Shown here: positions 1 through 64,000 of the stretch, in pieces
Layout: each line of letters starts with the position of its first letter
How positions within the stretch are numbered: position 1 is the first letter of the stretch
The notes under the pieces: generated by a model
What the model was told of the DNA's origin: nothing
The model's input: only the letters and a program-made list of their open reading frames with translations
The model's database searches: none
IMG/VR virus record: IMGVR_UViG_3300013121_000007
Location: 1-64,000 of that record
DNA: 64,000 bases
Strand: one strand, 5' to 3'
From: a virus
Taxonomy: Duplodnaviria > Caudoviricetes
Position numbers and translations under genes: made by a program

Positions 1-1005
1 GTATCCAGAGTTTGTTGCTGGAACCGTGTAGGTAGTAGAGGGAGCCTTCCAGACATAGAAGTCTCCGTACTTTTCCATCTGCAGACCTGGAACTGGGTGT
101 CGGTAGGATATAAACCTCTTCAGCTTCTTGATCTTCGGCACAAGCTGCTCAAGTACATCCGAATACAAAAAGCTGACTCCAACGTCTGCTTCTACATCCT
201 CCGTGATTGCATCCCCTTCGATGATCGTGATTTTGTCTTCTAGTGCTGCATCTTTGACAGCACGTCTGGCAATCTCTACCTGAGTAGGGTCAATCTCTAC
301 GCCGATGGAAGTGCAGCCATAATCTTCTGCGGCTGCAATGAGCCAACGAGCATCGCCGCAACCGTAATCAACGAATCTGTCACCCGGTTTGAGTTGTGCG
401 TACTCAAGACCTTTGTAGACGTCTTTCAGCGGCGTCGGTGCTTTGGTGTTACCCTTCCTATAATTCGTACCAGTTGCTAGCCAAGCAAGAACGTAGGAGT
501 CCAGTAGACCCCGGTCCCAACGACGGACAACCTGTTCGTTGCTGTCTAGACCCACAAGACATGGCAGGATTTCATCCTGCAGACCAAGTCTTTCGACTTC
601 TGCCTTGTTGTCGTCATAGTCCAGAATCTGGATATGATCCGTTGCAGAGCTTCCGATTTTCCAGCCTTTTGACTGCAAGGCCTTAGTAGCGGAATTCAGA
701 TATTTTGACTTGAGCGCCACGCATTGACCGCACCAGACAGCACCAATGTATACTGCCCGACTCTTGTTGGTTATGAAATACTGATTGAAGAGTTCGTCTT
801 CTGACCCTGACTTGTTGAGCAGTTTGCTTGAAGTCGGCAATGACTCAATCACTGCGTCTGGAATGAGAGACGAGTAGTCTTCGCTAGTAACAGAGTCTGG
901 TGTGAGAGAAGTGTAGTCTTCACCAGCAAATGCGGCAGAGTACAGAGGTGAGATCAGTAGGAGTACCGCAACCCTACTTACGACGTCTCTTGCGAACTGT
1001 ACCAC
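1..1005 (-). CDS. Exported thioredoxin-like domain fused to class I SAM-dependent methyltransferase (partial, runs off left edge)
   Basis: Hand translation (not in ORF track): GTG at 1005 after AAGGAG RBS, open to base 1. Signal-peptide-like VAVLLLISPLYSAAFA; Trx motif YIGAVWCGQC; MTase motifs FVDYGCGDAR, GVEIDP, IEGDA. Confidence 0.8.
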   Translation of the reverse strand, partial: MVQFARDVVSRVAVLLLISPLYSAAFAGEDYTSLTPDSVTSEDYSSLIPDAVIESLPTSSKLLNKSGSEDELFNQYFITNKSRAVYIGAVWCGQCVALKSKYLNSATKALQSKGWKIGSSATDHIQILDYDDNKAEVERLGLQDEILPCLVGLDSNEQVVRRWDRGLLDSYVLAWLATGTNYRKGNTKAPTPLKDVYKGLEYAQLKPGDRFVDYGCGDARWLIAAAEDYGCTSIGVEIDPTQVEIARRAVKDAALEDKITIIEGDAITEDVEADVGVSFLYSDVLEQLVPKIKKLKRFISYRHPVPGLQMEKYGDFYVWKAPSTTYTVPATNSGY

Positions 1006-1855
1006 GACGACTCCTTGTAGTGGTGTGGGGAGGTGGAGCCAAGACAGCACGAATTGCGAAGGCCCACTGTGCTGACTGACTGATTAGACTCTCTGAGTCA
1101 AAGCCGAACCCGTAAGGTAGATGACCCAGCGCCGCACCCCATTCACCCCATGAATTGATGTAGGGCACAACATGCTGTCCGCGGCTTCCTCGCATCACTG
1201 TGGTGTAGCAGACGGAGTGACCCTGCCGACCAACAATGACTGGATACTGCTTACACAGCGCTGTCTTGATTCCGGCGACAGATCGGATGATGTCGCACTC
1301 GTAACCCTTGAACAGTGCAGCCGTACTCATCCAACCGCTCGGCCACTTACTGTAGAATCCCGTGGCCGGCATTACATGATCGCCGAATCTTGCTTGGTTT
1401 TCCGTAGTGTTCAGAGGTAGGAACCCTACAGACTGCAATTTATCCAGCGCGTCGCTGACCATCGCTCCTGAATTCGGACCGCTGCCAATCTGCTTATACA
1501 TTGAGATGGCACTCATCTGGATGACGTTCTCCAGACCATATTGAATGGCCTGAACAATCATGTCACCAGCAGTTGTTGCGTTTCCGACGCAACTACCCTC
1601 CTGTCCCTGATTTAGGACGTACTTCACAAGCCACTGGCACCCCGACTTGCCAGACTCCATTGCATCAATGGCCTCCTCAATTTCAGAGGGGGACATGATG
1701 CTCTCGCGTTCCTCAAAGACACCGAATCTGGCCTTTGACAATCCGACGCCTAAGTCGCCGAAGACATAGTGAGGCTGCTTCGTGAAGTCGAGGTCGAGAT
1801 AGCGCTCGTCGATATCTGTATACACATTACCCTCCATGTGCCTTGATGGTAGCAA
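974..1855 (-). CDS. Papain-like cysteine peptidase (C1 family)
   Basis: NQGQEGSCVGNA (Gln/Cys), GHSV (His) and INSWGEWG (Asn) catalytic motifs; true start probably slightly downstream of the ORF start. Confidence 0.85.
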   Translation of the reverse strand: MLPSRHMEGNVYTDIDERYLDLDFTKQPHYVFGDLGVGLSKARFGVFEERESIMSPSEIEEAIDAMESGKSGCQWLVKYVLNQGQEGSCVGNATTAGDMIVQAIQYGLENVIQMSAISMYKQIGSGPNSGAMVSDALDKLQSVGFLPLNTTENQARFGDHVMPATGFYSKWPSGWMSTAALFKGYECDIIRSVAGIKTALCKQYPVIVGRQGHSVCYTTVMRGSRGQHVVPYINSWGEWGAALGHLPYGFGFDSESLISQSAQWAFAIRAVLAPPPHTTTRSRRGTVRKRRRK

Positions 1856-2957
1856 TGACGCTATCCGCTGTGGCGTTTGCTGGCAGACTCTCTTTGTAGA
1901 GGACAGACTCAGTCTGTTGGTCTAGCAAGAACAGAACAGGCAAAGTCATAGACTGGTATGCAGATCGCAGCTTGTCTGAGATTTCAGATGATCCTGCATC
2001 GTCATCAGAGAACGTCAGCCAATGACCCTTACTGGAAAGGTAGTCTGCTGCAGGTCCGCTACGCAGTCCAGTTCTCATTCTTCCAAAGGCTGCAGATGAA
2101 TCTGCTGTCTCATAGATGATGACTACGTACTTCTTCCCCTCTACTGTAGGGTCCGGTACTGCAGTAAGCCCCTGACGAATACCCTCTGCGATCTCCAACC
2201 ACACTGCCGCATGTTGTGCAGTAGTAGTGAGTCTTCCGTCAGTCGACATCTGATTGAGCAGAGGCGTCAGACTTGTACTCAGAATGCTGGTCCACTGACT
2301 TAGCGCAGTAGCGTCACTACCAATAGCAGACTGAGAACGACTCTTCGTATCAGCCTTGATGTCCGCTATCGTAGTCAATTTTCCAGAGGTGATGTCTTCA
2401 GCAACGACCGTATAAGCAGCCGCTAGAGACGTAAATGACGCAACTGTGTTTGCAGTTACTGTATTCTTGACGGCATTTTTCACCGTCTCCACAACTGTCG
2501 ATAGTGGTGGAGGAGGTGGGGGTGGAGGGGGTGGAGGCGTTGGATCGCCGCCAATAGAGAACGTTAGAAGCTCCTTAGACCTCTCATCGTTCTCAACAGC
2601 CTGAACAAGGACGATATACTTGTCACCCGCTCTGGAGGGTAGAACAAGTAACTTCCCACCCTCATACAAGAACCTCAAAGAGGGGTCGTCATTGCGAGGG
2701 GCTGGCCACGAAACGGAGCCTCCCAGAGCCGTAACAGCAGTCTCAATCTTCTTCCGCTCGACTGAGTCATCATCCGTCGTCTGGTTTGACACGATGACAT
2801 CAAACCAGACGACAGCTTCTGTCTCAGTTGCGTCGATGATGAGCGGATCGCCTGGAACTTTTGGTTCTGTCGCATCGACAACCAACAGAGGAGGCTCTGC
2901 GAAAGCCGCTGTTGACAGAAAGACCAGAAGTAGCAGGGTGCGGTAGATTGTGTACAT
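1827..2957 (-). CDS. Exported protein with poly-Pro linker and possible degenerate thioredoxin-like C-terminal fold
   Basis: Signal peptide LLLLVFLSTAAFA; PTPPPPPPPPPPPP linker; C-terminal VVIIYET...LPVLFLLD. Confidence 0.6.
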   Translation of the reverse strand: MYTIYRTLLLLVFLSTAAFAEPPLLVVDATEPKVPGDPLIIDATETEAVVWFDVIVSNQTTDDDSVERKKIETAVTALGGSVSWPAPRNDDPSLRFLYEGGKLLVLPSRAGDKYIVLVQAVENDERSKELLTFSIGGDPTPPPPPPPPPPPLSTVVETVKNAVKNTVTANTVASFTSLAAAYTVVAEDITSGKLTTIADIKADTKSRSQSAIGSDATALSQWTSILSTSLTPLLNQMSTDGRLTTTAQHAAVWLEIAEGIRQGLTAVPDPTVEGKKYVVIIYETADSSAAFGRMRTGLRSGPAADYLSSKGHWLTFSDDDAGSSEISDKLRSAYQSMTLPVLFLLDQQTESVLYKESLPANATADSVIATIKAHGG

Positions 2958-3367
2958 CAGATCAAGTCACTGTAGTCGTCAACTGGGAAGTCTTGATTGA
3001 ACTCACGCGCAGCCGCCATTGTGAGCTTCGGATCGTTTCGACAGGTCTGTCCAATCCCATCGAAGAGGGCAGACTTGTCCGAAGCCAACATGCGACCGTG
3101 GCCCTGTTGATATCGGTCTCTCGCGACTCTCTTGATTGCGAGTCGTCGGGCAGCCTGCGCTCTGCTGCCATCCTCTGCGAGCGCCGCTTCCACTTCAGCG
3201 TCAGACGCTTTGTTGAAGCACGTCGACAGAAAGTTCGTCAAGATCGGAATGATCGCAGCGAGAATCTCCTTGAAGAGGTCCCCGATACCTGCGCTGAAAC
3301 CAGCGTCTGCACAATTCTTTCCGCAGACTGACTCGAACTCGTGGTATTTCTCTCCCATGCGTGGCAT
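2957..3367 (-). CDS. Small hypothetical protein with one hydrophobic helix (possibly holin-like)
   Basis: ILAAIIPILTNFLSTC segment; first gene after predicted promoter; stop overlaps next start. Confidence 0.5.
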   Translation of the reverse strand: MPRMGEKYHEFESVCGKNCADAGFSAGIGDLFKEILAAIIPILTNFLSTCFNKASDAEVEAALAEDGSRAQAARRLAIKRVARDRYQQGHGRMLASDKSALFDGIGQTCRNDPKLTMAAAREFNQDFPVDDYSDLI

Positions 3368-3424
3368 AGCTCACCCTTGATAAAGCGTTTTGTGTCTGAC
3401 TCACAACTCAATAGCTTGAGTTAG

Positions 3425-3453
3425 ATTATGCACCCTCTCAACTGCTAATGCAA
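3425..3453 (-). promoter_or_regulatory. Sigma70-like promoter for the 3367->1 operon
   Basis: Minus strand TTGCAT-17 nt-CATAAT. Confidence 0.55.
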
Positions 3454-3530
3454 CCCCAAGGGCATCTACACAACAGCACAGTAGATAGCGGCCCGCCAGT
3501 CTTCGCAGTAGGTAGCAGCCAGTGTGGCCT

Positions 3531-3569
3531 GAAAACACCAGACCTCCGGAGGGATGCTCCGGAGGTCTG
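3531..3569 (-). terminator. Intrinsic terminator-like hairpin
   Basis: CAGACCTCCGGAG-ggatg-CTCCGGAGGTCTG perfect 13-bp stem (3539-3569), then a short T run on the minus strand. Confidence 0.6.
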
Positions 3570-3605
3570 TGCTCTCTCCAAGGCTCTTGCTACCGATCCC
3601 GGTCA
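3531..3605 (-). ncRNA. Candidate ~75-nt small RNA
   Basis: Bracketed by own TTGACA-17-TAGATT promoter and a 13-bp hairpin followed by GTGTTTTC; no ORF; the downstream operon has a separate promoter. Confidence 0.4.
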
Positions 3606-3611
3606 GAGGTG

Positions 3612-3640
3612 AATCTACAGGTCAAGAAACAGTGTGTCAA
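3612..3640 (-). promoter_or_regulatory. Sigma70-like promoter
   Basis: Minus strand TTGACA-17 nt-TAGATT. Confidence 0.6.
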
Positions 3641-3651
3641 CAGACTTTCGT

Positions 3652-3694
3652 AAAAAAGATGGAACCCCGGATGCTGGCGGGCATCCGGGGTTCC
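3652..3694 (-). terminator. Rho-independent terminator ending the long structural/modification operon
   Basis: GGAACCCCGGATGC-6 nt-GCATCCGGGGTTCC 14-bp stem, followed on the minus strand by ATCTTTTTT. Confidence 0.8.
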
Positions 3695-3750
3695 GGCTCA
3701 ACAGACAGTGCGGGTAGACCTGCGGATTGGTCCACTGTCCGGAGCGTGCA

Positions 3751-4326
3751 CTAGAAAATCACAGTGTGTCTGAACTCGAAAACGAAGTCTTGTGTTTTTG
3801 GCAACCCAGGAAACGTTCTGTGTGCAATGAGCGTGTTATCCGCGCAGATCAGACCTTCTTCTGTGATTGTGAATCCGTTAGCTTCAGCTTCCAGAATGAA
3901 AGCAATCATGCGGACCGACGTACTTGTCGGAAACTCGAAGGTTGTGAAGTTCTTCACCAGGACTTGCGCTTCTAGTGCCGTGTCGGTCTCTGCTGGAGAA
4001 ATTGGAGTAGACGGGTCCCCGACAGCGTGGCCTCCTGTACCCCAAGCCATCTTGTTCACGAATCTTGTGGAGGTTTCGTGACCAACCAGCATGTGAGAGA
4101 GTTGAGTCTTGATTCTGTTCGTGACGATATTCCCGCCGTACAGAACGTCTTCCACTTTCCCGTTTGGAAGCCACATCTGATAGGGTTTCCCATCAGACCC
4201 CACAAAAGACCGCAGCCCGCGAGACCCCGCTCTACGGACAAGACACTCAACGTCTCCTATTGGAGATCGTGAGTCCCCTCTTCCGGGGTAGGCATGGTCA
4301 GTGAATCGAAAATTTCTTGGGGTCAT
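3751..4326 (-). CDS. Tail-collar/baseplate fibre-attachment-like protein
   Basis: NIVTN...MAWGTGG...ETDTALE...EAEANGFTITEEGL...LIAHRTF..LPKT pattern typical of myophage tail-collar proteins. Confidence 0.7.
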   Translation of the reverse strand: MTPRNFRFTDHAYPGRGDSRSPIGDVECLVRRAGSRGLRSFVGSDGKPYQMWLPNGKVEDVLYGGNIVTNRIKTQLSHMLVGHETSTRFVNKMAWGTGGHAVGDPSTPISPAETDTALEAQVLVKNFTTFEFPTSTSVRMIAFILEAEANGFTITEEGLICADNTLIAHRTFPGLPKTQDFVFEFRHTVIF

Positions 4327-4328
4327 GA

Positions 4329-5180
4329 TTACCTCTTTTGACGACTCTCAACCACAATCTGACTTCCAGGAGATGGAAGTTTCACTGGAATCTTCGACCT
4401 CATGTTCATGCGCCAGGCATACCCAGAGAGGTTGCGAGTTCTTATAGCAACCCGCAGTTCTTCCGTCAAAAACGGCGGAACATCTACAATCTTACCACTC
4501 TTGTGGTCTTTGGCGTATAGAGGTTCCCAGGATGGAGTGAACCCAAAAATTGTGCTCTCCACATTTCCAGTGTGCTGACAGTGGTAGGGGTTCGTCCAAC
4601 GAATGAACATCTTGTATCCCGCTTCCTTGAGCATACCCCAGAAGACTGAGTTCGCCTTTTCTCCATTCGTCTGGTTTTTATAGGGATTCCCGATGTTTTG
4701 CATCAACTCCCTGGAAACCACAAAACAAGCCCCACCAATCTTCGATACAGTTGCGAAGTGTTCGTGGTCTTTTTCCCACTTGGCCCAAGGGTTCGCGTAA
4801 ACGTGAACAATGCCTTGCCTGTTCAGAGGCCCCTCAAAATCAGCTACAGCCTCTTGAATAGTCTGGTTGCCGATCAGAATGTCGTCATCCAGATGAAACC
4901 AGTGAGTGAATCGGTTTTCTCTCAACAATCGGTCAACCAGCAACTCACGGCCGGCGCAGAATCCGATACGTTTCGGTAATGCCTCATAACGATGAATCAG
5001 GCCTCGCAGTTGGAGGTCCTGAAACAGGTGCTGCTTTGCCTCGCGTAATCCGTCGTCTGAAGCATCGTCAAGCACATGGATGAAACATCCTTTGTGCTGA
5101 ACGTTTGCTACCGCTATCGCAGTCATGGCTGAATGCCAAAACCGATTTCTGGTTGTAATCGTGACGTACACCATCAGCAA
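4329..5180 (-). CDS. Glycosyltransferase, GT-A fold (GT2-like)
   Basis: IHVLDDASDD, FHLDDD (DxD), GGACFVV, QHTG motifs. Confidence 0.75.
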   Translation of the reverse strand: MLMVYVTITTRNRFWHSAMTAIAVANVQHKGCFIHVLDDASDDGLREAKQHLFQDLQLRGLIHRYEALPKRIGFCAGRELLVDRLLRENRFTHWFHLDDDILIGNQTIQEAVADFEGPLNRQGIVHVYANPWAKWEKDHEHFATVSKIGGACFVVSRELMQNIGNPYKNQTNGEKANSVFWGMLKEAGYKMFIRWTNPYHCQHTGNVESTIFGFTPSWEPLYAKDHKSGKIVDVPPFLTEELRVAIRTRNLSGYAWRMNMRSKIPVKLPSPGSQIVVESRQKR

Positions 5181-5193
5181 TAGACTCCCTCAA

Positions 5194-5838
5194 TCACAGC
5201 AAGCCACCACGCTCAACAACTATAATTGAGTTGGCCCAAGGCTTTGGATGAACACCGTATTGACGAAGATTCGTATCTGGAATCCACGTTTCATCCATTC
5301 TTCGGGTAAGCGTGAACAGCCGAAACTCACTCGAATCCTTCAAGTCAAGCAAGAACGATTCGAGTTGAGCGTATGCCGGGTTGGTACTCCATCCGTAAGG
5401 GACTGTTACCAGGAAGTTCTCAGCTTCGTCAATGATCTTCTGCATCGCTGACATTGGAGTCGCGAGTTCGGAAAGACCATACCGTCGTTCACCAATATGC
5501 TCCAGAGTAGAAATTGAAAGAACGTGACATCCGCGAAGAGTGGTGTTGAACACTGATTCTCTGTACGTCGCTTTTGTGTCTATTGGATCAACAACTATGT
5601 CAACACCCTCATACCTCCAGTAGTAGGGTGTCACTGCACCAACCTCTACGACAACCTTGGGTGAGCAGTCACGAAGTGTGTTGAGCCAGTGCCTTGCAAT
5701 CGGTATCTCAACCGTCCTTTCGGTGCGCCGTGCAGAATTTCTCCGCCCGCAGTTGTGACTATGGTACAGGTACGGCAAGACCTTACCATCTTTCTTGTAG
5801 GTAAACGTGTCAGCATCCATAAGGAATGAACCTCCCAC
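5194..5838 (-). CDS. SAM-dependent methyltransferase-like protein
   Basis: ERTVEIPIA, VVEVGAV, SISTLEHIG, LVTVPYG motifs. Confidence 0.6.
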   Translation of the reverse strand: MGGSFLMDADTFTYKKDGKVLPYLYHSHNCGRRNSARRTERTVEIPIARHWLNTLRDCSPKVVVEVGAVTPYYWRYEGVDIVVDPIDTKATYRESVFNTTLRGCHVLSISTLEHIGERRYGLSELATPMSAMQKIIDEAENFLVTVPYGWSTNPAYAQLESFLLDLKDSSEFRLFTLTRRMDETWIPDTNLRQYGVHPKPWANSIIVVERGGLL

Positions 5839-6571
5839 AATTCATGGATTCAAAAATCGTCTGCAGTTCTGCGGAAGCGACACTCCACGGGTCTTCTGGG
5901 AACCGCAAAGAACGAATGACTGTGAGCAACCCGTCTATCGACCCGTCATAGTGAATGCAGGGGTATTCCCAGCACCAGCCGACATCAGGTGCAATTATCG
6001 GTACTCCAGCAGCAACAGCTTCTAAGACTGAGTAAGGACCACCTTCTGTGTCACTGGTCACTACAAGGTAGTCTAGTTCCTGAAACCAAACTAGCATCTC
6101 AGATTGACTGAGGTTCCCGCCACTGACGCGAACCTCAACCCCTGAAACCTTCTGCATCGCGCTCACTTTGTCAGGACATTTCCTGCGACTCATCTTCGCG
6201 GCTATGCCAAGCACAAGAGTCTTCTTCACGAATGCAGCGTCAGGTGCACCACCCCAAATTGCTGTCTTGCTTGGTGGGCAGTCTTGCGCTGTCTTTCGAC
6301 TCATCGCGATACAATAGTCGGACAACCTTGTCGCTTCAAAGAATCTTGCTCGACGCCAGCCTCCGTCATCGGTAAGGGAAGGCAGATGAGTCATCCAAGG
6401 TACATTCAGTGTCCCCTTTGATCGTTGACGAAACCCTTGGTAGGAAACGTAGAAGTTGATGTCAGCCGTATTGTCAGCAGAGAGTCCTACAGTTATACCC
6501 GGAATGCGGATTGAGTGAGATATCCGCTTCAGAATCCAAGTATCTTCACTTTTGACTACGTGCACTCTCAT
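5810..6571 (-). CDS. Glycosyltransferase, GT-B fold (GT4-like)
   Basis: TSDTEGGPYSVLEAVAAGVPII (Ex7E motif). Confidence 0.8.
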   Translation of the reverse strand: MRVHVVKSEDTWILKRISHSIRIPGITVGLSADNTADINFYVSYQGFRQRSKGTLNVPWMTHLPSLTDDGGWRRARFFEATRLSDYCIAMSRKTAQDCPPSKTAIWGGAPDAAFVKKTLVLGIAAKMSRRKCPDKVSAMQKVSGVEVRVSGGNLSQSEMLVWFQELDYLVVTSDTEGGPYSVLEAVAAGVPIIAPDVGWCWEYPCIHYDGSIDGLLTVIRSLRFPEDPWSVASAELQTIFESMNCGRFIPYGC

Positions 6572-7530
6572 CGTTTCATTTCCAGGCTTTCAGTTACAGC
6601 TTGTACCCATCGGTCAGCAAACTGCTTGTACCCATAGGCTTCAGCAACTCTCCTATTTCTTATTCGCTGCCTCTCCAATTCATCAGGGCTGTTCAGTAAA
6701 CGCTTGATCGCTGACACTAGAACATCATCTGAGTCTTTAGCACTCACAACATTTATACATCCCCTGATGTCATCAGGTGGTGAGTTTGGCATATCACCAA
6801 CAATGACGCACCCTGCAGCCATTGACTCAAAATACTTCCGAAGAGTTAGTGGGATGTAGGGACACGTTGAGACTATTGAAATCTTAGATGACATCAAAGA
6901 TGCAGCGTACTGACGCTGCTCTTTGAAGACAGACTCGATTCTTGGCAATCGGTATCCAGGTGTTTGTCTGATTCGACCCACAATACGTCCGCGAGACATC
7001 AGTCTGCTGTATCGGACTCTCAGAGGGTAGACTTTCGGGTTTCTATTTCCAGTTAGGATGACTGGAATATGTCTTTCATGCATGAACCTGTCATGGTTGG
7101 TGTACAGTTCCAAATTGACTGCAAGTGGTAAGTAGACTGAACGTATTCCACCGCCTTGAAAAAACTGTCTATCCCAATGATCGTGGTAGAACAGAAGATC
7201 AAGGCCGGCACGTTTTGCCTCTAGGACTCCGTTACGTGGATCGTCTTGGTAGGCAGATACCTTCAATTGTCGAAGTCGACCTTCACCGCCGATAATGCCT
7301 GGAAACTCTGCAATACCAAATGGCCTCCACAGATACACTACATCTGCCGTAGGCATCAGGTTCTCGACATTCGATCGCAGACTGGCTTTCTGATCCCAGT
7401 TACTCCAGCCAGTACCTGTAGTTTCAATCCGAACGTCCGGATGGTTTCTAAGCGCGTTGTACTGTTCTGGCCAAAATGGTGGGCATTTACTTTCCCACCA
7501 GAGCTTGTTTATGACCAGCAGAACATTCAT
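6568..7530 (-). CDS. Glycosyltransferase, GT-B fold (CgeB/Glyco_trans_1_2-like)
   Basis: YLPLAV, YPLR, YAASLMSSKISI, KYFESMAAGCVIV. Confidence 0.75.
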   Translation of the reverse strand: MNVLLVINKLWWESKCPPFWPEQYNALRNHPDVRIETTGTGWSNWDQKASLRSNVENLMPTADVVYLWRPFGIAEFPGIIGGEGRLRQLKVSAYQDDPRNGVLEAKRAGLDLLFYHDHWDRQFFQGGGIRSVYLPLAVNLELYTNHDRFMHERHIPVILTGNRNPKVYPLRVRYSRLMSRGRIVGRIRQTPGYRLPRIESVFKEQRQYAASLMSSKISIVSTCPYIPLTLRKYFESMAAGCVIVGDMPNSPPDDIRGCINVVSAKDSDDVLVSAIKRLLNSPDELERQRIRNRRVAEAYGYKQFADRWVQAVTESLEMKR

Positions 7531-8228
7531 CTCTTCGGCATCCCTACAAAGTCACCAACGTTCTTGCGCAACCTCTTGAGTCTGTTGTAGAAGCCCAGAC
7601 TCTGAAAGAAGTTCCTCACTTCTACAAATGAATCTCCTTGTTCCTCAAGAAGTCTTTGACAACCCTCAACAAAGACCACTGGACGCCAAAGTCGAATTGT
7701 GCCGATACCACCCTTTAGTACCTGTAGCTCAGTCCCCTGAGTATCCACCTTCAGCACACCGACGTTCTTGAATCCGTAACTGTCAATCCTGTTTTGGTTG
7801 ACGTACAGAGAATCCTCTTCCGGTTGTTGTAGTACCTTGGAAAGACCACCAAGGTTGGTTTTACCCCTAAATGAGAGGTCACTGAAGTTTTGCATCCTCA
7901 CTGTACGCTGACTGCCATCCCCAAGCGCTGAAGTATAGACAGTCACATTTGTGAGACCGTGGAGCTTGATATTCCACTGCAATAGTTCCGCGAACTCTGG
8001 GTAAGGCTCAAAAGCGTGAACATGAGAAAATCGCTTCGCCGCGAAAACAGTATGAGTCCCGATATACGCACCGGCATCTATATAGGAACGGCTGCGATCT
8101 GCACAACCAGCGACGGCATCGAGAACCCAAGGTTCCCACCTCTGGCCTGATAGAAGAATCTGCCCAATGTAGTCCTCGTCATAGACGTAGAACTTTCCGT
8201 CCGGAGTATCCGCAAGAACGACCTTCAT
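7527..8228 (-). CDS. FkbM-family methyltransferase
   Basis: IDAGAYIGTHT, VHAFEP, LKVDTQGTELQVLKG, RPVVFVE. Confidence 0.9.
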   Translation of the reverse strand: MKVVLADTPDGKFYVYDEDYIGQILLSGQRWEPWVLDAVAGCADRSRSYIDAGAYIGTHTVFAAKRFSHVHAFEPYPEFAELLQWNIKLHGLTNVTVYTSALGDGSQRTVRMQNFSDLSFRGKTNLGGLSKVLQQPEEDSLYVNQNRIDSYGFKNVGVLKVDTQGTELQVLKGGIGTIRLWRPVVFVEGCQRLLEEQGDSFVEVRNFFQSLGFYNRLKRLRKNVGDFVGMPKR

Positions 8229-8231
8229 TGG

Positions 8232-8759
8232 TCAGGCTCTTACAAATGATCCGAATGCCGGACCATTGGGAGAGAAGATGTCTTGTGGGGCGAAGTACGA
8301 GTCGCCCGACTTTAGAGCTTTCCGAGTACATGCATAAGGTTCTCGACCTGAGTCTGACAACCAGACAATTTCTGGGAAGGTGAAATCCTTATCCATACTC
8401 AGTGAACGAATGTCTACACATTCAATAGAGTAGTATCCTCCCTCTTTGTATGTTGGTGCAGACGTAGCCAGAAACAGTTCTTGGTCTGCGTATAAGACGA
8501 ATGTACCGTCATCCTCCAGCATGACAAATTCGTCGCCCGGTCGTAAGTCTTTCATTCTGGTGCAAGACCACCAACCAATGTCATTATCTGACATGCCTGC
8601 CGGATGATCTCCGTAGTACGGCTTTCTTACGTAGACGGATCGTAACGTGTTATCCGCTGATGGTGCACCTAACTTGTTACGGCGTAAGAACACCCCAACA
8701 ACCGGCAGGCTGCCCAACACCGCATACATCAAGCGAAGAATGAAGTTTCGACGGTACAT
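8232..8759 (-). CDS. Hypothetical protein, N-terminal twin-Arg/membrane anchor
   Basis: MYRRNFI followed by a hydrophobic stretch; internal repeat CTRMKDLRPGDEF / CTRKALKSGDSYF. Confidence 0.5.
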   Translation of the reverse strand: MYRRNFILRLMYAVLGSLPVVGVFLRRNKLGAPSADNTLRSVYVRKPYYGDHPAGMSDNDIGWWSCTRMKDLRPGDEFVMLEDDGTFVLYADQELFLATSAPTYKEGGYYSIECVDIRSLSMDKDFTFPEIVWLSDSGREPYACTRKALKSGDSYFAPQDIFSPNGPAFGSFVRA

Positions 8760-8769
8760 GTTGTGTTCT

Positions 8770-11700
8770 CTACCGTAAAGAGGTCATCACAGCCTGACTA
8801 ATCTCAATCGGACCCGCTGGGTTGTAATTCGTATCGTCGACGAATTCATCAACCGGAGCGTCTTGCAGATGTGGAAGCTCAGTATCTGCTCCGCAACCCT
8901 TCTTCACAAGAGCAATCAACGGGATGTTGCCTGCCCATTTCTGTCGGACAATCCCAGACTCATCGCGAGGCAGTTGCTCTTCTGAGATGAAGCTCAGCAG
9001 TTTCCGATCTGCATCATCACAAGGTTTCGGTTCCTTACAAAACTTCATGGTCACTGCTTTAGGGAGCTTAGCCATGACCTTCATGGCCATTCTGACCCAC
9101 ATGTCTTTCAACGCGCAGTGGACATTGGATGGTTCATGGATGTTACCCTTATCTCCTAGGGAGTCCTCTCTGCAACCTCCACCACAAGCAAACCGATGTC
9201 CACAATTCATGCAGTTGTGGCTGAACACGGCGGAGCTAACAGTGCCATCTGCGTTGATAAACCCGGTTGCGAAGTTATGACACTCGTGGTCGATCTCCAC
9301 GCAGTAGACGTTGCCTGTCTCGGCAAGCTGTTCGACGCTGACGACTGTGTGGTTCGCCATCGCTAAATCTGGACGGTGTTCCCGGAACGCGGAGAACGGA
9401 CAATCTTCCCGCGTCAGGTTGTTGACTGACAGCCAATGACGCCACGTATTCAAGGTGCGTGCGTGTTCAGCCCTTTCCTTGCTCGTGCGCTTGGCGATTG
9501 CTGAACGCCGCCGCTTGTACTCTTCCGTGTTGCGCGATGCCAACTGTCTTGCCCGGAATTCAGGATCGGACCATAGGTGCTTCGCGTTTTCAGACCGAAC
9601 TTGGGATTGTTCTTGTCGGAATACCGGATCGTCCCAGCGTTCAGCGGCTGCGTCGGACGCGACCTTGGCCTGCCGTACCAGCTTGACCCGGAACTCCGCG
9701 TCGCGTGCGGCCCTTACTCGCCGAGCTTCAGCCGATGCAGCCTGCATCCGTCGCATGAACTCCCGATCTTTTCGGAGCCGTCTCATCGTGCGGGAAGCTC
9801 GGACTGACGTCCGTTTCCGGAACTCGACGGCCTCCGGAGCATCCGAGTTCCACAACCACAGCATCGTTTCTGAAAGATGTTCCGAGTTGCCAGCCTTCAA
9901 CCGTTCACGGAATTCAGCGTACTCAGGTTTATTCCACAGCTTATGATTCAAGCTCACGACGTTCTCGCGAGCCTGATTGACCATCATGTCCCGATACCAC
10001 TGATACTCCGGATCGTGCCACATCATCTGGAGTTTGGCCAGATGTGACTCGGACCCGTTGTACTCCAGCAGTTTCTGCCGCCCGAATTCTGAGTGCAGGC
10101 AGATATGATCGACGTACCGCATCCAGACTATGTTGTCAGGTCTGTTATCCAGCTTGTTGAAGTTGAGGTGGTGCCGGACGGAGTGCTGCGGCGTTTTGTC
10201 ACACACGACAAGGCCGAACTCCGTGGTGTAGTCCACCGCGACTTCAGGGGTGAACGCTGCCCGGTGTGTAAACACCCACTGGTCGTTGGAGGGAGACAGG
10301 ACCATTTCGTAGCCGACGCACTTTAGGTCGTCATCAGGCGTTGACAGGCGTCGGTACAACGGCATCAACGAGTCTCCAGGCTGCAACTCGGCGACTGTGG
10401 TGTATTGACCTGACCGTAGCAGGAACTGGTGCTCCGATGAGAACCGGGCGCTTTTGAGGACGCCGTCCTTGTCTCGCAGCGTCACGCGAAACAGAGATGC
10501 GTTGACACCAGCCAACACGACGCGACCCTTGGTTGCAATGATCCGGCCATCGTGACACGAATAGAAGTTGTGCAGCTTGTCTGAACCTTGGTCGTACAGT
10601 TCGCCGATCTTTGGGGATGTGCCGTCCAACAATGGAATTGGAGTTTCGTAAGCGCATGGTCCAGTGCGCGTGTAGATTCGGTTGTCAAGCCAAGGTTGTC
10701 GTAGCTTGGGGTCCATCCCGGTAACGAGTGTTCCTAGGTAGCTGTTACTCTCCCGATGACACCCGAAAATCTCCCCCTTAGCATTCACAGAGGCATAGCC
10801 GGCACCAGCGCCGCATTCAGTCCCAGAGTGGACGCAGTGGAAGATTCTTTCGATGCACTTATGTATGTTGTGGAATCTAGGCTGCTTATTGCTCAAAGCG
10901 CGTTCAATCCACCAGTCGGCCGCATCCATGTACTCGTCATAGAATCGGTCCCACACATTACCTACATGGATTTCAAGTTCGTCCTGGTTCGGTACGAAGC
11001 ACTGAACAGATATACAGCTACTGTCTAGACCCTCTCCTGTGAACATAACAGCGAAGTTGTGGCAGTCATGCTCAACTGAGGGGCAGTATACGTCCTCCAA
11101 TTCGTCTAGGAACTCAACCGACACAACCTTGTGGTTTAGTACGGCTTCCCGTTTCAGCTTCTTCTTGCGGCGCATTGAGTCTTCAAGTTCCGTACCGCGG
11201 AACTCTGCAAGCGGAAGCTCTTCCCGCGTCATGTCATGCTTATTTAGGTACAGTGTCCAACGTTTGTAGGCTGCCTGATATTCTCGCTTGTCATCTACTG
11301 TCGCCAAGCTGCGAGCATCAGGACGATCCTGACAATCTCGAACGTGAGCAGCATGTGCAGATATTCCTTCAGACTTAGTTCCGCAGTGGGGGCAGTCGTA
11401 TTGGTTGTTTTGCATATTCGTGAAGGCAGCACTTTGACGCTGGTAGTGAATTGCCTTCCGATCCGCTGTCTCCGGATTATGGTCACACCAGCGGACGTGG
11501 ATTGCGTGTGCCTGCAGCCCCGTATGTTGTTCACCACAATGCTGGCAAGTCAACGACACGTTTCGCAAGGCATCGAAGTTCGCTTGATGAATTGGTCGCA
11601 TACGTTCTCTATTCTGGTCGTCTGACCAGAACATTTTCATCATCTCAGATACCTGCGCACACTTCCTGGCACGGAACTCAGGGTCTTTCCACGCCTCTTC

Positions 11701-13233
11701 CAGATTGATAGCAACTTTTTCTTTGTCGACTAGTAGACCATGCCACTGCAAGTGGTCGTGACTTGTCATCCACACCAAGTTCTCTGGCCGATTATCTAGT
11801 CGGTTGAAGTTCAGGTGATGAACAATAGTTTGACCCGGCTGTCGAAAGCCAAAGATCAATCTATGATTATCTACGTCGACTGTAGCTCCAATCTCCACCG
11901 AATGTCCCACACTGCGATGCGTATACCGTCGCTTGCCTGTCATTGGGTCCAAGAACATTGAGTATCCTGCCAATGGTCCGGAGCCTGCCAGTTCGGAGTA
12001 GAATGGCAACAATGAGTCACCCGGTTGCAGGGTATCCGCCCGCCGGGTTGTTTGATCCTTCAAAATGAACTGATGGTCCGGCGTGCAGCGCAAGCTCTTA
12101 CGAAACCCGTGTCGATCTTCGACAGTTAGCTTCACCAGTTTTTGGTTACGCTTGATAAGGTGAACCTTCCCCTTAGTAGCAATGACTTTGTCATCAGCGA
12201 AGGAGTAGAAGTCAAACCACTCATCAGAATCAGCCATCTCTTTCATTGTGCGCGTCGTGCCATCAACTAATCCAACACGAGTATCCCCAGCAAAGCAAGT
12301 ATTCTCCGACATTGCTGCGGGTTCGACTGAAACCCAAGACCCCTTCCCGTCATCGCAGAGTTGATTCAGGAACTCCAGTCGTTCGCGAATCGTCTCTCCA
12401 CGGATAGCTGAGAACGTAGACCGCAGCGTGTTTCTTGCCGCCAGTTGTGGTGCGATCTTCTTCATCCGTTCCAGACCAGCCAGAATCTGAGCATGGGACC
12501 CCTTGCCAGACCTCTTCATTGGGCGCAATGCGTCATGCGCCTCACTAGTCCCGTCGATTGAAGTGATGACGGAGTATCCATGATCCTGAAGGAATCGCAG
12601 GTTGTCCTCACTGTAGAGCGTGCCGTTCGTAGTGACATGCAGCGTAGGGGCTTGCTTCCCCAATCCACGGCAAGCTCGACACGTCTCCCCACGAGACTTA
12701 CCACCACCTCCACAGACTTGACAGACTGGTCCGTGTCTACGGGCAAGCGACTCGACGTACTCAGTCACTTCACGAATCAGCTTCATGTTGAGCATCGGCT
12801 CGCCGCCGAAGAATCCAGTAGACAGTCGAACCTTTCGATCTAGCAGCCTGTCAATGGCGCTCTTCGCCGTAGCGAAGGTCATGTAGTTGCCAGTTCCATG
12901 ATCGGAGTAGTAGTTACGAACGAAACAGTAACTACACGCCAGATTGCAATCATGGCAGGCTTCCAGAACCAGAGTCTTCACCGTGGGGTTCGTGGACGCC
13001 TTCTGGAAATTTGGCTTGTACCTCGCCATCACGTAGGGCGACGGCGGGTTGAGTCGCAGAGACTGAAAGTCTTCGATCCCATCAATCTGCAGAAGACACA
13101 TTGAGTTGGGGTCAAATGCGAACTCCAGTCCGTCCTCCACTTTGACGTAGACGAGTTCCGGGTGTTCGTCACTCCGCAGAGGGACGCACTGAATCCGGGG
13201 GTTCAGATGGGAGTTCAGCAGTCGATACGCCAT
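8770..13233 (-). CDS. Radical SAM/SPASM maturase of SCIFF/ranthipeptide (CteB/ScfB-like) type, with two inteins (spliced ~573 aa)
   Basis: VKTLVLEACHDCNLACSYCF (CxxxCxxC), FFGGEPMLN, TTNGTL, SIDG..EAHDALR; SPASM CGAG..YASVN..GEIFGCH and CMNCGHRFACGGGC...HC; N-terminal FAFDPNSMCLLQID resembles the RRE beta-sheet of SCIFF maturases. Confidence 0.9.
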   Translation of the reverse strand: MAYRLLNSHLNPRIQCVPLRSDEHPELVYVKVEDGLEFAFDPNSMCLLQIDGIEDFQSLRLNPPSPYVMARYKPNFQKASTNPTVKTLVLEACHDCNLACSYCFVRNYYSDHGTGNYMTFATAKSAIDRLLDRKVRLSTGFFGGEPMLNMKLIREVTEYVESLARRHGPVCQVCGGGGKSRGETCRACRGLGKQAPTLHVTTNGTLYSEDNLRFLQDHGYSVITSIDGTSEAHDALRPMKRSGKGSHAQILAGLERMKKIAPQLAARNTLRSTFSAIRGETIRERLEFLNQLCDDGKGSWVSVEPAAMSENTCFAGDTRVGLVDGTTRTMKEMADSDEWFDFYSFADDKVIATKGKVHLIKRNQKLVKLTVEDRHGFRKSLRCTPDHQFILKDQTTRRADTLQPGDSLLPFYSELAGSGPLAGYSMFLDPMTGKRRYTHRSVGHSVEIGATVDVDNHRLIFGFRQPGQTIVHHLNFNRLDNRPENLVWMTSHDHLQWHGLLVDKEKVAINLEEAWKDPEFRARKCAQVSEMMKMFWSDDQNRERMRPIHQANFDALRNVSLTCQHCGEQHTGLQAHAIHVRWCDHNPETADRKAIHYQRQSAAFTNMQNNQYDCPHCGTKSEGISAHAAHVRDCQDRPDARSLATVDDKREYQAAYKRWTLYLNKHDMTREELPLAEFRGTELEDSMRRKKKLKREAVLNHKVVSVEFLDELEDVYCPSVEHDCHNFAVMFTGEGLDSSCISVQCFVPNQDELEIHVGNVWDRFYDEYMDAADWWIERALSNKQPRFHNIHKCIERIFHCVHSGTECGAGAGYASVNAKGEIFGCHRESNSYLGTLVTGMDPKLRQPWLDNRIYTRTGPCAYETPIPLLDGTSPKIGELYDQGSDKLHNFYSCHDGRIIATKGRVVLAGVNASLFRVTLRDKDGVLKSARFSSEHQFLLRSGQYTTVAELQPGDSLMPLYRRLSTPDDDLKCVGYEMVLSPSNDQWVFTHRAAFTPEVAVDYTTEFGLVVCDKTPQHSVRHHLNFNKLDNRPDNIVWMRYVDHICLHSEFGRQKLLEYNGSESHLAKLQMMWHDPEYQWYRDMMVNQARENVVSLNHKLWNKPEYAEFRERLKAGNSEHLSETMLWLWNSDAPEAVEFRKRTSVRASRTMRRLRKDREFMRRMQAASAEARRVRAARDAEFRVKLVRQAKVASDAAAERWDDPVFRQEQSQVRSENAKHLWSDPEFRARQLASRNTEEYKRRRSAIAKRTSKERAEHARTLNTWRHWLSVNNLTREDCPFSAFREHRPDLAMANHTVVSVEQLAETGNVYCVEIDHECHNFATGFINADGTVSSAVFSHNCMNCGHRFACGGGCREDSLGDKGNIHEPSNVHCALKDMWVRMAMKVMAKLPKAVTMKFCKEPKPCDDADRKLLSFISEEQLPRDESGIVRQKWAGNIPLIALVKKGCGADTELPHLQDAPVDEFVDDTNYNPAGPIEISQAVMTSLR
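9214..10659 (-). mobile_element. Intein 2 with HNH homing endonuclease (482 aa), probable Pro1 start
   Basis: PCAYETPIPLLDG block A; SEHQFL block B; VRHHLNFNKLDNRPDNI HNH; NHTVVSVE..VYCVEI..HNF; ends FSHN/C. Confidence 0.85.
11002..12297 (-). mobile_element. Intein 1 with HNH homing endonuclease (432 aa), Gln-terminated
   Basis: CFAGDTRVGLVDG block A; CTPDHQF block B; VHHLNFNRLDNRPENL HNH; two CxxC..H..H..C zinc fingers; NHKVVSVE..VYCPSV..HNF; ends SVQ/C. Confidence 0.85.
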
Positions 13234-13570
13234 GTCTCAGGTCCTCTGTCTTCTCCGAGTTTTGCGCAAAGGCAAACCAGACTGCCTCAAAGAATTCTGT
13301 GATTTCTGCTGCAATCCACGCAACGCCGCAGAGATAAAGTCCATCCATCAATGGATTGGACAACCAGCCAAAACCCGCAAAGTGGAATGCCAACCCTACC
13401 CAGAACCCGGTGCAGTAGAGACACCACTCGTCCCAGGACTCTTCAGATCGCCAGATTCTTTTGAGGAGCCAGTGGATTGGTGCACGGAAGATTCTACCAG
13501 CAATTGCACTTCGTGCAATGACTGCTGTGGCTCCAATCCCCGCGAAAGTTGCACAAGTGGCTTGATCCAT
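13169..13570 (-). CDS. DUF1360-like membrane protein
   Basis: IFRAP...WCLYCTGFWVG motif with 2-3 hydrophobic helices. Confidence 0.65.
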   Translation of the reverse strand: MDQATCATFAGIGATAVIARSAIAGRIFRAPIHWLLKRIWRSEESWDEWCLYCTGFWVGLAFHFAGFGWLSNPLMDGLYLCGVAWIAAEITEFFEAVWFAFAQNSEKTEDLRHGVSTAELPSEPPDSVRPSAE

Positions 13571-13881
13571 TCAGCACCTTGATTGACAGCCTCACTCTTC
13601 TTGCAGTTGATACAGTCAAACAGCTTTGCTGGCTCATGCCCGTACAGAAGACATCGGAAGACCTGCCCCCTCTCGACCCGGCAGCAGACGCTTGTGGTGA
13701 TTTTACCCGTGTTCTTTCTGTGCTTGCAATTCTTAGCGCACTGCAGCAGATGCTTGCGGATCAGAGGGAAGTTTTTCAACGCAAAGTAGTCTGTTGGCTT
13801 GGCAGCTTTCAACTGCTTAGCTTTGTAGGCTCTTCCACGAACGGTAGCCCTAGCGCGGCCCTTGTGAGATTGTCTTTTCAC
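13396..13881 (-). CDS. Small basic Cys-rich hypothetical protein
   Basis: Abuts upstream gene; CxxxC, CC, CxxC; 3' end overlaps DUF1360-like gene. Confidence 0.45.
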   Translation of the reverse strand: MKRQSHKGRARATVRGRAYKAKQLKAAKPTDYFALKNFPLIRKHLLQCAKNCKHRKNTGKITTSVCCRVERGQVFRCLLYGHEPAKLFDCINCKKSEAVNQGAEWIKPLVQLSRGLEPQQSLHEVQLLVESSVHQSTGSSKESGDLKSPGTSGVSTAPGSG

Positions 13882-13883
13882 AC

Positions 13884-14768
13884 TCAGACGCCTGCCATGA
13901 GTCTTGAGACTGAGTAGGTTCCCAAAGTTCGCATGATGGATTCAGGTAGGCAATGCGATTGGAAGAACAGCTTGGCTGCGACGCCAATCCTTCTGCAATC
14001 CTCTTTGTTACTGCGACACCATTCTATTCGCTCCACCAAGTCAGAGTAGTCATCGCGGCAAACGATGTAATGCTCATTGGGTACAGGGGGTCCCTCGTCA
14101 GAAACCCAGGTGTGAATATAGGGGCTGATTGTGCAGACCCCAAAGGCAAACAGTTGAAGCTGCGAGCTTCCAAGCATGTTGTTCCACAGACCGGGGACGT
14201 GTACGGAGACGAGACTCTTACTCGCCTTTGACCAGTATTCGACTTGTCCAGCAAACTTGTCGTCGACAAGGTCCCCATACTGACAGTGAAGAAGCTCAGA
14301 CACTAGATGTCTTCTACGTCGCAGGTCGTCAGTCCACTGTTCAGTCGCTGTGCTGATGCGCAAGTTGTGGACGCACAGAATTGTCTCACTTGCGGCGGAG
14401 TACCGAATTGTCTTTTCCAGTTCCCTGTATCGCCGCCAGTCAGAGAACGTGACAGGTGGGAATGGCTGTACATTCCCATAAGGTACGTGCGACGAAGTCG
14501 TCTGCGTCTTGTACCAGACATCATAGTTTCCAGCCGCAGGCGGCAGTTGCGGCAGGTCGTTGAAATCGAACCCGCAAAGTAGGCTGCCTATCCGAAAAGA
14601 GAAAGATAGCGGAGTTGGGAACTTCAACCCGTCATCCTCAACAACCCTCATACCAAAACGACAGGATACGTCCTTGAGTATGTTCTCAAAGTATAGCGGA
14701 CAGGTTGGTAGCTTCGACCGAAAGCTGAGCTTTGCCGGTATGCAGATTTCTCTTGGTATGCCTTCCAC
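13884..14768 (-). CDS. Glycosyltransferase (GT90/Glyco_trans_1_2-like)
   Basis: PNEHYIVCRDDYSDLVERIEWC...CRRIG..AKLFF C-terminal signature. Confidence 0.7.
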   Translation of the reverse strand: MEGIPREICIPAKLSFRSKLPTCPLYFENILKDVSCRFGMRVVEDDGLKFPTPLSFSFRIGSLLCGFDFNDLPQLPPAAGNYDVWYKTQTTSSHVPYGNVQPFPPVTFSDWRRYRELEKTIRYSAASETILCVHNLRISTATEQWTDDLRRRRHLVSELLHCQYGDLVDDKFAGQVEYWSKASKSLVSVHVPGLWNNMLGSSQLQLFAFGVCTISPYIHTWVSDEGPPVPNEHYIVCRDDYSDLVERIEWCRSNKEDCRRIGVAAKLFFQSHCLPESIMRTLGTYSVSRLMAGV

Positions 14769-14789
14769 ACGAAGTTCCTAACTACCCGC

Positions 14790-17700
14790 TCAAGATTCGA
14801 CGCCGCTGCATCCCTCAGTGTACGAATACTGGCATTCGTACACGCAAGAGTCCTGGCATGTCAACTGACAGTCAGGTTCAATACCCGCCTGACAACCCCC
14901 CGCCGTGCACGAATCCTGGCAGATTGTTTCGCATCCAGGTTCAACACCAGCTTGGCAGTTTGCCTGACAAGCGTATTGGCACTCAGTCTCACAAGCATCC
15001 GAGCAACTGCCTTCAGTGTAGTTTTCACAACAGGCTTCACAGCAGTCGGAGCAAGATTCTGAAGAGCCTTCACAAGAGGCTTCGCAGGAAGTCTCACAAC
15101 CACCCGATGCTTGGCATGATGACTCGCAAGCTGTCTGGCAACCTGTTGTACAGCCTGACGTGCAAGACTCTTCGCATCCCGACGATTGACACTGACACTC
15201 ACAGCACCCCTGACAACCGGAAGACTCGCAAGCAGCCTGACAAGACGCGCCTTCGCATGTTACCTCACAAGAGCCTTGGCAGCCCCCCTGGCAACCACCC
15301 TCACAACCGACTTCGCATCCAACCCCCTGACAGTCAGCTTGGCAATTGAACTCGCAGGTAGATTGACAAGCCCCTTGGCAGGCATCCTGACAGTTAGTTT
15401 CGCACGACGTCTCACAGCCAGAAACGCAAGAGGCTTGACAGTCAAGCTCGCAGGTCGTTTGGCATCCAACACCTTCGCAAGAGTCCTGACAACATGTTTG
15501 GCAGGCGTCTTGACAACTAGTCTGGCAGCCGATCTCCGTAGGCGACTGACAGTCGAACTCGCACGCAATCTGACAGTCGAACTCGCAAAAGTCTTGACAA
15601 CCAGAGGTGCAGGAAAGCTGACAACCAACAATCTCGCAGGACCCTTGACACGTATTCTCGCAGGAAACTTGACAAACACCCTCGCACGCCCCCTGACAGT
15701 AAGACTGACAGGCATCCGATTGGCAGGAGATGACGCAACCAGCTTGGCAGACTACCTCACAATCAGTTTGACAATTGGCCTCGCACCTGAGTTGGCAGGA
15801 GTTCTCACAAGCGCCGGCCCCCTGACAGTCTGTTTCACAACCGACTTCACAGAAAGTCTGACAAGACACCATACAACCCTGAGTACAACTCGGAACGATA
15901 ACAAGGGTATCGTATCCGGGCGTACTTGCTTTGTCCTGGAATCTGCCAACAACTCTAGTGTACAGGTCATCTACTGGCTGCGAAGCGACTTCCGGCAAGT
16001 CAGCAATTGTAACGCAGTAGACAGGCAACACATGAATAGGTCGTTGATCCCTGAAGTAAGCATTCAGGATTCTCATAGCCTCAGAGTATCGCAAAGTGTT
16101 TCCCAGACACTTATTGATCTCGAAGCAAGCCTCCAGTTCATATTGGAGGTCCGGGTCTCCGGTAGGGTCGTGTGGTGGTAGGGAGAACAAGCCTTGAGTC
16201 GTTACCTGACACTGACCCTTGCAAACTGCTAATTCTAGTTCGGTTTGACAAACGCTCTCACACGTAGAGATGCACGTTGTTTCATCAGTCAACTGACACG
16301 CTACTTCACACCCTGCTTGGCAAAGGCACTCGCAAGCCTGTAGACAAGACTCTGAACTGTTCACTACAGGTTTGATTACGTCTTGCGTAATAACCAGTGA
16401 CGCCGCGTACTTTCCGTAGTGGTACTCAAAGTCAAGGCTGTGCGCCCTAACTGATCCAAAAAATACAAGAGGGTCTCCGCTGGAGATTGCCTTTGAGTGC
16501 AGAAGTCTTTGCAGCCTAAACGTTACGTCAAACGTTCTAGGCTTCACATCGAATCTCATCGCATTGGACTCCTCTGACGTTGAGGAGTAAACGTAGTAGT
16601 TCCTTACGTTGACAAAGTAGTCGACGTCTCCCACCTCGTATGGTGGAAGCATACCTGTCATAAAAATAGGAACATACGTATCGTTGTAGCTTGGTTCCTC
16701 CACTGGCGAAAGGTAAAGAGTTGCATTACGAATACTGTCAGGGTCCCCCAAAGCTACATTCTTGAAGACCCAGAAAGGTTGGTTTATTATTGTGAGAGCT
16801 AAGTAAGAACCTCCAGATTCAGATGTACTTGTATGCGACCTTGCGATAATTGCAGTGTTGGACAAAGAGTATCTATTGGGACTTACAGTACCCACTGTAG
16901 AACTAGGGATTTCCGTTGTAAACGTTCCCGTATCCTGTGCTTCTGAGATTCGGTAGGTTGTTGTCTCCTCTGCAACCTCGTACTCTTCAACACTATACAC
17001 ACGTCTGACAACAAGCTCAGCAGCCGTGATATGTGCTTCTTGATCTGACTGAAACTGAACCCAGAACTGTGACCAGTTGATACTACTGATTAGCTCTCCC
17101 CAGAAGTCCTCTGCATTCCACCACACTTCATAAACCTGCGCACCAGTGTCTGTGATTGTTGCTGTGCGATCATTCAACTCACCTTGCGCCAAGGCATGGT
17201 TGACTCGAATTGTAGCTACGGTTTCTGAGTAGGCGCGAAATCGCACCCCAATCATGTCGTATGGCCCAACAAACGAAGAGGGGGGCGTGAGAACAGGCTG
17301 TTGTGGGTACAAGCTGCCGTCAATGGTAACGGCTGACGTGTCATCAGCAGCGTAGGTTGTATCAAGTCCTCCGATTGGAATGATCGCAAAATCTTCGCAG
17401 ACAACAACGATCCGGTCATCAGGCTCTGTTACGAGGACAGCATTCCTGTTGAACGTATAGACAGCGCCGGCGTTCTCTACACCATTCCCACCTAACTCGT
17501 CATAATCGTCGTTAGGTGTTCCGACGAACAGAGTATCACTGGTAGACGCTATCCCATTACCGAACGCGGTTGTCTTTGGGTCATACTGTCTACCACGAAA
17601 GCCGAATGGAGTTAGTGTCTGCACCTCTTCGTGGTTGTAAGGTGTAGCCCTAAAGATGGTGATTGCGCCATCTGGCTTACTTGAGAAGTTCTCAAAGTTC

Positions 17701-19343
17701 TCGTCCCAACGATTACCCCATGCAGTAAGAGTTATGAAATCGCCATGCATCTCCAATGTAGAGGCATCAAAGATTGACAGACTGCTGCTATCAGTTCCTG
17801 TACTCAGTTCTGCTGGGTAGGTTCGCTTCAGCATGTGGGAGTAGACGAAATTCCCACTACCAGTTGAGTCAATAAAGACGAAGCAGCCTCCAAAGAATGT
17901 AACCTGACCTTCATTATTGGTCGGTACTGTGACGTATGGCCACTTTGCAGAAACAACCAGCGTACTGCCGTTTAGTTGCAATCCGTAACCAAACTCAGGT
18001 CCTGTATCTCCCTGACTTACGGCATAAGCAACGGCGGCTGCTTGATGCGGCCACGTCAATGCAGACAAATGATTGATCTGTAGGTCTGCACCAGAGGCTG
18101 AGACTTCATAGATGTCCACCTGTCCGACGTTAGGGACACCATCAATACTCAGCAAATGACGGCTGACGGCAACATAGTTCCCGGAAGCTGTTATTCGGTG
18201 AATACCTGCAAGCGGGATATCTGCGCCGATCTGCTCAAAAGCATCGCCTGTAGGAAGTCCAGTTTCTTGGTAGAACCGGATAGCCTCATTTCCACTGTCT
18301 CCGAAAAACGTGACGGCGTAGCATTTTCCAGTAGCTTCATGCTTACCAATTCCTACAGCGCGTCTGTTGATTGTTGCTGGTGAGACGTCAAGACTCCCGC
18401 GTCTTGTGTACGTACCGTCTGTCTCACGTTGAAAGATCAACGTAGGACCGAGCAACTCTGTGACAGCTACGTACCCATTAGACGTCAGTACAGAAGACCC
18501 AACTTGAAACCACGTTTGTCCGCTTGCCAGAGTCTCGTCCGCATCTTTTCTAAGTGCTGTGACGAACTCCCAGACTCCATCTACCTTCCGATAAACGGAG
18601 ACGCGGCCCTCAAAAGTATCAGAACCATCTTCCGTCCACCGTCGCTCACCAATAAGAAGATCATCTTCGATTGCAGCAACATCGTACCCAAACTGAAAGT
18701 CAACACCACGTTCCGTACTGATAATCTTCTGACCCGCAGTGAACTCACGGTAGTCGTAGTCGATTGACGTTACGTCATAGTCAATGACTGTTGGTTCTGG
18801 TTCCGGCTCTGGTTCAACTGTTGGTTGTGGAGTGTAAGGGGGAACACAAACAATGGTGTCTGATGACCAGTCGTAGGGAAACAAGCCGACCGGGGACACG
18901 GCAATTCTTGACGACTTATACGGAAATGTACTGTTTCTGCGAGTGTTGTAGTCTGCCTCTTCATTTGGCTCTGTCTTGAAAAGCTCTGTGAAGCTGTACG
19001 AGGAGGCAGCCCGGTAGATGTTAGCCCTATCCCAGCCAAACACTGTCCCACTGATCTTATGCCAAGCCACGGACCCCGAAAGCATGAATCGTTCCAAGGA
19101 TTCATACCACCCCTCTGCAACTTGCTGTCCCAGTAGGTAGAACAGCATAGACCTGTATTCACTGCCCGCTTTCAGATAGTCATACAGGTCTTTCATCGCA
19201 ACAGCGAGCGCGATGAACTCGTCAGCCTCTTCCTGCAAAGTAGCATCCGTAATCTTCTTTAGGATTGGATCAATACCGAATCCACCGGACGCTTCTGCGT
19301 CTCGTAGTCTGATAATCAGAGGAAGAAGGTCATACAGCTTCAT
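14790..19343 (-). CDS. Large baseplate wedge/fibre protein: P2-gpI-like N-terminus, FG-GAP-like beta-propeller, C-terminal C-(Q/E)-x-x array
   Basis: ATG at 19343 overlaps upstream TGA. LYDLLPLIIRLRD...WHKISGT; FGYDVA/FGYGLQ/FGNGIA..GTPNDD..NAGAVYTF propeller repeats; RPIHVL; about 100 Cys in the last third (hand count). Confidence 0.75.
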   Translation of the reverse strand: MKLYDLLPLIIRLRDAEASGGFGIDPILKKITDATLQEEADEFIALAVAMKDLYDYLKAGSEYRSMLFYLLGQQVAEGWYESLERFMLSGSVAWHKISGTVFGWDRANIYRAASSYSFTELFKTEPNEEADYNTRRNSTFPYKSSRIAVSPVGLFPYDWSSDTIVCVPPYTPQPTVEPEPEPEPTVIDYDVTSIDYDYREFTAGQKIISTERGVDFQFGYDVAAIEDDLLIGERRWTEDGSDTFEGRVSVYRKVDGVWEFVTALRKDADETLASGQTWFQVGSSVLTSNGYVAVTELLGPTLIFQRETDGTYTRRGSLDVSPATINRRAVGIGKHEATGKCYAVTFFGDSGNEAIRFYQETGLPTGDAFEQIGADIPLAGIHRITASGNYVAVSRHLLSIDGVPNVGQVDIYEVSASGADLQINHLSALTWPHQAAAVAYAVSQGDTGPEFGYGLQLNGSTLVVSAKWPYVTVPTNNEGQVTFFGGCFVFIDSTGSGNFVYSHMLKRTYPAELSTGTDSSSLSIFDASTLEMHGDFITLTAWGNRWDENFENFSSKPDGAITIFRATPYNHEEVQTLTPFGFRGRQYDPKTTAFGNGIASTSDTLFVGTPNDDYDELGGNGVENAGAVYTFNRNAVLVTEPDDRIVVVCEDFAIIPIGGLDTTYAADDTSAVTIDGSLYPQQPVLTPPSSFVGPYDMIGVRFRAYSETVATIRVNHALAQGELNDRTATITDTGAQVYEVWWNAEDFWGELISSINWSQFWVQFQSDQEAHITAAELVVRRVYSVEEYEVAEETTTYRISEAQDTGTFTTEIPSSTVGTVSPNRYSLSNTAIIARSHTSTSESGGSYLALTIINQPFWVFKNVALGDPDSIRNATLYLSPVEEPSYNDTYVPIFMTGMLPPYEVGDVDYFVNVRNYYVYSSTSEESNAMRFDVKPRTFDVTFRLQRLLHSKAISSGDPLVFFGSVRAHSLDFEYHYGKYAASLVITQDVIKPVVNSSESCLQACECLCQAGCEVACQLTDETTCISTCESVCQTELELAVCKGQCQVTTQGLFSLPPHDPTGDPDLQYELEACFEINKCLGNTLRYSEAMRILNAYFRDQRPIHVLPVYCVTIADLPEVASQPVDDLYTRVVGRFQDKASTPGYDTLVIVPSCTQGCMVSCQTFCEVGCETDCQGAGACENSCQLRCEANCQTDCEVVCQAGCVISCQSDACQSYCQGACEGVCQVSCENTCQGSCEIVGCQLSCTSGCQDFCEFDCQIACEFDCQSPTEIGCQTSCQDACQTCCQDSCEGVGCQTTCELDCQASCVSGCETSCETNCQDACQGACQSTCEFNCQADCQGVGCEVGCEGGCQGGCQGSCEVTCEGASCQAACESSGCQGCCECQCQSSGCEESCTSGCTTGCQTACESSCQASGGCETSCEASCEGSSESCSDCCEACCENYTEGSCSDACETECQYACQANCQAGVEPGCETICQDSCTAGGCQAGIEPDCQLTCQDSCVYECQYSYTEGCSGVES
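14793..15887 (-). repeat. Degenerate 12-nt-period coding repeat (Cys-x-x-x)n
   Basis: About 87 Cys, mostly every 4th residue, usually followed by Q or E. Confidence 0.95.
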
Positions 19344-20146
19344 TGTTTTTCTGCCGTCAACTGACAACCTTGAGACTCACACCCTACGATGCACCCACAT
19401 TGAATAAGAATTTCACAACCACCGTCCATCTGACAATGAGTCGTGCATCCAACAGTACAAGAGTCTTCGCAAACCCACTCACTGTTCAACTCTCTTGAAG
19501 AGGCTGGACCTGACTCTAACAAAGCCTCAACCAATCTCGGAAATTGACTGCGCCCTTGAACGTTGTGCTGGCAAGTATACTCGCAGCCGAACTGACAGGC
19601 ACCATCGGATGGCCGCTGTCCTGGCTGCTGCTCAAGCTCGCACTCAAGCTCGCAGTCACATTCACAGATTGTCTGGCAATTCGTCTGACAAACTGTTGCT
19701 CCCTGACAGGCTTCTTGGCAGGCTTGCTCACAACTTGTCTCACATAATCCGGAGCTTTCAGGCTGGTAAAAATCCTGAGTCTCGTCTGATGACTGGCAAG
19801 CATACTGACAGACAAATGTGCAGTCGGATTGACACCCATCTAGCTCGCAGTACATCCTGCAGGCATATCCAGTGTTCTTCTCCGGCTGCAGAATTTGTGC
19901 GACGACTCCTGATTCTGTAATGACCTCTGTAACAACTTGCTGCTGCTTCTCACATCCTAGCTGACATGAAGAAGATTCACACCCTACATTCTCGCAGGAG
20001 GACATGCACCCATTTTGACAACCTTGCTCACAACTTTCAGACTCACACGATAGTTGGCAGCAGTTCTCACAGGCGCTTATGCAGGCTCCAAGCTCGGCTG
20101 CCGCTTGGCAATTCAGTTTGCAGTAAGTCGTCATCTCGCCCGGCAT
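19340..20146 (-). CDS. Stand-alone Cys-x-x-x repeat protein (putative radical SAM target)
   Basis: About 42 Cys in 268 aa, in five CxxxC blocks separated by polar linkers. Confidence 0.8.
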   Translation of the reverse strand: MPGEMTTYCKLNCQAAAELGACISACENCCQLSCESESCEQGCQNGCMSSCENVGCESSSCQLGCEKQQQVVTEVITESGVVAQILQPEKNTGYACRMYCELDGCQSDCTFVCQYACQSSDETQDFYQPESSGLCETSCEQACQEACQGATVCQTNCQTICECDCELECELEQQPGQRPSDGACQFGCEYTCQHNVQGRSQFPRLVEALLESGPASSRELNSEWVCEDSCTVGCTTHCQMDGGCEILIQCGCIVGCESQGCQLTAEKQ

Positions 20147-20148
20147 GA

Positions 20149-21309
20149 CTAAACGACAACCCCTTCAGAAGCTGGAGGCCCTCCATCGCATGGGTCTTGT
20201 GCTGATGACTGGCACGAAAACTGACAAGCGTCAGTGCAAATAACTTCAACGTCGAACTGACAATTGGTTTCACAGTAAGACTGGCAACTCTCTCCGGAGC
20301 TTTGGCAGCCGGATTGGCACTGCTGCTGGCAGGAATACTCGCAGTCTGTCTGACACTCAGATTGGCAGCTTCCTTGACAGAAAGATTGGCAAGCATCCTG
20401 ACAACCTTGCTCGCATGAGGCTTCACAAAAGAATTGACAGGTTGCCTGACAGTTATTTTCACACTGTGCTTGGCAAGTAGATTCACAAGTTGTTTCGCAC
20501 GTAAACTCGCAGAGGACTTCACAACGTTCTTGGCAAGAAAGTTGACAACCTGACTGACACTGCTTCTGTATTACAAGCTCATCCTCCTGCGACGTAACTC
20601 TATCTTCAAACAGCACATACACTGTCGCTGCGATATCATCAGATGAACTTGATACTTGATCCTCAAACTCTGTGCGGTCTACGGGAGGGGGAATCAGTAC
20701 ATTGATAGGGAATACGTTGTTTAGACGTCTGCGAAAATCTTTCGCCTCTCCATAACCAATCTGGTCTACAGCAAATACGCCGATATCAAGGCCATCCGAC
20801 TGTAGAGGTTCTCCTAGTCCGGGTTCATCCCCTGCAATGAACACGACTCTGGCGGCGCGGTAGGCTGTTGAGTAGGGTGCTTCATCTGGTGAAACAACGT
20901 ACTCATCAACAGCGTTCAATTCCCATTTGTACAACTCATGGATGTACGTACCAGCAGCAATTGCCCTAGCTGCTCTTTCCTTCAGGATAGACAGAACAGT
21001 TCCTTTGATCCTATGTCTAGCTGAAAGAGTGGCTACATAGTTTCTTCTATCTGCTGTTATGCTTGAGAATGGAAACTCGGTAGACCCAAGATAATTAGAC
21101 AGAAGAGACAGTATTAGATCAGTTGTACTGCTCGGTGAGATGAGGTCTTGAATTCCCTCAATTAGCGCAACAATGATATCCGTCTCGTCTTGCACAGCAC
21201 CGACGATACGCTTCAAAATCGGATCATCACTCCCTTGACCAGAGGCCTCTGCATCGCGAAGGCGAATGATAAGTGGGAGTAGATCATACAGGCCGATCTT
21301 CACGTTCAA
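20149..21309 (-). CDS. Baseplate wedge protein (P2 gpI-like) with C-terminal Cys-x-x-x array
   Basis: Directly follows baseplate J. LYDLLPLIIRLRD...HRIKGT, FPINVL; 22 consecutive period-4 Cys, 29 in total. Confidence 0.8.
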   Translation of the reverse strand: MNVKIGLYDLLPLIIRLRDAEASGQGSDDPILKRIVGAVQDETDIIVALIEGIQDLISPSSTTDLILSLLSNYLGSTEFPFSSITADRRNYVATLSARHRIKGTVLSILKERAARAIAAGTYIHELYKWELNAVDEYVVSPDEAPYSTAYRAARVVFIAGDEPGLGEPLQSDGLDIGVFAVDQIGYGEAKDFRRRLNNVFPINVLIPPPVDRTEFEDQVSSSSDDIAATVYVLFEDRVTSQEDELVIQKQCQSGCQLSCQERCEVLCEFTCETTCESTCQAQCENNCQATCQFFCEASCEQGCQDACQSFCQGSCQSECQTDCEYSCQQQCQSGCQSSGESCQSYCETNCQFDVEVICTDACQFSCQSSAQDPCDGGPPASEGVVV

Positions 21310-23321
21310 TCCTCAGATTGAATCTCTACATCTACGAAACCATACGTTGCAAACTGGTTGGCGTCCACAGGAACATCGCCTGCGTTGACTGACAGAAGTT
21401 GGACATACATAGCGGCAATGCTTCTGTCCTCCGATGGTGCAGAGGCCAGAGTAAAGTCGAATGTCCCTGTGTTGTAGTCAATAATGTTCACGCCGGTCCC
21501 ATCAATATCATCCCCGATGAGTGCACCTTCACCGTCATCGGAGATTGTCTGATAGCCATCCGTGAATGCGACTGTTCCCGGAACGATTGGAAAGTTTGTA
21601 AGCTGCCCGCGAAACCTAGCGACGACGCCGTTACCATTGGCTAGTTCTGACTCAGACCGTTGATACTCTAGCGGGTAGCGGTAGGAGATTCTTACAGGCT
21701 CAGAGGCTGCGGGAACAGGTGTGGCGAATCCGAAGCTGAGAGTTCCCAGATCATAGTCAACAGCATTGTCGAACAGCGGGTCGACGTCACCGATGAGATT
21801 TCCATTGCCATCATCCGTTACAACGTGGTCTCCAGATACTATTTGAATCGTACCTGCAAGAGGCTGACTGAACGTGGTATGTGTATACATCTGCGTTACG
21901 CCATCACTGGTTCCAACCACTTCACTAGTTTCAGCCGATGCTGTTACACGGCGAATCAGCGCGTAGCTGACCCCGTCAGTGTTCATGATGAGGCTGTAAA
22001 GCCTAGACAACCGCAGGTTTGTTCCAGGCTGATTTGTTGCTGACGTGAAGTACGATTTCAGAGCTTGAGCTACAGAAATCGAGAGTTCAGAATCAGCCAC
22101 AGTACCGTCACCAGTTACAGCAACATCAACGTCAACAATGATGTTTTCTCCGTCTTGCACTTCAACGTCAACAGTGATAATGCGAACAGCGCCGTCACCG
22201 TTGTTGTCGAAGTAGTATTGAATCGCGGCCTTCAGACCAGATGATGGTGCAACAACGTTTCCGTAGCTATCACGCGACCATACGAAGACCTCAACAGTGT
22301 TGAGTTCTGGAATCCTCTGTTTCAGTCTAGCCTTGGCGTATGCAGGAGACCCGTAAACAGGATCATTGAATTGACTCGCCAAGGTGTCAAAATCGCGTTC
22401 AGTGACAGCACGTCCGTTTGTAGCTACAACCCGCGGTGCCCAGAATTTAGCTGAATCAATCGTCTCACGTTCCTCGCCGCCGGACCCACGTTCATTGTTT
22501 GTAAAGTGTACCTGAACGAACTCTTCAGGAGCGCTTCCTTCTCGCAGCCCCTGAATAGTAATATCGCTGATTTCGTTGATAGCGATATTCCCTCGTAGTC
22601 CTCCACCGATTCTGTAGGAGACTGTTATATTTGCGCCTGCCGTTGGTATTGCTCCGGAGGTTCCATCGCCGAAACTGATGTAGGCGTAGTCTTCCGTGTC
22701 AGTCCTAACAGCGTAGTTGTTACTCGACGTCCCAGAGAAAATGAGTGACTCGACTTCTTCCCATTCAAACCCATCGACATTGACAGTGATGGAGTCCTTG
22801 ATGATTGGATTCAAGGCGAGCTTGTACTCTTGCAGAGAAGCTCCCGTTGAAGTGAAGGTATCTTGTTGAGACTGACCCTCCACCATTGTGATTTCAGCTT
22901 CTGTTGATCCAATCGTAATCTTCTGGTCATTCAAGACCTCAAAAGTGACCCCGTTGGCTGTCTCAATCGTTGTTCCTGCCTGGATGACAATGTCTACAAG
23001 CTCAACAGCGGAAAGTGTCGCTGTGACCGCTACCGAAGCACTGGTAGCAGGCCTCAGCTTGTAGCCCACAAGCTGAGTCAAAAGAATGATGGCCTCTCTG
23101 TCTGTAGCTGTCCCCAGAAATTGGTTACGCACCATCTCATCCAGCATGAAGCTGAGATTGTCGAAGACATAGGAGACAAGCTCCAACCATGCCATGCCGA
23201 TGCTTGACTCTGTGAAGTCTCTCCAAGTATCTGGAAACGTAGCGCGGACTCTGTTCACCAGAGCCGCACGAATCGACTCAAAGTCCCGATCTGCATAGTT
23301 GATGTTCGGCGCTGCCATCAT
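21306..23321 (-). CDS. Baseplate wedge subunit (J / T4 gp6-like)
   Basis: INYADRDFESIR..L, WRDFTESSIG, FGDGTSGAIP, YRIGGG.RGNI, GGEERETIDSAK..AP, RAVTERDF. Confidence 0.92.
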   Translation of the reverse strand: MMAAPNINYADRDFESIRAALVNRVRATFPDTWRDFTESSIGMAWLELVSYVFDNLSFMLDEMVRNQFLGTATDREAIILLTQLVGYKLRPATSASVAVTATLSAVELVDIVIQAGTTIETANGVTFEVLNDQKITIGSTEAEITMVEGQSQQDTFTSTGASLQEYKLALNPIIKDSITVNVDGFEWEEVESLIFSGTSSNNYAVRTDTEDYAYISFGDGTSGAIPTAGANITVSYRIGGGLRGNIAINEISDITIQGLREGSAPEEFVQVHFTNNERGSGGEERETIDSAKFWAPRVVATNGRAVTERDFDTLASQFNDPVYGSPAYAKARLKQRIPELNTVEVFVWSRDSYGNVVAPSSGLKAAIQYYFDNNGDGAVRIITVDVEVQDGENIIVDVDVAVTGDGTVADSELSISVAQALKSYFTSATNQPGTNLRLSRLYSLIMNTDGVSYALIRRVTASAETSEVVGTSDGVTQMYTHTTFSQPLAGTIQIVSGDHVVTDDGNGNLIGDVDPLFDNAVDYDLGTLSFGFATPVPAASEPVRISYRYPLEYQRSESELANGNGVVARFRGQLTNFPIVPGTVAFTDGYQTISDDGEGALIGDDIDGTGVNIIDYNTGTFDFTLASAPSEDRSIAAMYVQLLSVNAGDVPVDANQFATYGFVDVEIQSED

Positions 23322-23719
23322 CCAATCCTTGAGACTACTTCACTTGGGATGGAAAACGTGAATCGGTCTTCAGAGTCTGTTGCTGCCAAGTCTCTATAGA
23401 CGACCGATACTCTTTTTGCATTCTCATTTGTTGAGTCGGTCTGTACGGAGACATCGAGCACTTCAACCCTCTTATCCCAGAACGTCACATTCTGGGTAAC
23501 GATACCTCTAAGAATACCGTCAAGCTGCTCGTCACCCGGCTCAAATGCAGCTTCCCGTAAAGGGGACCCAAAACCGGGAAGCATCACCCGTTCCCCGATG
23601 TAGGTCATCAAGATAGTCTGAATGGAAGTGCGCAAGACTTCTCGATCCCCCTTGGGATCAAAGTAGGACGACAAGTCCGTGCCAAAAGGAAAGGCCATGC
23701 CCTTGTAAAGTCCGGCCAT
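23318..23719 (-). CDS. Baseplate protein gp25/GPW-like
   Basis: SIQTILMTYIGERVMLPGFGS, WDKRVEV. Confidence 0.92.
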   Translation of the reverse strand: MAGLYKGMAFPFGTDLSSYFDPKGDREVLRTSIQTILMTYIGERVMLPGFGSPLREAAFEPGDEQLDGILRGIVTQNVTFWDKRVEVLDVSVQTDSTNENAKRVSVVYRDLAATDSEDRFTFSIPSEVVSRIG

Positions 23720-24540
23720 TATCGGTCCTCAAACCCTTTGACGTGTCTTGCTTGCCCGGTCAATTTGCCAGGTTCCGACTTGATTCTAGACCCCATTCCG
23801 ACGTCAGGGTCAAATACAGACAAGTCACAGAAAGTTTCTGGTGATTCAGGGTCTTTCTCCCACTCTTCAGATTCCGAGTTGTACCTCTGATTTGGAATCA
23901 CTTGTACCCGAATCTGTGGTGCTCTGACAGTGATTCGACCTTGGCATCGAACGTCAATGCCGTACTTGCTTCTCAGCGACAACTTCTTCCTCTTCTTGTC
24001 AAGTACGATTGATGTCTCATGCTGAGCATGTTCACCGTCAGACTCAAACTTACCATCCTCGTTGAATGACCCCGATTTCCCCAAGTAGATTTCCAGTCGT
24101 TCACCGGCAACAAACCGGATCATCATACCATCTGGACCACGCCAACATGAAATGTGCGGGAACTTGTCACCTTCAGAGTTCTGAAAGGGGTAAGGCAACC
24201 CACCCTTTTTGGACCAGCCGCCAACCCATCTTGGCGCATTAGGGTCGCCGCGTTCAAAAAGAATACCCACTGTGGCACCCACAGGAGGCATCATAAAAAA
24301 GCCTGACTGACTTTCTACGTCGATGTACCCCGGAAAGAGCGGGTAGGCCCAAGGTAGTCTGTTTCTGGGAATCTTGTCCCCGTACACGTCAGGTATGTCT
24401 ACACGGCACTTCCCGACGCGACGAGACGGCTCTGAGTCGTCCAACTCAACAATCTTCCCAGGCCATATTCCTGGAAATACGGGGCCTTCTTTTGAGTCAA
24501 TCGGCATCAGCGTTCCCACCGTTTTTCCAGAACAACCCAC
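23719..24540 (-). CDS. Baseplate spike (gp5/gpV OB-fold)
   Basis: GKIV..DD...VGKCRVDIP..LPWAYP..GFFMMPPVGATV.ILFERGDPNAPRWVG. Confidence 0.85.
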   Translation of the reverse strand: MGCSGKTVGTLMPIDSKEGPVFPGIWPGKIVELDDSEPSRRVGKCRVDIPDVYGDKIPRNRLPWAYPLFPGYIDVESQSGFFMMPPVGATVGILFERGDPNAPRWVGGWSKKGGLPYPFQNSEGDKFPHISCWRGPDGMMIRFVAGERLEIYLGKSGSFNEDGKFESDGEHAQHETSIVLDKKRKKLSLRSKYGIDVRCQGRITVRAPQIRVQVIPNQRYNSESEEWEKDPESPETFCDLSVFDPDVGMGSRIKSEPGKLTGQARHVKGFEDR

Positions 24541-25625
24541 GTTTTCACGTCGCCTCGCGAGTACGTGTGCTTGACCGTATGAATGAGCCAGTTACCCGTA
24601 TTCTGATCCGGCAATCCAAAAGGCCCTGACAGGTCAACAACCGCAGGACGACCAATGGAGATTCCAGGTTCGTAGTCTAGTTCACACGAGATTCTGTAGA
24701 GGCTTCGAGCATAACGACTCCAAATCGTGCGTCCAACTTGCTGAACTAGCTTATCGGGTCTCAGATTAGTCTGCCGCTCTTTCAACATGTTGATGTTGAA
24801 CGTCTGAGACACAAAGTTTCTGTTGACTGGCCTACCGCTTCCCAAGTAGTTGAAGTTGCCAGAGTTTTCGTCCACCTCTCTTCTCACAAGACGGTCCGTG
24901 TCCGTGTCATACATCACGACCTCGATCCTTCCTGTATTCAGGTGTGTATCGAACCTCGTGTCTTTGATGACCTCTGGCGATTTCATCTTCAACCAGCCAG
25001 AGCGAAACAAGTTTGTGAATCGGTACGGTTCCCCTTTTGGGTTAGTAGGCGAAAAGTGGACTGTCTTCCCGTCCTCTACCCAAAACCTCCAGTCAGCGCC
25101 TTGCTGCGAATAGGCAAGAGGGAGGAGTGATTTACTAATGTACTTCCCAGTGGGCTGATTACACCCCATCAAGGTGAACTGACCTTCTGTACTCTCGACC
25201 TTTGGTGAGAGACCGCGAAACTCAGAAAGAAGCTCAGATACGACATCACTGATCTTTGCATCTTTCCAGTGCTTGTCCTTTGCACGGTGTTTCTGGATGG
25301 CCACTCCAGAGCAAGCCCCCTTCAAGTTGAAGATGATATGTCCGTTACCAATCAGCCTCTTCTTCGCTAGTAGCAAACGGCCACTCTTCAAGGGGGAATA
25401 GCTAGGTCCATCCGTGTTCATTCCAGTTCCGAATCGGAACGTAAAGTCAGACTCATCATCTTTGATGAAGTTGCTGTATTTGCTGTTGTCTTGCGTATCG
25501 AAGCTGAATGCCCAACGAGCGCAGCCTTCTAACGACTCTTCAAAATTGAATCCGATGAGTTCATCACCGACCAAGTTTGAAAAGCCGGGCGCATTGATCT
25601 GCAGTGTAAACTTTTCTCCGCTCAT
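24507..25625 (-). CDS. Baseplate hub (gp27/late control D-like)
   Basis: Position; WKDAKISDVVSEL; PGISIG..V.L.G....TGNWLIHTVKHTY. Confidence 0.75.
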   Translation of the reverse strand: MSGEKFTLQINAPGFSNLVGDELIGFNFEESLEGCARWAFSFDTQDNSKYSNFIKDDESDFTFRFGTGMNTDGPSYSPLKSGRLLLAKKRLIGNGHIIFNLKGACSGVAIQKHRAKDKHWKDAKISDVVSELLSEFRGLSPKVESTEGQFTLMGCNQPTGKYISKSLLPLAYSQQGADWRFWVEDGKTVHFSPTNPKGEPYRFTNLFRSGWLKMKSPEVIKDTRFDTHLNTGRIEVVMYDTDTDRLVRREVDENSGNFNYLGSGRPVNRNFVSQTFNINMLKERQTNLRPDKLVQQVGRTIWSRYARSLYRISCELDYEPGISIGRPAVVDLSGPFGLPDQNTGNWLIHTVKHTYSRGDVKTWVVLEKRWER

Positions 25626-26035
25626 GCTTCAAACAATGCACGGTTGCCTGTCTCCATCGCTTCATAGATAGCTTCACGACGTGGAATAATCAGAGTCATC
25701 CCGACTTCCATGTCACTCAACGGATTGATGATCCTGTTGACGTGCGCAATGGCCCACCAAAGTCTTGGGTCTCCGTAGTAACTCGACGCAATGTTGTCGA
25801 GTCTTCCCAAGTCCTCTGCACGGACAACATGGTACTGTGGGTTGGACAGCTTTATCTTTGGTGCATTCCAAATGCCGAAGCGAACTTGCCTCTTATTGAC
25901 ACTCGGATGAAGTCTTGTCAGGGAGTAACGACTAAAGTTGCTTCCTGCCTTAGTGCGCAACCTTTCTAGCTCTGCATCCAAGTTTTGACGAAGGCCATCA
26001 GCGATTGTGGGCACTTTAGCCATCTCTGTCTCCAT
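25622..26035 (-). CDS. LysM/tail X (gp53-like) baseplate protein
   Basis: RLDNIASSYYGDPRLWWAIAHVNRI.NP....G.TLIIP. Confidence 0.88.
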   Translation of the reverse strand: METEMAKVPTIADGLRQNLDAELERLRTKAGSNFSRYSLTRLHPSVNKRQVRFGIWNAPKIKLSNPQYHVVRAEDLGRLDNIASSYYGDPRLWWAIAHVNRIINPLSDMEVGMTLIIPRREAIYEAMETGNRALFEA

Positions 26036-26613
26036 TAGCCGTTGAATGCAAAACTGCTAGCAGTTGCTTTCTGGAGGTCCTCAAACTCAGCTTTCTTGTA
26101 GACACCGCCAGAACCTTGTTGTGACCCGCCTCCGAAATGCCGTAGAAATTCCATCTCAACAGTCATAAGCGTGGGGTATCCCTCTTTGTCAAAGGCACCC
26201 TGCGATACAAGACCAACCTTTTGGAATAGCCCAGTAGCTCTCCAGAAGTTGGCATAGGAGACTGTAACCAGAGGTGGGCCTACAAAGGTTTTCCCTGATG
26301 TACGCGGAAGCGATAATCGAAACAGAGTCTGTGCTACGTTGACAATATCACGGCCAGAATAAACCTCTTTTCCGTTGACAAGTACACCTGAGAAAAGCTG
26401 AACAGTCCACCGTGTGTTGTCAAACTGACCCTTATCGAAGTTTACATTGGGTGGATGAGGGGATTGTCCCGGACGGCCAGACCCTTCTGCTGTTTTATCT
26501 TTCGCGTCAATAGAGACTGAGTACCCCTCAGAAAAACTACTGGCCATTTCTCCGGCAGCGATAAACGATAGCGGGAGACCCGGCGCACTTCCGGTGATTT
26601 GGATGTAGGACAT
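26035..26613 (-). CDS. Tail tube initiator-like protein
   Basis: Between tape measure and LysM gene; GPPLVTVSY..F, FDKEGYP..MTVEMEF. Confidence 0.6.
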   Translation of the reverse strand: MSYIQITGSAPGLPLSFIAAGEMASSFSEGYSVSIDAKDKTAEGSGRPGQSPHPPNVNFDKGQFDNTRWTVQLFSGVLVNGKEVYSGRDIVNVAQTLFRLSLPRTSGKTFVGPPLVTVSYANFWRATGLFQKVGLVSQGAFDKEGYPTLMTVEMEFLRHFGGGSQQGSGGVYKKAEFEDLQKATASSFAFNG

Positions 26614-26614
26614 T

Positions 26615-29600
26615 TTAGAACTCCGTCACTGATCTAAGAGTTTCCAAGTCCAGGTCTAAACCACCATCGTTGATACTTCTGATGACAGAAGCCAGCACCT
26701 CAGTTTGCCTCTGAATGGCCTTCACGATCGGAGAGGAAATCCCATCACCAGTCGTCTCACTTTCAACTTCATACTCCAGCCTTCCAATCGAAACTTCAGG
26801 TGACACGATCGAAGGTGCAACCGCAGTTGCTGGCTGTGGGGTGATAGAAGTGTAAGGTCCTAGCAACGAAGAGAACAGGTCATCCAGAGGAAACTTTGAC
26901 GCTACTGTAAGCAGCGTGTCTGTGAACGACCCCATGAGCGTCTCAGCCGCACCAACACCTGAAGCACTCAAAGTCTGGAACATCCCCCCTGTTCCGACAA
27001 AAGTGCTCGATGTACTTTCCCCGACAGCTTCGGCACTCTGCACAGCCGCGTCCACAACTGCGTCTGTAGGGTTCAAGCCAGATTCAGGTTGAACACCCCA
27101 CATGGACAACCACCAATCTGGTTGGTTGTTTACAGAAGAGACAGCGCCTTCCTGTGCGCCTTCTACCATTGCAACTGCTTCATCAGCACCTGCTTTAGAG
27201 ACACCTTCTGTGTCAATTTGTTGAGAGTCGTCAAGGCCCAACAACCATTTCATCCAACCAGGAATGTAGTCAAACCAGCCAAACATCCAGTCACTGAGCC
27301 ATTTCACTGAATCAGTCAGCCAACCAAGACTAAAGGTACTAGAAGCCTCCTCGCTAGAACCAAAAATCCAAGAGAACAACTCACCTACCAGACTAAGAGT
27401 ACCGGTCAGGATGCCAAACGGGTCCAATAGACTGAGTACAGCGGTGCCTAGGTACACGCACCAATCAACAGCCTCCGAAATCATGTCTGAAATTGGAGAC
27501 AACCAATCCCAAAAAGCAGCAGCTACTCTACTGATGGGTTCCCATAGCTCATAAACAGCCCACGTAAGTAGACCGATAGCGGCTGCAACACCAAGAACAA
27601 TCCAGGTGATTGGATTCGCCAGAAGAGCCGCAGCAAACGCCCACGCAGCCGTTGTAGCCGACATCAAGGATGGAATGATTCCGGACACAAAAACAACAAC
27701 TGAAGACCACCCCATTTTGATCCAGCTACCGAGAGCTTTGACGTTATCTAGGAGGCTCCCCTTCAGACCAAGCATAGAAGCGCCAGCCGCCCAGGTTGTC
27801 AGGATGTCATCCTTCGTCGTCTTGATCTTGTCTTTTAGCGACCCAATGAACTTGATAGTCGCCACTGTTGCAGCGGGAATCGCAGTTGCTGCATAGGCCA
27901 GCACAGCGGGAATCAGTAGGACACTAAGAGTGTATCCAAGAATTTCAGATACACCAATCGTAGAGTCAAGCCAGTTGTAAAGGCCCTCCAAAGGTTTGAG
28001 GATGGATATGACTACATCTAATCCATAGCTCAGCACAGAGAACACCCACTCAAGAGCCGTAGCTACTGAGGAGAGTACAACACCCAACACCTCAAACTGA
28101 ACATTGAGGTAGATACTCAGAACACGAGCCATGAGAGAAATCACAGGCATAAACGCCCGTAATACTGAACCCATTGACTCAAACAGAGGCAGAAGTCCGT
28201 CACCGATGCTACGAAGTACAAGGCCAATAGATTCAATGAACGGAGAGAGTGATTGAGTCACTGCATCAAAAGCAGGTCGAATAGACTCTTCCATGAAATC
28301 TACAAGTACGCGCATGAATGGTAGTAGCGCGTCGCCGATGATTTCAGAGAGCATATCCAGTGCTGGTCCAAATACTCGGTCAATGAGTTTGGACAACTGA
28401 ATAGCTGCTGTGAACTGACCAATAGGTGATTCAAATACCTCTTTCAGTTTTTCACCCAGGAACTCCGTAATACCCTTGGAAGCCCTTTCTCCCTGCTTCT
28501 GGTATACCGGCCAGAAAAATTTCTGGGCAGTGGAACTCATCTTGTCCCACCACGTTTGGTAGGCTCTTTTTTCTGAGGTGAACTGCTTCCGTAGCTTGCT
28601 GAAGAACTCTCTGTCAACATTCTTGTTAGCTGCGATTGGTTTCCAGAATTCCTCTGCAAGCGCCGCGTCACCAAGTTGGCTAACCAGATTCTTGACCAAC
28701 GGCTCTAAAGTTGCTTTGTCTGCGACCCGAAGTAGGTCCTGCACCTTGCGAATGTCTTCATCCTCTGCAGAGAAGAAACCATCCCAGACAGAAGCCGCGT
28801 CAGTAGCCTTAGCGAAAGCCTCTGCATTCTCAGCAAAGAACTCTTCAGCGGAGGTCTGCAGTCGTTTGTAAGCGTCTACAGTGTCACCTGCAAGTTTAGC
28901 CGCAGCAACCTTGCCACGATCCCCAAACTTCTCCATGCCGGGGACAAGCTCTTCATAGACAGTACGTCCTACCTTTGAGAGAGAAGCATCCAGGCCCTCA
29001 AAGGATTTTCTAAGCATGTTACGGGAAATCATCCCCGCATCGCCAATATCGTGCAAAGTACGTACATAAGCGCCAGCAGCAGAGTCTACCCCTTCAGTAG
29101 AAGCGACGACGTCATCAACTGCTTGCTTAGCAGCGTGAGCCTCTTCCTGAAAAGCCTGCCATTGTTCAAACTCAGGACCCTGCAGGTCGTGGATGTCATC
29201 ATTCAAGCTATCAACAGCATCCGTAACACTGTCGAGACCAGAGTCTACTGGCTCACTAATCTTGTCTCCCAGGCTTTTCAGGGCCTCCTCAATAGGATCA
29301 ACATCAGGAGGTTTGATTTCGATATCATCCAGCGCCTTCAGAGACTCCTCTACAGGAGAGACATCCGGTGCCTTGACCTCGATATCGCCAAGAGACTGCA
29401 ATGAAGTCCGAAGCTCACTGGACTTACCAGCAACAGCGTCAATAGCTGCTGTGACAAGACCCGCGAGCTTTCCAGAACCCTCCTCTAGAAAAACGAACGC
29501 GGCCTGCGCTGCATCGACAGCATCCTCTAGAGCCTTGGATGCCGCTGTAAAGTCATCGTGAGCCTTCCGAAGTTCTTCGGAGGCTTCGTTTCTAAACTCT

Positions 29601-29629
29601 AGCAGGAACCCGACTGCTTGGTCTGTCAC
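26615..29629 (-). CDS. Tape measure protein
   Basis: 1004 aa, helical Ala/Leu-rich; AAWAFAAALLANPITWIVLGVAAAI; periodic W/F repeats. Confidence 0.9.
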   Translation of the reverse strand: MTDQAVGFLLEFRNEASEELRKAHDDFTAASKALEDAVDAAQAAFVFLEEGSGKLAGLVTAAIDAVAGKSSELRTSLQSLGDIEVKAPDVSPVEESLKALDDIEIKPPDVDPIEEALKSLGDKISEPVDSGLDSVTDAVDSLNDDIHDLQGPEFEQWQAFQEEAHAAKQAVDDVVASTEGVDSAAGAYVRTLHDIGDAGMISRNMLRKSFEGLDASLSKVGRTVYEELVPGMEKFGDRGKVAAAKLAGDTVDAYKRLQTSAEEFFAENAEAFAKATDAASVWDGFFSAEDEDIRKVQDLLRVADKATLEPLVKNLVSQLGDAALAEEFWKPIAANKNVDREFFSKLRKQFTSEKRAYQTWWDKMSSTAQKFFWPVYQKQGERASKGITEFLGEKLKEVFESPIGQFTAAIQLSKLIDRVFGPALDMLSEIIGDALLPFMRVLVDFMEESIRPAFDAVTQSLSPFIESIGLVLRSIGDGLLPLFESMGSVLRAFMPVISLMARVLSIYLNVQFEVLGVVLSSVATALEWVFSVLSYGLDVVISILKPLEGLYNWLDSTIGVSEILGYTLSVLLIPAVLAYAATAIPAATVATIKFIGSLKDKIKTTKDDILTTWAAGASMLGLKGSLLDNVKALGSWIKMGWSSVVVFVSGIIPSLMSATTAAWAFAAALLANPITWIVLGVAAAIGLLTWAVYELWEPISRVAAAFWDWLSPISDMISEAVDWCVYLGTAVLSLLDPFGILTGTLSLVGELFSWIFGSSEEASSTFSLGWLTDSVKWLSDWMFGWFDYIPGWMKWLLGLDDSQQIDTEGVSKAGADEAVAMVEGAQEGAVSSVNNQPDWWLSMWGVQPESGLNPTDAVVDAAVQSAEAVGESTSSTFVGTGGMFQTLSASGVGAAETLMGSFTDTLLTVASKFPLDDLFSSLLGPYTSITPQPATAVAPSIVSPEVSIGRLEYEVESETTGDGISSPIVKAIQRQTEVLASVIRSINDGGLDLDLETLRSVTEF

Positions 29630-29632
29630 CGT

Positions 29633-29870
29633 CTAGCTCCGTTTCAGTAAGTTCGCTAGACCCTTGAACAGGACCTTGAACTTTGTCCTCTCCAAGTTGC
29701 CCTTGGCATTAGCACGTTCTTTGTCCCACTTTTGTGTTTGCTCGACTAACTCACGAACATCATTGAGTGTGAGTTGATCCGTGTACTCGAAGCTGACGTT
29801 CGCAACCATAGACAAGTAGAGTTGCTGCTTGAGTATCTCCTCACGATTGATCGACGTCCCCGCTCGGACG
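29633..29870 (-). CDS. Tail assembly chaperone C-terminal extension (probably reached by frameshift)
   Basis: Frame of ORF 29633..29815 is open upstream through GAG TTT TTT CGT of the preceding gene and reads REEILKQQLYLSMVANVSF; no well-spaced RBS for its own start. Confidence 0.55.
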
Positions 29871-30725
29871 AAAAAACTCTGAGTCGAACGGCATTCTCGT
29901 CTTGTATGTACATCCGCACCCAGGACAATTGGTGTCGATCATCATGTCGACACCAAACTCTTTCTTCTCCAGAGCATGTCTGAGAACAATCGAATCACCA
30001 CCAAGCATCTCTTCGACGTAATGCAGCCTCTTGACCGGATCAAGGTCAGCACCGTTGACAGAGACAATATGCTTTGCGAGTCGGTAGGTGTAAGCTGGGT
30101 CTCCAGCTTGGTAAGACCTCTGATACGCTTGCCGACTCCACCTTCTGATGTCGTTTTCGTCCTTCACTCTAAGCAGCTTGAATCGAAGCGTATCACCGGA
30201 CCTTGGGAGCGACACTTCCCAAGGTTCGCCATCATCCGTGTCATCCAGGCAACGGAGAATGAGACCCTGTGGAAGATCAATTCGATGGTGATACGCAAGC
30301 TCGCAGCGACTGCACTCCAACTGGAACTTGTAATCATTCCCGTAGGTCAGGTTCCGAATCATGAGCAACATGTAGAACATGTCTGGAACGAGAAGATCAT
30401 CATAAGCAACGGGGCAGTACACGAGGCATCTACGAATCAGTTCACCGATGATCTCCAGACGATCTTTCCCCTGTTGCTGAAGGATTTTCTCCTCTGACGT
30501 GGTCATCGGAGAGAGAACAACCTCACCACCCGGAAAATTGCCTCCGTACAGATGCCCTTGAGATGGACACCACGTTGTGTATGCGTACTTTCTGTCGTAC
30601 TTGATCTTTGACTGTTCCACCGGAACACGAACGGCAGCGTAGTCAGAAGCCGGCGCAAAAGAAGACCCAGAGTCACCAGACACGGCGACTTCCGGGTTCG
30701 TCAAAGTCTGCATTTCGCTACTCAT
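29841..30725 (-). CDS. Tail/baseplate assembly chaperone (T4 gp26-like)
   Basis: MTTSEEKIL, DLLVPD..Y.LL.IRNLTYG.DY, two CxxC, ends EFFRP; likely ATG at 30725. Confidence 0.8.
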   Translation of the reverse strand: MSSEMQTLTNPEVAVSGDSGSSFAPASDYAAVRVPVEQSKIKYDRKYAYTTWCPSQGHLYGGNFPGGEVVLSPMTTSEEKILQQQGKDRLEIIGELIRRCLVYCPVAYDDLLVPDMFYMLLMIRNLTYGNDYKFQLECSRCELAYHHRIDLPQGLILRCLDDTDDGEPWEVSLPRSGDTLRFKLLRVKDENDIRRWSRQAYQRSYQAGDPAYTYRLAKHIVSVNGADLDPVKRLHYVEEMLGGDSIVLRHALEKKEFGVDMMIDTNCPGCGCTYKTRMPFDSEFFRPSGDVDQS

Positions 30726-30774
30726 AGCTGATCCTCTCCACGGAAAGTGTACTTGCCTTCCCACGGCACTCACA

Positions 30775-30811
30775 GGATCAACTCACCTGCGAGCAAGCGG
30801 ATCAACTCACC
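30775..30811 (-). promoter_or_regulatory. Tandem motif GGTGAGTTGATCC x2 (24-nt period)
   Basis: Plus-strand ggatcaactcacc at 30775-30787 and 30799-30811, intergenic. Confidence 0.65.
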
Positions 30812-30816
30812 GCCCG

Positions 30817-30841
30817 GCCCCTGCTAAGACACGGCAGGGGC
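30817..30841 (-). terminator. GC-rich hairpin after tail tube gene (no U-tract)
   Basis: GCCCCTGC-9 nt-GCAGGGGC. Confidence 0.4.
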
Positions 30842-30860
30842 AAGCCATCCTGACAGTATA

Positions 30861-31376
30861 CTACGTAAGGCCTGCAGGGATAACCTTGTCGACGGAAATC
30901 GTGCACGACAGGTTGTTCCTCTCACCGGAGTCCATAGAAAAGTTCTCTGTGGACAGAGTTTTTGGCCAGCAGCCAATAACGGTCCAGGATCGCTTCAGAG
31001 TTCCATCAGGACCGTAGTAGTTGGCTGAGCCTTCCTTCTTGTAGGCGGAGGCCAGTCCGATCGCACCCGTCTGTGGGTTGTGAACGAGATTGAGCCATTT
31101 GTCGAACTCAGCCCATGTATCCTTATCACAGTAGTCGACAATGACCATTGTGGCGTCAGACACGGTCACGCGACCTGCGACCTTCCGGTCTTCATTCGCG
31201 TAGGGGATGACCACTTCCGAGATGCTTCTCGTTGGCGGAGTCCATTGAGAGAGTGACTTCTCAAGGATTTCCGCCGGGCCGAGATTGGCAAACCGAACTG
31301 TGAAGTGGTTCAGCCGCTGGGGTTCGTAACCGCCAGTCGCTGCTGCAATGTGGTCAGCCGTGAAATCGAAGGCCAT
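30861..31376 (-). CDS. Tail tube protein (gp19-like)
   Basis: YEPQRLNHF, IPYANEDRKVAGR, W.NLVHNPQTG.IGLASAYKK, W.VIGCWP; likely start MAFDF at 31376. Confidence 0.9.
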   Translation of the reverse strand: MAFDFTADHIAAATGGYEPQRLNHFTVRFANLGPAEILEKSLSQWTPPTRSISEVVIPYANEDRKVAGRVTVSDATMVIVDYCDKDTWAEFDKWLNLVHNPQTGAIGLASAYKKEGSANYYGPDGTLKRSWTVIGCWPKTLSTENFSMDSGERNNLSCTISVDKVIPAGLT

Positions 31377-31446
31377 ATCAGACTCCGTAGTGGGAGTGTT
31401 CGTATGAGGAGTGCAACCACCCACACGATTGGTTGTCAGAAACTGA

Positions 31447-32994
31447 TTAGCTTGCCGTTGTAGACAAGAATTCGTCGAAGTTGGCTCCCTGAGGCAGAAG
31501 TGCAAAGTTGACGTTGATGATCTCTGCAGTCTTCTGAGGCTTCAGCAGAATACGGCCGAGAGCTTCGTTGCGATCCCTGAGGGAATCCGGGTTTGTGGTC
31601 TCATCCATGATGACCTTGTAATCCCGCAGACCGCGACCAGCCTTGACTGTGCGGAGAAGAGGATTGATAAGGTTCTTGAAGTCATCCCACATCCGCTCAT
31701 CATTAGGCTCAAACGTCAGGTACATGACTGACGTAGCAATCGCCTTGCGGAGCATCAGAAGCATCCGGCGGACTGGAACACGATCAAGAGCCGTAGGCGA
31801 TCTCTGCAGAGTTCTGTCGCCCCAGATGACTGTGCCACTGCCGACAAACGACATGATAGGGTTGACGGCATTCACCCCGAACGTACCTGCCCGACCACCA
31901 TACATGTAGTCGCCCCCACCCTGTGAAGGGATGCGCTCAGTTTCCAGGACCTGTGGCAACTTCCCGCGCCGGAACCCAGCGGGAGCATACCACACGTCAT
32001 AGGCCTTGTCCGTGTAAGCGTACTGCTGCGCCGCAAACCCTGAGGGGGGTGCCCACACGCTTTCGTTGTTGTAGGAGTCGTAGACACGACACCAAGGCCA
32101 GTACATCGCACCGTAAGACGAGTTGAGACTGGACGTCGGATACTTGCTCGACCCACCGAGAACACCGTTGTGCCAGTCAACGATTTCGGTTTCATCCAAC
32201 CCGAACGGTGGATCAACCAGAGCGAAGCAATCCTGCCGAGACTCGCAGATGGCCAGAAGTTCTGCGATGACTGCACTGTCATCGACACCGGGAGCGCAGA
32301 TTGTATTGACGTCAACCTGCCGTGGGTCCGAGAACAGCTTCAAGCCAGTCCGTGTACTTCCGACGATTGTACCGACATAGTCAGAAGCATTGACGCCTGT
32401 GCCGTCAACACCTCCGGAGAAGTTGGTTGACCCAGCTTCAAGTGTTGTCTGACCAGCAGTCACGACAGCCGTCGCGTATGCCGACGATGCCATACGAGTT
32501 TCGATGAAGTCATCGTCATCGGATGGATTCAGTTTCACACTGTCGAACGTCTCGACGAGGTAGCCGTTCCATCTCAAGCGAACCGTATAGGTTCCCGCAA
32601 GGTTGCCTGCAGTGACTTCCGCAGACAAACCACTGGAGCCGTTGGCCCATGATCCGCTGCTGCTGGCTGTCAGTACGACGGCATCAGCAGAATCAGCAGA
32701 GTTTCTCAACGTTGCTGTAGCCGTCGCTTCGTCATAACCGGCTACACGCACAACCCACAGCAGATTGCCCTGACGCAGATACTGTTGCGCTGCGATAAGC
32801 CCCTTGTACTGCGCTCCGGGAAACCCGAAGGTGTTGATGAGTTGTTCTTCCGTGGAAACCAGCACCCGCTGGTTCACAGGACCTTTGGAGGCCGTCGTGA
32901 CGATAGCGAATGAGGTAGATGTCAGTGCCGGAAGATACAGCGAGAAGTCCTGTTCTTGCGTGTAGACTCCGGGGAACGTGAATGCGCCTGGCAT
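31447..32994 (-). CDS. Tail sheath protein
   Basis: PGVYTQEQDFS, KGPVN, SSYGAMYWPW, PPSG, WYAPAG..RG, VNPI, IWGDRTLQ..ALDRVPVRR, FEPND; likely start 32994. Confidence 0.96.
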   Translation of the reverse strand: MPGAFTFPGVYTQEQDFSLYLPALTSTSFAIVTTASKGPVNQRVLVSTEEQLINTFGFPGAQYKGLIAAQQYLRQGNLLWVVRVAGYDEATATATLRNSADSADAVVLTASSSGSWANGSSGLSAEVTAGNLAGTYTVRLRWNGYLVETFDSVKLNPSDDDDFIETRMASSAYATAVVTAGQTTLEAGSTNFSGGVDGTGVNASDYVGTIVGSTRTGLKLFSDPRQVDVNTICAPGVDDSAVIAELLAICESRQDCFALVDPPFGLDETEIVDWHNGVLGGSSKYPTSSLNSSYGAMYWPWCRVYDSYNNESVWAPPSGFAAQQYAYTDKAYDVWYAPAGFRRGKLPQVLETERIPSQGGGDYMYGGRAGTFGVNAVNPIMSFVGSGTVIWGDRTLQRSPTALDRVPVRRMLLMLRKAIATSVMYLTFEPNDERMWDDFKNLINPLLRTVKAGRGLRDYKVIMDETTNPDSLRDRNEALGRILLKPQKTAEIINVNFALLPQGANFDEFLSTTAS

Positions 32995-33017
32995 GTTGAT
33001 TCTTTCAGTGGGTCGAA

Positions 33018-33054
33018 GGATCAAATCACCTTCAACGGAACGGATCAAGTCACC
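33018..33054 (-). promoter_or_regulatory. Tandem motif GGTGANTTGATCC x2 (24-nt period)
   Basis: Plus-strand ggatcaaatcacc 33018-33030 and ggatcaagtcacc 33042-33054, in the sheath leader. Confidence 0.65.
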
Positions 33055-33057
33055 GTT

Positions 33058-33924
33058 CTACAGTGACAGACAAGGATTCCCGGTACTGAACCGCGAAGTC
33101 CTGTAGTCAGTTCCTGTATAGTCGTCATCGAACGACTGGTCTCCCTCTACAATCTCTCCTGTCTCTGGGTTGCCCTGCGCGACAGGATAATAACTTTCGA
33201 GTGTGCTGTCTTCGTAAGGATCGTCTGGACTGCACAAATTCTCAGGTGCCTCAACATTCACGTTGATTTTGTGCACCAGCTTTTGCTCAATGGGTGTTGG
33301 AGGCAGCCAACCTTCTACACGAAATGTGAGTGTCCATCGAAGGGACCTCTGAGACTCAACAGGCTCCAAATTTGTGTTGTCAGAGATTCCTTCCAGGAAA
33401 AATGGAACCCACTTCACCCCCATCGGAGTTCCGTGGTCAACCTGTCTGAAAGCCATACCCCCTTCTTCCCAGAGGGAGGCAAACTGGCCAATAGCCATTC
33501 GAGCTTCATACCGTGTCTTGGTCCATACCTCAACGCTGTATTGGAACGTGAAAGGAAGTGGGTGTGCGTGTGCTAAGGCAGACGTGTAGTCTGTTGTGTT
33601 CAGGGCTACTTTGCGGTAAAGAACCTTACGATAGAGATACCGTCTAGGGTCAAAGACAGTTTCCCCGATCTGCTGGATACTCAGGAACGGAAGTGGAATA
33701 CGAAAGTCTCTATCCTCAAGAATGTTCTTCTCGAACTTCTTTCGCATCACTGCCCAGGCGCGTTCTGGGGTAGCGAAGACAAGCGGAATTGGACGGTCTG
33801 TCGGCAACCCGGCAGCGTCAGTCAAACGCATGACATTGCAGAGGCGGGCTGCTGCCTTGTCATACGATTCGTAGTCCCACGCATATTGTCGGGGACTGTA
33901 TGTGACCGTCTCAAAATCAGCCAT
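33058..33924 (-). CDS. Tail terminator/sheath stabiliser (gp15-like)
   Basis: IPLVFATPERAW, IPLPFLSI, FDPRR, P.PFTFQYSVEVWTK, TFRVEGWL; position before sheath. Confidence 0.75.
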   Translation of the reverse strand: MADFETVTYSPRQYAWDYESYDKAAARLCNVMRLTDAAGLPTDRPIPLVFATPERAWAVMRKKFEKNILEDRDFRIPLPFLSIQQIGETVFDPRRYLYRKVLYRKVALNTTDYTSALAHAHPLPFTFQYSVEVWTKTRYEARMAIGQFASLWEEGGMAFRQVDHGTPMGVKWVPFFLEGISDNTNLEPVESQRSLRWTLTFRVEGWLPPTPIEQKLVHKINVNVEAPENLCSPDDPYEDSTLESYYPVAQGNPETGEIVEGDQSFDDDYTGTDYRTSRFSTGNPCLSL

Positions 33925-34435
33925 TCTTGGATACCAGACTTCGCCGAAAGTCAACTAGGATTTCTGTTCTTAGCTGACTGGTAACTGTCGGCAGGTCCCG
34001 AATGAAGATTCCCCAAGTTGGCCGCCAGTGTGGTCGTGCATAGGGCTTCTTACCATCCCTACGCCCGAACTCCATGATTCTGGCTAACTCTCTGAATGGC
34101 AAACCTGAGTTGTGTTCCTCATCGGGTACTTCAACTCGAAACAAGAGTCCGAACTCTGTTTCTTCCTGTTCAGACACCTGTAAAGACTCAACGTACTCCT
34201 TGGTGCGAATCAGAATGCGAGGGTCAAAACCCTGCGCAACCTTTCGTCGCAGGTACTCAGGACTAAGCGGATACCAGTTGTACTTTTGACCAAGAATGGC
34301 GTCCCGCAGTTCGCGGGTCAGTTGTTCGCATCGAAGTTTCAAGACTCTCGATGCAGCAGACTTGGCACTCTCTTCAAAAATCCGCACAAAGTCTTGATGG
34401 TACTGATACTGTGTACGGACTTTACGAACAGGCAT
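33917..34435 (-). CDS. Virion morphogenesis/neck protein (HK97 gp10-like)
   Basis: W.PLSPEY..RK, LARIMEFG, ARPHWRP. Confidence 0.7.
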   Translation of the reverse strand: MPVRKVRTQYQYHQDFVRIFEESAKSAASRVLKLRCEQLTRELRDAILGQKYNWYPLSPEYLRRKVAQGFDPRILIRTKEYVESLQVSEQEETEFGLLFRVEVPDEEHNSGLPFRELARIMEFGRRDGKKPYARPHWRPTWGIFIRDLPTVTSQLRTEILVDFRRSLVSKNG

Positions 34436-34538
34436 GTCTCCGTCCTTCTCTATACTGACGAACGCTGCACCTGAAAATTCTCAACGGCGCGCAGCGTACA
34501 AAACAGTCAGCGTCTGTAACACATTGACGTGTCTGGCA

Positions 34539-35180
34539 TTACGTCAAAGCATGTTCTGGGTTGAACGGATCAGCCCGCCAATCATCTGTCGAATCATCCA
34601 GAGATGGGTCTGCCGTGACGTTTGGACTCCATTTTGTGCAGGCAGCAACAAGAAACGTTGGGATTTCAGTGTTCCCGAAGAATTGATCCTCGTGGATCGT
34701 ACTGATTTCGTATAGGTGTCCCTGAAAGAAGATTCGATCGCCAATCACAACTTGAAACAGCAAGGGTCCCATATCCTTGGTATGTGGAACAGCGTCTTGC
34801 TCAGCACCATTGACAACCTCTTTGGCATTCAGTTGTACAACCAGTTCATGCTCTTCTAGAACCGGCAGCGCGAAGTAGGCGAGCAAGTCTCTCGGTTCAT
34901 CAATCCCAAAACGAGACAGTTCCTGTCTCTTCGGTTGCGCCTCAACATAGATTGGGATTTTGAAGTCAATCCACTCTCTGTTCAGCGGTATCACTTCCGA
35001 GTGGAGATCATCAATCAATGATGTAGACGGCGTCGACCTCTGCCTATACGTCAGAGTAGGGAAGCGTGTGATACCGTTTGGCATTATGTCAGTTGCGTAC
35101 TCATGCAACTGCATCATCATAGTTTCAAAGTCTGGAGAGAACTGCGAAAAGGATAGCGCAGTTACGAATGGAGTAGACAT
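34539..35180 (-). CDS. Head completion/neck protein (gp14-like)
   Basis: DDLHSE, LSRFGIDE.RD, IGDRIFF...LYEI; synteny. Confidence 0.65.
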   Translation of the reverse strand: MSTPFVTALSFSQFSPDFETMMMQLHEYATDIMPNGITRFPTLTYRQRSTPSTSLIDDLHSEVIPLNREWIDFKIPIYVEAQPKRQELSRFGIDEPRDLLAYFALPVLEEHELVVQLNAKEVVNGAEQDAVPHTKDMGPLLFQVVIGDRIFFQGHLYEISTIHEDQFFGNTEIPTFLVAACTKWSPNVTADPSLDDSTDDWRADPFNPEHALT

Positions 35181-35191
35181 ACGACTGAATC

Positions 35192-36007
35192 CTAACCGAA
35201 TTCAGGTAATGCAAAGAGAGGCAATTTTTGCAGTCTTTCCTCAACCTCTTGAACCAGCGCTTCGCCTCGCTGCCTCTGCGTATCAGCATCAGTTTGCGTA
35301 CCGCCGGTAGGTCCCGGAATCTGACTGCCAAACTTTCCACGAATCTCTGCAAGAATCTGTCGCGCATACCCCTCAGCGACCTTCAGAAAGTCATGGATGT
35401 AATTGCTAGGGAGTGAAGCCAATGTATGTGGGTAAGACTTCCAGTACGTCACTTCATACCCACCTCCCGGCATACTCAATACCAGTTTCTTCTGGTTGCC
35501 ATCCCACAGCCAATCTGGGTCTGTACCAGTAAGTCGTTGAATAGCTTCGCTCTGGTTACGGTAAAATGCGATATCTCCGTAACCTACTCTTCCTGCCGCA
35601 TCCATCTTTCCGTAACCGCTACCGTAGCCTCCGCCGTAATTGAATCCGCCCCCTTGAATTCTTGCTGTCAAAGAGAAGACGTCTTCACCACTGACTACAG
35701 AATCAGATGGTCGAAGGAACTCTACCCTGGCCACGCAAAGAAGCTCATCATCACTAGACAAGTCGATCGACTTATTCTCATCAGCCGATTCATCCAGATG
35801 AACAGCTTCTAATCGGAAGATGTACTTGTTGAACAAGTCTAGCGCTGTTTGGATGGCCTCAGATAGATGGTCATACTCACCAGAGGCAGACTGCTCTGAA
35901 AATTCAAGAACCCTACGTCCAGCGCCTAGGCGAGACTTGATTCGAGATTTCAGGTCTAGTTCAGTCTGAATCATGACAAGAATTTCACGGCCGTAAGAGG
36001 TAAACAA
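35192..36007 (-). CDS. Neck/head-tail adaptor (gp13-like)
   Basis: IKSRLG....LE, QILAEIRGKF..QIPGPTG. Confidence 0.75.
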   Translation of the reverse strand: MFTSYGREILVMIQTELDLKSRIKSRLGAGRRVLEFSEQSASGEYDHLSEAIQTALDLFNKYIFRLEAVHLDESADENKSIDLSSDDELLCVARVEFLRPSDSVVSGEDVFSLTARIQGGGFNYGGGYGSGYGKMDAAGRVGYGDIAFYRNQSEAIQRLTGTDPDWLWDGNQKKLVLSMPGGGYEVTYWKSYPHTLASLPSNYIHDFLKVAEGYARQILAEIRGKFGSQIPGPTGGTQTDADTQRQRGEALVQEVEERLQKLPLFALPEFG

Positions 36008-36054
36008 TCAGGAGTGTACCGATGCCCAATATGCGTACATCAACACGGCCGGTG

Positions 36055-36810
36055 TCAGATAAGAGTCGCTTCCAGTCTCGTTACATGAGTCTTCATTGCT
36101 GTGAGATGCTCAGTTGTCCAACCAAGCTGTAACCGACTGACGTAGGTCTCTCTGCCATTGAGAAGAATCTTGAGGTACTTCTCGTTCACCTCAAGAATAT
36201 GTTGATCGTCCAGATTGAAATGCTTCATCAGTTCTTCAACAGAGATAACACCAGTTGTGACACTGCCGTTGACCTGCGGTGGTGGAGGCAACTCATCGTC
36301 GTAGGTGTTGGCGGACTCGCTGGCCTCTGCAACCATCGAAGGGTCAATTACCGCTTCGAGAGGTTCTTCGGCGGACTTCAGTGAGTCATCTGGAAGAGGC
36401 TGAGCAGACTGCTTGTCCATTGAGTTGTTGATATCGTCAACAGTCAGATGAGAAGACGATGACTCAGCGGGAAACTGACAAGCTGCTTCACAAGAGGTTG
36501 TACACCCGGATGTTATCGGGGCCGCAGGAGTCCGTTTTGCCTTCGATCGAGACAAGACGGGTGGAGCCTGAATACTTGTACCCTCAGGAAGTTTGTCGAC
36601 TCCGTAGGGTGTGCCGTCTGGATACTCCATCGTTAGTGGCTTGCGTCCACCTGGATTCTGTTCGTTGGCCAGTCTTGAGAATCGACTGTAGTACGGGTCA
36701 GAAGTCCATTCATCCGGAGCAAGCGCCATCCTCGCCCCGCGAGGTGTGGGGAAGTGCTGAACCACACCTGTTCTGTTGACGAAACGAATGGGCGTGTTTT
36801 CTGATGCCAT
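36055..36810 (-). CDS. Hypothetical protein downstream of capsid gene, with one CxxxCxxxC motif
   Basis: GCTTSCEAACQF within a low-complexity linker. Confidence 0.6.
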   Translation of the reverse strand: MASENTPIRFVNRTGVVQHFPTPRGARMALAPDEWTSDPYYSRFSRLANEQNPGGRKPLTMEYPDGTPYGVDKLPEGTSIQAPPVLSRSKAKRTPAAPITSGCTTSCEAACQFPAESSSSHLTVDDINNSMDKQSAQPLPDDSLKSAEEPLEAVIDPSMVAEASESANTYDDELPPPPQVNGSVTTGVISVEELMKHFNLDDQHILEVNEKYLKILLNGRETYVSRLQLGWTTEHLTAMKTHVTRLEATLI

Positions 36811-36885
36811 AACTTAGTCCACTAGGCCCATGTAACTGTCTCGTGTGGCCGAATAGTAGCACCGAGGTCAACTTGATTGCAACGC

Positions 36886-36921
36886 AAAACGGACGGCAGG
36901 GCCTACCTGCCGTCCGTTTTT
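36886..36921. terminator. Intrinsic (bidirectional-type) terminator after major capsid gene
   Basis: AAAACGGACGGCAGG-gccta-CCTGCCGTCCGTTTT 15-bp stem. Confidence 0.85.
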
Positions 36922-36945
36922 GGTTTCTATCTACACGGACACAAC

Positions 36946-38415
36946 TCAGGCCGTCTGAGACGAGTCGAAGATGTAGCCGCGGGCGTAGAAGTTCTCGTTG
37001 ACAACCTTCTGCGCGGTGCGGGACATCATACCCTTGCGGGTGATGAAGTCATCCAGTGTGATTGATGGCGTCGAGACAAGACCCTGGTAGACGGCATGAA
37101 CGTAGCCGGTTTCCAGGAAGTTGCCGCCCTTGTGACCCATCAAGAACTCGTTGGACTGATACGACGGGTCCTTGAACACGTCCCAGTCTCCGAGCCGACC
37201 AATCTTGCGGATGCCAGAGACAGCCGAAGACTGTGGTGTCTTGACGAAGTGTGGAGCCAACGTCTCGATGATGTTGGCGACTTCGACCGATACCACCAGC
37301 CACGTCCCTTCGATACGCTGCGTCCGCTTGAAGATCGTGTTCGACAACTCGACGAAGGTGTCCACGAGGATTTCCTTGTGGTCCTTGTACGACACGCCTG
37401 TCGGAGGATTGACGTCGAACGAGACAGGGGACGAAGAGTTGAAGGCGATCGCACGCAGGTGTTGAATGATCTTCTGATTGATCTCCTGCGCGATGCGGTT
37501 CGACATGAGCGTGACGAATTCCGTCTCCGCGACCATGCCGTGAGTCGCCAACAAGTCTTGTTCCGCCTCCATTGACCACCGTGCCCGGAACTTATTCGGG
37601 CGAGCGACGACCGGTGCGGAAACCAACTGAATCTCGATCTCAGGGATCAAGTCGTTCGCTTCCATCTGGTACTCATAGGACGACGTAACAGCGGCTCCGT
37701 TATCCGGATTCGCCGCGAACGTAACGTCATAAGCACCAGTCGCGTAGTTGATGGTGTTGGTTCCACCACCGTTGATGCTTCCAATCAGGTTGCCAGCACC
37801 ATCGTCCGTTGCAACCTGCGAGCCGTCAGTGATACTCACCGTTCCTGGACGGACTGGGAAGTACGACAGAGTACCCGTGAAGTGCGCAACCGCACCCGTA
37901 CCAGTACCTGTACTCTCGTTTTCGACGACCTCATCGGTAAAGTGGTACGACTGTTCCGGTCCGAGCTTCGCATCAAAGAGCTTGTCGCCCTTCTGGACCG
38001 AACCCTTGGTACGACCGGCAATGGCGTCGTAGTAGAAGATCAGTCCTGATGGACCGGGCAGCGGCTGAACAGAAACAAGCTCAGCGGCGACGAGATTCGA
38101 GTACACCATCCGGATGATGGGGAACACGTACTTCTCGTAATTGCCGACAGCCAACGTGCGAGTCGTCTCGTCGAGACGGCTGAACGCCCTGTAAGTCTGT
38201 TCCAGCAGATGCCCAACGAGAGACCGACGGTACGGGTTCTCGATGCCTTGAATGAAGTTGACGTTCTCGTGTTTCTCCCAGCCACGGATTCGCTTGCCGG
38301 GGAACTTCGACCAACGTTCAGCCAGTTGCATACCCTGTTCATGCAGGATGCCATACTCTTCCTGCATGAGTTCCGGGTCGGCAGACATTGCGCGGGGCGA
38401 GAATGCGCCTTGCAT
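36946..38415 (-). CDS. Major capsid protein (T4 gp23-like)
   Basis: FPIIR.VY.NLVA.ELVSVQPL.GPSGLIFY, KFRARWSMEAEQDL.A.HG, IAQEINQKII, F.ETGYVHA.Y, RKGMMSR.A. Confidence 0.96.
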   Translation of the reverse strand: MQGAFSPRAMSADPELMQEEYGILHEQGMQLAERWSKFPGKRIRGWEKHENVNFIQGIENPYRRSLVGHLLEQTYRAFSRLDETTRTLAVGNYEKYVFPIIRMVYSNLVAAELVSVQPLPGPSGLIFYYDAIAGRTKGSVQKGDKLFDAKLGPEQSYHFTDEVVENESTGTGTGAVAHFTGTLSYFPVRPGTVSITDGSQVATDDGAGNLIGSINGGGTNTINYATGAYDVTFAANPDNGAAVTSSYEYQMEANDLIPEIEIQLVSAPVVARPNKFRARWSMEAEQDLLATHGMVAETEFVTLMSNRIAQEINQKIIQHLRAIAFNSSSPVSFDVNPPTGVSYKDHKEILVDTFVELSNTIFKRTQRIEGTWLVVSVEVANIIETLAPHFVKTPQSSAVSGIRKIGRLGDWDVFKDPSYQSNEFLMGHKGGNFLETGYVHAVYQGLVSTPSITLDDFITRKGMMSRTAQKVVNENFYARGYIFDSSQTA

Positions 38416-38483
38416 GTTAGTATCTCCAGATTGGTCAGTCTTTCGCGGGCAGTTATCGTCCGATGTTGATGTTTGACCGACTG

Positions 38484-40241
38484 TTAGCCATACATCTGCT
38501 GACGACCTTGTTCAGAGGCCGTCAACATCTCCATCAGACCATTCTGACCACTGGAAGGCTGCCGTCGATTATCCGGGCTGGTCCCCACCTTCGTTTCAGA
38601 CAGACGTCTGCTGGAGTAGGTGGGGGGCAGGTCGGTACGCGACCCTTCATACAGCGGTTTGATTGTTGTTTCGATGAGCTTCTTGAGTTCGACTTCGTTC
38701 TTGCACTCGCGAAGTCGTTTCTCGATAGGCTTCAATCTTGGATTCTTCTGGATGAGCGACTCGACGACAGACTGCACTCGCTCTCCCCTGTACTGGACAA
38801 CAGTAGCTTCGAGCAGAGTTCGTGTCGCCTCATTCAGAGCCTTCGACTCCTTCAGTTCAGTCTGCGTCTTCTTCAGACGTGATTCCAACGTCTGACGATC
38901 AGAGTTGGCGCGGCTGAGGACGGCCTCACCAAGCTCAATGGCCTTTCTGTACTTCGCGTTCGGAACATGATCGGTGGTGAGGTCTTCAAGCTGCAAGATG
39001 CGAGCAGCCATCGCCTCGAACACCTGTGGCAGAGTCCAGTTCTTCATCGTGGTGACGCCCAGAGACTTCATCAGCCTCTCAGCTTTCTGGTCGTCATTAC
39101 TGTCAGCGGTGCTACCAGCGTCATCAGACGCAGGAGCATCATCCTTGTTGTCCTTGTCATCGGCTGGAGGCTGTGGCGGATCGTCATCCTCTTCCGCAAG
39201 ACGGGTGATTTCACGCCGAAGGGTATTGAGACGCTCAGACAGCTTTGCACGAAGACTGATGACTTCCGTAACATACTCGTCAGTAAACTGACCACTCAGA
39301 CCAGTCGCTGCTTCGATCAGACAATTCTGCTGTTCGAGCAGTCCAGACAAAGTATGCCTGTCGCCGAGAAGGTATTTCGTCGACTCCTGCAATGCTTGCT
39401 GCGAAACAGCAATTGCGCGGGCGGATTCGATGCTACTCTGTGCCATGAGTGAAACTCCACTGGGTTCTGAAATCCTAACGATTGAGGGAGTGTGAATCAC
39501 TCTCTCCGACACTGACTTACCTGTACCGGAGGTATCAGACTCTCCGATTTTGGACGGACGTGCCGTGGCTACTGAAGGTTGTGCAACAAAGTCCCATGTG
39601 TCAAGAACGAAGTCGCTTGCCTCTACGACGTCTACGCCATCAATAGACTTTGTAGACCCAGCCCCACGAGAGCTAACACCAGGAACTGCCCCAGCCCTAT
39701 ACAACTCTTCCACGATTTGCCCATTTGGTGTCCGAAAGATCAAATGCTGAGCGTAGATAACACCGCTGTCTCGCCACACCTTCTCAACAAGATGGCTGAC
39801 ACGAGGCAGTTTGGTGTTACCTTCAGATGGATGCTCAAGCTCACCGAGTGTTTGCCGGTTACGGACACGTTCCATGAAGTCGCTGGACTCATCCAACACG
39901 CTGTCCCACAAAGCTGTTGGATAGACTCTGCCGTTTCCGTTTCTCAGATTCTCAACTTGCGCAGGACCTGACACACGAAGACGTTCATGCTTGTGCGCTT
40001 CTTTGAGTTCGAGGACAAACGAGTCCTTGAAGGCAGCCAGAGATCGCTTGACTTGTTCTTCTGTAAGAGTCTCCGAATTCAGGAGAGACTCAGTCAACTC
40101 AGCATACCGTCTTTCAGTATTGGCGACGTAAGACTCGATCAAGTCGGCTCCAAATTGCTTTGGAGTCACAACTTCAACCTTCCACTGACTAGGAGACGTC
40201 ATCAGCGGCGCGGCGTGCTCGCAAAGAAGGATTCGACTCAT
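38484..40241 (-). CDS. Prohead core protease (gp21-like) fused to a scaffold-like coiled coil
   Basis: NGNGRVYP, LGELEHP, VSH, TPNGQI, GVSSRGAGS, WDFVAQPS; ~350-aa helical/acidic C-terminal extension; likely start 40241. Confidence 0.9.
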   Translation of the reverse strand: MSRILLCEHAAPLMTSPSQWKVEVVTPKQFGADLIESYVANTERRYAELTESLLNSETLTEEQVKRSLAAFKDSFVLELKEAHKHERLRVSGPAQVENLRNGNGRVYPTALWDSVLDESSDFMERVRNRQTLGELEHPSEGNTKLPRVSHLVEKVWRDSGVIYAQHLIFRTPNGQIVEELYRAGAVPGVSSRGAGSTKSIDGVDVVEASDFVLDTWDFVAQPSVATARPSKIGESDTSGTGKSVSERVIHTPSIVRISEPSGVSLMAQSSIESARAIAVSQQALQESTKYLLGDRHTLSGLLEQQNCLIEAATGLSGQFTDEYVTEVISLRAKLSERLNTLRREITRLAEEDDDPPQPPADDKDNKDDAPASDDAGSTADSNDDQKAERLMKSLGVTTMKNWTLPQVFEAMAARILQLEDLTTDHVPNAKYRKAIELGEAVLSRANSDRQTLESRLKKTQTELKESKALNEATRTLLEATVVQYRGERVQSVVESLIQKNPRLKPIEKRLRECKNEVELKKLIETTIKPLYEGSRTDLPPTYSSRRLSETKVGTSPDNRRQPSSGQNGLMEMLTASEQGRQQMYG

Positions 40242-40600
40242 TTTACACGCCCAGGTTCGATGATCCACGAAATGTCTTCTAGAGGTCTAGGCCCTGTGAC
40301 ATCTGGATAAGTAGGGGCCTCCAGTGTTTCAATCTTGTAGTCCTGCAGATGGTTGTGAAATCTAATCGCATAGAAGTTCCACAACCAGTCAAGTGCCTTT
40401 TCTCTCCTAAGTTCCGGATACCCTTGTTGAAGTAGGTACAGCTTTGTCTGCTCTAGAGTGCATTCAAAGCTGTCGCCAGTAGGAAGACTAATCTCTATGT
40501 CCTCAGAGCCTACTTCTTTGCGTAGTTCGATGTACGGGAAATTACGATTGATTGGTGGAAGCTGCACGTCAATCAGCCAACTTCTGCAGGGACCCGCCAA
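40238..40600 (-). CDS. Hypothetical protein
   Basis: ORF in the head operon; stop overlaps the protease ATG. Confidence 0.5.
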   Translation of the reverse strand: MAGPCRSWLIDVQLPPINRNFPYIELRKEVGSEDIEISLPTGDSFECTLEQTKLYLLQQGYPELRREKALDWLWNFYAIRFHNHLQDYKIETLEAPTYPDVTGPRPLEDISWIIEPGRVK

Positions 40601-41345
40601 ACACGACTTGATGGATGGCCTCCTCTGTCGAGCGCGGGAAAAGACTCTTCAGCTTGCGAACAACCTCTGTACGAGCTTGCTCACTGAACCCCAAACCTGA
40701 CAACGGTTGTGGGATCATCGGAAATGCACCCGTAATCGTAGTCTCCAGCAAGTTCGCCGAGGCTGTAACGGATTCACCTCTACTCTTTGCAGTTGCTTTC
40801 CTGAGCGCTCTTCTTTGACGGGCTGCCGCATTCTTGGACTTACGATCAGCCTCTTGGTCTCTTGGCTTACCTGTTCTTCGAGAGACAGGAGCAGCCTTTT
40901 TCCGAAGACGGTCTCGCCTGGCGCGAAGAGTCTTCAGGTCTGCCTTACTCATGTGCTTCAGATTGACTTTCTTCAGCTTCCTTCCAGTATCTGGATTCTT
41001 GATAGTCTTGCCCTTGCCCTTGCCACGCATCTTGGCAAGAACCTTTGGGTTTCCAGCGACAGGCTTCCCCTTACCTGGTGTGCCCTCGAAGCCAACTCTG
41101 TGCCCTGAATCCATTGTCCGCCAATAGTCAGGCTTAGGGGCTTCAAGCAAGATGTTGACAGCCTCTTCCAGTTGCTGCGACTCGTCAAGACCGATCATTT
41201 TCTTGTAGACTCCCATGATGTAGTCATACTCATTGTTGTGGCCTTGATCTTCAGCCGCAGCCTTCGCCATCTCCCATCTCTTCTCAGCTTCTGCTGTTGA
41301 CAGACCAACCCTCTTAGCAAGCGAGTAGACAGCAGAAGCCGGCAT
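40569..41345 (-). CDS. Basic putative head-internal protein
   Basis: AEKRWE.AK.AA...Y.YIMG.YKKMIGLDE (T4 gp68-like pattern); Lys/Arg-rich centre; LxE sites. Confidence 0.55.
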   Translation of the reverse strand: MPASAVYSLAKRVGLSTAEAEKRWEMAKAAAEDQGHNNEYDYIMGVYKKMIGLDESQQLEEAVNILLEAPKPDYWRTMDSGHRVGFEGTPGKGKPVAGNPKVLAKMRGKGKGKTIKNPDTGRKLKKVNLKHMSKADLKTLRARRDRLRKKAAPVSRRTGKPRDQEADRKSKNAAARQRRALRKATAKSRGESVTASANLLETTITGAFPMIPQPLSGLGFSEQARTEVVRKLKSLFPRSTEEAIHQVVFGGSLQKLAD

Positions 41346-41424
41346 AAAAACTCACCATGTAGTATAACTGCCGGGGTCCGGTGAGGACCCCGACAGCAAC
41401 CGAGGCAACGGTTTAGGCCTGCAC

Positions 41425-41784
41425 CTACCGTTTCAGGTTGTCCGACTGGTCGAAGATTTCGATCCGACCTTCCGAGGTTCCGGATGCTGTTTTGACAGCC
41501 AGACGCCAGTGCTCTTCTGTTCCACGAATCGCGCCGGAGAGAATAGCGTTACCCTTTGCCTTGACAGTGACAGACGCACGATTCGTCCAGTCCAATCCGT
41601 AACCGGCATCAGCAGACGAGCCGTCCAGAGTGATAGTGACGTCGTTGTCACCATCGTTATTCACGAAGGCCTTGAAAACACGAACGCCAGTACCGTAGTT
41701 ACCGGACGGCGCGGAGACACGACCGCTCAACACCACCTTGTGTTGGGTTGTCGCTCCGAAGTACACAGATTCAGTCAGCAGCAT
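41425..41784 (-). CDS. Small beta-rich virion protein (decoration-like)
   Basis: 119 aa, beta-strand pattern, codon usage like the capsid gene, followed by a hairpin at 41368-41396. Confidence 0.5.
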   Translation of the reverse strand: MLLTESVYFGATTQHKVVLSGRVSAPSGNYGTGVRVFKAFVNNDGDNDVTITLDGSSADAGYGLDWTNRASVTVKAKGNAILSGAIRGTEEHWRLAVKTASGTSEGRIEIFDQSDNLKR

Positions 41785-42127
41785 GAGTGTCTCCCAACTT
41801 CAAGGTGTCGAGGGCTGTCTGCACAGGTAGGTTTCTATGAACCATCTCTTGTACAAGACGTTGTACCAGTAGTGCCTCTTTTCTTGCTTCCAGGACGCTT
41901 AGGACTTGACCGGCCAAGTCGGCCGGGGTCACGTCGGCCCGCTCCGTGACCACCGACCTTGATTTGGCCTGCTTGCCTTGAGCGTTGCCCAAGACGTTCA
42001 GCAGTAAACGTGCCGTTTTGTCCCCGACAGAGGCCTGTTCAGTCAAAAGAGTCTTAGCCTTATCGAGTCCATCCTTATAGACGACTCTCAGTAGGCCATT
42101 AGCTCTTTCGTGCGGAATCAGTTTCAT
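41771..42127 (-). CDS. Hypothetical protein
   Basis: ORF overlapping neighbours in operon. Confidence 0.5.
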   Translation of the reverse strand: MKLIPHERANGLLRVVYKDGLDKAKTLLTEQASVGDKTARLLLNVLGNAQGKQAKSRSVVTERADVTPADLAGQVLSVLEARKEALLVQRLVQEMVHRNLPVQTALDTLKLGDTHAAD

Positions 42128-42489
42128 GTCAAACTCAGACGTTCACGCGCAAGTTCGTGACTGGGAAGAGTTTGGTAGGACACAAGTTCAACCTTCACGC
42201 CATCTCCGATTCTAGCGTCCAGATGCAATGCAATGAACTTCGGGACATCTGTGATGACTGCTGGAACAATTCTGGCGCGAGGCTGAATAGTGATAACAGC
42301 ATCTGACCCGTATTGCCGTACAAAGGGTCCGTCGATGCTCTCTCCACCTTTGATGTTCAGTGTAGCAACCTCATCACTGAGGTTTTCCACAAACACAACA
42401 TACCCAGGTGCAGAGAATTCCCAGGGACCGACAACCTCTGGGTTATCCTCCAATTGATTCCTGAGAATCTTCTCAACACGACTTGTCAT
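42124..42489 (-). CDS. Hypothetical beta-rich protein
   Basis: ATGA overlaps on both sides; FVENLSDEVATLNIKG resembles FVNNDGDNDVTITLDG of 41425..41784. Confidence 0.55.
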   Translation of the reverse strand: MTSRVEKILRNQLEDNPEVVGPWEFSAPGYVVFVENLSDEVATLNIKGGESIDGPFVRQYGSDAVITIQPRARIVPAVITDVPKFIALHLDARIGDGVKVELVSYQTLPSHELARERLSLT

Positions 42490-43874
42490 GCGGGTTCTCC
42501 AAGCAGTCGGTTCACGCTATCGAATAATACGCCCGGACGTGATGATCTTGTCTGGGTTGGCTCTCCGTCCTCTTCCTCATCATCTTTGTCATCTTTATTG
42601 AACGGAAACTCATCAGCATCCGTATCATCATCAGAGCTAGAATCAGCACTGTCGTCGTCAGGCTGCGCATCGCCATTAGAGCCTTTAGGCTGCGACGTAG
42701 CAGGTGACGACGATCCTGAAGTGTCATCAGGTTCGGGACCAGGGGGAGTACCATCGCCGGGTTCCCTTCCTAGTCCAGGTAAATCATCAGGTTCATTTAC
42801 CGTTGTCTGTGATGTACTTTTTGTCGTTGGTAGTGCTGAATCATCAGATGAAGAGTCATTACTGTTGTCAGGCTCTTCGTCTGAAGAACTCGACGGATCA
42901 TCATCATCATCATCATCGCTTGACGGCTCTTCTGCCTTGTCTTGTGGTGAGTTTACACCACCAAACCCCTTAGAGTTAGCCTTCTTCTCTGCGGGGCTGT
43001 CATTCCCTGCATCCGAACTGCCTTTCGCAGGAAAGCCATTGATGCCTTTAGAGGCTGAAGCCTTTTGCTCTGGAGACGGCATACTGCCATCTACAGATAG
43101 ATTGATTTGGTCACTCGTTACAAGAAACACCCAAGGTAGCGCATCTGGGTTCTCAGTGTCAAACTGAGGTGTACCCGATGCAGATGTCTCGGTGTTCGTG
43201 TCTTGCTCAGATTCTGGCTCTTCAGGATCGTTACCCTCTACGTACTTGCGGAGAGATTCAAGCCTATCTTCATCGTCTTCATCGTCCTCTTCTTCGTCGC
43301 CCCCCTCTTCATCGTCTCCGAACTCTTCGTCGTCTCCGAACTCTTCGTCGTCCTCTTCTTCGTCGTATGAAGAGTCTACCAGAGGACCCTGAACAATCTG
43401 TGTTCCTGGCATGATCTCTTTCAGCAGTTGCAGTAGCTGCGCAGCTTGATGGGGCTGCATCTGCGGAGAAAAGAACAGCAGAAAAGCTCCCAACTCTTGC
43501 TCAATGTCTGATGCGATGAAATAGTCCAAAGCATCGGCTGCGTTCACTCTCAAGATTGCAGAGTCATAGATGTCATCCAGTGTAGGGCCTTGCTCTGGCT
43601 GAAGATCAATGGCCCCTGAAGCAAAATCCGCTAGACGAGGGTCTGGAACACCCTGTCCAGAAGCAAGTTTGCTGGCTGCTTCCCGAATGCTCGTTGTACC
43701 ACGAATGATATCGTCAACTTGCACAGTCTGCGTTAGTCGCGTTTTACTGGACAGCGCATTTTTCACCCGCTGACCCAATGCAGATTTCAGAAACTCAGTA
43801 GCAACCCGCACTCGGTCAAGCCGAGAGTAGGCGGCTGTCGGGCTTCGTAGAATTGGTCCAGATACACGAGGCAT
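42486..43874 (-). CDS. Acidic low-complexity protein (possible prohead core component)
   Basis: Long D/E/S/P tracts; ends LFDSVNRLLGE. Confidence 0.65.
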   Translation of the reverse strand: MPRVSGPILRSPTAAYSRLDRVRVATEFLKSALGQRVKNALSSKTRLTQTVQVDDIIRGTTSIREAASKLASGQGVPDPRLADFASGAIDLQPEQGPTLDDIYDSAILRVNAADALDYFIASDIEQELGAFLLFFSPQMQPHQAAQLLQLLKEIMPGTQIVQGPLVDSSYDEEEDDEEFGDDEEFGDDEEGGDEEEDDEDDEDRLESLRKYVEGNDPEEPESEQDTNTETSASGTPQFDTENPDALPWVFLVTSDQINLSVDGSMPSPEQKASASKGINGFPAKGSSDAGNDSPAEKKANSKGFGGVNSPQDKAEEPSSDDDDDDDPSSSSDEEPDNSNDSSSDDSALPTTKSTSQTTVNEPDDLPGLGREPGDGTPPGPEPDDTSGSSSPATSQPKGSNGDAQPDDDSADSSSDDDTDADEFPFNKDDKDDEEEDGEPTQTRSSRPGVLFDSVNRLLGEPA

Positions 43875-43965
43875 GGTGTTTACTGTAACGACGACCGTAT
43901 CAGGAACTTTTTCTGTTACAGACTATTTGACACGTCGTAACTCCTTCACAAAAATGAAGTTACGA

Positions 43966-44280
43966 CTAGAGACTCAGCTTTTCAAGCTCCGTCAGTACAA
44001 AAGACTGTGTAACTGGAGTGGCCTGATAGCTTGAAAGAATATCGGGAGCCTCTCTCATACAAACCGAGTAGCTGTTTAGACTACCAGACTTGTAGGATTC
44101 GACCAAAGACTCGTCAACAAGGAAGCACAAAGCCTCAACTGCCTCTTCAGAAGATTCATCTAGGCTCTCTGCTGCGCGGAGTAGTCTCTCTCTGGTTGTA
44201 TTCCATCGGTCAGCAGCCGAAAGCACCAACAAACTATTGTCGGTGTGCTGACTCTCGTACATGGCTCCAAAGAGAAGCAT
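43966..44280 (-). CDS. Hypothetical protein
   Basis: ORF in operon. Confidence 0.45.
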   Translation of the reverse strand: MLLFGAMYESQHTDNSLLVLSAADRWNTTRERLLRAAESLDESSEEAVEALCFLVDESLVESYKSGSLNSYSVCMREAPDILSSYQATPVTQSFVLTELEKLSL

Positions 44281-44287
44281 GATGAGA

Positions 44288-44689
44288 CTACAGAGTGTCG
44301 TCGACTGTTATGTCCCGGATAATAGTGTTGTTCTGTCCACCAGTTTCCAGGATTCTTGGATCAGCAGCAATGAATGTAGACAGTACGTGGTCAGGCAATG
44401 ATTCAATGTTTCTGGTTAGTCGAACAAACGGGTATAAGCCTGCAGCAAGTTCTTCCTCTTCAGGATCGTATACTCCGTTACACTGAGTCAGTATAGCCTC
44501 TCGAATTCCGTCTGCATCCAGCAACAAAACTAGATTGTAGTAGTTTGGGAATACATTCAGGTCTCGGCCAACCTGAAGATTCATGAAGCCTTCGGATCGT
44601 CCATTGAACTCGTCGATAAGCGAACCGCTTACGATCGCAGTGAGTTCTATGTCAGCTTGAATACTGACCTTTTTAGGAAGATTCGGCAC
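44288..44689 (-). CDS. Hypothetical protein
   Basis: ORF in operon. Confidence 0.55.
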   Translation of the reverse strand: MPNLPKKVSIQADIELTAIVSGSLIDEFNGRSEGFMNLQVGRDLNVFPNYYNLVLLLDADGIREAILTQCNGVYDPEEEELAAGLYPFVRLTRNIESLPDHVLSTFIAADPRILETGGQNNTIIRDITVDDTL

Positions 44690-44691
44690 TT

Positions 44692-45309
44692 CTAGTGGCT
44701 GATGACAGGTTGTAGGTCAATCGGCTCAAGACCAACCTCTTTGCGCGTCAGGTTTATAACTGACCACCGAATCTGATTGTTGTTGTGCATGGTCTCATCC
44801 TGATGATCTAGACGAGTTGCAAGCCTTCCGATGTCTTGCTGCATAGTTGCCATGTCATTCGACAATTCTCTTTCCAGTGATACTGGATGCCCGTCTAACA
44901 TGTGTCTGTCCAACTGACTCTTGATTGGGTCTAGAGCCATGTTCCACAACACAGTCAGCACAGTGACAGCAAGTGCAGCAACTGTAATTCCGCCTCCTCC
45001 AACACTTACAATCAGAGGCCAGTTGACCGCTTTGGAGTCTGACAACTGCTGACCAATGACACTGATGTCTTTTCGGACTTCATCACCTTGATGCGAAATC
45101 ACCAGTCGAAGCTCGTCACCCTGGTCTCGAATTGCTTTCCAATGCGCCTCAGCATTCGACTTCAGTGTTTCTGACAGACTCGAAACTGCCTGTGTGAGGT
45201 TGATGATGTCTCTCTCATGTGCCGCCAACCTCTCATGAATGGTAGCCAACGAATTGTCATCCATGACTTTATGTCCAGATCGCTTTGTACGTTCTTGTTG
45301 TGTCGTCAT
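44692..45309 (-). CDS. Coiled-coil membrane protein
   Basis: Coiled coil, then VNWPLIVSVGGGGITVAALAVTVLTVLW TM helix. Confidence 0.65.
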   Translation of the reverse strand: MTTQQERTKRSGHKVMDDNSLATIHERLAAHERDIINLTQAVSSLSETLKSNAEAHWKAIRDQGDELRLVISHQGDEVRKDISVIGQQLSDSKAVNWPLIVSVGGGGITVAALAVTVLTVLWNMALDPIKSQLDRHMLDGHPVSLERELSNDMATMQQDIGRLATRLDHQDETMHNNNQIRWSVINLTRKEVGLEPIDLQPVISH

Positions 45310-45311
45310 GA

Positions 45312-45983
45312 CTACCTCGTTGACTTTTTAGAGGTAGTGTATGCATCACCAACGCTACACTCACTCAGAAGTTGGCTAATCGCCTGAAGGACCCCATTGG
45401 AGAACTCTAGATCGTTGTCGATGTAAGAGTGCGTTTCTTTTTTGACTACTGGTCCAACAAGCTGTGTATTCTGGTTGTTGACCACTACACGATGACCCGC
45501 AGGCTGAAATACTGACTTTCTGAAACCCCAGCGAGGATTCTGTTGTGTGAAGTATGTGCACTTCTCCACGATTTCTGGAACATGAATTGAACCAATCCCA
45601 AAAGCGGCAGCCGGGAAGAAGTGAAACGAATCGAACCTTCTGACAGCGTCACACAACCATAACTCTCGTACTGTGCACCCTCCTCTTTCTTGCAGAGCCT
45701 TGCAAAACTTTACGGCACGATCACCACCGTAGCTGTAACCAACGACAAGATGAACCTGCTTTGGATTCATCCCATTTTCCATAGGACGGTATCTCCAAAG
45801 AGATTCAGCAACATCGTCTACGTTCGTATTCCAGGGAAACAAACGTACCCTGACGTCAGATCGGCAACAAGCAAGGATAAAAGCGTCGTGCTCGATGCCT
45901 ACCATCCCCGAACCTGGACTCCCTAGCGACTGCAGAAATCCAGAGAAGATGGTAACGGCGTATCGAATAGGTTCCTGGCCCAT
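45312..45983 (-). CDS. Alpha/beta-hydrolase-fold protein
   Basis: LVVGYSYGG nucleophile elbow, LCDAV, THSYID. Confidence 0.7.
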   Translation of the reverse strand: MGQEPIRYAVTIFSGFLQSLGSPGSGMVGIEHDAFILACCRSDVRVRLFPWNTNVDDVAESLWRYRPMENGMNPKQVHLVVGYSYGGDRAVKFCKALQERGGCTVRELWLCDAVRRFDSFHFFPAAAFGIGSIHVPEIVEKCTYFTQQNPRWGFRKSVFQPAGHRVVVNNQNTQLVGPVVKKETHSYIDNDLEFSNGVLQAISQLLSECSVGDAYTTSKKSTR

Positions 45984-46001
45984 TTAGCCGTACAGCCGTT
46001 T

Positions 46002-46847
46002 TTAGGCTCCGCGAAGAAGTCTGGGTGCCAGCTTCTTAGCCAAGGTATCTCTGTCCGACGCACGCTGCACAAGGCTGATTGCCGTGTCCACGTCCTCTCG
46101 GACTGACTCAGTAGCGGAGCTTTCGCCTTCAGCGTCATCCGGTTCCCCAGGCTCATGCTCGTCATTCTGTGGCAGAGTCGAGTCGATTGTGGGGTCCCCT
46201 CCAACACTCCCGTGAGTCGAAACTTCATCTGTTGGCGCAGAACCAGGAACATTCGAGGAACTGTCACCTGCCATCGTCTGAACATCACCAGCAGTCTCGA
46301 TTCCTGTCGTATCATTTGGTGGTGGTGTGTCTTCCACACCCTCACCGTCATTGTCGTCCTGTTCGCTGGAAACAGAACCGCCAACGGTGTCGTCTGGAAC
46401 CTGACTACCATCTTCACCAAGAAATGACCTCAAGTCCTCGTTGAAGTCATCCTCGTTGAAGTCATCCTCGTCTCCAAGCTCAACTTCCAGATCGTCGTCT
46501 TCGCCGTAAAGGGAGTCATCGTCCCCGGCATCATCGAGGGGATCGTCAAAGTCGTCGTCAAACTCTTCGTGCATGTGAGATTGCGCCATTGTTCCCTCGT
46601 CGATCCAGTATTTGAATTCTCCAGAGGCGTCCCTCTCTGGAGATTCTGAGTTGAGTGTGACAGTTTCTTCGCCGGAACCATCCGGATCGCACACTGTGAG
46701 CTTGTTCGGGAGTTCGATTGACCGCACGAGCTTCCTTCTCACATTCTCACCATCCTTGATGAGTAAGCCGTCGCCAATCTGAAAATCAAAAGCGGACTGG
46801 GCAGGTGTGATGTGTCGACTCTTAGCTTCTTGAAAGGTAGTCTTCAC
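46002..46847 (-). CDS. Acidic putative head-internal protein
   Basis: N-terminus MKTTFQEA resembles the T4 capsid-targeting sequence; acidic tract. Confidence 0.55.
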   Translation of the reverse strand: MKTTFQEAKSRHITPAQSAFDFQIGDGLLIKDGENVRRKLVRSIELPNKLTVCDPDGSGEETVTLNSESPERDASGEFKYWIDEGTMAQSHMHEEFDDDFDDPLDDAGDDDSLYGEDDDLEVELGDEDDFNEDDFNEDLRSFLGEDGSQVPDDTVGGSVSSEQDDNDGEGVEDTPPPNDTTGIETAGDVQTMAGDSSSNVPGSAPTDEVSTHGSVGGDPTIDSTLPQNDEHEPGEPDDAEGESSATESVREDVDTAISLVQRASDRDTLAKKLAPRLLRGA

Positions 46848-47656
46848 TGCTGCAACTCCGATTGAATGCGTGACCGTATTTGGCGAAAGCAGGAAAGCTG
46901 TATGCGGAATCTGTCCGGGCTAGACGTAATCCGATTCTTGTGTACACGGTAGTAGTACAAAGGATCGGCCAAAGTGGCAACAGTATATTGCTTACAGACC
47001 CTCCAAAAGAAATCGTAGTCCTGTGCGTGTGGGTATTGCTCGTTGTACATTCCTACAGTATCAAGCACCTCTCTTCGGAATAATACAGACCCATGCGCCA
47101 GTGGAGACCTTTCAGAGAAATCCTTTTTTGTTACCAGACCTGATGCTTTGTACCAGACTTCCTGTTTGACCTGTGAGTCATGTACAACATGAACCGCAGA
47201 ACCCAAAAGAACAACCTCTTGGTGTGCATTCAGATAATCAACTTGCTTGGAAATTCTACAGAGGCTTGACCAGTCGTCAGCATCTTGCCTAGCAACAAAG
47301 CTCCCTGTAACCTGACGAAGCCCATGATTGAGCGCCTTTGTAACCCCTTCATGCTTCACTGCAAAGACACGTAACACACGAGACTTTCGATTCTGCTGAA
47401 TGGTATCAGACCAAACGGACAGTTGATTCGCGGTTCCATCTGATGATCCGTCATCAACTGCGATGATCTCAATTGGCCCGTCGTAGTCTTGATCCACCAG
47501 TGAGAATACTGATTGCTCCAAGTAGCCTCTTCCAGTAGAAAGGCCATTCCAGACTGGCAGGACAACAGATACCAAGGGTCTCACACCTGTACAGACGACG
47601 TGTCGCCCCAAAAACACTCTCAGCAGCACAAATGGATTGCACTTTTTTCGCTGCAC
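46844..47656 (-). CDS. Glycosyltransferase family 2
   Basis: PLVSVVLPVWNG, IIAVDDGSSDGT, ARQDADD, HGSVLFRR, AQDYDFF. Confidence 0.93.
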   Translation of the reverse strand: MQRKKCNPFVLLRVFLGRHVVCTGVRPLVSVVLPVWNGLSTGRGYLEQSVFSLVDQDYDGPIEIIAVDDGSSDGTANQLSVWSDTIQQNRKSRVLRVFAVKHEGVTKALNHGLRQVTGSFVARQDADDWSSLCRISKQVDYLNAHQEVVLLGSAVHVVHDSQVKQEVWYKASGLVTKKDFSERSPLAHGSVLFRREVLDTVGMYNEQYPHAQDYDFFWRVCKQYTVATLADPLYYYRVHKNRITSSPDRFRIQLSCFRQIRSRIQSELQQ

Positions 47657-47844
47657 TTTTCTCGTAACTTGTTTACTGCAAAGGAGTTACAGCTTCGTGT
47701 ACTTTGCAGCCGTGTAAATCCTGCAGAGTAAACGCGCAAAATCAATGAGTTGCCCTTGACTCATCCGTGAGTTGTAGTACCCTGCAACAGTGGCCGGGTA
47801 CTGGCAGAAAACGCGACGATCCCACAAAAAGAGAGTTCAATCCA

Positions 47845-48360
47845 ATGAGCGCAATGGGAAAGGGTTACTGGCTCGACCCGGACAACAGGGCTATGTATCT
47901 GGTAGCGGATTTCCAGAACAGGCATGAGTTCTGGCTTCTTGACGCCAAAAATCAAGAGAAGACTCATCTTCCAAGTGCAGTCACCAAAACTCTGAACAGC
48001 ATGGGGGAAAAGCTGCGAGCGGGTGATGCAAGAATGGTTGACGCCATCAGACTTGAGGGGATCAAGGCTGGCCTAATCCGCATCCGAGACTACTACAACT
48101 ACATCAGTATCATGTTGTCGGCTCCGCGCAGCCGCGTGAGAGATGTATTGTGGTCCGTCTACATGGCGATGGACAACACAATGAAGCCACATGAGAATGC
48201 AGAGCTTCTGATCGTGAACATGAACGGGAACGATTCGACGAAAATCACTTGGGGTGACTTTCAGAAGAGTCTCGTCGACGACTCACCCATTCTTCGAGAG
48301 GATGAAAAAGAGGGTGGATTGAGTGAGCAGTTGGACAAGATCATGGGTAAGCCAGCTTGA
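47845..48360 (+). CDS. Hypothetical phage protein (only convincing plus-strand gene)
   Basis: Fills a gap between minus-strand genes; GYWLDPD..HEFW..GLIRIR; ends PILREDE..LSEQLDKIMG. Confidence 0.7.
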   Translation: MSAMGKGYWLDPDNRAMYLVADFQNRHEFWLLDAKNQEKTHLPSAVTKTLNSMGEKLRAGDARMVDAIRLEGIKAGLIRIRDYYNYISIMLSAPRSRVRDVLWSVYMAMDNTMKPHENAELLIVNMNGNDSTKITWGDFQKSLVDDSPILREDEKEGGLSEQLDKIMGKPA

Positions 48361-48370
48361 CATACTTCGT

Positions 48371-49153
48371 CTAGTGCCCTCCTAGGTCCCCCCTCTTTAG
48401 TGCTGTATGACTGGCAGCTTCTGTATCTCGATAGACACCAAGAGCTTCGAGAATATAGACGACACTCTTACCAGTTGACTGACACATTTCTCGTACTTCA
48501 CAGATGGCTGTAGACTTTGAAGTCTCAGCGTTCATGATCCTGTCTTGATGCAAGTAGTACCGGTCATCTTGAGAGAGTAGAGAGTTGATCTCCTCATCCA
48601 GAGAGTCGTAGACCTGAACAAGGTTCTTACCACCTCTATTCTCTTTTCGGTTGCAAGCGTCTACGTAGCAACCGGCGCTGATATCCCGACACATTGCGCA
48701 TGGTCCAGGATTACCGCAAGAGCCGTTTGGACCGCAAACCAGTTTTGTGACTCTTAGGCAGTCACCCAACGATAGCCCGGCGTCGAGCAGTCTCTGAAAG
48801 TCCTCAATTCGGACCATGTTTCCATTGGCCCCTGAAAACGCCAAATCGTAGTACCCCTTCTCATTCACATTGAGGTTGATAGGTGCTCCGTTGCTGCGTG
48901 CATTCCTCAAAGCCTGAATGATTGTCTCGTGCTCTGGGCAAGACGCTGTACCCACTCTGGACTCTAGCCATGCTTTGAGTGTAGGCGCTGTAGTCAGGTG
49001 CTGTACTTCTATGATTGGAAGCAGAACGTCTTCTGCCGTCTTCCGTTTTTCTACCCCCTGACCTGGAACTGGGTATAGCTTATCGTCAGCCGGCGATCTG
49101 GCGACAACACCAGAAGATAACGAAGTCAGTTCTCTGTTTGATTCCCCACTCAT
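48371..49153 (-). CDS. Hypothetical protein with Cys cluster
   Basis: CGPNGSCGNPGPCAMC....C...C. Confidence 0.55.
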   Translation of the reverse strand: MSGESNRELTSLSSGVVARSPADDKLYPVPGQGVEKRKTAEDVLLPIIEVQHLTTAPTLKAWLESRVGTASCPEHETIIQALRNARSNGAPINLNVNEKGYYDLAFSGANGNMVRIEDFQRLLDAGLSLGDCLRVTKLVCGPNGSCGNPGPCAMCRDISAGCYVDACNRKENRGGKNLVQVYDSLDEEINSLLSQDDRYYLHQDRIMNAETSKSTAICEVREMCQSTGKSVVYILEALGVYRDTEAASHTALKRGDLGGH

Positions 49154-49899
49154 TGAATAATCTCATAGAACGGGAACGTGACGTCCCTAGATGAAAACTG
49201 ATGAACTCCATCGAAGGTTGGTACAGTCTCTGATCGACGAAGCAAACACAAGTGTTCGCACTCTAAGCCATTGTCAGAGTAGACGTTGACTCTGTGAAAA
49301 TCAGATGTCAACTTGCTGCAGAAATCGCAGAATGCTGATTCTGAGTATCGAGCGTACAGACGCGATTCAGAAACGTCTATACCTAGCTGATCTGCAGCTT
49401 GTTGCTTCAATGTCTCAGAGAACGTAATCAGTAATCCTTGCTGACACTTGCACCACAGGTCTCCAACCAACCTTGTATAGCCAGGGAGGGATTCAAGGAT
49501 GGAAGACACGACGACAAAATGAAACTTACGGTGCAACTCAAAGTTGTACAATGAGTCGACTGCGCGAAACTGAACACCCGGCAGCCTTCCAAATCTAGAT
49601 TGGCAAGACTTTATGCACTCTACGTCACAGTCCAACCCTAGAAACGAAACATTTTCGTGTTCTGACTGAAGAAGGCCGAGCAGCGATTCACCCAGACCAC
49701 AGCCAACAACCAGAACAGACAGCGTACCGGATGCAGGCGTAACACTTCTCCAGTATCCGGAAAGAAGCCTTGATGAACCCAACGCTTCGTAGCCGATTAG
49801 AGACTCTCTTCGTTTACTTGATTGCAGCCAGCGCAGAAACGACCTGTCTCCAGACTTAGTTCTTGCCTCAATCTCGTCCAAACTAGTCGGCCGTATCAT
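49150..49899 (-). CDS. Class I SAM-dependent methyltransferase
   Basis: VLVVGCGLG, FLGLD, FHFVVVSSILE. Confidence 0.75.
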   Translation of the reverse strand: MIRPTSLDEIEARTKSGDRSFLRWLQSSKRRESLIGYEALGSSRLLSGYWRSVTPASGTLSVLVVGCGLGESLLGLLQSEHENVSFLGLDCDVECIKSCQSRFGRLPGVQFRAVDSLYNFELHRKFHFVVVSSILESLPGYTRLVGDLWCKCQQGLLITFSETLKQQAADQLGIDVSESRLYARYSESAFCDFCSKLTSDFHRVNVYSDNGLECEHLCLLRRSETVPTFDGVHQFSSRDVTFPFYEIIQ

Positions 49900-50287
49900 G
49901 TCTTTGCCTTAGAAGGCAGTTTAGCTTTTCAACAGATACAGGGTCCGTAAGAACAATATCCTGTTCCCCGTGCGGTATTGAAGACACCTGCATTCCCGGC
50001 TCTAGAAGTAAGACGATAGACGTCCTAGGGCAAAATACTCGTAGAGCAGACAGCACATCAAGAGTGTCGCTAAATGGAATAGCTAGAAGGTCTAGAATTA
50101 GTACGTCTGCTGAGGCTGCATTCACACCAGCAGCAAACAAGGTTACTGGGTACTGAAAGTTCCAGTTAGCAATCTCGCACAATGAAGATTCAAACTGTTC
50201 ACGCCCTCCGCAGCGCTTGACATCACCAACAAAGACAAGTCTGTTAGTTCGCCTTTCTACGTTACCTGTCATTGACAGACCAGTCAC
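49883..50287 (-). CDS. Degenerate CheY-like receiver-domain protein
   Basis: ADVLILDL...DTLDVL..LR..CPRTSIVLL...LTDPVS.EKL. Confidence 0.55.
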   Translation of the reverse strand: MTGLSMTGNVERRTNRLVFVGDVKRCGGREQFESSLCEIANWNFQYPVTLFAAGVNAASADVLILDLLAIPFSDTLDVLSALRVFCPRTSIVLLLEPGMQVSSIPHGEQDIVLTDPVSVEKLNCLLRQRHDTAD

Positions 50288-50918
50288 CTTTCTGATGCCG
50301 AATCACAAACCCTGAGCAGTCCAGTCGATCTAACCATTCAATGATTAGACCCCGCAGGTAGTTCATGTTGTGAAGTTCAACGGCGATCTTCAAAGAACCA
50401 ACTGTGTATACGTTGTATTTGGTGTCGAAGTCTTTGACAGTGGCGGGTTCTGCCAACTCAATCTTCGGATGTACGCCAGAAATACCAGTGACATCCAAGA
50501 ACACAAGAACGACTACGTCAAACCCATCAATGTCCAAACCTTGTTCTTCGGCTTGCAACAAGAGTTTTGATAGTTGTTGTTCCGTAGCCTCTCTTTCAGC
50601 AAGTAGGTCTGGGGACAAGTTGGTAAGCCTAGACTGTAGGCTAGCAATCTTTCCCGGCAGATGGTGCCTCTTGTAATCCCGCACGTAAGCTAAAAGCTGG
50701 TCCGCAGCCCTTCTCGATACGTATACAGGAGACGGATTCACACTGAGTGTGTCCCCACCACCCATACTTGGACGAATCAGAGTCTCAGCAATACGCCGTC
50801 CGACAGATTGCCTGCGTTCCAGAGAACACTGAGGGCAGTGGTAGTAGGGCTGACCAGCGTGTTTTGGGCACTCACCATGAATGCGCATCCCTGGTACAAA
50901 TGTTGAACCAGAGGACAT
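50262..50918 (-). CDS. Degenerate IscA/HesB-like protein with N-terminal zinc ribbon
   Basis: VYVSRRAA, TGISG (for GGCSG), LKIAVE..NMNYLRGLIIEWLDRLDCSGF; CPKH..HCPQC; likely start 50918. Confidence 0.55.
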   Translation of the reverse strand: MSSGSTFVPGMRIHGECPKHAGQPYYHCPQCSLERRQSVGRRIAETLIRPSMGGGDTLSVNPSPVYVSRRAADQLLAYVRDYKRHHLPGKIASLQSRLTNLSPDLLAEREATEQQLSKLLLQAEEQGLDIDGFDVVVLVFLDVTGISGVHPKIELAEPATVKDFDTKYNVYTVGSLKIAVELHNMNYLRGLIIEWLDRLDCSGFVIRHQKGDWSVNDR

Positions 50919-50922
50919 GGTA

Positions 50923-51426
50923 TCAATCCTGCGAGGCATCGCGTCCCAAGGAGATGGCATCTTTCCCGTACTTAGACCCGACGAAGCGTTCACCATCCAC
51001 TCGTCGAAGGATGGCTTGAATCGCGTTGTATGGGACGATGACGAAAGACATTCCGTTGAAGAAGCATTCAGTCGCGCTGCCGCTGATAACGACACGGTCT
51101 CCGAGTTCCAGGTTGATCTTGTGACAGTGCTCGTCAAGAATAGACGAAATCTGATGCACAATCAGGTGCCACTCTTTGTCATTCCGAGCATTGCTCAATG
51201 ACGGAACGATGATCTTGCTCGACCGAGGTAGCTGGCCGACAACCTCTCCAAGGAACGTATTGCGGTTCAGGGAGATATCCCAGCCATCATGAGGGAGTCT
51301 TTCATCAAACTTCCCATCATCGTCCTCGCCAACGACAGGGACTCCGCGCTGCAGCAGTGGATTCATGTGCTCTAGTTCCTTGCCCGCGAATTGTGCTGAC
51401 TCTAGCACAAGACGTACTTGAGTCAA
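50923..51426 (-). CDS. GroES/cpn10-like co-chaperonin (possible gp31 analogue)
   Basis: KIIVP...LELGDRVVI....TE..FNG..FVIVP...IQAIL. Confidence 0.6.
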   Translation of the reverse strand: MTQVRLVLESAQFAGKELEHMNPLLQRGVPVVGEDDDGKFDERLPHDGWDISLNRNTFLGEVVGQLPRSSKIIVPSLSNARNDKEWHLIVHQISSILDEHCHKINLELGDRVVISGSATECFFNGMSFVIVPYNAIQAILRRVDGERFVGSKYGKDAISLGRDASQD

Positions 51427-51427
51427 G

Positions 51428-51550
51428 CTACTTGCAGCAATGATGCCCTGATTTTTTACCTTGCATCTGCTTACGACGTTGAGATTTCCCCGCCTGTATG
51501 AACTTCTTGTAGGACTCGCGAATATGGCGGCGTTTCTTGATGTTGGCCAT
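51428..51550 (-). CDS. 40-aa basic peptide
   Basis: Hand translation MANIKKRRHIRESYKKFIQAGKSQRRKQMQGKKSGHHCCK; exactly fills the gap between neighbours. Confidence 0.45.
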   Translation of the reverse strand: MANIKKRRHIRESYKKFIQAGKSQRRKQMQGKKSGHHCCK

Positions 51551-51555
51551 TGTGG

Positions 51556-51870
51556 TCACTCTTTGGTTCCCACTGAATATCCGTAGAGACTCTCAACCAC
51601 AGACTCAAAAGAAGGACGAACTTTTCCGCATTCAACCCATTCAGGCCCCTTAGGTGCTCCGACCTCAGCATCGCCATCAACTTTGGTCACGCCGTCAATT
51701 TGATTGAAGGCAGAGTCCCACTCCTCATACTTGTCTTGTTCATCTGAGTCGCTTAGTGAATACCTAAGCATTCCAGTGGCTGTATTGAACCACACTTTCC
51801 CATATCCGGGGTCCTCTGCAGGTGATAGCCTCAGCATCACCTTTTTGATTTCAGCTACAGTGTCCGCCAT
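51556..51870 (-). CDS. Hypothetical protein with C-terminal tag variant
   Basis: Ends RPSFESVVESLYG. Confidence 0.55.
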   Translation of the reverse strand: MADTVAEIKKVMLRLSPAEDPGYGKVWFNTATGMLRYSLSDSDEQDKYEEWDSAFNQIDGVTKVDGDAEVGAPKGPEWVECGKVRPSFESVVESLYGYSVGTKE

Positions 51871-51874
51871 ACCA

Positions 51875-52684
51875 TCACTTTATGGAAAGCAGTCTAGTGA
51901 ACAGGTTTCTGTGGTCCTCCTTCCAACGCTCTACAGTATTGTTGGATACAGCAGAGTACCTAACCCTTAGAGGTTCGTAGGCATCCCACAGAGCAGACTC
52001 AAGGTCTTCTTGACTTCCAGGCTCAAATAAGTGAACTCCTGGAATATCAGCATACTCGTCAGCTAGCCCAACACCTCTTGGTATCACGATACTTTTGCCG
52101 AGCGACAGCCCCTCCAACAAGCTAACAGGGCCGCTTTCGTAGTCGCTTGTTGTAAGAAATACGTCGACTGCCTGCATCTGCGCGTGGAGATGACTCTCAG
52201 ACCAATTGCCGGGGGAAGCTACAAGTTCAACCCAAGACAACTGCCTTACAAACTCCAGCAAGTCAGTCCGTTTTCTACGGCCATATCCATCAGGTGAACG
52301 GTGAAACCACCCCACACGGAGTCTAGGTATGGCTCTGGAAAATTTGACTGGTAAGTGAACACGAGTGACTTTGTCTTCGCCAACAAGATTTTTCAGGTAC
52401 TCTGCATGTTGGCTGCTGAGAGCAACACAATGATCTACCTGAGAGGCAATCTTGTTGTATGTGTCTTGATGCTTTCCAGGTACATAGTGCGTAAACAACG
52501 CAACGCACTTGCCTACTGGTTTATAGAACTCCCTGAACAAGTATGTCAGGAAATACGTCAAATCCGTATCACGAGGAGGGTCACATGTAACACGAACGCG
52601 AAACCCATCAAGGGCTTGCAGGTGCTCCGATAGCCGCCTACAAATCCAAGATTCTTCCGTCGTGATATGCACCCGATGTATCAT
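51875..52684 (-). CDS. Glycosyltransferase, GT-B fold (GT4-like)
   Basis: DVFLTTSDYESGPVSLLEGLSLGK; similar to 5810..6571. Confidence 0.8.
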   Translation of the reverse strand: MIHRVHITTEESWICRRLSEHLQALDGFRVRVTCDPPRDTDLTYFLTYLFREFYKPVGKCVALFTHYVPGKHQDTYNKIASQVDHCVALSSQHAEYLKNLVGEDKVTRVHLPVKFSRAIPRLRVGWFHRSPDGYGRRKRTDLLEFVRQLSWVELVASPGNWSESHLHAQMQAVDVFLTTSDYESGPVSLLEGLSLGKSIVIPRGVGLADEYADIPGVHLFEPGSQEDLESALWDAYEPLRVRYSAVSNNTVERWKEDHRNLFTRLLSIK

Positions 52685-53016
52685 GTTTTGTGAGACACCA
52701 GCGATTCCAACTCTTCGTCGATACTCGCGCCACCCAAGACTCTATCCACAAGACCAGACAGGTATCCTGAAGGCAACTCTTCTAAATGAACGAATCGCAT
52801 CCGACCTAAAGTCCTTGCGACCTTCATGTGTGCTGTTTCAACAACGAAGCTGTAGTTCCTAGAATTGTGTGGACTGAAGAGAAATGAGTCCCCAATCGGC
52901 AGTTTCTCGATACGGTAGTTTCCGTGAGTGATTGGAGAAGTCTCTTCAACAACCTTCCCACAATGCACCATCCGCCCCAACAGTTCGCCTTCAACCGTCA
53001 CGTACTCAGACATCAT
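52681..53016 (-). CDS. Hypothetical protein
   Basis: ORF with overlapping start/stop codons. Confidence 0.5.
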   Translation of the reverse strand: MMSEYVTVEGELLGRMVHCGKVVEETSPITHGNYRIEKLPIGDSFLFSPHNSRNYSFVVETAHMKVARTLGRMRFVHLEELPSGYLSGLVDRVLGGASIDEELESLVSHKT

Positions 53017-53474
53017 AGACCTCTTAGATTGGTGACAGGTCGTTCTACTAAAGGTGCAGCAGCCGCTCTTTGATCCAAGTAGAACCGAAACTTGTCAGCG
53101 TCACAAGGTGAAACAGCAAATGGTATGGTTTCCAGCATACCAAGATCAGCCATGTCTCGCAGCAACACAAACAGATGCATTCCTGACCTGAAAGCTAGAT
53201 GCGAGTTACCAAGCATCATCACTTCAGGGGGTTCAAGGTTTGCGTAGTTCTTCAAGAGATAATCTCTTGCAGCTTGATCTATCTCCTCGGCGTTACAGGC
53301 TTGTACACGAGATATGTACTCCTGTGGAACACTGCCACGCCAGCAACGATCAACAGTAAGCACGTTAGCGTCTACGACTCGAAACCCCAAAGAAGCTGCG
53401 CGGCGTGACAGCTTGAAGCGAAGCTCAGAAGGTTTGGGGCAGAGAATCATGACGAGTAAGCAACAGTCTACCAA
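53013..53474 (-). CDS. Hypothetical protein
   Basis: ORF in operon. Confidence 0.45.
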   Translation of the reverse strand: MVDCCLLVMILCPKPSELRFKLSRRAASLGFRVVDANVLTVDRCWRGSVPQEYISRVQACNAEEIDQAARDYLLKNYANLEPPEVMMLGNSHLAFRSGMHLFVLLRDMADLGMLETIPFAVSPCDADKFRFYLDQRAAAAPLVERPVTNLRGL

Positions 53475-53983
53475 TGTAGACTTGAAGATGAGTCTTCAGA
53501 AAGAAGAGCTTCAACCTGTGACTCAAACGGACCCATAGTATCCTCATAGATATCGGTGTTTGATCTGCTGAACTTGCCAGAGTTCTTATCCGCCGACTTG
53601 ATTTGCTTGTTGCTGAAGACGACAGCCATGTTTCTCTTGGGATCGAAGATTCCGTCATACCCCATTTTCTTCAAAACAGTGTGCAGCTTAGGCGTAGAGA
53701 CACTGCCACCCGAAGAAGCAATTCGGTAAACATCATCGAACGTCGCAGGATTCTCAATTCTCAGGTAGCACTTGAGTGGACTGCCGAAGCCACTCGCGAA
53801 GTTCTCACGAGTCGCGAAGAACACTCCACGAATATCTGTCTTTCGAGAACGACTTACGTCGAACACCCGAAACTGCTTGCTCGTTCCGTGGTAGACGACC
53901 AACGGTCTACCCGCTGAATCGACAACCTTGGAATTCGCAAACCATTTCCGAAACTGTGGAGTGTCAGTCACTGTACTCATCAT
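53468..53983 (-). CDS. ADP-ribosyltransferase-like protein (ART-PolyVal type) with C-terminal GPFE tag
   Basis: TPQFRKWF.NSKVVD..GRPLVVYHGT, GVFFA, YLRIENP, GYDGI, VVFS.KQIKS..NSGKFS; then MGPFESQVEALLSE. Confidence 0.75.
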   Translation of the reverse strand: MMSTVTDTPQFRKWFANSKVVDSAGRPLVVYHGTSKQFRVFDVSRSRKTDIRGVFFATRENFASGFGSPLKCYLRIENPATFDDVYRIASSGGSVSTPKLHTVLKKMGYDGIFDPKRNMAVVFSNKQIKSADKNSGKFSRSNTDIYEDTMGPFESQVEALLSEDSSSSLHW

Positions 53984-54345
53984 CAGGAAATGTAAGCGAC
54001 CACTTCGTACCGACCGGTGTCGAATTTGTGCCACGACAGGATGAGCATGGCGTTGTCAATGATCGTATGAACATCGTAGTCGTCAGCAGTCCCCACAACA
54101 CCGATTTCAATGCGAGCGTTTCCATCACGACCTGTCAAGAACCCGGACCATGTAGTTCCGTCTTCCTGCACAAGCAAGTACCCGCGTCTCCGCAGAATGT
54201 CATCAATAGACTTCAGCGGAATCTGAGACTGTATGGGTCTCACAAGGTCCGCAATGTCTCCGTTCATCTGATTTCGGATGCCTGCGGGTATCCGTATCAT
54301 GGCCCCACTGAACTGAGATTCAACCTGTGACTCAAACGGACCCAT
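53510..54345. repeat. Identical 27-bp direct repeat encoding MGPFESQVE in two adjacent genes
   Basis: ttcaacctgtgactcaaacggacccat at 53510-53536 and 54319-54345. Confidence 0.95.
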
Positions 54346-54651
54346 GTTTTGGCCTTCAATAGCGCTGCCGTGAATCACCACCGGCTGAACTTTTCGGACA
54401 ACCATCGTGGTGTTGGCTGGTTTCAACATCTTGATCTCGTACCCTGCTTTACAGAGAGGATTCCTCAGTTTTTCGAGTTCATCCCGATGTAGGTATTCAT
54501 CCTCGCCGACGTTGCGCCAGATTACCGTAGCGTGATTCTCTTTGGCTATACGAACCTCAAATCCTGACTGTCCTCCTGCAATGTACAGAGGAGCAACTTG
54601 GCTAATCACAGCTTTTAGCCCTGTCGCATCTAGGGGTTCATAGACGTTCAT
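53983..54651 (-). CDS. Two-domain hypothetical protein with internal GPFE tag
   Basis: Likely ATG 54651; IEGQNMGPFESQVESQ separates the domains; C-domain ends LSWHKFDTGRYEVVAYIS. Confidence 0.65.
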   Translation of the reverse strand: MNVYEPLDATGLKAVISQVAPLYIAGGQSGFEVRIAKENHATVIWRNVGEDEYLHRDELEKLRNPLCKAGYEIKMLKPANTTMVVRKVQPVVIHGSAIEGQNMGPFESQVESQFSGAMIRIPAGIRNQMNGDIADLVRPIQSQIPLKSIDDILRRRGYLLVQEDGTTWSGFLTGRDGNARIEIGVVGTADDYDVHTIIDNAMLILSWHKFDTGRYEVVAYIS

Positions 54652-55721
54652 GGTTTTGGTGATGGTAGCTGCTTCTCCCAAAATGATCCAGCTACGTCTA
54701 CCCAAAGTTTTCTAGTCTTCGGTTCAGACGCCGCTACCCGAAGCAACTCACGATTGGCCTCATTACCGCCCTGAAGAACACCCGCGACTGGCTGCCAGAT
54801 CAGCATCTGATGACGAAAAGTATGGTACAAGTCATAAGCCGGATCATGACCGATCCCGACAAAGCTGTAAGCTCTCCTAACAGCGTCAATGAACACTTGC
54901 CTATGGGGAAGCATCTTCTCTAGTGTCGTACTACGAATCACCTCCGGAGAAACACCTGAGAACTTGCTAGAAACTGATGCTACTGAATCTGCAACGCTGA
55001 TAGCATCGAAGCTGACAAGCTCTGTTGTACTAGGGTCGAAAAGCTGATTCCTGGTACAGTCACCAGAGGTTGCTACCACTGGTACACCGCACAGCAGATA
55101 TTCAGTTGAAGCGTAGTTTGACCCCTCTCTTTCAGAGAGTGACAACCCGCAAGTGGATCGTTGAATCCACGATGGAACTTTGTCTCTTGGAATAGCCCCC
55201 GTGAACGAACCATTTTTGAATTGCGGCGCAACAACGTTCTCAAAACTCAGTATTGATTCCGTATAGGTCTTCGTTTCGTCCTTGAAAGATTCCATTGTCA
55301 GCCACAACCACTTACCGCGAATATGGCTGCAGAGATCAAGTCGCTTTCTCGCTATAGGCCGAGCAATGTAGATGGCCGCATACTCTTTTGAGCAATCCAA
55401 AGGACGATACACCCTTTCATCACACAATGCGTTTGGTTGGAACGGAGAAGCCAACAAACCACTTGACAGGAAAGCATCAAGCTCTTGAGGTCTATCAAGA
55501 AGAAACTCAATGTAATGATTGGGGTGGGAACACTGATGTTCTAGTGCCCACTTCGTAGCGTACTCAATGTCTCTGGGGTACAGCTTCCAATTTGTAGAGG
55601 CTAACACAGCCAAAGGTTGTGGAGACTCAAGCGCAGAAGCAAATTGAGGTTCCCACGGTGTCTTAGCGTAGACAACAGTAGGCTCCCTGTGCAGCACTTG
55701 GAAGAACTGGGACGTAGACAC
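54648..55721 (-). CDS. Glycosyltransferase, GT-B fold
   Basis: AIYIAR...RKR, GLSLSEREGSNYASTEYLLCGVPVV. Confidence 0.8.
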   Translation of the reverse strand: MSTSQFFQVLHREPTVVYAKTPWEPQFASALESPQPLAVLASTNWKLYPRDIEYATKWALEHQCSHPNHYIEFLLDRPQELDAFLSSGLLASPFQPNALCDERVYRPLDCSKEYAAIYIARPIARKRLDLCSHIRGKWLWLTMESFKDETKTYTESILSFENVVAPQFKNGSFTGAIPRDKVPSWIQRSTCGLSLSEREGSNYASTEYLLCGVPVVATSGDCTRNQLFDPSTTELVSFDAISVADSVASVSSKFSGVSPEVIRSTTLEKMLPHRQVFIDAVRRAYSFVGIGHDPAYDLYHTFRHQMLIWQPVAGVLQGGNEANRELLRVAASEPKTRKLWVDVAGSFWEKQLPSPKP

Positions 55722-55722
55722 T

Positions 55723-56880
55723 TCAATCCAGAAACTTCACCTTGACGGCTTTCTGCATATTGTCTTTTGGGTTTTCGTCAGTGTCCCCAAAATTGAAGTA
55801 GTTGCCGATGTAGTGACGTCGAATTTCGTCCTCCGTTCCATTGATGTCTGTACGAATCGTGTTACCGTCTTGAAACGTGACTTCAATGGACCGACGACGG
55901 CTCGCGTTAGGGTCAGATGCCTCTTCAATGCTGTTCCCGACACCCAGATAGGCTTGAACTGTTTTGTCGTCTGGATGCACGACCTTTGACTTCATCAACG
56001 GGTAGTCAAACTTCATGGCATCTTCGTAGGACGCTGCTTGAAATGCTCGCTGCTTGCTTCGAGTCACCAGGATCGTAACCCAAGCAGCTTTGTTTCCGCC
56101 CACGCTTTGGTACGACTTCACAGCGAACAAATCTCGTCGGATGCCTTCGTGGATTGGAAGTGTCACCAAACCATCATCGAGGTACGCCGCTTCCAAGCAA
56201 TCCGCAGGTCCGGAGCCTTCAGCCATACGAACGTCATAGATGCCGTCCACAATAGCCTTCCGACCACGAGTTGATTCTCTCCAGACTTGAGGAGTTTTTG
56301 ACAGCATCAGATGCAGCGCAGTAGCTTTTGGGTAGCCTCGCAGAAGAGAATCCAAAGAGGGCTTGTCAACACTCTCCCTCTTTGTTGTTGTGGACTCTTT
56401 GACTTTAGGGGGACTTCTACGAGCTTGCTCCATTTCTTTATCCTCTGGTTTTCTTCCAAGCAGAGCAACAACAGACTCTCCAACACTCAACCCAGCGCCG
56501 CTGTTTTGTACGCCCGTATTGCTAGCTGCAACTGCAGGAGTATGCGCACCCACACCACCTTGTTGAGAGAACCTTCCTCGTTTGAATCGAGACATGACAA
56601 ACGATCGACGGTGTGGCAGAGCTTTCTGGCTGGAAAAGTGCTGAAGTGGAGACGGCTCTCCAACCTCAACTACAGTACATCGCGTTGCACTCTCTGCGCG
56701 GATTCTTGCAGTTGCGGGATTCCTTGCAACGACATGCAAGTAAGCATACCCGCCTCCGGACTCAAGCATACGAGTATGCTGCAGTTGAACAAGCTCAGGC
56801 AGCGTCCCAGATACTGCTAGCCTCTCTCCATCCCCACGGAAGGAAACTGTAACGGGATAGCATTGCGGGATTGAATTCAT
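55723..56880 (-). CDS. Multidomain hypothetical protein (putative head-internal)
   Basis: Domains separated by xxE sites; GESVVALLG; C-terminal TDINGT.DEIRRHYIG.YFNFG domain. Confidence 0.6.
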   Translation of the reverse strand: MNSIPQCYPVTVSFRGDGERLAVSGTLPELVQLQHTRMLESGGGYAYLHVVARNPATARIRAESATRCTVVEVGEPSPLQHFSSQKALPHRRSFVMSRFKRGRFSQQGGVGAHTPAVAASNTGVQNSGAGLSVGESVVALLGRKPEDKEMEQARRSPPKVKESTTTKRESVDKPSLDSLLRGYPKATALHLMLSKTPQVWRESTRGRKAIVDGIYDVRMAEGSGPADCLEAAYLDDGLVTLPIHEGIRRDLFAVKSYQSVGGNKAAWVTILVTRSKQRAFQAASYEDAMKFDYPLMKSKVVHPDDKTVQAYLGVGNSIEEASDPNASRRRSIEVTFQDGNTIRTDINGTEDEIRRHYIGNYFNFGDTDENPKDNMQKAVKVKFLD

Positions 56881-56904
56881 TGATGCAGTCCAGTGACCAA
56901 GGCC

Positions 56905-57971
56905 TCAAAGATTGATTTGGACTTTGCGCTTGGCATCATTGTATAGGATGCGAACTGCCTCTACCCCAGCACCCTGAAGATCAGACTTGTTGCATGACCG
57001 CTTGTACCAGAGTGACGTTGAGTCATGACAGACAAAGTCTTCATTGTTGACGAATGCGTGTACAGTGTCTTCTTCTGTATCGTAGTCCTGTCCGTAGGCA
57101 GGAGTCAGAATTACAAAAGACTTCTGAGACTCTCCGATAGCAGTTGCAAAGTCAATTATGTCCTTGCGCGCAGCCGTCGCACCTGCTTTGATTTGACTGT
57201 CGCTACTGCTCGTCAAATATCCAGGGTCTTTCCCAGTAATGACTTGCCGCAAGTAGGCTCGATACCCCAAGCCTGCAGTACACTGATGCTTCGGATTTTT
57301 CAAGCTGTCAGACAGAAGCCTCTCAGCCGCTTTGATCCAGTTGATTCCTTCATTGAGGCTGACGCTGCTGTGCTTGTTCTTTCTCTCACGGACATGTCTC
57401 TTGAAAGCGGCAGCTACATTGTCTGCGACACGACGATTTCGCTTGATTGCCGCAGCAGTGTGAGCTTTAGACGCCCCACTCTGCGGGGCTAAACGAAAGG
57501 GCGGTAGCTCAGCTTCTCCGTTAGTGGGGACAGGTCCAGAGGCTGACCAGACTCAGACAAGTTAGAATCAGTCTCTTCGATGTCTCCTCGCTGAAACGTA
57601 TGCGAATTTCCGAGTGTGTCGATGAGAGTCACGTCTGTCAGCCTCTCTGCCAGACTAAACAACCCTGAAATGAACTTGTTGAAGTTGCTTTGCGACGGCT
57701 TCCCACTCTCATGCAGGACAGCATTCGCGTCAGCGCCTCGTTTTGAGATGACTCGGAATGTTCTCTCGCAGACGAGAGAAAGACGCACACCTCGATTGTG
57801 AGGTTCCAACTGACAGGACAGCACCCTGACTGGACCGTCCTTGATTGCAGCTTCAATGATGGGGTTGACTGTAGTCGCGTACTCTTGAGGAGAGTACGAG
57901 TCCGGATTGACGAAGCCGAACATGCGGCTGAGTGCCATTCTTGGCTCAATCTGTCGAACGTGTGCGTGCAT
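56905..57971 (-). CDS. Hypothetical protein expressed as a 160-aa short form and ~355-aa -1 frameshift fusion
   Basis: ORF 57489..57971 ends C CCT TTC GTT TAG; the -1 frame is open from there to 56905 and includes ORF 56905..57303 (LTPAYGQDY domain). Confidence 0.7.
57473..57501 (-). promoter_or_regulatory. Programmed -1 ribosomal frameshift signal
   Basis: Slippery C_CCU_UUC (57501-57495), 5-nt spacer, stem-loop GCCCCGC-AGA-GUGGGGC (57489-57473). Confidence 0.7.
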
Positions 57972-58099
57972 ACTGTCTCTCCAATCAACGGAAAATACCG
58001 TGTCTAGCTGATTGACGAAAAACCGCCCGCTTTTTTCTTTTCCAGGCTTGCAGTTGTTGTCGCAACCATGCTCCTGCGCAGACCTTACAGTCTGCTATC

Positions 58100-59275
58100 C
58101 TACGTCTGCAAGTGGAGTTGATCCTTCGCACCCGCAGCTACTTGCTCTGCCTTGATACTGACTACCCGACCTTTTCTCTCTGCAGCCGTCAACTTCCGGA
58201 AAGCCGCTTGGTAGTCCAGAAGTACAAGGTCTACCTGCCAATCGGCAATAGACGCAAAGTAGTCGATGGCCATCTTGGGCATGTGGACTCGATCTTTCGA
58301 CGTCCAACGGTAGTCGTCAAACAACAGAATACCGTTTTCTTTCAACCGGGGAATAGACACTAGTCCATCATGGAGACAGTCAATGGCTTCATGTGACCCA
58401 TCGACGTAGATTACGTCGAAGTGTTCCTCAGGAAACAAGGAAACAGCATTTCGAGAGAAATCACGTATCTTCCTAACACGGTGAGACTGGCCTGAAATTG
58501 CGATGTTCCAGTCAAATGCGCGCTCGCGGGATCGAAGTTGCCAAGGGTCAATGCAGACCAGCGAGGAGGATTGGTCCGTAAGGATATTCTCCAACCACCA
58601 GATTGCGCTCCGTCCCTCGTAAGAGCCAATCTCAAGGAATCGAAGATTGGGCTTCCCCTTCAGATGAGAAAACAGTCTGACCCAGTGTGGTATTCTGTGC
58701 GTAACGTAGTCTGTGCCAGAGGTGTATGCTGGGCGCATAGCTACCCTGAGAGCGTCATCACCTGTATTCAAAATAGGAAAGTCTTTGGACTCTTGCGGCT
58801 CTGCTACTTTCAGCATACCGCATACTGAAGACCAACTTAGTGAGTCTAATGGAATACTGTAGACCCGATCAGAATGTTTCAGCCTTGCGTCTGTTACTAC
58901 TCTTTGATGCAGGTCATAATGCAACCTCAAGTGGTCTGTAGATGGTATATCCATCTCACTGTGCTTGCCAGACTTTCTGTACGCTGCTGTACGCACCAGC
59001 ATAGACGTCACCCAGTCTTCTACTGGTCTATAGATGTTGACTAGGATTGCGTCTTCGTATAAGTCGGCAAGTTCCTCCACTGGAATGTCCATCTCGAAGC
59101 CGAACAGAGCTTGGACTTCATAGACAGACTTGTCGATCTCACCCTGTCTTGCTTTCCTTGCAATTTCAGCAGCCCATTTTGCGTCTCGTACACATTTCAG
59201 ACCACATTGAACCATAGACTCTTGCAAGCTATGCGAGGCGGTTCGGGGAAGCCCAATGTAGATTACAGTCTTCAT
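58100..59275 (-). CDS. Sulfotransferase-like domain fused to class I methyltransferase (Methyltransf_24-like)
   Basis: IGLPRTASHSL (PAPS loop), R.VEDWVTS; FLEIGSYEGRS, CIDPW, FDVIYVDGSH, GILLFDDY.W. Confidence 0.8.
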   Translation of the reverse strand: MKTVIYIGLPRTASHSLQESMVQCGLKCVRDAKWAAEIARKARQGEIDKSVYEVQALFGFEMDIPVEELADLYEDAILVNIYRPVEDWVTSMLVRTAAYRKSGKHSEMDIPSTDHLRLHYDLHQRVVTDARLKHSDRVYSIPLDSLSWSSVCGMLKVAEPQESKDFPILNTGDDALRVAMRPAYTSGTDYVTHRIPHWVRLFSHLKGKPNLRFLEIGSYEGRSAIWWLENILTDQSSSLVCIDPWQLRSRERAFDWNIAISGQSHRVRKIRDFSRNAVSLFPEEHFDVIYVDGSHEAIDCLHDGLVSIPRLKENGILLFDDYRWTSKDRVHMPKMAIDYFASIADWQVDLVLLDYQAAFRKLTAAERKGRVVSIKAEQVAAGAKDQLHLQT

Positions 59276-60588
59276 GCTTTATCCTCCTGCCTGTCAGAAA
59301 AGTATCCAGCCACTTTTCTAACCATCTCTGGTTTGTTACTCAACGCAGACTCGCTCCACTGCAAAAGACCAGACTCTGCATCCGTATCAATATCGGTTCT
59401 TGGATCGAAACTATAGTCACTGAGAAACAACCAGCGTTTCAAGTAGTTTCTTCGCGACCGGGAACCGTGAAACATGTGCACAATGTCACCGGGAATGTAA
59501 GTGAACGACTTACCCCCGCACTCTCTTACTTTGTTACCCCATTCCTCGATACACCGGAGCCAGCCCTTTGAAATGTATCTGTCAACCCAGAATCTGTCTC
59601 CGGATATTGCCTTGATCTGATTTACATCACCTCCGCCGATGACATTCGTATCCAAGAACCCAAACTGACGAAACCATTCTGTACGCGCAGCCCACGCAAA
59701 CCCAGGATGAGACTTGCCAAATGACGTGAAGTCCTTGTGACAGTTTACGTAATGCCATCCAACTGACCTCTTGAGCGGCGTCAGCGATCCGTTGAACTGA
59801 GTGAAGAATGAGTTCTCAAAAAGTTGACACCAGTTATGCAGGCGTAATGCTTGCCTCAGGTCATCGACCCACTTCAAGCTACAGAAATGAACATCAGCAT
59901 CAATCCAGCAAAATGCTTCGTAGCAGTCTGGTAGCTTGGCCAATAACAGATTGAGAAGCCTCTCCTTTTGCCACAATAGCTGCGTATCTCTGTTTCCCTC
60001 TACACGAAGAAACCTGTCTGACTGAGGAAACACAAATCCCGATGGACCATCGTAGGACAACTCTATGTTCCAGTGGTCTACATCGTACAACTCCAGTTCA
60101 CGGCTAAACAGATTGAAGTTCCTTACCAAGTTAGTATAGCCACAGGGGTTGTAAAAGCAGGTTAGGACTGCAATTCGTTCAACATCCAACGGCCTGACAA
60201 TATCAGGCCGAACAAAGTCACAAGGCTTAGACTCATAAGTGTTGAAGTAGACTACACGATCCACTTCAACTTGCTTCTGCTGCTGAAAAAAGAACAAGCC
60301 ATTACGGTTTCCGTAGCGTCTAAAGTGCGCAGCAGCAGACGTCACTTCAGGGTCACGCTTTGCTTCTAAGAAGGCCCGCACTGCGGGGTAGTGCATTATA
60401 TACAGGTTGCTATCCAATTGACTTGGAACAACCCATACAGGCTGGTGCCCAGCAGACTTACCAAAGCGAGTCCAATGATCGAACCCACTAGAGCATGATT
60501 TTGCCCTGACTGCAGTTCTTGCATCTTCGTAGCGTGCAAGGTAAGCCGCTTCATAGAAGACCGGCTGTTCTAGACTCATCTGCGACAT
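59272..60588 (-). CDS. GT-A-fold glycosyltransferase-like protein with N-terminal YL..Y..V..H..FG repeats
   Basis: TCFYNPCGY, LWQKERLLN, WIDADV, HPGFAWAAR, IGGGD, HMFHG. Confidence 0.7.
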   Translation of the reverse strand: MSQMSLEQPVFYEAAYLARYEDARTAVRAKSCSSGFDHWTRFGKSAGHQPVWVVPSQLDSNLYIMHYPAVRAFLEAKRDPEVTSAAAHFRRYGNRNGLFFFQQQKQVEVDRVVYFNTYESKPCDFVRPDIVRPLDVERIAVLTCFYNPCGYTNLVRNFNLFSRELELYDVDHWNIELSYDGPSGFVFPQSDRFLRVEGNRDTQLLWQKERLLNLLLAKLPDCYEAFCWIDADVHFCSLKWVDDLRQALRLHNWCQLFENSFFTQFNGSLTPLKRSVGWHYVNCHKDFTSFGKSHPGFAWAARTEWFRQFGFLDTNVIGGGDVNQIKAISGDRFWVDRYISKGWLRCIEEWGNKVRECGGKSFTYIPGDIVHMFHGSRSRRNYLKRWLFLSDYSFDPRTDIDTDAESGLLQWSESALSNKPEMVRKVAGYFSDRQEDKA

Positions 60589-60591
60589 GTC

Positions 60592-61056
60592 CTACGTCTT
60601 CTTTGCAGTTGCCCCGCGGCGCATTTGATTGTTTGGCCTTCTCGCTGCTGTGAAGTTCGGAGCTTTCGTTTTTCTGTAGTCGATACGGTGACGCCGTTCT
60701 GTAACAGGGCAACCTAAAAGAGCGTCAACAGCTTCCTTGATTCGATTGTCAAGCATTGAGCTACTCCCTTGTTCTGCGAACTTTGGTGTATTCACTGGTA
60801 CTGTAGAGAGGTGGGACGACTCTTTCAACCTCACGCGCCCAACGTAGAAACCGTCCTCTTCCTGACTGACAAACTGAAATGAATGCTCACCTCGGTTCAC
60901 CATCACATACCAGCAGTTTTTGGAACCGCTCCACCAAGAGAAAGCAGCAGCTTTACGAAGTACCGGTACACTGTGAATGAAAGCCTCTGCCGATGCACTT
61001 GAATGAAACTCAAGCGCATTCTTTGGTGCTTCTGATACTTCAGACTGTGACGTCAT
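60592..61056 (-). CDS. Hypothetical protein
   Basis: IKEAVDALLG helix, basic tail. Confidence 0.55.
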   Translation of the reverse strand: MTSQSEVSEAPKNALEFHSSASAEAFIHSVPVLRKAAAFSWWSGSKNCWYVMVNRGEHSFQFVSQEEDGFYVGRVRLKESSHLSTVPVNTPKFAEQGSSSMLDNRIKEAVDALLGCPVTERRHRIDYRKTKAPNFTAARRPNNQMRRGATAKKT

Positions 61057-61316
61057 CAGCCGTGCGGATAGTTATTTCTGAGGTAGTTGGAAGCATCGTC
61101 CATCGAAGTAAATGTCAGCTTGAGAAGTTCTTTCGGGTTGCTGTGAGCGGGCCTAGCGATGAACATAGTAGGTTTTGTCCCTGTTTCGTTCACCCAGCCA
61201 ATGATCTGCCGTGTCACAAAACTGCGCACCGTAATCCAGCCCTGCGGAACGATCTTTTCATCTGGTAGGGGCGTTGACTCAACCAGCGTCTCGACTTGCT
61301 CTTCAAATGGTCCCAT
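61056..61316 (-). CDS. Small protein with N-terminal GPFE tag
   Basis: MGPFEEQVETLVES; RBS GGGGA. Confidence 0.65.
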   Translation of the reverse strand: MGPFEEQVETLVESTPLPDEKIVPQGWITVRSFVTRQIIGWVNETGTKPTMFIARPAHSNPKELLKLTFTSMDDASNYLRNNYPHG

Positions 61317-61358
61317 GAGTATCCCCCTGACCTAGGTTAGAGCATCGTTGTAGTCATA

Positions 61359-61910
61359 TTACTTGAGAAGAACTGCAACGGTGATATGAAAATCGAATTC
61401 GTTGTTACGAGGTAGCCGACTAAGCCCCAGAGACTCTCTGAAGTCTTCTAACTCTGGCGAACGAACAGTCACATACCAGACCTTTTCCCAAGTGTCTGAT
61501 TCTGGAAAAACCAACTTGAGTGGTCCGATTTGATACCTGAACTCATGACCCTCAAAAACTTTCAGGCGGTCAGCCCCACCCGCCGCTTCGACATCCGATG
61601 GGTGCAAAACTGAAATGTGCGCATTCAGTCTACCTTCATTGTACTCATCGCTGGTAGGCAACTCGATCCCAGGAACATCAAGTGTTGAAAACACACCCTC
61701 AACGAACTTGTTCGGCACTGCGAGCAGCATCCACCCAGAATCTGCTCTGTAGAGTTTCCCAGACATACGAGTCTGAAGAATGGGGGATGTCGTCTCCCGC
61801 TCAACCACAACAATTCGACCTAACCCCCACGGAGTTCGTTGAAGTGGCGGAGTAGACGCTGAGCGTCCCTCACACAAGGCGTTCACACGGCGTTCAAATG
61901 GTCCCATCAC
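61359..61910 (-). CDS. 2H phosphoesterase (Acb1/LigT-like fold) with N-terminal GPFE tag
   Basis: Two Hx(S/T)h motifs, AHISV and FHITV; V.SPELE.FRESLGL; starts MGPFERRVNALCE. Confidence 0.8.
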   Translation of the reverse strand: MMGPFERRVNALCEGRSASTPPLQRTPWGLGRIVVVERETTSPILQTRMSGKLYRADSGWMLLAVPNKFVEGVFSTLDVPGIELPTSDEYNEGRLNAHISVLHPSDVEAAGGADRLKVFEGHEFRYQIGPLKLVFPESDTWEKVWYVTVRSPELEDFRESLGLSRLPRNNEFDFHITVAVLLK

Positions 61911-62613
61911 CGCTTCCTAGGTACTTGTTTTCAAAGAAGGCCGCGACAACTTGTCGTGTAACTGGACTGTCGGACCCAGCACACTCAAATTGGAACTCAA
62001 AAGCGCGTCCGTCGTCACTCTTTGGTTGCTCTCGCGGACCTTTTCTCATCCTCGTGTAGTAAGCACTTGCGTTGTGGACCGACCATGCCCCTAGCTTGAC
62101 GATGGAGCCGTCTCTGTTCAACAGAGAAGCTGTATCTGATCCTGCCAATTTCAGCAACACACCATCCTGGTTGTACTTCTGCCGCAACAACTTCATGCTA
62201 CCCAGGAACTGCTCAGCAGACTGCGCATAGTCGTCCGAGGTTGGCCCTGAGACAATCAGGGATTCTTCCTCAACCTTTCTGGTCTCATCTGACCCATCTA
62301 TGGATTCAATCCAACCTCCGTATACTGGCGTATACCCGTAGCCGAGACTACGGATGTCTGACATCAGTGACCGATTCCGTCCTCTATTCTGTGTCAGGGT
62401 AAACTCCCCGCCGCGGAATGCCGAGATGATGGCTACATTTCTTGCCGTCTCGCTGAACAGGGCGAATACGCGAGCAAGAGAGCGTCCCGCAGCCTCCTCA
62501 AGAGACACCCCATCCATTGCTGCCAGATACTCGACATACAGGCGCGGAAAGTCTTCCGTGTTGACGCGGGAGGCCTTGTAGGCGTTGTCGATCAAGTCCT
62601 CAAACAAACCCAT
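61894..62613 (-). CDS. S-adenosylmethionine lyase (T3 SAMase-like)
   Basis: IISAFR...N..RNR.L...I....G.W.E....EEESL.V....KYNQDGVL matches the T3 gp0.3 motif order (SAFR, GxYxE, EE, QDxVL) as recalled. Confidence 0.65.
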   Translation of the reverse strand: MGLFEDLIDNAYKASRVNTEDFPRLYVEYLAAMDGVSLEEAAGRSLARVFALFSETARNVAIISAFRGGEFTLTQNRGRNRSLMSDIRSLGYGYTPVYGGWIESIDGSDETRKVEEESLIVSGPTSDDYAQSAEQFLGSMKLLRQKYNQDGVLLKLAGSDTASLLNRDGSIVKLGAWSVHNASAYYTRMRKGPREQPKSDDGRAFEFQFECAGSDSPVTRQVVAAFFENKYLGSGDGTI

Positions 62614-62646
62614 GTTCTTCCCCTAGAAAGAGAGAATCTCTGTCCA

Positions 62647-62674
62647 ATTGTATCACGTTTCTCTCTTGAGTCAA
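62647..62674 (-). promoter_or_regulatory. Sigma70-like promoter with extended -10
   Basis: Minus strand TTGACT-16 nt-TACAAT, with TGn before -10; overlapped by inverted repeat AAGAGAGAA/TTCTCTCTT. Confidence 0.6.
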
Positions 62675-62681
62675 GCGTGAG

Positions 62682-62882
62682 TCATGTCACTGTCAGCCAG
62701 GGACCCATCGCGTTTTTCCAGTCTGAAATGGTCTTTGTTGGGACTTGGAAGTCAGCCTTTCTCTCATCCTTGGCGTTGAACAGACCCCATTTGTCCTCAG
62801 AGGCAGAATAAGGCATCAGTCTTTTGAGGACTGATCTGACTGGCGGCTCTTTCCACAAACAGAGCCTCAACCATAGACTCAA
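62682..62882 (-). CDS. Small hypothetical protein
   Basis: Fills gap on the coding strand. Confidence 0.35.
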   Translation of the reverse strand: MSLWLRLCLWKEPPVRSVLKRLMPYSASEDKWGLFNAKDERKADFQVPTKTISDWKNAMGPWLTVT

Positions 62883-62909
62883 ACAACCCAGGAGTATTCA
62901 CAGGACTAC

Positions 62910-63833
62910 TCATTGTTGTGAGAGTACCCAACGACTTAGCATAGACTGCGTATATTGCTGCCAGCCCTTTGGAAACACACGATTCAACTTCTGTAGAATC
63001 GTGTTGTACACAGTGGTTGCTCTTTTCAATTGTCTTCTCTGATTATCCAGCGTCAGGCTATCCCAATAGCCGATTTTTCTTGCGACTTCTACAAACTTCG
63101 CAGGGAACTCACGAGGACTTCTTCCGAGTATCCCTTGCCAGCCTCTGACCTCTTTGGCTGTATTCCTTGGTGAGCCGTCTCTTCCCAACGAAGTTAGAGT
63201 ATGGTCAAGCTCTGAAAGCAGCGGTTCGACAGTCTGCTCAAAGTAAGCCTGCAATTCAGCATCTGAGTTGTAGTACGCCGTGAAAACACTCTTATCGTTA
63301 GTCTTGTCTGGTGTAGACTTGTCGATTACAGACGCATCAGGAGCTTTGTACCCACCCATTACCTTATTTCTCTTTGAATCAAGGTAATGTGTGTACTCGT
63401 GCTTGAACGATTCTGTGATTACAAGGCTGCGCCAGAACTTGTAAATGTTGTCACCGATGTAGAGCACAAAGTCTTCTGGAGACAACGGAACAGCAAGCTG
63501 AATTGTTGGTCTATCACCATCCCTCTGCGGAGGTCCAAAACCACCGGCGATATGACCTGTCATGGGTGCAAACGACAAGAACCCATCGAACACTTTGTTT
63601 ACTCTAGTGATGCTTCTGAAGTCGAACCCGATTCCATGCTCTGGACCTTTCGGGTGTACCTCACAGAATCTTGCAAACAGGGGCGGACTACCCTGGATTG
63701 TCCTGAAGAATTCACCAATCGTATTGTGAGCTACGTTGACTCGATCATGTGTCGTCCAATCGTTACGTCGCTCCACGATACGATTGACTTCAGCCTCAAA
63801 GGGGCCAATACGAGATTCTGTACTTGTAGGCAT
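62910..63833 (-). CDS. Zincin-like metallopeptidase with N-terminal GPFE tag
   Basis: FKHEYTHYLD (HExxH) plus downstream YYNSDAELQAY (third-ligand Glu); starts ..IGPFEAEVNRIVE. Confidence 0.75.
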   Translation of the reverse strand: MPTSTESRIGPFEAEVNRIVERRNDWTTHDRVNVAHNTIGEFFRTIQGSPPLFARFCEVHPKGPEHGIGFDFRSITRVNKVFDGFLSFAPMTGHIAGGFGPPQRDGDRPTIQLAVPLSPEDFVLYIGDNIYKFWRSLVITESFKHEYTHYLDSKRNKVMGGYKAPDASVIDKSTPDKTNDKSVFTAYYNSDAELQAYFEQTVEPLLSELDHTLTSLGRDGSPRNTAKEVRGWQGILGRSPREFPAKFVEVARKIGYWDSLTLDNQRRQLKRATTVYNTILQKLNRVFPKGWQQYTQSMLSRWVLSQQ

Positions 63834-63839
63834 TTCAGG

Positions 63840-63998
63840 CTACCTGAGATTGTTTGCGTAGCGACTGCTCATGAACTCAACTGTCTTTGATACGGCGTCG
63901 CGAAACCCGCGGCCTTCCATCATAACAGCTAGGACTGTAAAGAACTTGACATAGTCCTTGACTGTATTGAGTGCAACGCAGATAAGCTGCAGCGTACT
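63840..63998 (-). CDS. 3' end of a hypothetical gene (partial)
   Basis: Open frame from the right edge ending ...EFMSSRYANNLR-TAG just before the next ATG. Confidence 0.4.
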   Translation of the reverse strand, partial: STLQLICVALNTVKDYVKFFTVLAVMMEGRGFRDAVSKTVEFMSSRYANNLR

Positions 63999-64000
63999 TG

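Follow-up and report, generated by a model that had tools for sequence, protein, structure and literature searches.

Among the described systems closest to the locus analyzed here, SCIFF maturation (CteA/SCIFF and CteB/ScfB; TIGR03974; PDB 5WGG/5WHY) acts on a 45-aa peptide with six Cys residues. PapB and PapA (freyrasin; NF047865) likewise combine a SPASM enzyme with tandem Cys-containing repeats, PapA being a peptide with six C-x3-D motifs, and PMC9413430 describes PapB as converting such repeats to successive small thioether rings, with Asp or Glu accepted. In quinohemoprotein amine dehydrogenase maturation (QhpD/QhpC; TIGR03906) a thioether-forming SPASM enzyme has a protein as its substrate, a small enzyme subunit that receives three links and lacks a repeat array; QhpD joins Cys to Glu C-gamma and Asp C-beta within this protein (PMC13692751). 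The CXXX-repeat radical SAM (rSAM) target system (TIGR04115 maturase; TIGR04117/TIGR04114 targets; PF27846) is a bioinformatic definition with Cys at every fourth residue beside an rSAM gene, and its targets are short free-standing bacterial peptides. Protein-sized Cys-repeat substrates have been published for an archaeon, in which CrpC of Methanococcus voltae puts ranthionine links on a 28.8-kDa Cys-repeat protein (PMC13692751, September 2026). Phages are not mentioned in the CrpC/CrpA paper, and a literature search found no published description of a phage version of such cross-linking.

The window, a stretch of 64,000 nucleotides, is part of a 192.6-kb uncultured phage genome and contains an array module whose features are collected in Table 1. 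The best explanation, which is considered rather likely, is that this module is a tail-fibre maturation system of the phage, in which an rSAM/SPASM enzyme puts thioether ladders on the array proteins. The window enzyme is like the SCIFF maturase in its closest solved structure, active-site residues and position in the tree, with 25-30% identity and a score of 127-173 bits (cut-off 425), but it is phage-encoded and has two inteins as well as a Zn-ribbon-like insert and an extension of 90 aa at the C-terminus, and its putative substrates are tail proteins, three of them, each with between 29 and 105 Cys. The PapB model gives 127-165 bits (cut-off 340), and instead of six motifs up to approximately 90 contiguous C-(Q/E)-x-x units are found in one window protein. 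The QhpD family ranks within the best two or three (137-188 bits, cut-off 453); the window has no quinone cofactor context. PF27846 is shared by the gpI-like protein of the window and its orthologues (precomputed matches), while TIGR04117 reaches only 18 bits against a cut-off of 50. The nearest precedent, by description, is CrpC/CrpA. Here experiments showed modification by a SPASM rSAM enzyme of a protein-sized Cys-rich repeat substrate encoded next door, and the CrpA paralogues have a common N-terminal region, as the window arrays do through their gpI-like N-termini; it differs in being archaeal and cellular and in its 17-residue repeat with C-x-x-Q/D, compared with four residues here. The original prediction took virion maturation of this kind to be undescribed; given CrpC/CrpA, a protein-sized Cys-repeat substrate at least now has a precedent.

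Table 1. Features of the array module and its surroundings in window coordinates; the J-like gene and everything listed below it lie on the minus strand.
Feature	Coordinates	Remarks
Tape measure	26615-29629	upstream of J-like gene
gp25/W-like gene	23318-23719	upstream of J-like gene
Baseplate J-like wedge protein, 671 aa	21306..23321	phrog_219 baseplate wedge subunit, E 1.6e-42
P2 gpI-like baseplate protein, 386 aa	20149..21309	29-Cys C-(Q/E)-x-x array at C-terminal end
268-aa protein	19340..20146	nearly all Cys array, 42 Cys (15.7%)
Giant tail-fibre-like protein, 1517 aa	14790..19343	105 Cys; gpI-like N-terminus, FG-GAP region, then arrays
Glycosyltransferase-like protein, conserved, 294 aa	13884..14768	between fibre and enzyme genes
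Small basic Cys-rich (zinc-ribbon-like) protein, ~150 aa	13396..13881	
Small hydrophobic protein	13169..13570	
Radical SAM/SPASM enzyme precursor, 1487 aa	8770..13233	PF04055, 49 bits
Intein 1, aa 313-744	11002..12297	HNH endonuclease
Intein 2, aa 860-1340	9214..10656	
Downstream genes, same operon	4329..8759	175-aa protein, FkbM, two GT1/GT4-like, 214-aa protein, Fringe-like
FkbM methyltransferase	7527-8228	
GT1/GT4-like proteins, two	6568-7530 and 5810-6571	
Fringe-like protein	4329-5180	weak match

The three consecutive genes after baseplate J were found at the predicted coordinates and encode 29 + 42 + 105 = 176 Cys, mainly at every fourth residue; earlier hand counts were exact for the two smaller proteins and too low, at about 100, for the largest. 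Pooling of the C-x3-C units of the three proteins (n=114) placed Gln at position 2 in 47% and Glu in 34% (81% Q/E). Spacings of exactly four residues numbered 25 in the 386-aa, 23 in the 268-aa and 66 in the 1517-aa protein, compared with means of 1.6, 3.9 and 5.8 (maxima 6, 13 and 14) in 1000 shuffles per protein. The string GCQTSCQDACQTCC was located in the 1517-aa protein, whose arrays cover aa 1000-1045 (window 16209-16346) and aa 1153-1512 (window 14808-15887). The array of the gpI-like protein, which is 384 aa long if a GTG two codons in serves as start, covers aa 251-374 (window 20188-20559). In 10 orthologues of this protein with 53-64% identity, 29 of 29 array Cys are invariant and in register without any indel, and the only conserved non-Cys array position is the Gln/Glu, which is mostly retained or swapped between Q and E. 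Orthologues of the giant fibre contain 103-108 Cys.

Fusion of the arrays to baseplate proteins, as proposed, is supported by the gpI-like N-termini and the location in a tail operon. Over its N-terminal 150 aa the giant fibre shares 37% identity with the gpI-like protein (E 6e-18), and its FG-GAP_2 match scores 30 bits. PF09684 (Tail_P2_I) is a precomputed match on two gpI-like orthologues, and the window protein itself matches TIGR02242 weakly (E 0.033). The baseplate J-like protein anchors the array module in the tail operon. Four related contigs (L003, L004, L085 and L086) have the same gene order, from J through the gpI-array protein, an approximately 270-aa Cys-rich protein, the giant array fibre, the 294-aa GT-like protein and small ORFs to the rSAM gene, with module proteins 51-76% identical to those of the window. 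A fifth (L002) shows only a partial module because the contig begins within the fibre gene; from giant fibre to rSAM the order is kept and the rSAM enzyme is 80% identical. Another contig (L087) stops ahead of the rSAM gene but, like the first four, encodes an orthologue of the 268-aa protein (258-287 aa) at the equivalent position. In the window the rSAM ORF begins 1.56 kb downstream of the giant-fibre gene on the same strand, close to the 1.5 kb first estimated, with three small genes intervening. The lack of an obvious terminator in between agrees with the count of terminator-like sites, which are not commoner than in shuffles (10 versus a mean of 12.8).

The enzyme precursor is the product of the sole rSAM gene in the 192.6-kb genome, and two inteins were verified in it, with matches to PF14890 (70 bits, cut-off 35.8) and HNH_3 (39.5 bits). 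In-silico removal was guided by intein-free orthologues with 66-80% identity and joined the exteins (aa 1-312, 745-859 and 1341-1487) into a 574-aa enzyme. The CxxxCxxC motif lies at aa 93-100 (C93, C97 and C100), and alignment with the intein-free P0007 and P0008 yielded a complete SPASM motif of seven Cys (C807, C825, C1341, C1344, C1350, C1354 and C1373). The expected motifs VKTLVLEACHDCNLACSYCF, CGAGAGY and CMNCGHRFACGGGC are present, the last arising solely across the second intein junction, but the suggested RRE-like N-terminal strands gave no PqqD/RRE family match in a family profile search. Intein 1 is an exact alignment gap relative to P0007, P0008 and P0006, matches PF14890 and HNH_3, starts with Cys and is followed by Cys745. 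Intein 2, an exact gap relative to the intein-free orthologues with a second PF14890 stretch, starts with Cys, ends with His-Asn and is followed by Cys1341, with which the CxxCx5Cx3C SPASM motif begins. Both inteins are predicted to splice; as intein 1 ends with a non-canonical Val-Gln and not with His-Asn, this is not assured, and the unspliced precursor would be inactive.

The best NCBIfam matches of the spliced enzyme are all thioether-forming families (nif11-type, QhpD, PapB and SCIFF maturase), in line with the original prediction, with 127-190 bits that all fall under the curated cut-offs of 340-519. Among solved structures CteB is the nearest (E 2e-32, versus 5e-6 for anSME). Of the six residues that line the CteB active site, taken from the catalytic-site-proximity set of PMC10288494, the window enzyme shares five (F, F, T, S and H), the sixth being Arg for Gln. 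In the tree, the window clade (SH-aLRT 99) joins genuine SCIFF maturases (SH-aLRT 94). By sequence, the enzyme sits in the thioether-forming clade. The proposed likeness to SCIFF/CteB holds for structure and tree; as no curated family cut-off is reached, the enzyme is better said to work like a SCIFF/CteB maturase than to be one, and scores this far below every cut-off do not allow its chemistry to be transferred with confidence. Two other identities were rejected. Anaerobic sulfatase maturase models score 66-94 bits, below every thioether family, and with the far weaker structure match this places the enzyme outside the sulfatase maturases; the CXXX-repeat family TIGR04115 scores 58-78 bits (cut-off 350). 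The SCIFF core CQTSCQSACKTSC, named in the original prediction, was found beside the nearest cellular homologues, and the core CGECQTSCQSACKTSC in the precursors adjoining those maturases is a C-Q-x-x unit as in the window arrays. For most other array-adjacent phage rSAM enzymes, PapB is the top NCBIfam match.

Co-occurrence of arrays and rSAM genes was analyzed in both directions and, as the original prediction implied, the two were paired in related and unrelated phage contigs. In the forward direction, viral contigs with relatives of the enzyme (at least 29% identity) nearly all hold array ORFs in the same orientation and no more than 10 kb away, and loci of unrelated rSAM families from the same scan contained no arrays. 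In the reverse direction, a DNA pattern for arrays alone retrieved 51 contigs, 44 of them with true arrays, and 36 of these 44 encode a PF04055/A1-type rSAM enzyme. With divergent cases included the number rises to 38-39 of 44, the gene usually abutting the array gene. Two apparent negatives, both near-complete, proved to carry divergent rSAM-like ORFs adjoining the array, one in a contig with terminal repeats (G008; CxxxCxxC, QhpD E 2.7e-7) and one in an 86% complete genome (G015; QhpD E 4.5e-14, SPASM domain), and a third contig (G004) has only a weak rSAM match next to its array. Completeness does not exceed 42% in any of the five true negatives, all of them fragments. No near-complete genome with an array and without an adjoining rSAM-like gene was found in the reverse test, so the case that would have refuted the original prediction did not turn up. 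Another 14 records all place the rSAM ORF directly against the array ORF or overlapping it, in the same orientation (14 of 14). Six records whose arrays proved false (simple CQGR-type repeats, or none that is real) have no rSAM gene. The pairing is found in six or more lineages of rSAM enzyme and in unrelated tail modules, with intervening and surrounding genes not conserved. The surroundings of the nearest cellular homologues (80 loci, 1.33 Mb) include a single array-bearing locus, which is a prophage tail/structural module. Genomic pairing of arrays with rSAM genes is near-obligate; since it is near-universal among array-bearing phages, the fibres are probably locked by non-reducible, enzyme-made cross-links. 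As far as computation reaches, the original interpretation is supported.

Late in infection, the precursor would excise its two HNH inteins to give a three-cluster rSAM/SPASM enzyme acting on the terminal C-(Q/E)-x-x arrays of the gpI-like, 268-aa and 1517-aa proteins. Operating as its relatives CteB, PapB and QhpD do, it would hold a substrate Cys on the open iron of auxiliary cluster I while the 5'-deoxyadenosyl radical takes a hydrogen off a side-chain carbon, to which the Cys sulfur would bond. The likeliest acceptor would be C-gamma of the conserved Gln/Glu, which adjoins a carbonyl, as in the Cys-Glu links of QhpD and PapB. Repetition along the array could produce a ladder of small non-reducible thioether rings, possibly in a (Q/E)-x-x-C register, and a rigid, redox-inert and protease-resistant fibre segment presumably destined for the virion. 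The position +4 from each array Cys is another Cys, unlike C-x3-D in PapA or C-x-x-Q/D in CrpA, and with a geometry unlike characterized substrates the acceptor and ring size are guesses. As counterpoints, 176 Cys multiplied by copies per virion and virions per burst would be a heavy load for a type of enzyme that is usually slow, and the window enzyme lies 1.5 kb off the arrays and is not adjacent.

It is considerably less probable, though the foremost of the alternatives, that the enzyme modifies the arrays by other radical chemistry, such as sactionine S-to-C-alpha bonds, inter-chain links, formylglycine or another Cys or side-chain modification. Some sactisynthases, such as GggB and QmpB, have sequences and active-site profiles similar to those of ranthisynthases (PMC10288494), which leaves some probability to S-C-alpha bonding or different chemistry at Cys, and the sub-cut-off family scores, the Arg at the sixth active-site position and the unusual array geometry point the same way. 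Thioether formation is favored by the 150-190 bits of its families over the 66-94 bits of anSME, by the five shared lining residues, and by Gln/Glu being a known type of ranthionine acceptor (QhpD Cys-Glu, PMC13692751). That the arrays are instead disulfide- or metal-held structural modules, with the rSAM enzyme acting on a small neighboring protein, a sugar or a cofactor and co-located through a shared late operon, is unlikely. C-x3-C does line up Cys on one helix face (AF2 models are weakly helical, pLDDT 50-64), glycosyl- and methyltransferases surround the rSAM gene, and three genes part it from the arrays. Analogues exist in the His-x-His iron sites of T4 fibres and in metallothionein-like Cys clusters. 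This reading is countered by the recurrence of the pairing in six or more rSAM lineages and in unrelated tail modules, usually with abutting ORFs while neighboring genes vary, by the absence from the reverse test of near-complete array genomes without an adjoining rSAM-like gene, and by the nearest cellular relatives, which act on peptides with a C-Q-x-x core.

Decay of the system in this phage, with the enzyme disabled by selfish inteins and the arrays working unmodified, is a little more doubtful still. Two large inserts interrupt the catalytic core, and intein 1 especially does not have the canonical His-Asn end; inteins with terminal Gln can nevertheless splice. No stop codon interrupts the 1487-codon frame, the exteins share 80% identity with an intein-free orthologue and keep all cluster ligands, and the genes of L004, L085 and L086 also bear inteins, at partly different sites, in open frames. 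Very improbable is a role of the arrays as precursors of released peptides (RiPP toxin or signal) outside the virion, for which their resemblance to SCIFF cores and a C39-like peptidase near the array/rSAM pair of a planctomycete prophage (L275) could be cited: the window clade has no conserved protease or exporter, and within tail operons a gpI-like baseplate domain and fibre proteins of 1000-2700 aa carry the arrays as fusions.

The remaining module genes differ in their conservation. The 294-aa GT-like protein occupies an equivalent position in six relatives (49-56% identity); its match to GT90 is weak (E 0.0012, under cut-off), its language-model neighbors are viral 'glycosyltransferase' clusters (score 0.98), and its AF2 model (pLDDT 51.5) is too poor for use. 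The zinc-ribbon-like protein has no Pfam or PHROG match and is conserved in L004, L085 and L086 at 50-54% identity. The small hydrophobic protein aligns only with proteins of L004 and L087 and is replaced in L085 and L086 by a DGHHR/ParB-like protein; it is probably outside the system. The products of the genes downstream of the enzyme may further modify the fibres, and genes of the same kinds come after the rSAM gene in L003 and L004.

The 192.6-kb virus record whose first 64 kb make up the window is 87% complete (CheckV) and carries a tail operon of the myovirus type, with every gene of interest on the minus strand. Three cysteine-rich genes come straight after the baseplate J-like gene, and a radical SAM (rSAM) gene lies further on in the same operon. 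The original prediction of Cys arrays, an rSAM enzyme and a tail context proved right in each detail that was open to checking. Exact four-residue Cys spacings were counted 25 times in the gpI-like array protein, 23 times in the Cys-rich protein and 66 times in the giant array fibre, while shuffles of these three proteins gave means of 1.6, 3.9 and 5.8 and a maximum of 14. Among 114 pooled C-x3-C units, Gln (47%) and Glu (34%) prevail at position 2, and small or polar residues make up most of positions 3 and 4, which defines the repeat C-(Q/E)-x-x. The gpI-like array protein and the giant fibre have a gpI-like N-terminus in common (37% identity, E 6e-18), and the arrays are therefore read as C-terminal extensions of baseplate-attached proteins. 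Close relatives keep the array size, with 29 Cys for the gpI-like protein and 103-108 for the fibre, and across ten orthologues of the gpI-like protein with 53-64% identity all 29 of the 29 array Cys are invariant without a single indel. Profile matches to these proteins include P2 gpI-like TIGR02242 (E 0.033 for the gpI-like array protein), a weak precomputed PF09684 match on two orthologues (P0134, P0135), and TIGR04117 (Cxxx-repeat rSAM target) at 18.4 bits versus a cut-off of 50. PF27846, also a Cxxx-repeat rSAM target family, is a precomputed match for the window's own gpI-like protein (cluster P0126) and nine orthologues, and a direct Pfam scan reported none. An AlphaFold2 model of the gpI-like array protein from a 10-sequence alignment reached a mean pLDDT of 37.5 and drew the array as a helix at pLDDT 50-64, which is unusable.

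Positions of the features discussed, in the window unless the contig of a relative is named
Feature	Positions	Strand	Details
Tape measure	26615-29629	-	
gp25/W-like gene	23318-23719	-	
Baseplate J-like gene	21306-23321	-	phrog_219, E 1.6e-42
gpI-like array protein	20149-21309	-	386 aa, 29 Cys
Cys-rich protein	19340-20146	-	268 aa, 42 Cys
Giant array fibre	14790-19343	-	1517 aa, 105 Cys
Conserved pre-array strand	20560-20620, 15888-15950		also in many other loci
rSAM/SPASM precursor	8770-13233	-	1487 aa
CxxCxGxG insert of rSAM core	12660-12740		aa 165-191
Intein 1	11002-12297		aa 313-744
Intein 2	9214-10656		aa 860-1340
Small basic protein	13396-13881		
Sugar- and methyl-transfer genes	4329-8228, 13884-14768		GT90-like 294-aa protein (13884-14768), FkbM methyltransferase, two GT1/GT4-like, weak Fringe-like protein
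Intein-carrying rSAM region, contig L004	10001-12286		rSAM of same family
DGHHR-motif protein, contigs L085 and L086	18984-19433 (L085), 18579-19019 (L086)		
C39-like peptidase domain protein, locus L275	14099-15799		

The rSAM gene is the only one in the genome. The encoded precursor belongs to the radical SAM superfamily, with CNLACSYC (Cys at aa 93, 97 and 100, CxxxCxxC) and a PF04055 score of 49.1 bits versus a gathering cut-off of 29.5. Two inteins were placed by alignment with the intein-free orthologues P0007 (80% identity) and P0008 (68%). Intein 2 is canonical (first residue Cys, end His-Asn, +1 Cys), and intein 1 begins with Cys, ends in a non-canonical Val-Gln and is likewise followed by Cys. 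The intein splicing domain PF14890 matched in two stretches (70.2 bits versus 35.8) and HNH_3 within intein 1 (39.5 bits versus 24.8), which identifies class 1 inteins with an HNH endonuclease in which only the C-terminal pair of intein 1 is unusual. Splicing in silico yields an enzyme of 574 aa with the CxxxCxxC motif and the full SPASM motif, for which C-x9-17-G-x4-C ... C-x2-C-x5-C-x3-C ... C was demanded, seven Cys for two auxiliary clusters (C807, C825, C1341, C1344, C1350, C1354, C1373). The C-x2-C-x5-C-x3-C block arises solely through removal of intein 2; because this intein splits the SPASM domain, TIGR04085 reached only 24.8 bits versus 27 when the C-terminal extein was scored by itself. 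Within the clade of the enzyme the first 85 aa are conserved, and no PqqD/RRE match at E 0.01 or better was returned by Pfam for the window enzyme.

A related protein (P0006) has an intein at a third site, immediately ahead of the first SPASM Cys. Inteins occur at three or more sites in this rSAM family (Cys745, which is clade-specific, SPASM Cys1 in P0006, and SPASM Cys3), each directly before a conserved Cys, and the related gene in the contig L004 also carries inteins. The N-extein of intein 2 is one Pro longer than the intein-free orthologues. The rSAM core also contains an insert, GPVCQVCGGGGKSRGETCRACRGLGK, composed of two CxxCxGxG units resembling a DnaJ-type zinc finger. The closest relatives (P0006-P0008) share this insert, the consensus of the wider clade lacks it, and it may serve as an additional element that holds the substrate.

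In NCBIfam, the window protein and five orthologues free of inteins matched nif11-type, QhpD, PapB and SCIFF maturases best (SCIFF being a six-Cys peptide precursor), at 127-190 bits; the curated cut-offs, at 340-519, are all far higher. The enzyme is thus neither a SCIFF maturase by TIGR03974 (127.5 bits for the window, 153-173 for the intein-free orthologues, cut-off 425, with 539 for a true member) nor a PapB by NF047865 (127.5 and 150-165 bits, cut-off 340), nor a QhpD by TIGR03906 (137-188 bits, cut-off 453), and a tail operon takes the place of the QhpC/QhpA context. CXXX-repeat maturases (TIGR04115, 58-78 bits versus 350) are more distant still. Clustering of the enzyme with anaerobic sulfatase maturases (anSMEs) would have counted against the original prediction, and this is not the case: TIGR03942 scored 66-94 bits (cut-off 349) and ranked 7th to 12th, far below the families of thioether formers. 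The nearest solved structure is that of the thioether-forming SPASM enzyme CteB (E 2e-32), compared with E 5e-6 for an anSME in the PDB. Thioether synthases have been sorted by six residues close to the catalytic site of CteB, F112, F152, T186, S210, H363 and Q364 (PMC10288494). In a HMMER alignment of P0008 with CteB (5WGG) in which residues alone were compared, five of the six positions agree (F, F, T, S, H), with Arg in place of Gln at the last; the window protein carries the same residues as P0008. A maximum-likelihood tree placed the window enzyme in an 18-sequence clade (SH-aLRT 99) made up of one prophage sequence and 17 sequences whose contigs are either viral or metagenomic and unclassified. 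With a support of 94, this clade joined an unclassified Roseivivax relative and genuine SCIFF maturases, in what is an unrooted tree with several other long branches. The two systems differ in their genomic setting, as a SCIFF maturase has next to it a precursor of about 45 aa that contains six Cys, whereas the neighbors of the window enzyme are tail proteins of 268-1517 aa, and only the C-Q-x-x unit is common to the SCIFF core and the window arrays.

The key test of the original prediction was whether arrays and rSAM genes co-occur, and this held from the enzyme to the array as well as from the array to the enzyme. The full order of baseplate J, gpI-like array protein, Cys-rich protein of about 270 aa, giant array fibre, 294-aa protein, small ORFs and rSAM is kept in four related contigs (L003, L004, L085, L086) with proteins 51-76% identical. 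A further contig (L002, rSAM 80% identical) begins within the fibre gene and keeps the order from there onward, and another (L087) ends before the rSAM gene is reached. An enzyme profile led to 80 viral loci; at 29% identity or more, nearly all of these have, no more than 10 kb away and in the same orientation, array ORFs of 300-2700 aa, and those that do not are on contigs that end about 1-3 kb from the enzyme. Some 25 viral loci of unrelated rSAM families from the same profile search had no array. The reverse search employed a DNA pattern of five consecutive C-(Q/E)-x-x units that is blind to the enzyme, and the complete list comprised 53 stretches on 51 contigs. True arrays were found on 44 of these contigs and 36 of the 44 hold an rSAM gene, which, in all 14 array-bearing records inspected, has the orientation of the array ORF and either adjoins or overlaps it. 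Two near-complete genomes, G008 with terminal repeats and G015 (86% complete), were candidates for arrays without rSAM and were rejected, since a divergent rSAM-like ORF, missed or weakly scored by PF04055, lies beside each array. One other true-array record has a weak rSAM match only, and the five remaining array records without rSAM are all fragments that are at most 42% complete. No rSAM was present in six records with false arrays (simple tandem repeats or no array).

Many matches to a looser first version of the DNA pattern were perfect 12-bp tandem repeats (CQGR/CERR) or off-frame, and the apparent arrays without rSAM among them were discarded on inspection of the translations. Five viral loci (L089, L101, L112, L149, L162) carry such perfect 12-bp repeats, which read as CQGR, CERR or CQPR, mimic arrays and have no rSAM nearby; they are probably off-frame or non-coding and can mislead any automated count of arrays. 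A search for related loci with the array segment alone as query confirmed nothing.

Cellular genomes served as a control. The nearest cellular homologs of the enzyme are at most 30% identical, and in 1.33 Mb around them an array was found at one of 80 loci. This sole locus (L275, 30% identity) comes from a planctomycete MAG and is a prophage structural module, in which the rSAM and a 1390-aa array protein accompany a head-tail connector and a tail completion protein. A common descent of array and enzyme as one inherited gene block does not account for the pairing, since the array-adjacent phage enzymes span at least six lineages, with PapB as the best match of most. The arrays are thus proposed to be the substrate of the enzyme, for which the comparative evidence is strong. 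At three loci (L261 of record G016, L264 of G020, L265 of G021/G022), a single array protein is accompanied by a tandem of two or three distinct rSAM genes, which suggests several kinds of modification or a division of labor.

The cellular maturases nearest to the clade of the window enzyme adjoin SCIFF precursors with the core CGECQTSCQSACKTSC, and on this basis the phage arrays are read as tail-protein fusions of a SCIFF core enlarged ten- to twenty-fold. If the enzyme works as CteB, PapB and QhpD do, each array Cys would be joined to a side-chain carbon. QhpD forms Cys-Glu S-C-gamma links in a protein (PMC13692751) and PapB is described as accepting Glu (PMC9413430); the most likely acceptor by analogy would be the C-gamma of the conserved Gln/Glu. 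The outcome would be a ladder of small rings, in a (Q/E)-x-x-C, C-Q/E or inter-chain register. Sactionine or other Cys chemistry may act on the arrays instead. Repeat substrates of protein size are feasible, as archaeal CrpC introduces ranthionine links into CrpA, a 28.8-kDa Cys-repeat protein, in a study that makes no mention of phages (PMC13692751). The 176 Cys per protein set would, in our estimation, be a large load for a typically slow enzyme class. Most arrays in the clade of the enzyme are directly preceded, ahead of the first Cys, by a strand of the form F-x-[DE]-x6-8-D-x-L-x-[IV]-x3-C, and a second type, [ID][DE][RE]I-x-[LIF]-x-x-R...G, comes before the arrays of L013, L017 and L018. 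Judged by sequence, both are candidate leader-like recognition elements.

The literature searched contains no description of phage rSAM enzymes that act on Cys-array tail proteins. The type of chemistry and the logic of repeat targets are known; the novelty lies in the virion setting, in the scale and in this intein-bearing clade of enzymes. We lean slightly towards the view that rSAM thioether stapling is a widespread and undescribed virion assembly step in many unrelated tailed phages (at least six rSAM lineages), in which baseplate or fibre ends built of C-(Q/E)-x-x arrays become ladders of tens to about 100 non-reducible rings per chain. These would be a covalent protein material of a new kind, and no larger substrates of RiPP-type enzymes would be known. 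If true, phages employ radical chemistry of the RiPP type to modify structural proteins of their own and not for antibiotic production. Virions are known to mature by proteolysis, HK97-type isopeptide chainmail and disulfides, and stapling would join these routes. The substrate range of SPASM thioether enzymes would grow from peptides of at most 5 kDa and one 29-kDa archaeal protein to fibres of more than 160 kDa with about 100 sites, and such naturally processive enzymes would be of interest for peptide and protein stapling. For annotation, rSAM genes in tail modules would then be fibre maturases and not 'antibiotic synthesis' genes, the label under which a phage rSAM maturase is listed in a cyanophage study (PMC12801897). 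Intein-free orthologues and array fragments already offer a means to test the pairing. Cultured phages gave no near-identity DNA match, and protein matches of at most 31% identity were confined to human-gut phage contigs and Erwinia jumbo phages, so that the collection searched contains no close cultured relative.

Several further genes in the vicinity deserve mention. The tail operon around the rSAM gene includes sugar- and methyl-transfer genes, and genes of these kinds are found again in L003, L004 and the planctomycete prophage; the fibres may also be glycosylated. An AlphaFold2 model of the 294-aa GT-like protein (7-sequence alignment, mean pLDDT 51.5) was too poor for a fold search. Between this gene and the rSAM lies a small basic protein with the Cys pattern C-x13-CC...C...C-x2-C, which is kept in four of six relatives and for which no family match was found; from its Cys pattern it could be a zinc-ribbon accessory factor. 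A protein with a DGHHR motif (ParB/sulfiredoxin-like) is encoded just upstream of the rSAM in L085 and L086, at a place where the window has a small hydrophobic protein. C39 peptidases are typical RiPP leader proteases, and a protein with a C39-like domain is encoded 2.6 kb downstream of the array/rSAM pair in the planctomycete prophage; none was seen in the window's clade.

What the first reader, a model, noticed from the sequence alone, without database searches (positions are those of the whole stretch)
51556..63833. Shared GPFExxVxxLxE peptide tag on unrelated enzymes: candidate capsid-packaged counter-defence cocktail
Seen: MGPFESQVEALLSE (C-terminus of ART-like protein), MGPFESQVESQ (between domains, 54319-54345), MGPFEEQVETLVE (61316), MGPFERRVNALCE (2H phosphoesterase), IGPFEAEVNRIVE (zincin). 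Variants are MGLFEDLIDNA (SAMase-like) and PSFESVVESL (51556 gene). The tag occurs at N-terminal, internal and C-terminal positions and usually ends in (L/I)xE. Known: T4 internal proteins share a short capsid-targeting sequence removed by gp21 after Glu, and a gp21-like protease is in this window. Inference: a portable packaging tag loads ART, phosphodiesterase, SAM lyase and protease into the head for injection. The tagged unknowns (61056, 53983, 51556) are then new anti-defence candidates.
Basis: partly seen in the sequence, partly recalled or inferred. Interest (0 to 1): 0.82.

Follow-up and report, generated by a model that had tools for sequence, protein, structure and literature searches.

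The report
Shared capsid-loading tag on phage enzymes
An uncultured T4-like phage puts the same ~13-residue peptide (MGPFExQVExLxE) on 16 otherwise unrelated proteins, several of enzyme kinds that phages are thought to inject with their DNA. It most likely works like phage T4's "load into the head, then clip off" signal, but no virus particle has been examined.

Summary
The window is the first 64 kb of a 192.6-kb uncultured T4-like myovirus. Sixteen genes in one 17-kb stretch (53.5-70.2 kb, running past the window end) carry (M)GPFExxVExLxE. A profile finds nothing comparable in the other 175 kb.

With the tag masked, the 16 proteins share no similarity.

The tag recurs in a 172-kb relative (about 17-20 copies among its head genes, on entirely different cargo) and in 13 metagenome contigs.

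Portability is shown in three families. Close 2H-phosphoesterase and HExxH-protein homologues carry the tag and distant ones do not. ART-PolyVal homologues elsewhere end exactly where the tag starts here.

AlphaFold models show a detached short helix, then a linker, then the domain. About 65% of tags end in hydrophobic-x-Glu, the T4 prohead-protease motif, and internal tags also have an upstream Glu. The genome encodes an S77 protease fused to an LxE-rich scaffold.

Best reading (about 0.6): a T4-CTS-like capsid-loading, excisable tag. Packaging and cleavage are untested.

The scan has noted analogous tags, with other sequences, in several other uncultured T4-like phages.

The parts
53468..54034 (-). 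ART-PolyVal ADP-ribosyltransferase with a C-terminal tag (tag MGPFESQVEALLSE at 53495-53536, preceded by I-Y-E-D-T)
   Evidence: Pfam PF18760 81.6 bits. Homologues elsewhere end where the tag starts and lack it. Tag scores 19.5 bits with the external profile.
53983..54705 (-). Two-module protein of unknown function with an internal tag (54304-54345, residue 121)
   Evidence: The tag shares 31 nt at 97% with the ART copy. A 42% homologue with an internal tag is in contig L030.
61056..61316 (-). 86-aa protein of unknown function with an N-terminal tag (61275-61316, MGPFEEQVETLVE)
   Evidence: Best-scoring tag, 21.2 bits with the external profile. No Pfam or PHROG match.
61359..61907 (-). 2H-SAK phosphoesterase with an N-terminal tag (61866-61907, MGPFERRVNALCE)
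   Evidence: Pfam PF22547 39.4 bits. Both H-x-S/T motifs are invariant. In the AF2 model the tag is helix 3-12, the linker is 13-21 and the domain starts at 22. Close homologues are tagged and distant ones are not.
61894..62613 (-). S-adenosylmethionine lyase family protein with a degenerate N-terminal tag (62572-62613, MGLFEDLIDNAYK; no L-x-E end)
   Evidence: Pfam PF23780 39.9 bits. The L037 orthologue starts MGSFEDKVNARYK. It is not recovered by the external profile.
62682..62931 (-). Small tagged gene, apparently frameshifted: a 38/44-aa ORF with the tag PGLFESMVEALFVE (62851-62892), continued in another frame by a 66-aa ORF
   Evidence: Tag scores 9.1 bits with the external profile.
62910..63833 (-). 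HExxH (HEYTH) protein, a putative gluzincin, with the tag 8 residues from the N-terminus (63771-63809, IGPFEAEVNRIVE, then RR)
   Evidence: Invariant H145, E146, H149, Y187, N189, E193 in 12 homologues, and homologues down to about 30% identity keep MGPFE...L-x-E|R-x-S-D. In the AF2 model the tag is helix 11-18, there is a break, and the domain starts at 24. The fold is not matched.
63840..64000 (-). 3' end of the next tagged gene (63840-64640 of the contig; internal tag QGPFEKQVERLYTE at about 64337). Eight further tagged genes follow, up to 70224, outside the window.
   Evidence: Locus L002 = contig 51001-71000.
38484..40268 (-). Prohead protease (S77/gp21-like domain, residues about 80-305) fused to a coiled-coil scaffold tail carrying about 14 L-x-E sites; the presumed processing enzyme and docking core
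   Evidence: Pfam PF03420 68.8 bits and phrog_207. LxE map. Relative L003 encodes the two halves as separate genes.
36946..38415 (-). gp23-type major capsid protein. Its N-terminal propeptide has hydrophobic-x-Glu sites conserved in 7 relatives.
   Evidence: Pfam PF07068 166.7 bits. Alignment.
40569..41345 (-). Basic (pI 10.3) 258-aa protein in the head module with a tag-like LEEAVNILLE|AP at residues 60-69 (41142-41171); a candidate internal-protein analogue
   Evidence: Relaxed-motif scan gives 13 hits vs 0.5 in shuffles. The gene at the same position in G001 starts MDIFEQAVDRLLE. pI.
51556..51870 (-).
   Evidence: 5.8 bits and 2.5 bits, within the noise.

Best explanation
The peptide (M)GPFExQVExL-hydrophobic-E is a portable address label, a short acidic amphipathic helix on a flexible linker. 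It docks otherwise unrelated proteins onto the scaffold core while the prohead assembles. The S77 (gp21-like) prohead protease then usually cuts it off after the Glu that ends the tag, and for internal or C-terminal tags also after a Glu just upstream. The freed cargo would stay in the head and enter the host with the DNA. The cargo comprises an ART-PolyVal ADP-ribosyltransferase, a 2H phosphoesterase, a SAM lyase, two HExxH proteins and about ten proteins of unknown function.

Shown: the tag is real, it is under protein-level selection, it is portable between protein families, it is specific to this phage lineage, and it is structurally detached from its cargo. The genome also has the T4-type protease/scaffold/capsid set.

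Inferred: docking to the core, cleavage, packaging, injection, and any counter-defence role.
For: 1. Sixteen copies lie in 16.8 kb and there are none elsewhere in 192.6 kb. Synonymous sites vary between copies.
2. The cargo proteins are unrelated once the tag is masked.
3. Portability. The eight closest 2H-SAK homologues (45-99% identity) start with MGPFE..VE and seven more distant ones lack it. The same pattern holds in the HExxH family. ART-PolyVal homologues end where the tag begins here.
4. Lineage-wide use with cargo turnover. Relative G001 (64% capsid identity) has 17 relaxed-motif hits vs 0.55 in shuffles. These sit between its capsid, protease and neck genes, and it has no homologue of any G000 cargo. 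Thirteen metagenome contigs carry tandem tagged genes, and L037 is a syntenic copy of the locus.
5. Architecture matches T4's CTS. The T4 CTS is 10 N-terminal residues (MKTYQEFIAE) with targeting residues 4 and 7 and processing residues 8 and 10, cut after Glu (PMC9026906, PMC8442874). Here an invariant aromatic residue sits at position 4 and hydrophobic-x-Glu at the end in 35 of 54 tags.
6. Internal tags have a Glu 3-4 residues upstream in 11 of 19 cases against 23% expected (p=0.001). This fits excision on both sides, as for T4 Alt, which is trimmed at both termini (PMC9026906).
7. The genome has an S77 protease fused to an LxE-rich scaffold, and conserved hydrophobic-x-Glu sites in the capsid propeptide and at the protease N-terminus.
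8. AF2 models of two cargo proteins show the tag as a low-confidence helix separated from the domain by a disordered stretch. The helical hydrophobic moment is near the 95th percentile of shuffles.
9. A basic head-module protein carries a tag-like motif, and its positional counterpart in G001 is tagged.
10. ART-PolyVal and 2H-SAK are domain families predicted to be virion-packaged and injected (PMC5512222).
Against: - No virion proteomics exist; the phage is uncultured and its nearest cultured relatives share only about 33% capsid identity.
- There is no sequence similarity to the T4 CTS itself.
- 19 of 54 tags lack Glu at position 10/11, including the SAM-lyase copy.
- A C-terminal tag cannot act as a removable N-terminal propeptide, and T4's CTS has only been shown to work N-terminally.
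- Most G000 cargo proteins are not basic (pI 5-6 for 9 of 15), unlike T4's internal proteins.
- No T4-type late promoter (TATAAATA) was found, so late expression is not shown.
- Nearly all genes lie on one strand, so co-orientation with the head genes means nothing.
- In G000 the tagged locus lies 13-30 kb from the head genes, not among them.
Confidence: 0.6

Rival explanations
1. The tag is a docking helix for some other common partner, not the prohead: for example a phage chaperone or hub, a host protein, or the tags of the other cargo proteins (a non-covalent multi-enzyme bundle).
For: A detached amphipathic acidic helix is a generic protein-binding element. It works at N-terminal, internal and C-terminal positions, which suits a linear binding motif better than a classical propeptide. 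19 of 54 tags lack the terminal Glu. In G000 the locus is not within the head module.
Against: No candidate partner gene is consistently linked with the tags. In G001 the tagged genes are interleaved with capsid, protease and neck genes. The hydrophobic-x-Glu ending and the upstream Glu of internal tags have no role in this reading. The T4-type machinery is present.
Confidence: 0.15
2. The tag is a leader or recognition site for an enzyme encoded nearby. Either the locus's own HExxH peptidases cut polyprotein-like cargo at the tags, or a modifying enzyme (glycosyl-, methyl- or sulfotransferase island, or radical-SAM enzyme) uses it as a RiPP-like leader, independently of the capsid.
For: Two HExxH proteins lie in the locus. 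A GT1/methyltransferase/sulfotransferase island interrupts it. A GT1-like gene is the only accessory gene shared by G000, G001 and a tag contig, and it lies next to tagged genes. Tags sit at module junctions, and one protein has two. An earlier scan case (e1-127136) linked a shared phage leader to a radical-SAM enzyme.
Against: G001 has the tags but no homologue of either HExxH protein, although that contig is only 78% complete. The conserved tag residues (F, E, V, E, L, E) include no usual glycosylation or thioether target. What follows the tag is a set of unrelated folded enzymes, not a modifiable core peptide. The radical-SAM gene is about 39 kb away and is paired with Cys arrays elsewhere (note). 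The GT gene lies in the collinear backbone.
Confidence: 0.1
3. The motif has no function of its own. It is a DNA-level repeat (a gene-cassette recombination joint or shared translation start region), or the remnant of a common ancestor of a paralogous family.
For: One pair of copies shares 31 nt at 97%. In some metagenome contigs neighbouring tagged genes also share upstream residues. Tags lie at junctions where modules have been exchanged.
Against: The other copies are 63-80% identical in DNA, differ at synonymous sites and keep the peptide. The peptide is conserved across genomes with 64% capsid identity and in metagenomes. Internal and C-terminal copies cannot be start regions. The masked proteins show no similarity and include three different Pfam families.
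Confidence: 0.03

Closest known systems
[quoted passage not shown]
   Same: A 10-14-residue peptide shared by otherwise unrelated, fast-evolving accessory proteins. It is mostly at the extreme N-terminus, has an aromatic residue at position 4 and ends in hydrophobic-x-Glu. The phage has a gp23-type capsid and a gp21/S77 protease plus scaffold. An ADP-ribosyltransferase is among the cargo. Cargo turns over between related phages.
   Different: There is no sequence similarity to the T4 CTS. There are 16 tagged genes rather than 3-5. The tag also occurs internally (residues 77-121) and C-terminally. The cargo is mostly non-basic and includes 2H, SAM-lyase and HExxH proteins. Nothing here has been shown experimentally.
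Long N-terminal propeptides of inner-head/ejection proteins of giant phages phiKZ, 201phi2-1 and SPN3US, cut after Glu by a gp21-related protease (PMC5694885)
   Same: Cleavage after Glu at short motifs. Propeptides of more than 100 residues resemble the 77-121-residue N-terminal modules in front of the internal tags. Paralogues gp53/gp54 share an identical 15-residue N-terminus containing the cleavage motif.
   Different: Those propeptides are not one short label shared by many unrelated proteins, and this phage is not a phiKZ-like phage.
Polyvalent proteins and MuF/portal-fused effectors (Iyer, Burroughs, Anand, de Souza, Aravind 2017, PMC5512222)
   Same: The same domain vocabulary: ART-PolyVal and 2H-SAK by Pfam, and HExxH peptidase-like proteins. 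The best PHROG matches of the ART are 1664- and 2900-position families, and the HExxH domain also occurs inside 697- and 1439-aa proteins. The predicted role is the same: effectors delivered with the DNA.
   Different: Here the domains are separate genes, or at most two or three modules, each with its own short tag, rather than 2-15 domains in one polypeptide anchored by MuF or portal. No MuF domain was found on them.
Encapsulin cargo-loading peptides (from my own knowledge; not tested here)
   Same: A short, portable terminal peptide that docks diverse enzymes to the interior of an HK97-fold shell, and works at either terminus.
   Different: Those peptides bind the shell protein directly, are not cleaved, and encapsulins are not viruses. 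No sequence resemblance was checked.

Membership tests
T4-type capsid targeting sequence (CTS) / prohead-protease propeptide system | One short peptide shared by otherwise unrelated proteins of one phage | tested here: met
   16 copies. Masked all-vs-all blastp gives no pair with E<0.1. Three different Pfam families are among the cargo.
T4-type capsid targeting sequence (CTS) / prohead-protease propeptide system | Located at the extreme N-terminus, 10-20 residues long | tested here: inconclusive
   42 of 54 distinct tags follow a Met directly. In G000, however, only 8 of 16 are N-terminal, 6 are internal, 1 is C-terminal and 1 is in a frameshifted gene.
T4-type capsid targeting sequence (CTS) / prohead-protease propeptide system | Ends in the prohead-protease site (L/I-x-Glu in T4) | tested here: inconclusive
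   Glu sits at position 10 or 11 after hydrophobic residues in 35 of 54 tags and is absent in 19. The specificity of this phage's protease is unknown; it is only inferred from conserved sites in the capsid propeptide and scaffold.
T4-type capsid targeting sequence (CTS) / prohead-protease propeptide system | gp21/S77 protease, scaffold core and gp23-type capsid protein in the same genome | tested here: met
   PF03420 68.8 bits, PF07068 166.7 bits, phrog_207. Scaffold tail identified by the split genes in L003.
T4-type capsid targeting sequence (CTS) / prohead-protease propeptide system | Sequence similarity to the T4 CTS MKTYQEFIAE | tested here: not met
   By inspection only the aromatic residue at position 4 and the terminal hydrophobic-x-Glu correspond (vs PMC8442874). 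This is an analogous tag, not a demonstrably homologous one.
T4-type capsid targeting sequence (CTS) / prohead-protease propeptide system | Tagged proteins are present in the mature head, the tag has been removed, and the tag suffices to package a foreign protein | not testable with these tools
   The phage is uncultured and no proteomic data exist.
Polyvalent proteins (Iyer et al. 2017) | Two to 15 domains of disparate activity in one polypeptide | tested here: not met
   Each recognised enzyme domain stands alone in a protein of 182-239 aa. At most two or three modules are separated by tags.
Polyvalent proteins (Iyer et al. 2017) | Domain families characteristic of polyvalent proteins | tested here: met
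   ART-PolyVal PF18760 and 2H-SAK PF22547 score above their Pfam thresholds. The LPD-domain resemblance of the HExxH protein is only a weak lead.
RiPP-like shared leader recognised by a linked modifying enzyme | Consistent genomic linkage of tagged genes with one modifying enzyme family | tested here: inconclusive
   Only a GT1-like backbone gene is shared by G000, G001 and L030. The radical-SAM gene is about 39 kb away. Most tag contigs are too short to judge.
Zincin metallopeptidase (for the gene at 62910-63833) | HExxH plus a third zinc ligand, and the zincin fold | tested here: inconclusive
   HExxH and E193 are invariant in 12 homologues. Foldseek gives no hit with E<=0.001. VIA-align matches only the C-terminal helical bundle, at Z<=7.7.

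The most novel reading that the evidence does not exclude
The tag is a position-independent, excisable address label that defines a whole 'injectome'. On this reading any protein or module flanked by it is loaded into the prohead. Glu-specific cuts on both sides of the tag then release it, so that two- and three-module proteins are split into separate effectors inside the capsid. This would be an unfused, shuffle-ready counterpart of polyvalent proteins, with the tag-coding DNA doubling as the joint at which cargo cassettes are exchanged. If so, scanning for the tag would predict the delivered effector set of a whole clade of uncultured phages.
Probability: 0.35. Interest if true: 0.75.

Novelty: new variant of a known kind. 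Interest (0 to 1): 0.6.

Why it matters
Proteins that travel inside the capsid act before any phage gene is expressed. They are the first line against restriction, CBASS-type signalling and similar defences, yet outside T4, P1 and a few jumbo phages they are known only from virion proteomics of cultured phages. A sequence label that marks such proteins would allow the delivered arsenal of uncultured phages to be read from the genome alone.

Here the label points to about ten proteins of unknown function per genome as candidate early-acting effectors. It also ties the 'polyvalent protein' domain families to a second delivery route based on a tag.

The tag itself (13 residues, working at either end of a protein in nature) would be a candidate tool for loading foreign proteins into capsids, as the T4 CTS already is.

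Tried and rejected
- **Close relatives in public phage collections.** Megablast of the locus against 50,697 GenBank phages found no match. tblastn of one cargo protein also found none. So no cultured relative and no proteome are available.
- **Tag pattern in IMG/VR.** An exact back-translated MGPFExQVE pattern gave 0 hits. Relatives were reached through the capsid protein instead.
- **T4 late promoter.** TATAAATA occurs nowhere in the genome, so expression timing could not be inferred. Strand co-orientation is uninformative because almost every gene is on the minus strand.
- **Plus-strand candidate near 100.2 kb.** MKPNSFEEAVESL scores 9.5 bits with the external profile. It was set aside because it lies on the almost gene-free strand, and it was not examined further.
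- **The look-up of encoding contigs.** I therefore could not fetch the 136-kb and 68-kb contigs that hold tagged homologues, or the context of the untagged 2H homologues.
- **Fold of the HExxH protein.** Foldseek against PDB and VIA-align wide gave no convincing match.
- **ESM Atlas.** The results were leads only: metallopeptidase-like clusters for the HEFGH protein and weak LPD-domain neighbours for the HEYTH protein.
- **Most cargo remains unannotated.** Pfam and PHROGs gave nothing for about ten G000 cargo proteins and for most tagged proteins of the relatives.
- **The 2026 NAR paper on glycosylated DNA (PMC13326640).** It cites the CTS only as T4 background.
- **Paralogy and DNA-repeat explanations.** Both were rejected on the evidence.

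Full report
**What the window is.** The window is the first 64 kb of a single 192,583-bp virus contig with 51% G+C. Almost every gene is on the minus strand. It is a distant T4-like myovirus.
- The 489-aa product of 36946-38415 matches Pfam Gp23 (166.7 bits).
- The 594-aa product of 38484-40268 carries a Peptidase_S77 (gp21) domain (68.8 bits).
- Sheath, sheath-stabiliser and baseplate genes follow.
- The nearest GenBank phages share only about 33% capsid identity, and no DNA match exists.

**The observation.**
- There is a sixth, unreported copy (PGLFESMVEALFVE, 62851-62892).
- On the whole contig the cluster continues to 70.2 kb. In total there are 16 copies of G[PL]FE..[VI]-type tags within 16.8 kb and no convincing copy in the other 175 kb.
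- A profile built from the 16 copies separates members (>=15.9 bits) from everything else (<=7.3 bits).
- A profile built only from tags of other genomes recovers 12 of them at 8.7-21.2 bits.
- The four weak copies (70221, 67280, 65725, 62610) have orthologues in other contigs with good or conserved tags.
- Copies differ at synonymous sites (63-80% DNA identity), apart from one 31-nt pair at 97% (53506-53536 and 54315-54345). Selection therefore acts on the peptide.

**Where the tag sits.** Eight G000 copies are N-terminal, one of them 8 residues in. Six are internal at residues 77-121, one is C-terminal (the ART) and one lies in a small, apparently frameshifted gene. Two proteins also have a second, tag-like stretch further in (FEQTVEPLLSE and FERPVEAMTE).

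**The cargo is unrelated.** With the tag masked, no pair of the 16 proteins reaches E<0.1.
- Pfam recognises ART-PolyVal (81.6 bits), 2H-SAK (39.4 bits) and S-AdoMet lyase (39.9 bits), each lying outside the tag.
- Two proteins have HExxH motifs.
- One has a sub-threshold Lar-like zinc ribbon.
- About ten have no family.
- The locus is interrupted at 54.6-61.0 kb by untagged genes, including GT1-like and methyltransferase/sulfotransferase genes.

**The tag is lineage-wide.** Capsid-protein relatives were found in IMG/VR.
- The only long relative (G001, 172 kb, 64% capsid identity) was fetched whole. It has a looser version, M-x-x-FExxVxxL-hydrophobic-E. A strict regex gives 38 hits in the two genomes together, against 5.4 in shuffles. 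A version requiring the terminal Glu gives 17 hits in G001 against 0.55.
- The structural modules are collinear (G000 3.7-47 kb with G001 68-128 kb), but not one G000 cargo protein has a homologue in G001. In G001 the tagged genes lie between the capsid, protease and neck genes.
- A metagenome scan with a back-translated MGPFExQVE pattern returned 13 contigs, most with several tagged genes in tandem: six in 3.5 kb in L031 and nine in 14 kb in L037.
- L037 is a syntenic copy of the G000 locus at 26-67% identity. L030 matches the 51.8-57.5 kb part.
- From 54 distinct tags the consensus is M-G-P-F-E-[KQT]-Q-V-E-x-L-[FV]-(x)-E. F and E are invariant, V is present in 47, and Glu sits at position 10 or 11 in 35.

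**Portability.**
1. The eight closest homologues of the 2H enzyme (45-99% identity) all start with MGPFE..VE. Seven further homologues (41-51% over the domain) start directly at the domain.
2. In the family of the HEYTH protein, homologues down to about 30% identity keep MGPFE...L-x-E followed by R-x-S-D. The most distant members lack the FExxV part. The same domain also occurs inside proteins of 697 and 1439 aa.
3. ART-PolyVal homologues elsewhere end at the point where the G000 protein continues with MGPFESQVEALLSE, and none carries the tag.
4. The domain that follows the tag in the 67291-67842 gene sits behind different N-terminal modules in L031, L037 and L029, so the tag marks a module junction.

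**Structure.** AlphaFold2 models were made for the 2H enzyme (mean pLDDT 76.6) and the HEYTH protein (79.1). In both, the tag is a short low-confidence helix (residues 3-12 and 11-18). An unstructured stretch follows, and the confident domain starts at residue 22 and 24 respectively. The helix is amphipathic and acidic, with a hydrophobic moment near the 95th percentile of shuffles.

**Link to head maturation.**
- The 594-aa protease is fused to a coiled-coil tail with about 14 L-x-E sites. In relative L003 the two halves are separate genes, so the tail is the scaffold.
- The protease N-terminus has an invariant L-x-E, as noted for T4 gp21 (LIE-9; PMC9026906).
- The capsid propeptide has hydrophobic-x-Glu sites conserved in seven relatives, 24-36 residues before the conserved core.
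- Internal tags have a Glu 3-4 residues upstream of the tag in 11 of 19 cases, against 23% expected (p=0.001). Examples are I-Y-E-D-T-MGPFE in the ART and L-K-E-S-D-T-MGPFE. The tag could therefore be excised on both sides.
- A basic (pI 10.3) protein encoded next to the protease carries LEEAVNILLE|AP, and the gene at the same position in G001 starts MDIFEQAVDRLLE.

**Comparison with what is known.**
- In T4, the first 10 residues of IPIII (MKTYQEFIAE) suffice to load a protein into the prohead core. Residues 4 and 7 matter for targeting and residues 8 and 10 for cleavage by gp21 after Glu. The internal proteins are diverse anti-restriction proteins that share only this sequence. Alt, an ADP-ribosyltransferase, is trimmed at both ends (PMC9026906, PMC3012670, PMC8442874).
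- Giant phages use propeptides of more than 100 residues, cut after Glu (PMC5694885).
- ART-PolyVal and 2H-SAK belong to the domain set of 'polyvalent proteins', which are predicted to be packaged and injected (PMC5512222).
- The present tag has the same architecture and context as the T4 CTS but no sequence similarity to it. It labels three to five times more genes and also occurs internally and C-terminally.
- I found the string MGPFE in no paper of the library, and no paper describing such expanded tag sets. That search is limited.
- Earlier AI notes of this scan describe analogous tag sets, with other sequences, in several other uncultured T4-like phages. The phenomenon is therefore probably common in this group.

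**Rivals.**
- *A binding helix for a non-capsid partner* (0.15) is not excluded. It leaves the Glu sites and the head-module position in G001 unexplained.
- *A leader for a linked enzyme or for the locus's own HExxH peptidases* (0.1) was raised by an earlier case (e1-127136). Here G001 lacks both HExxH proteins, the radical-SAM gene is about 39 kb away, and only a backbone GT1-like gene is shared. The evidence is thin because most contigs are short.
- *A DNA repeat or paralogy* (0.03) is contradicted.

**Limits.**
- Nothing shows packaging, cleavage, injection or counter-defence activity.
- The 'zincin' label rests on an invariant HExxH...E motif only.

**Verdict.** The finding is best classed as a new variant of a known kind: a T4-CTS-like capsid-loading tag with a new sequence, more cargo and positional freedom.

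Noticed in passing
window 62682-62931 (-): A tagged 38/44-aa ORF (tag PGLFESMVEALFVE) stops early, while a 66-aa ORF continues in another frame from just after the tag. It looks like one roughly 85-aa tagged gene broken by a frameshift (pseudogene, assembly indel or programmed shift).
   Followed up: partly
window 53013-53536 (-): The 153-aa ORF downstream of the ART opens in another frame immediately after the ART's C-terminal tag (a stop codon in that frame overlaps the tag's final Ser-Glu codons). The tag may once have been the N-terminus of that downstream gene, captured by the ART through loss of its stop codon. A 57% homologue of the downstream ORF is in L030.
   Followed up: partly
window 38484-40268 (-) and L003:3432-5459: The prohead protease and the scaffold are one fused 594-aa gene here and in L004-L008, but two separate genes (339 and 300 aa) in relative L003.
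   Followed up: yes
window 42486-43874 (-): A 462-aa extremely acidic, low-complexity protein (long Asp/Glu/Ser runs) lies in the head module where a portal might be expected. It has no Pfam or PHROG match, ends in L-G-E-P-A, and is partly conserved in G001 (34% over 138 aa). The portal gene was not located.
   Followed up: no
window 51875-52684 and 54648-60588 (-): An island of untagged GT1-like, Methyltransf_24+Sulfotransfer_4 and unknown genes interrupts the tagged locus. It is syntenic in contig L030, and the GT1-like gene also lies next to tagged genes in G001. It could act on DNA or on proteins.
   Followed up: partly
L002:17468-18433 (-) = contig 68468-69433: The C-terminal part of this internally tagged protein has a D-G-H-H-R-W motif reminiscent of ParB/sulfiredoxin-type domains. 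It matches phrog_2859 (a 740-position family) and is 67-73% identical in L037 and L031, which makes it the best-conserved cargo.
   Followed up: no
L002:14774-15538 (-) = contig 65774-66538: A three-module protein with a tag at residue 80, a second tag-like stretch (FERPVEAMTE) at about residue 191, and then a Cys4 zinc ribbon with a sub-threshold match to the Lar restriction-alleviation family (PF14354, 22.2 bits against a cut-off of 28.6).
   Followed up: partly
contig about 100,180-100,422 (+), outside the window: An ORF starting MKPNSFEEAVESLASG scores 9.5 bits with the external tag profile. It lies on the nearly gene-free plus strand, so it may be a chance match or a lone extra member.
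   Followed up: no
proteins P0009-P0015 (untagged 2H-SAK homologues): The untagged distant homologues of the 2H enzyme carry C-terminal extensions of 20-130 residues that the tagged ones lack. These may be a different localisation or packaging signal in other phage lineages.
   Followed up: no
L031:2037-2906 and G001 129563-130562: C-terminal tags also occur in other genomes: MGPFETQVEASFTE plus 8 residues in L031, followed at once by the next gene's own N-terminal tag, and two G001 ORFs ending ...FEQIVNRLLEGEE and ...FEQAVERLLNG.
   Followed up: partly
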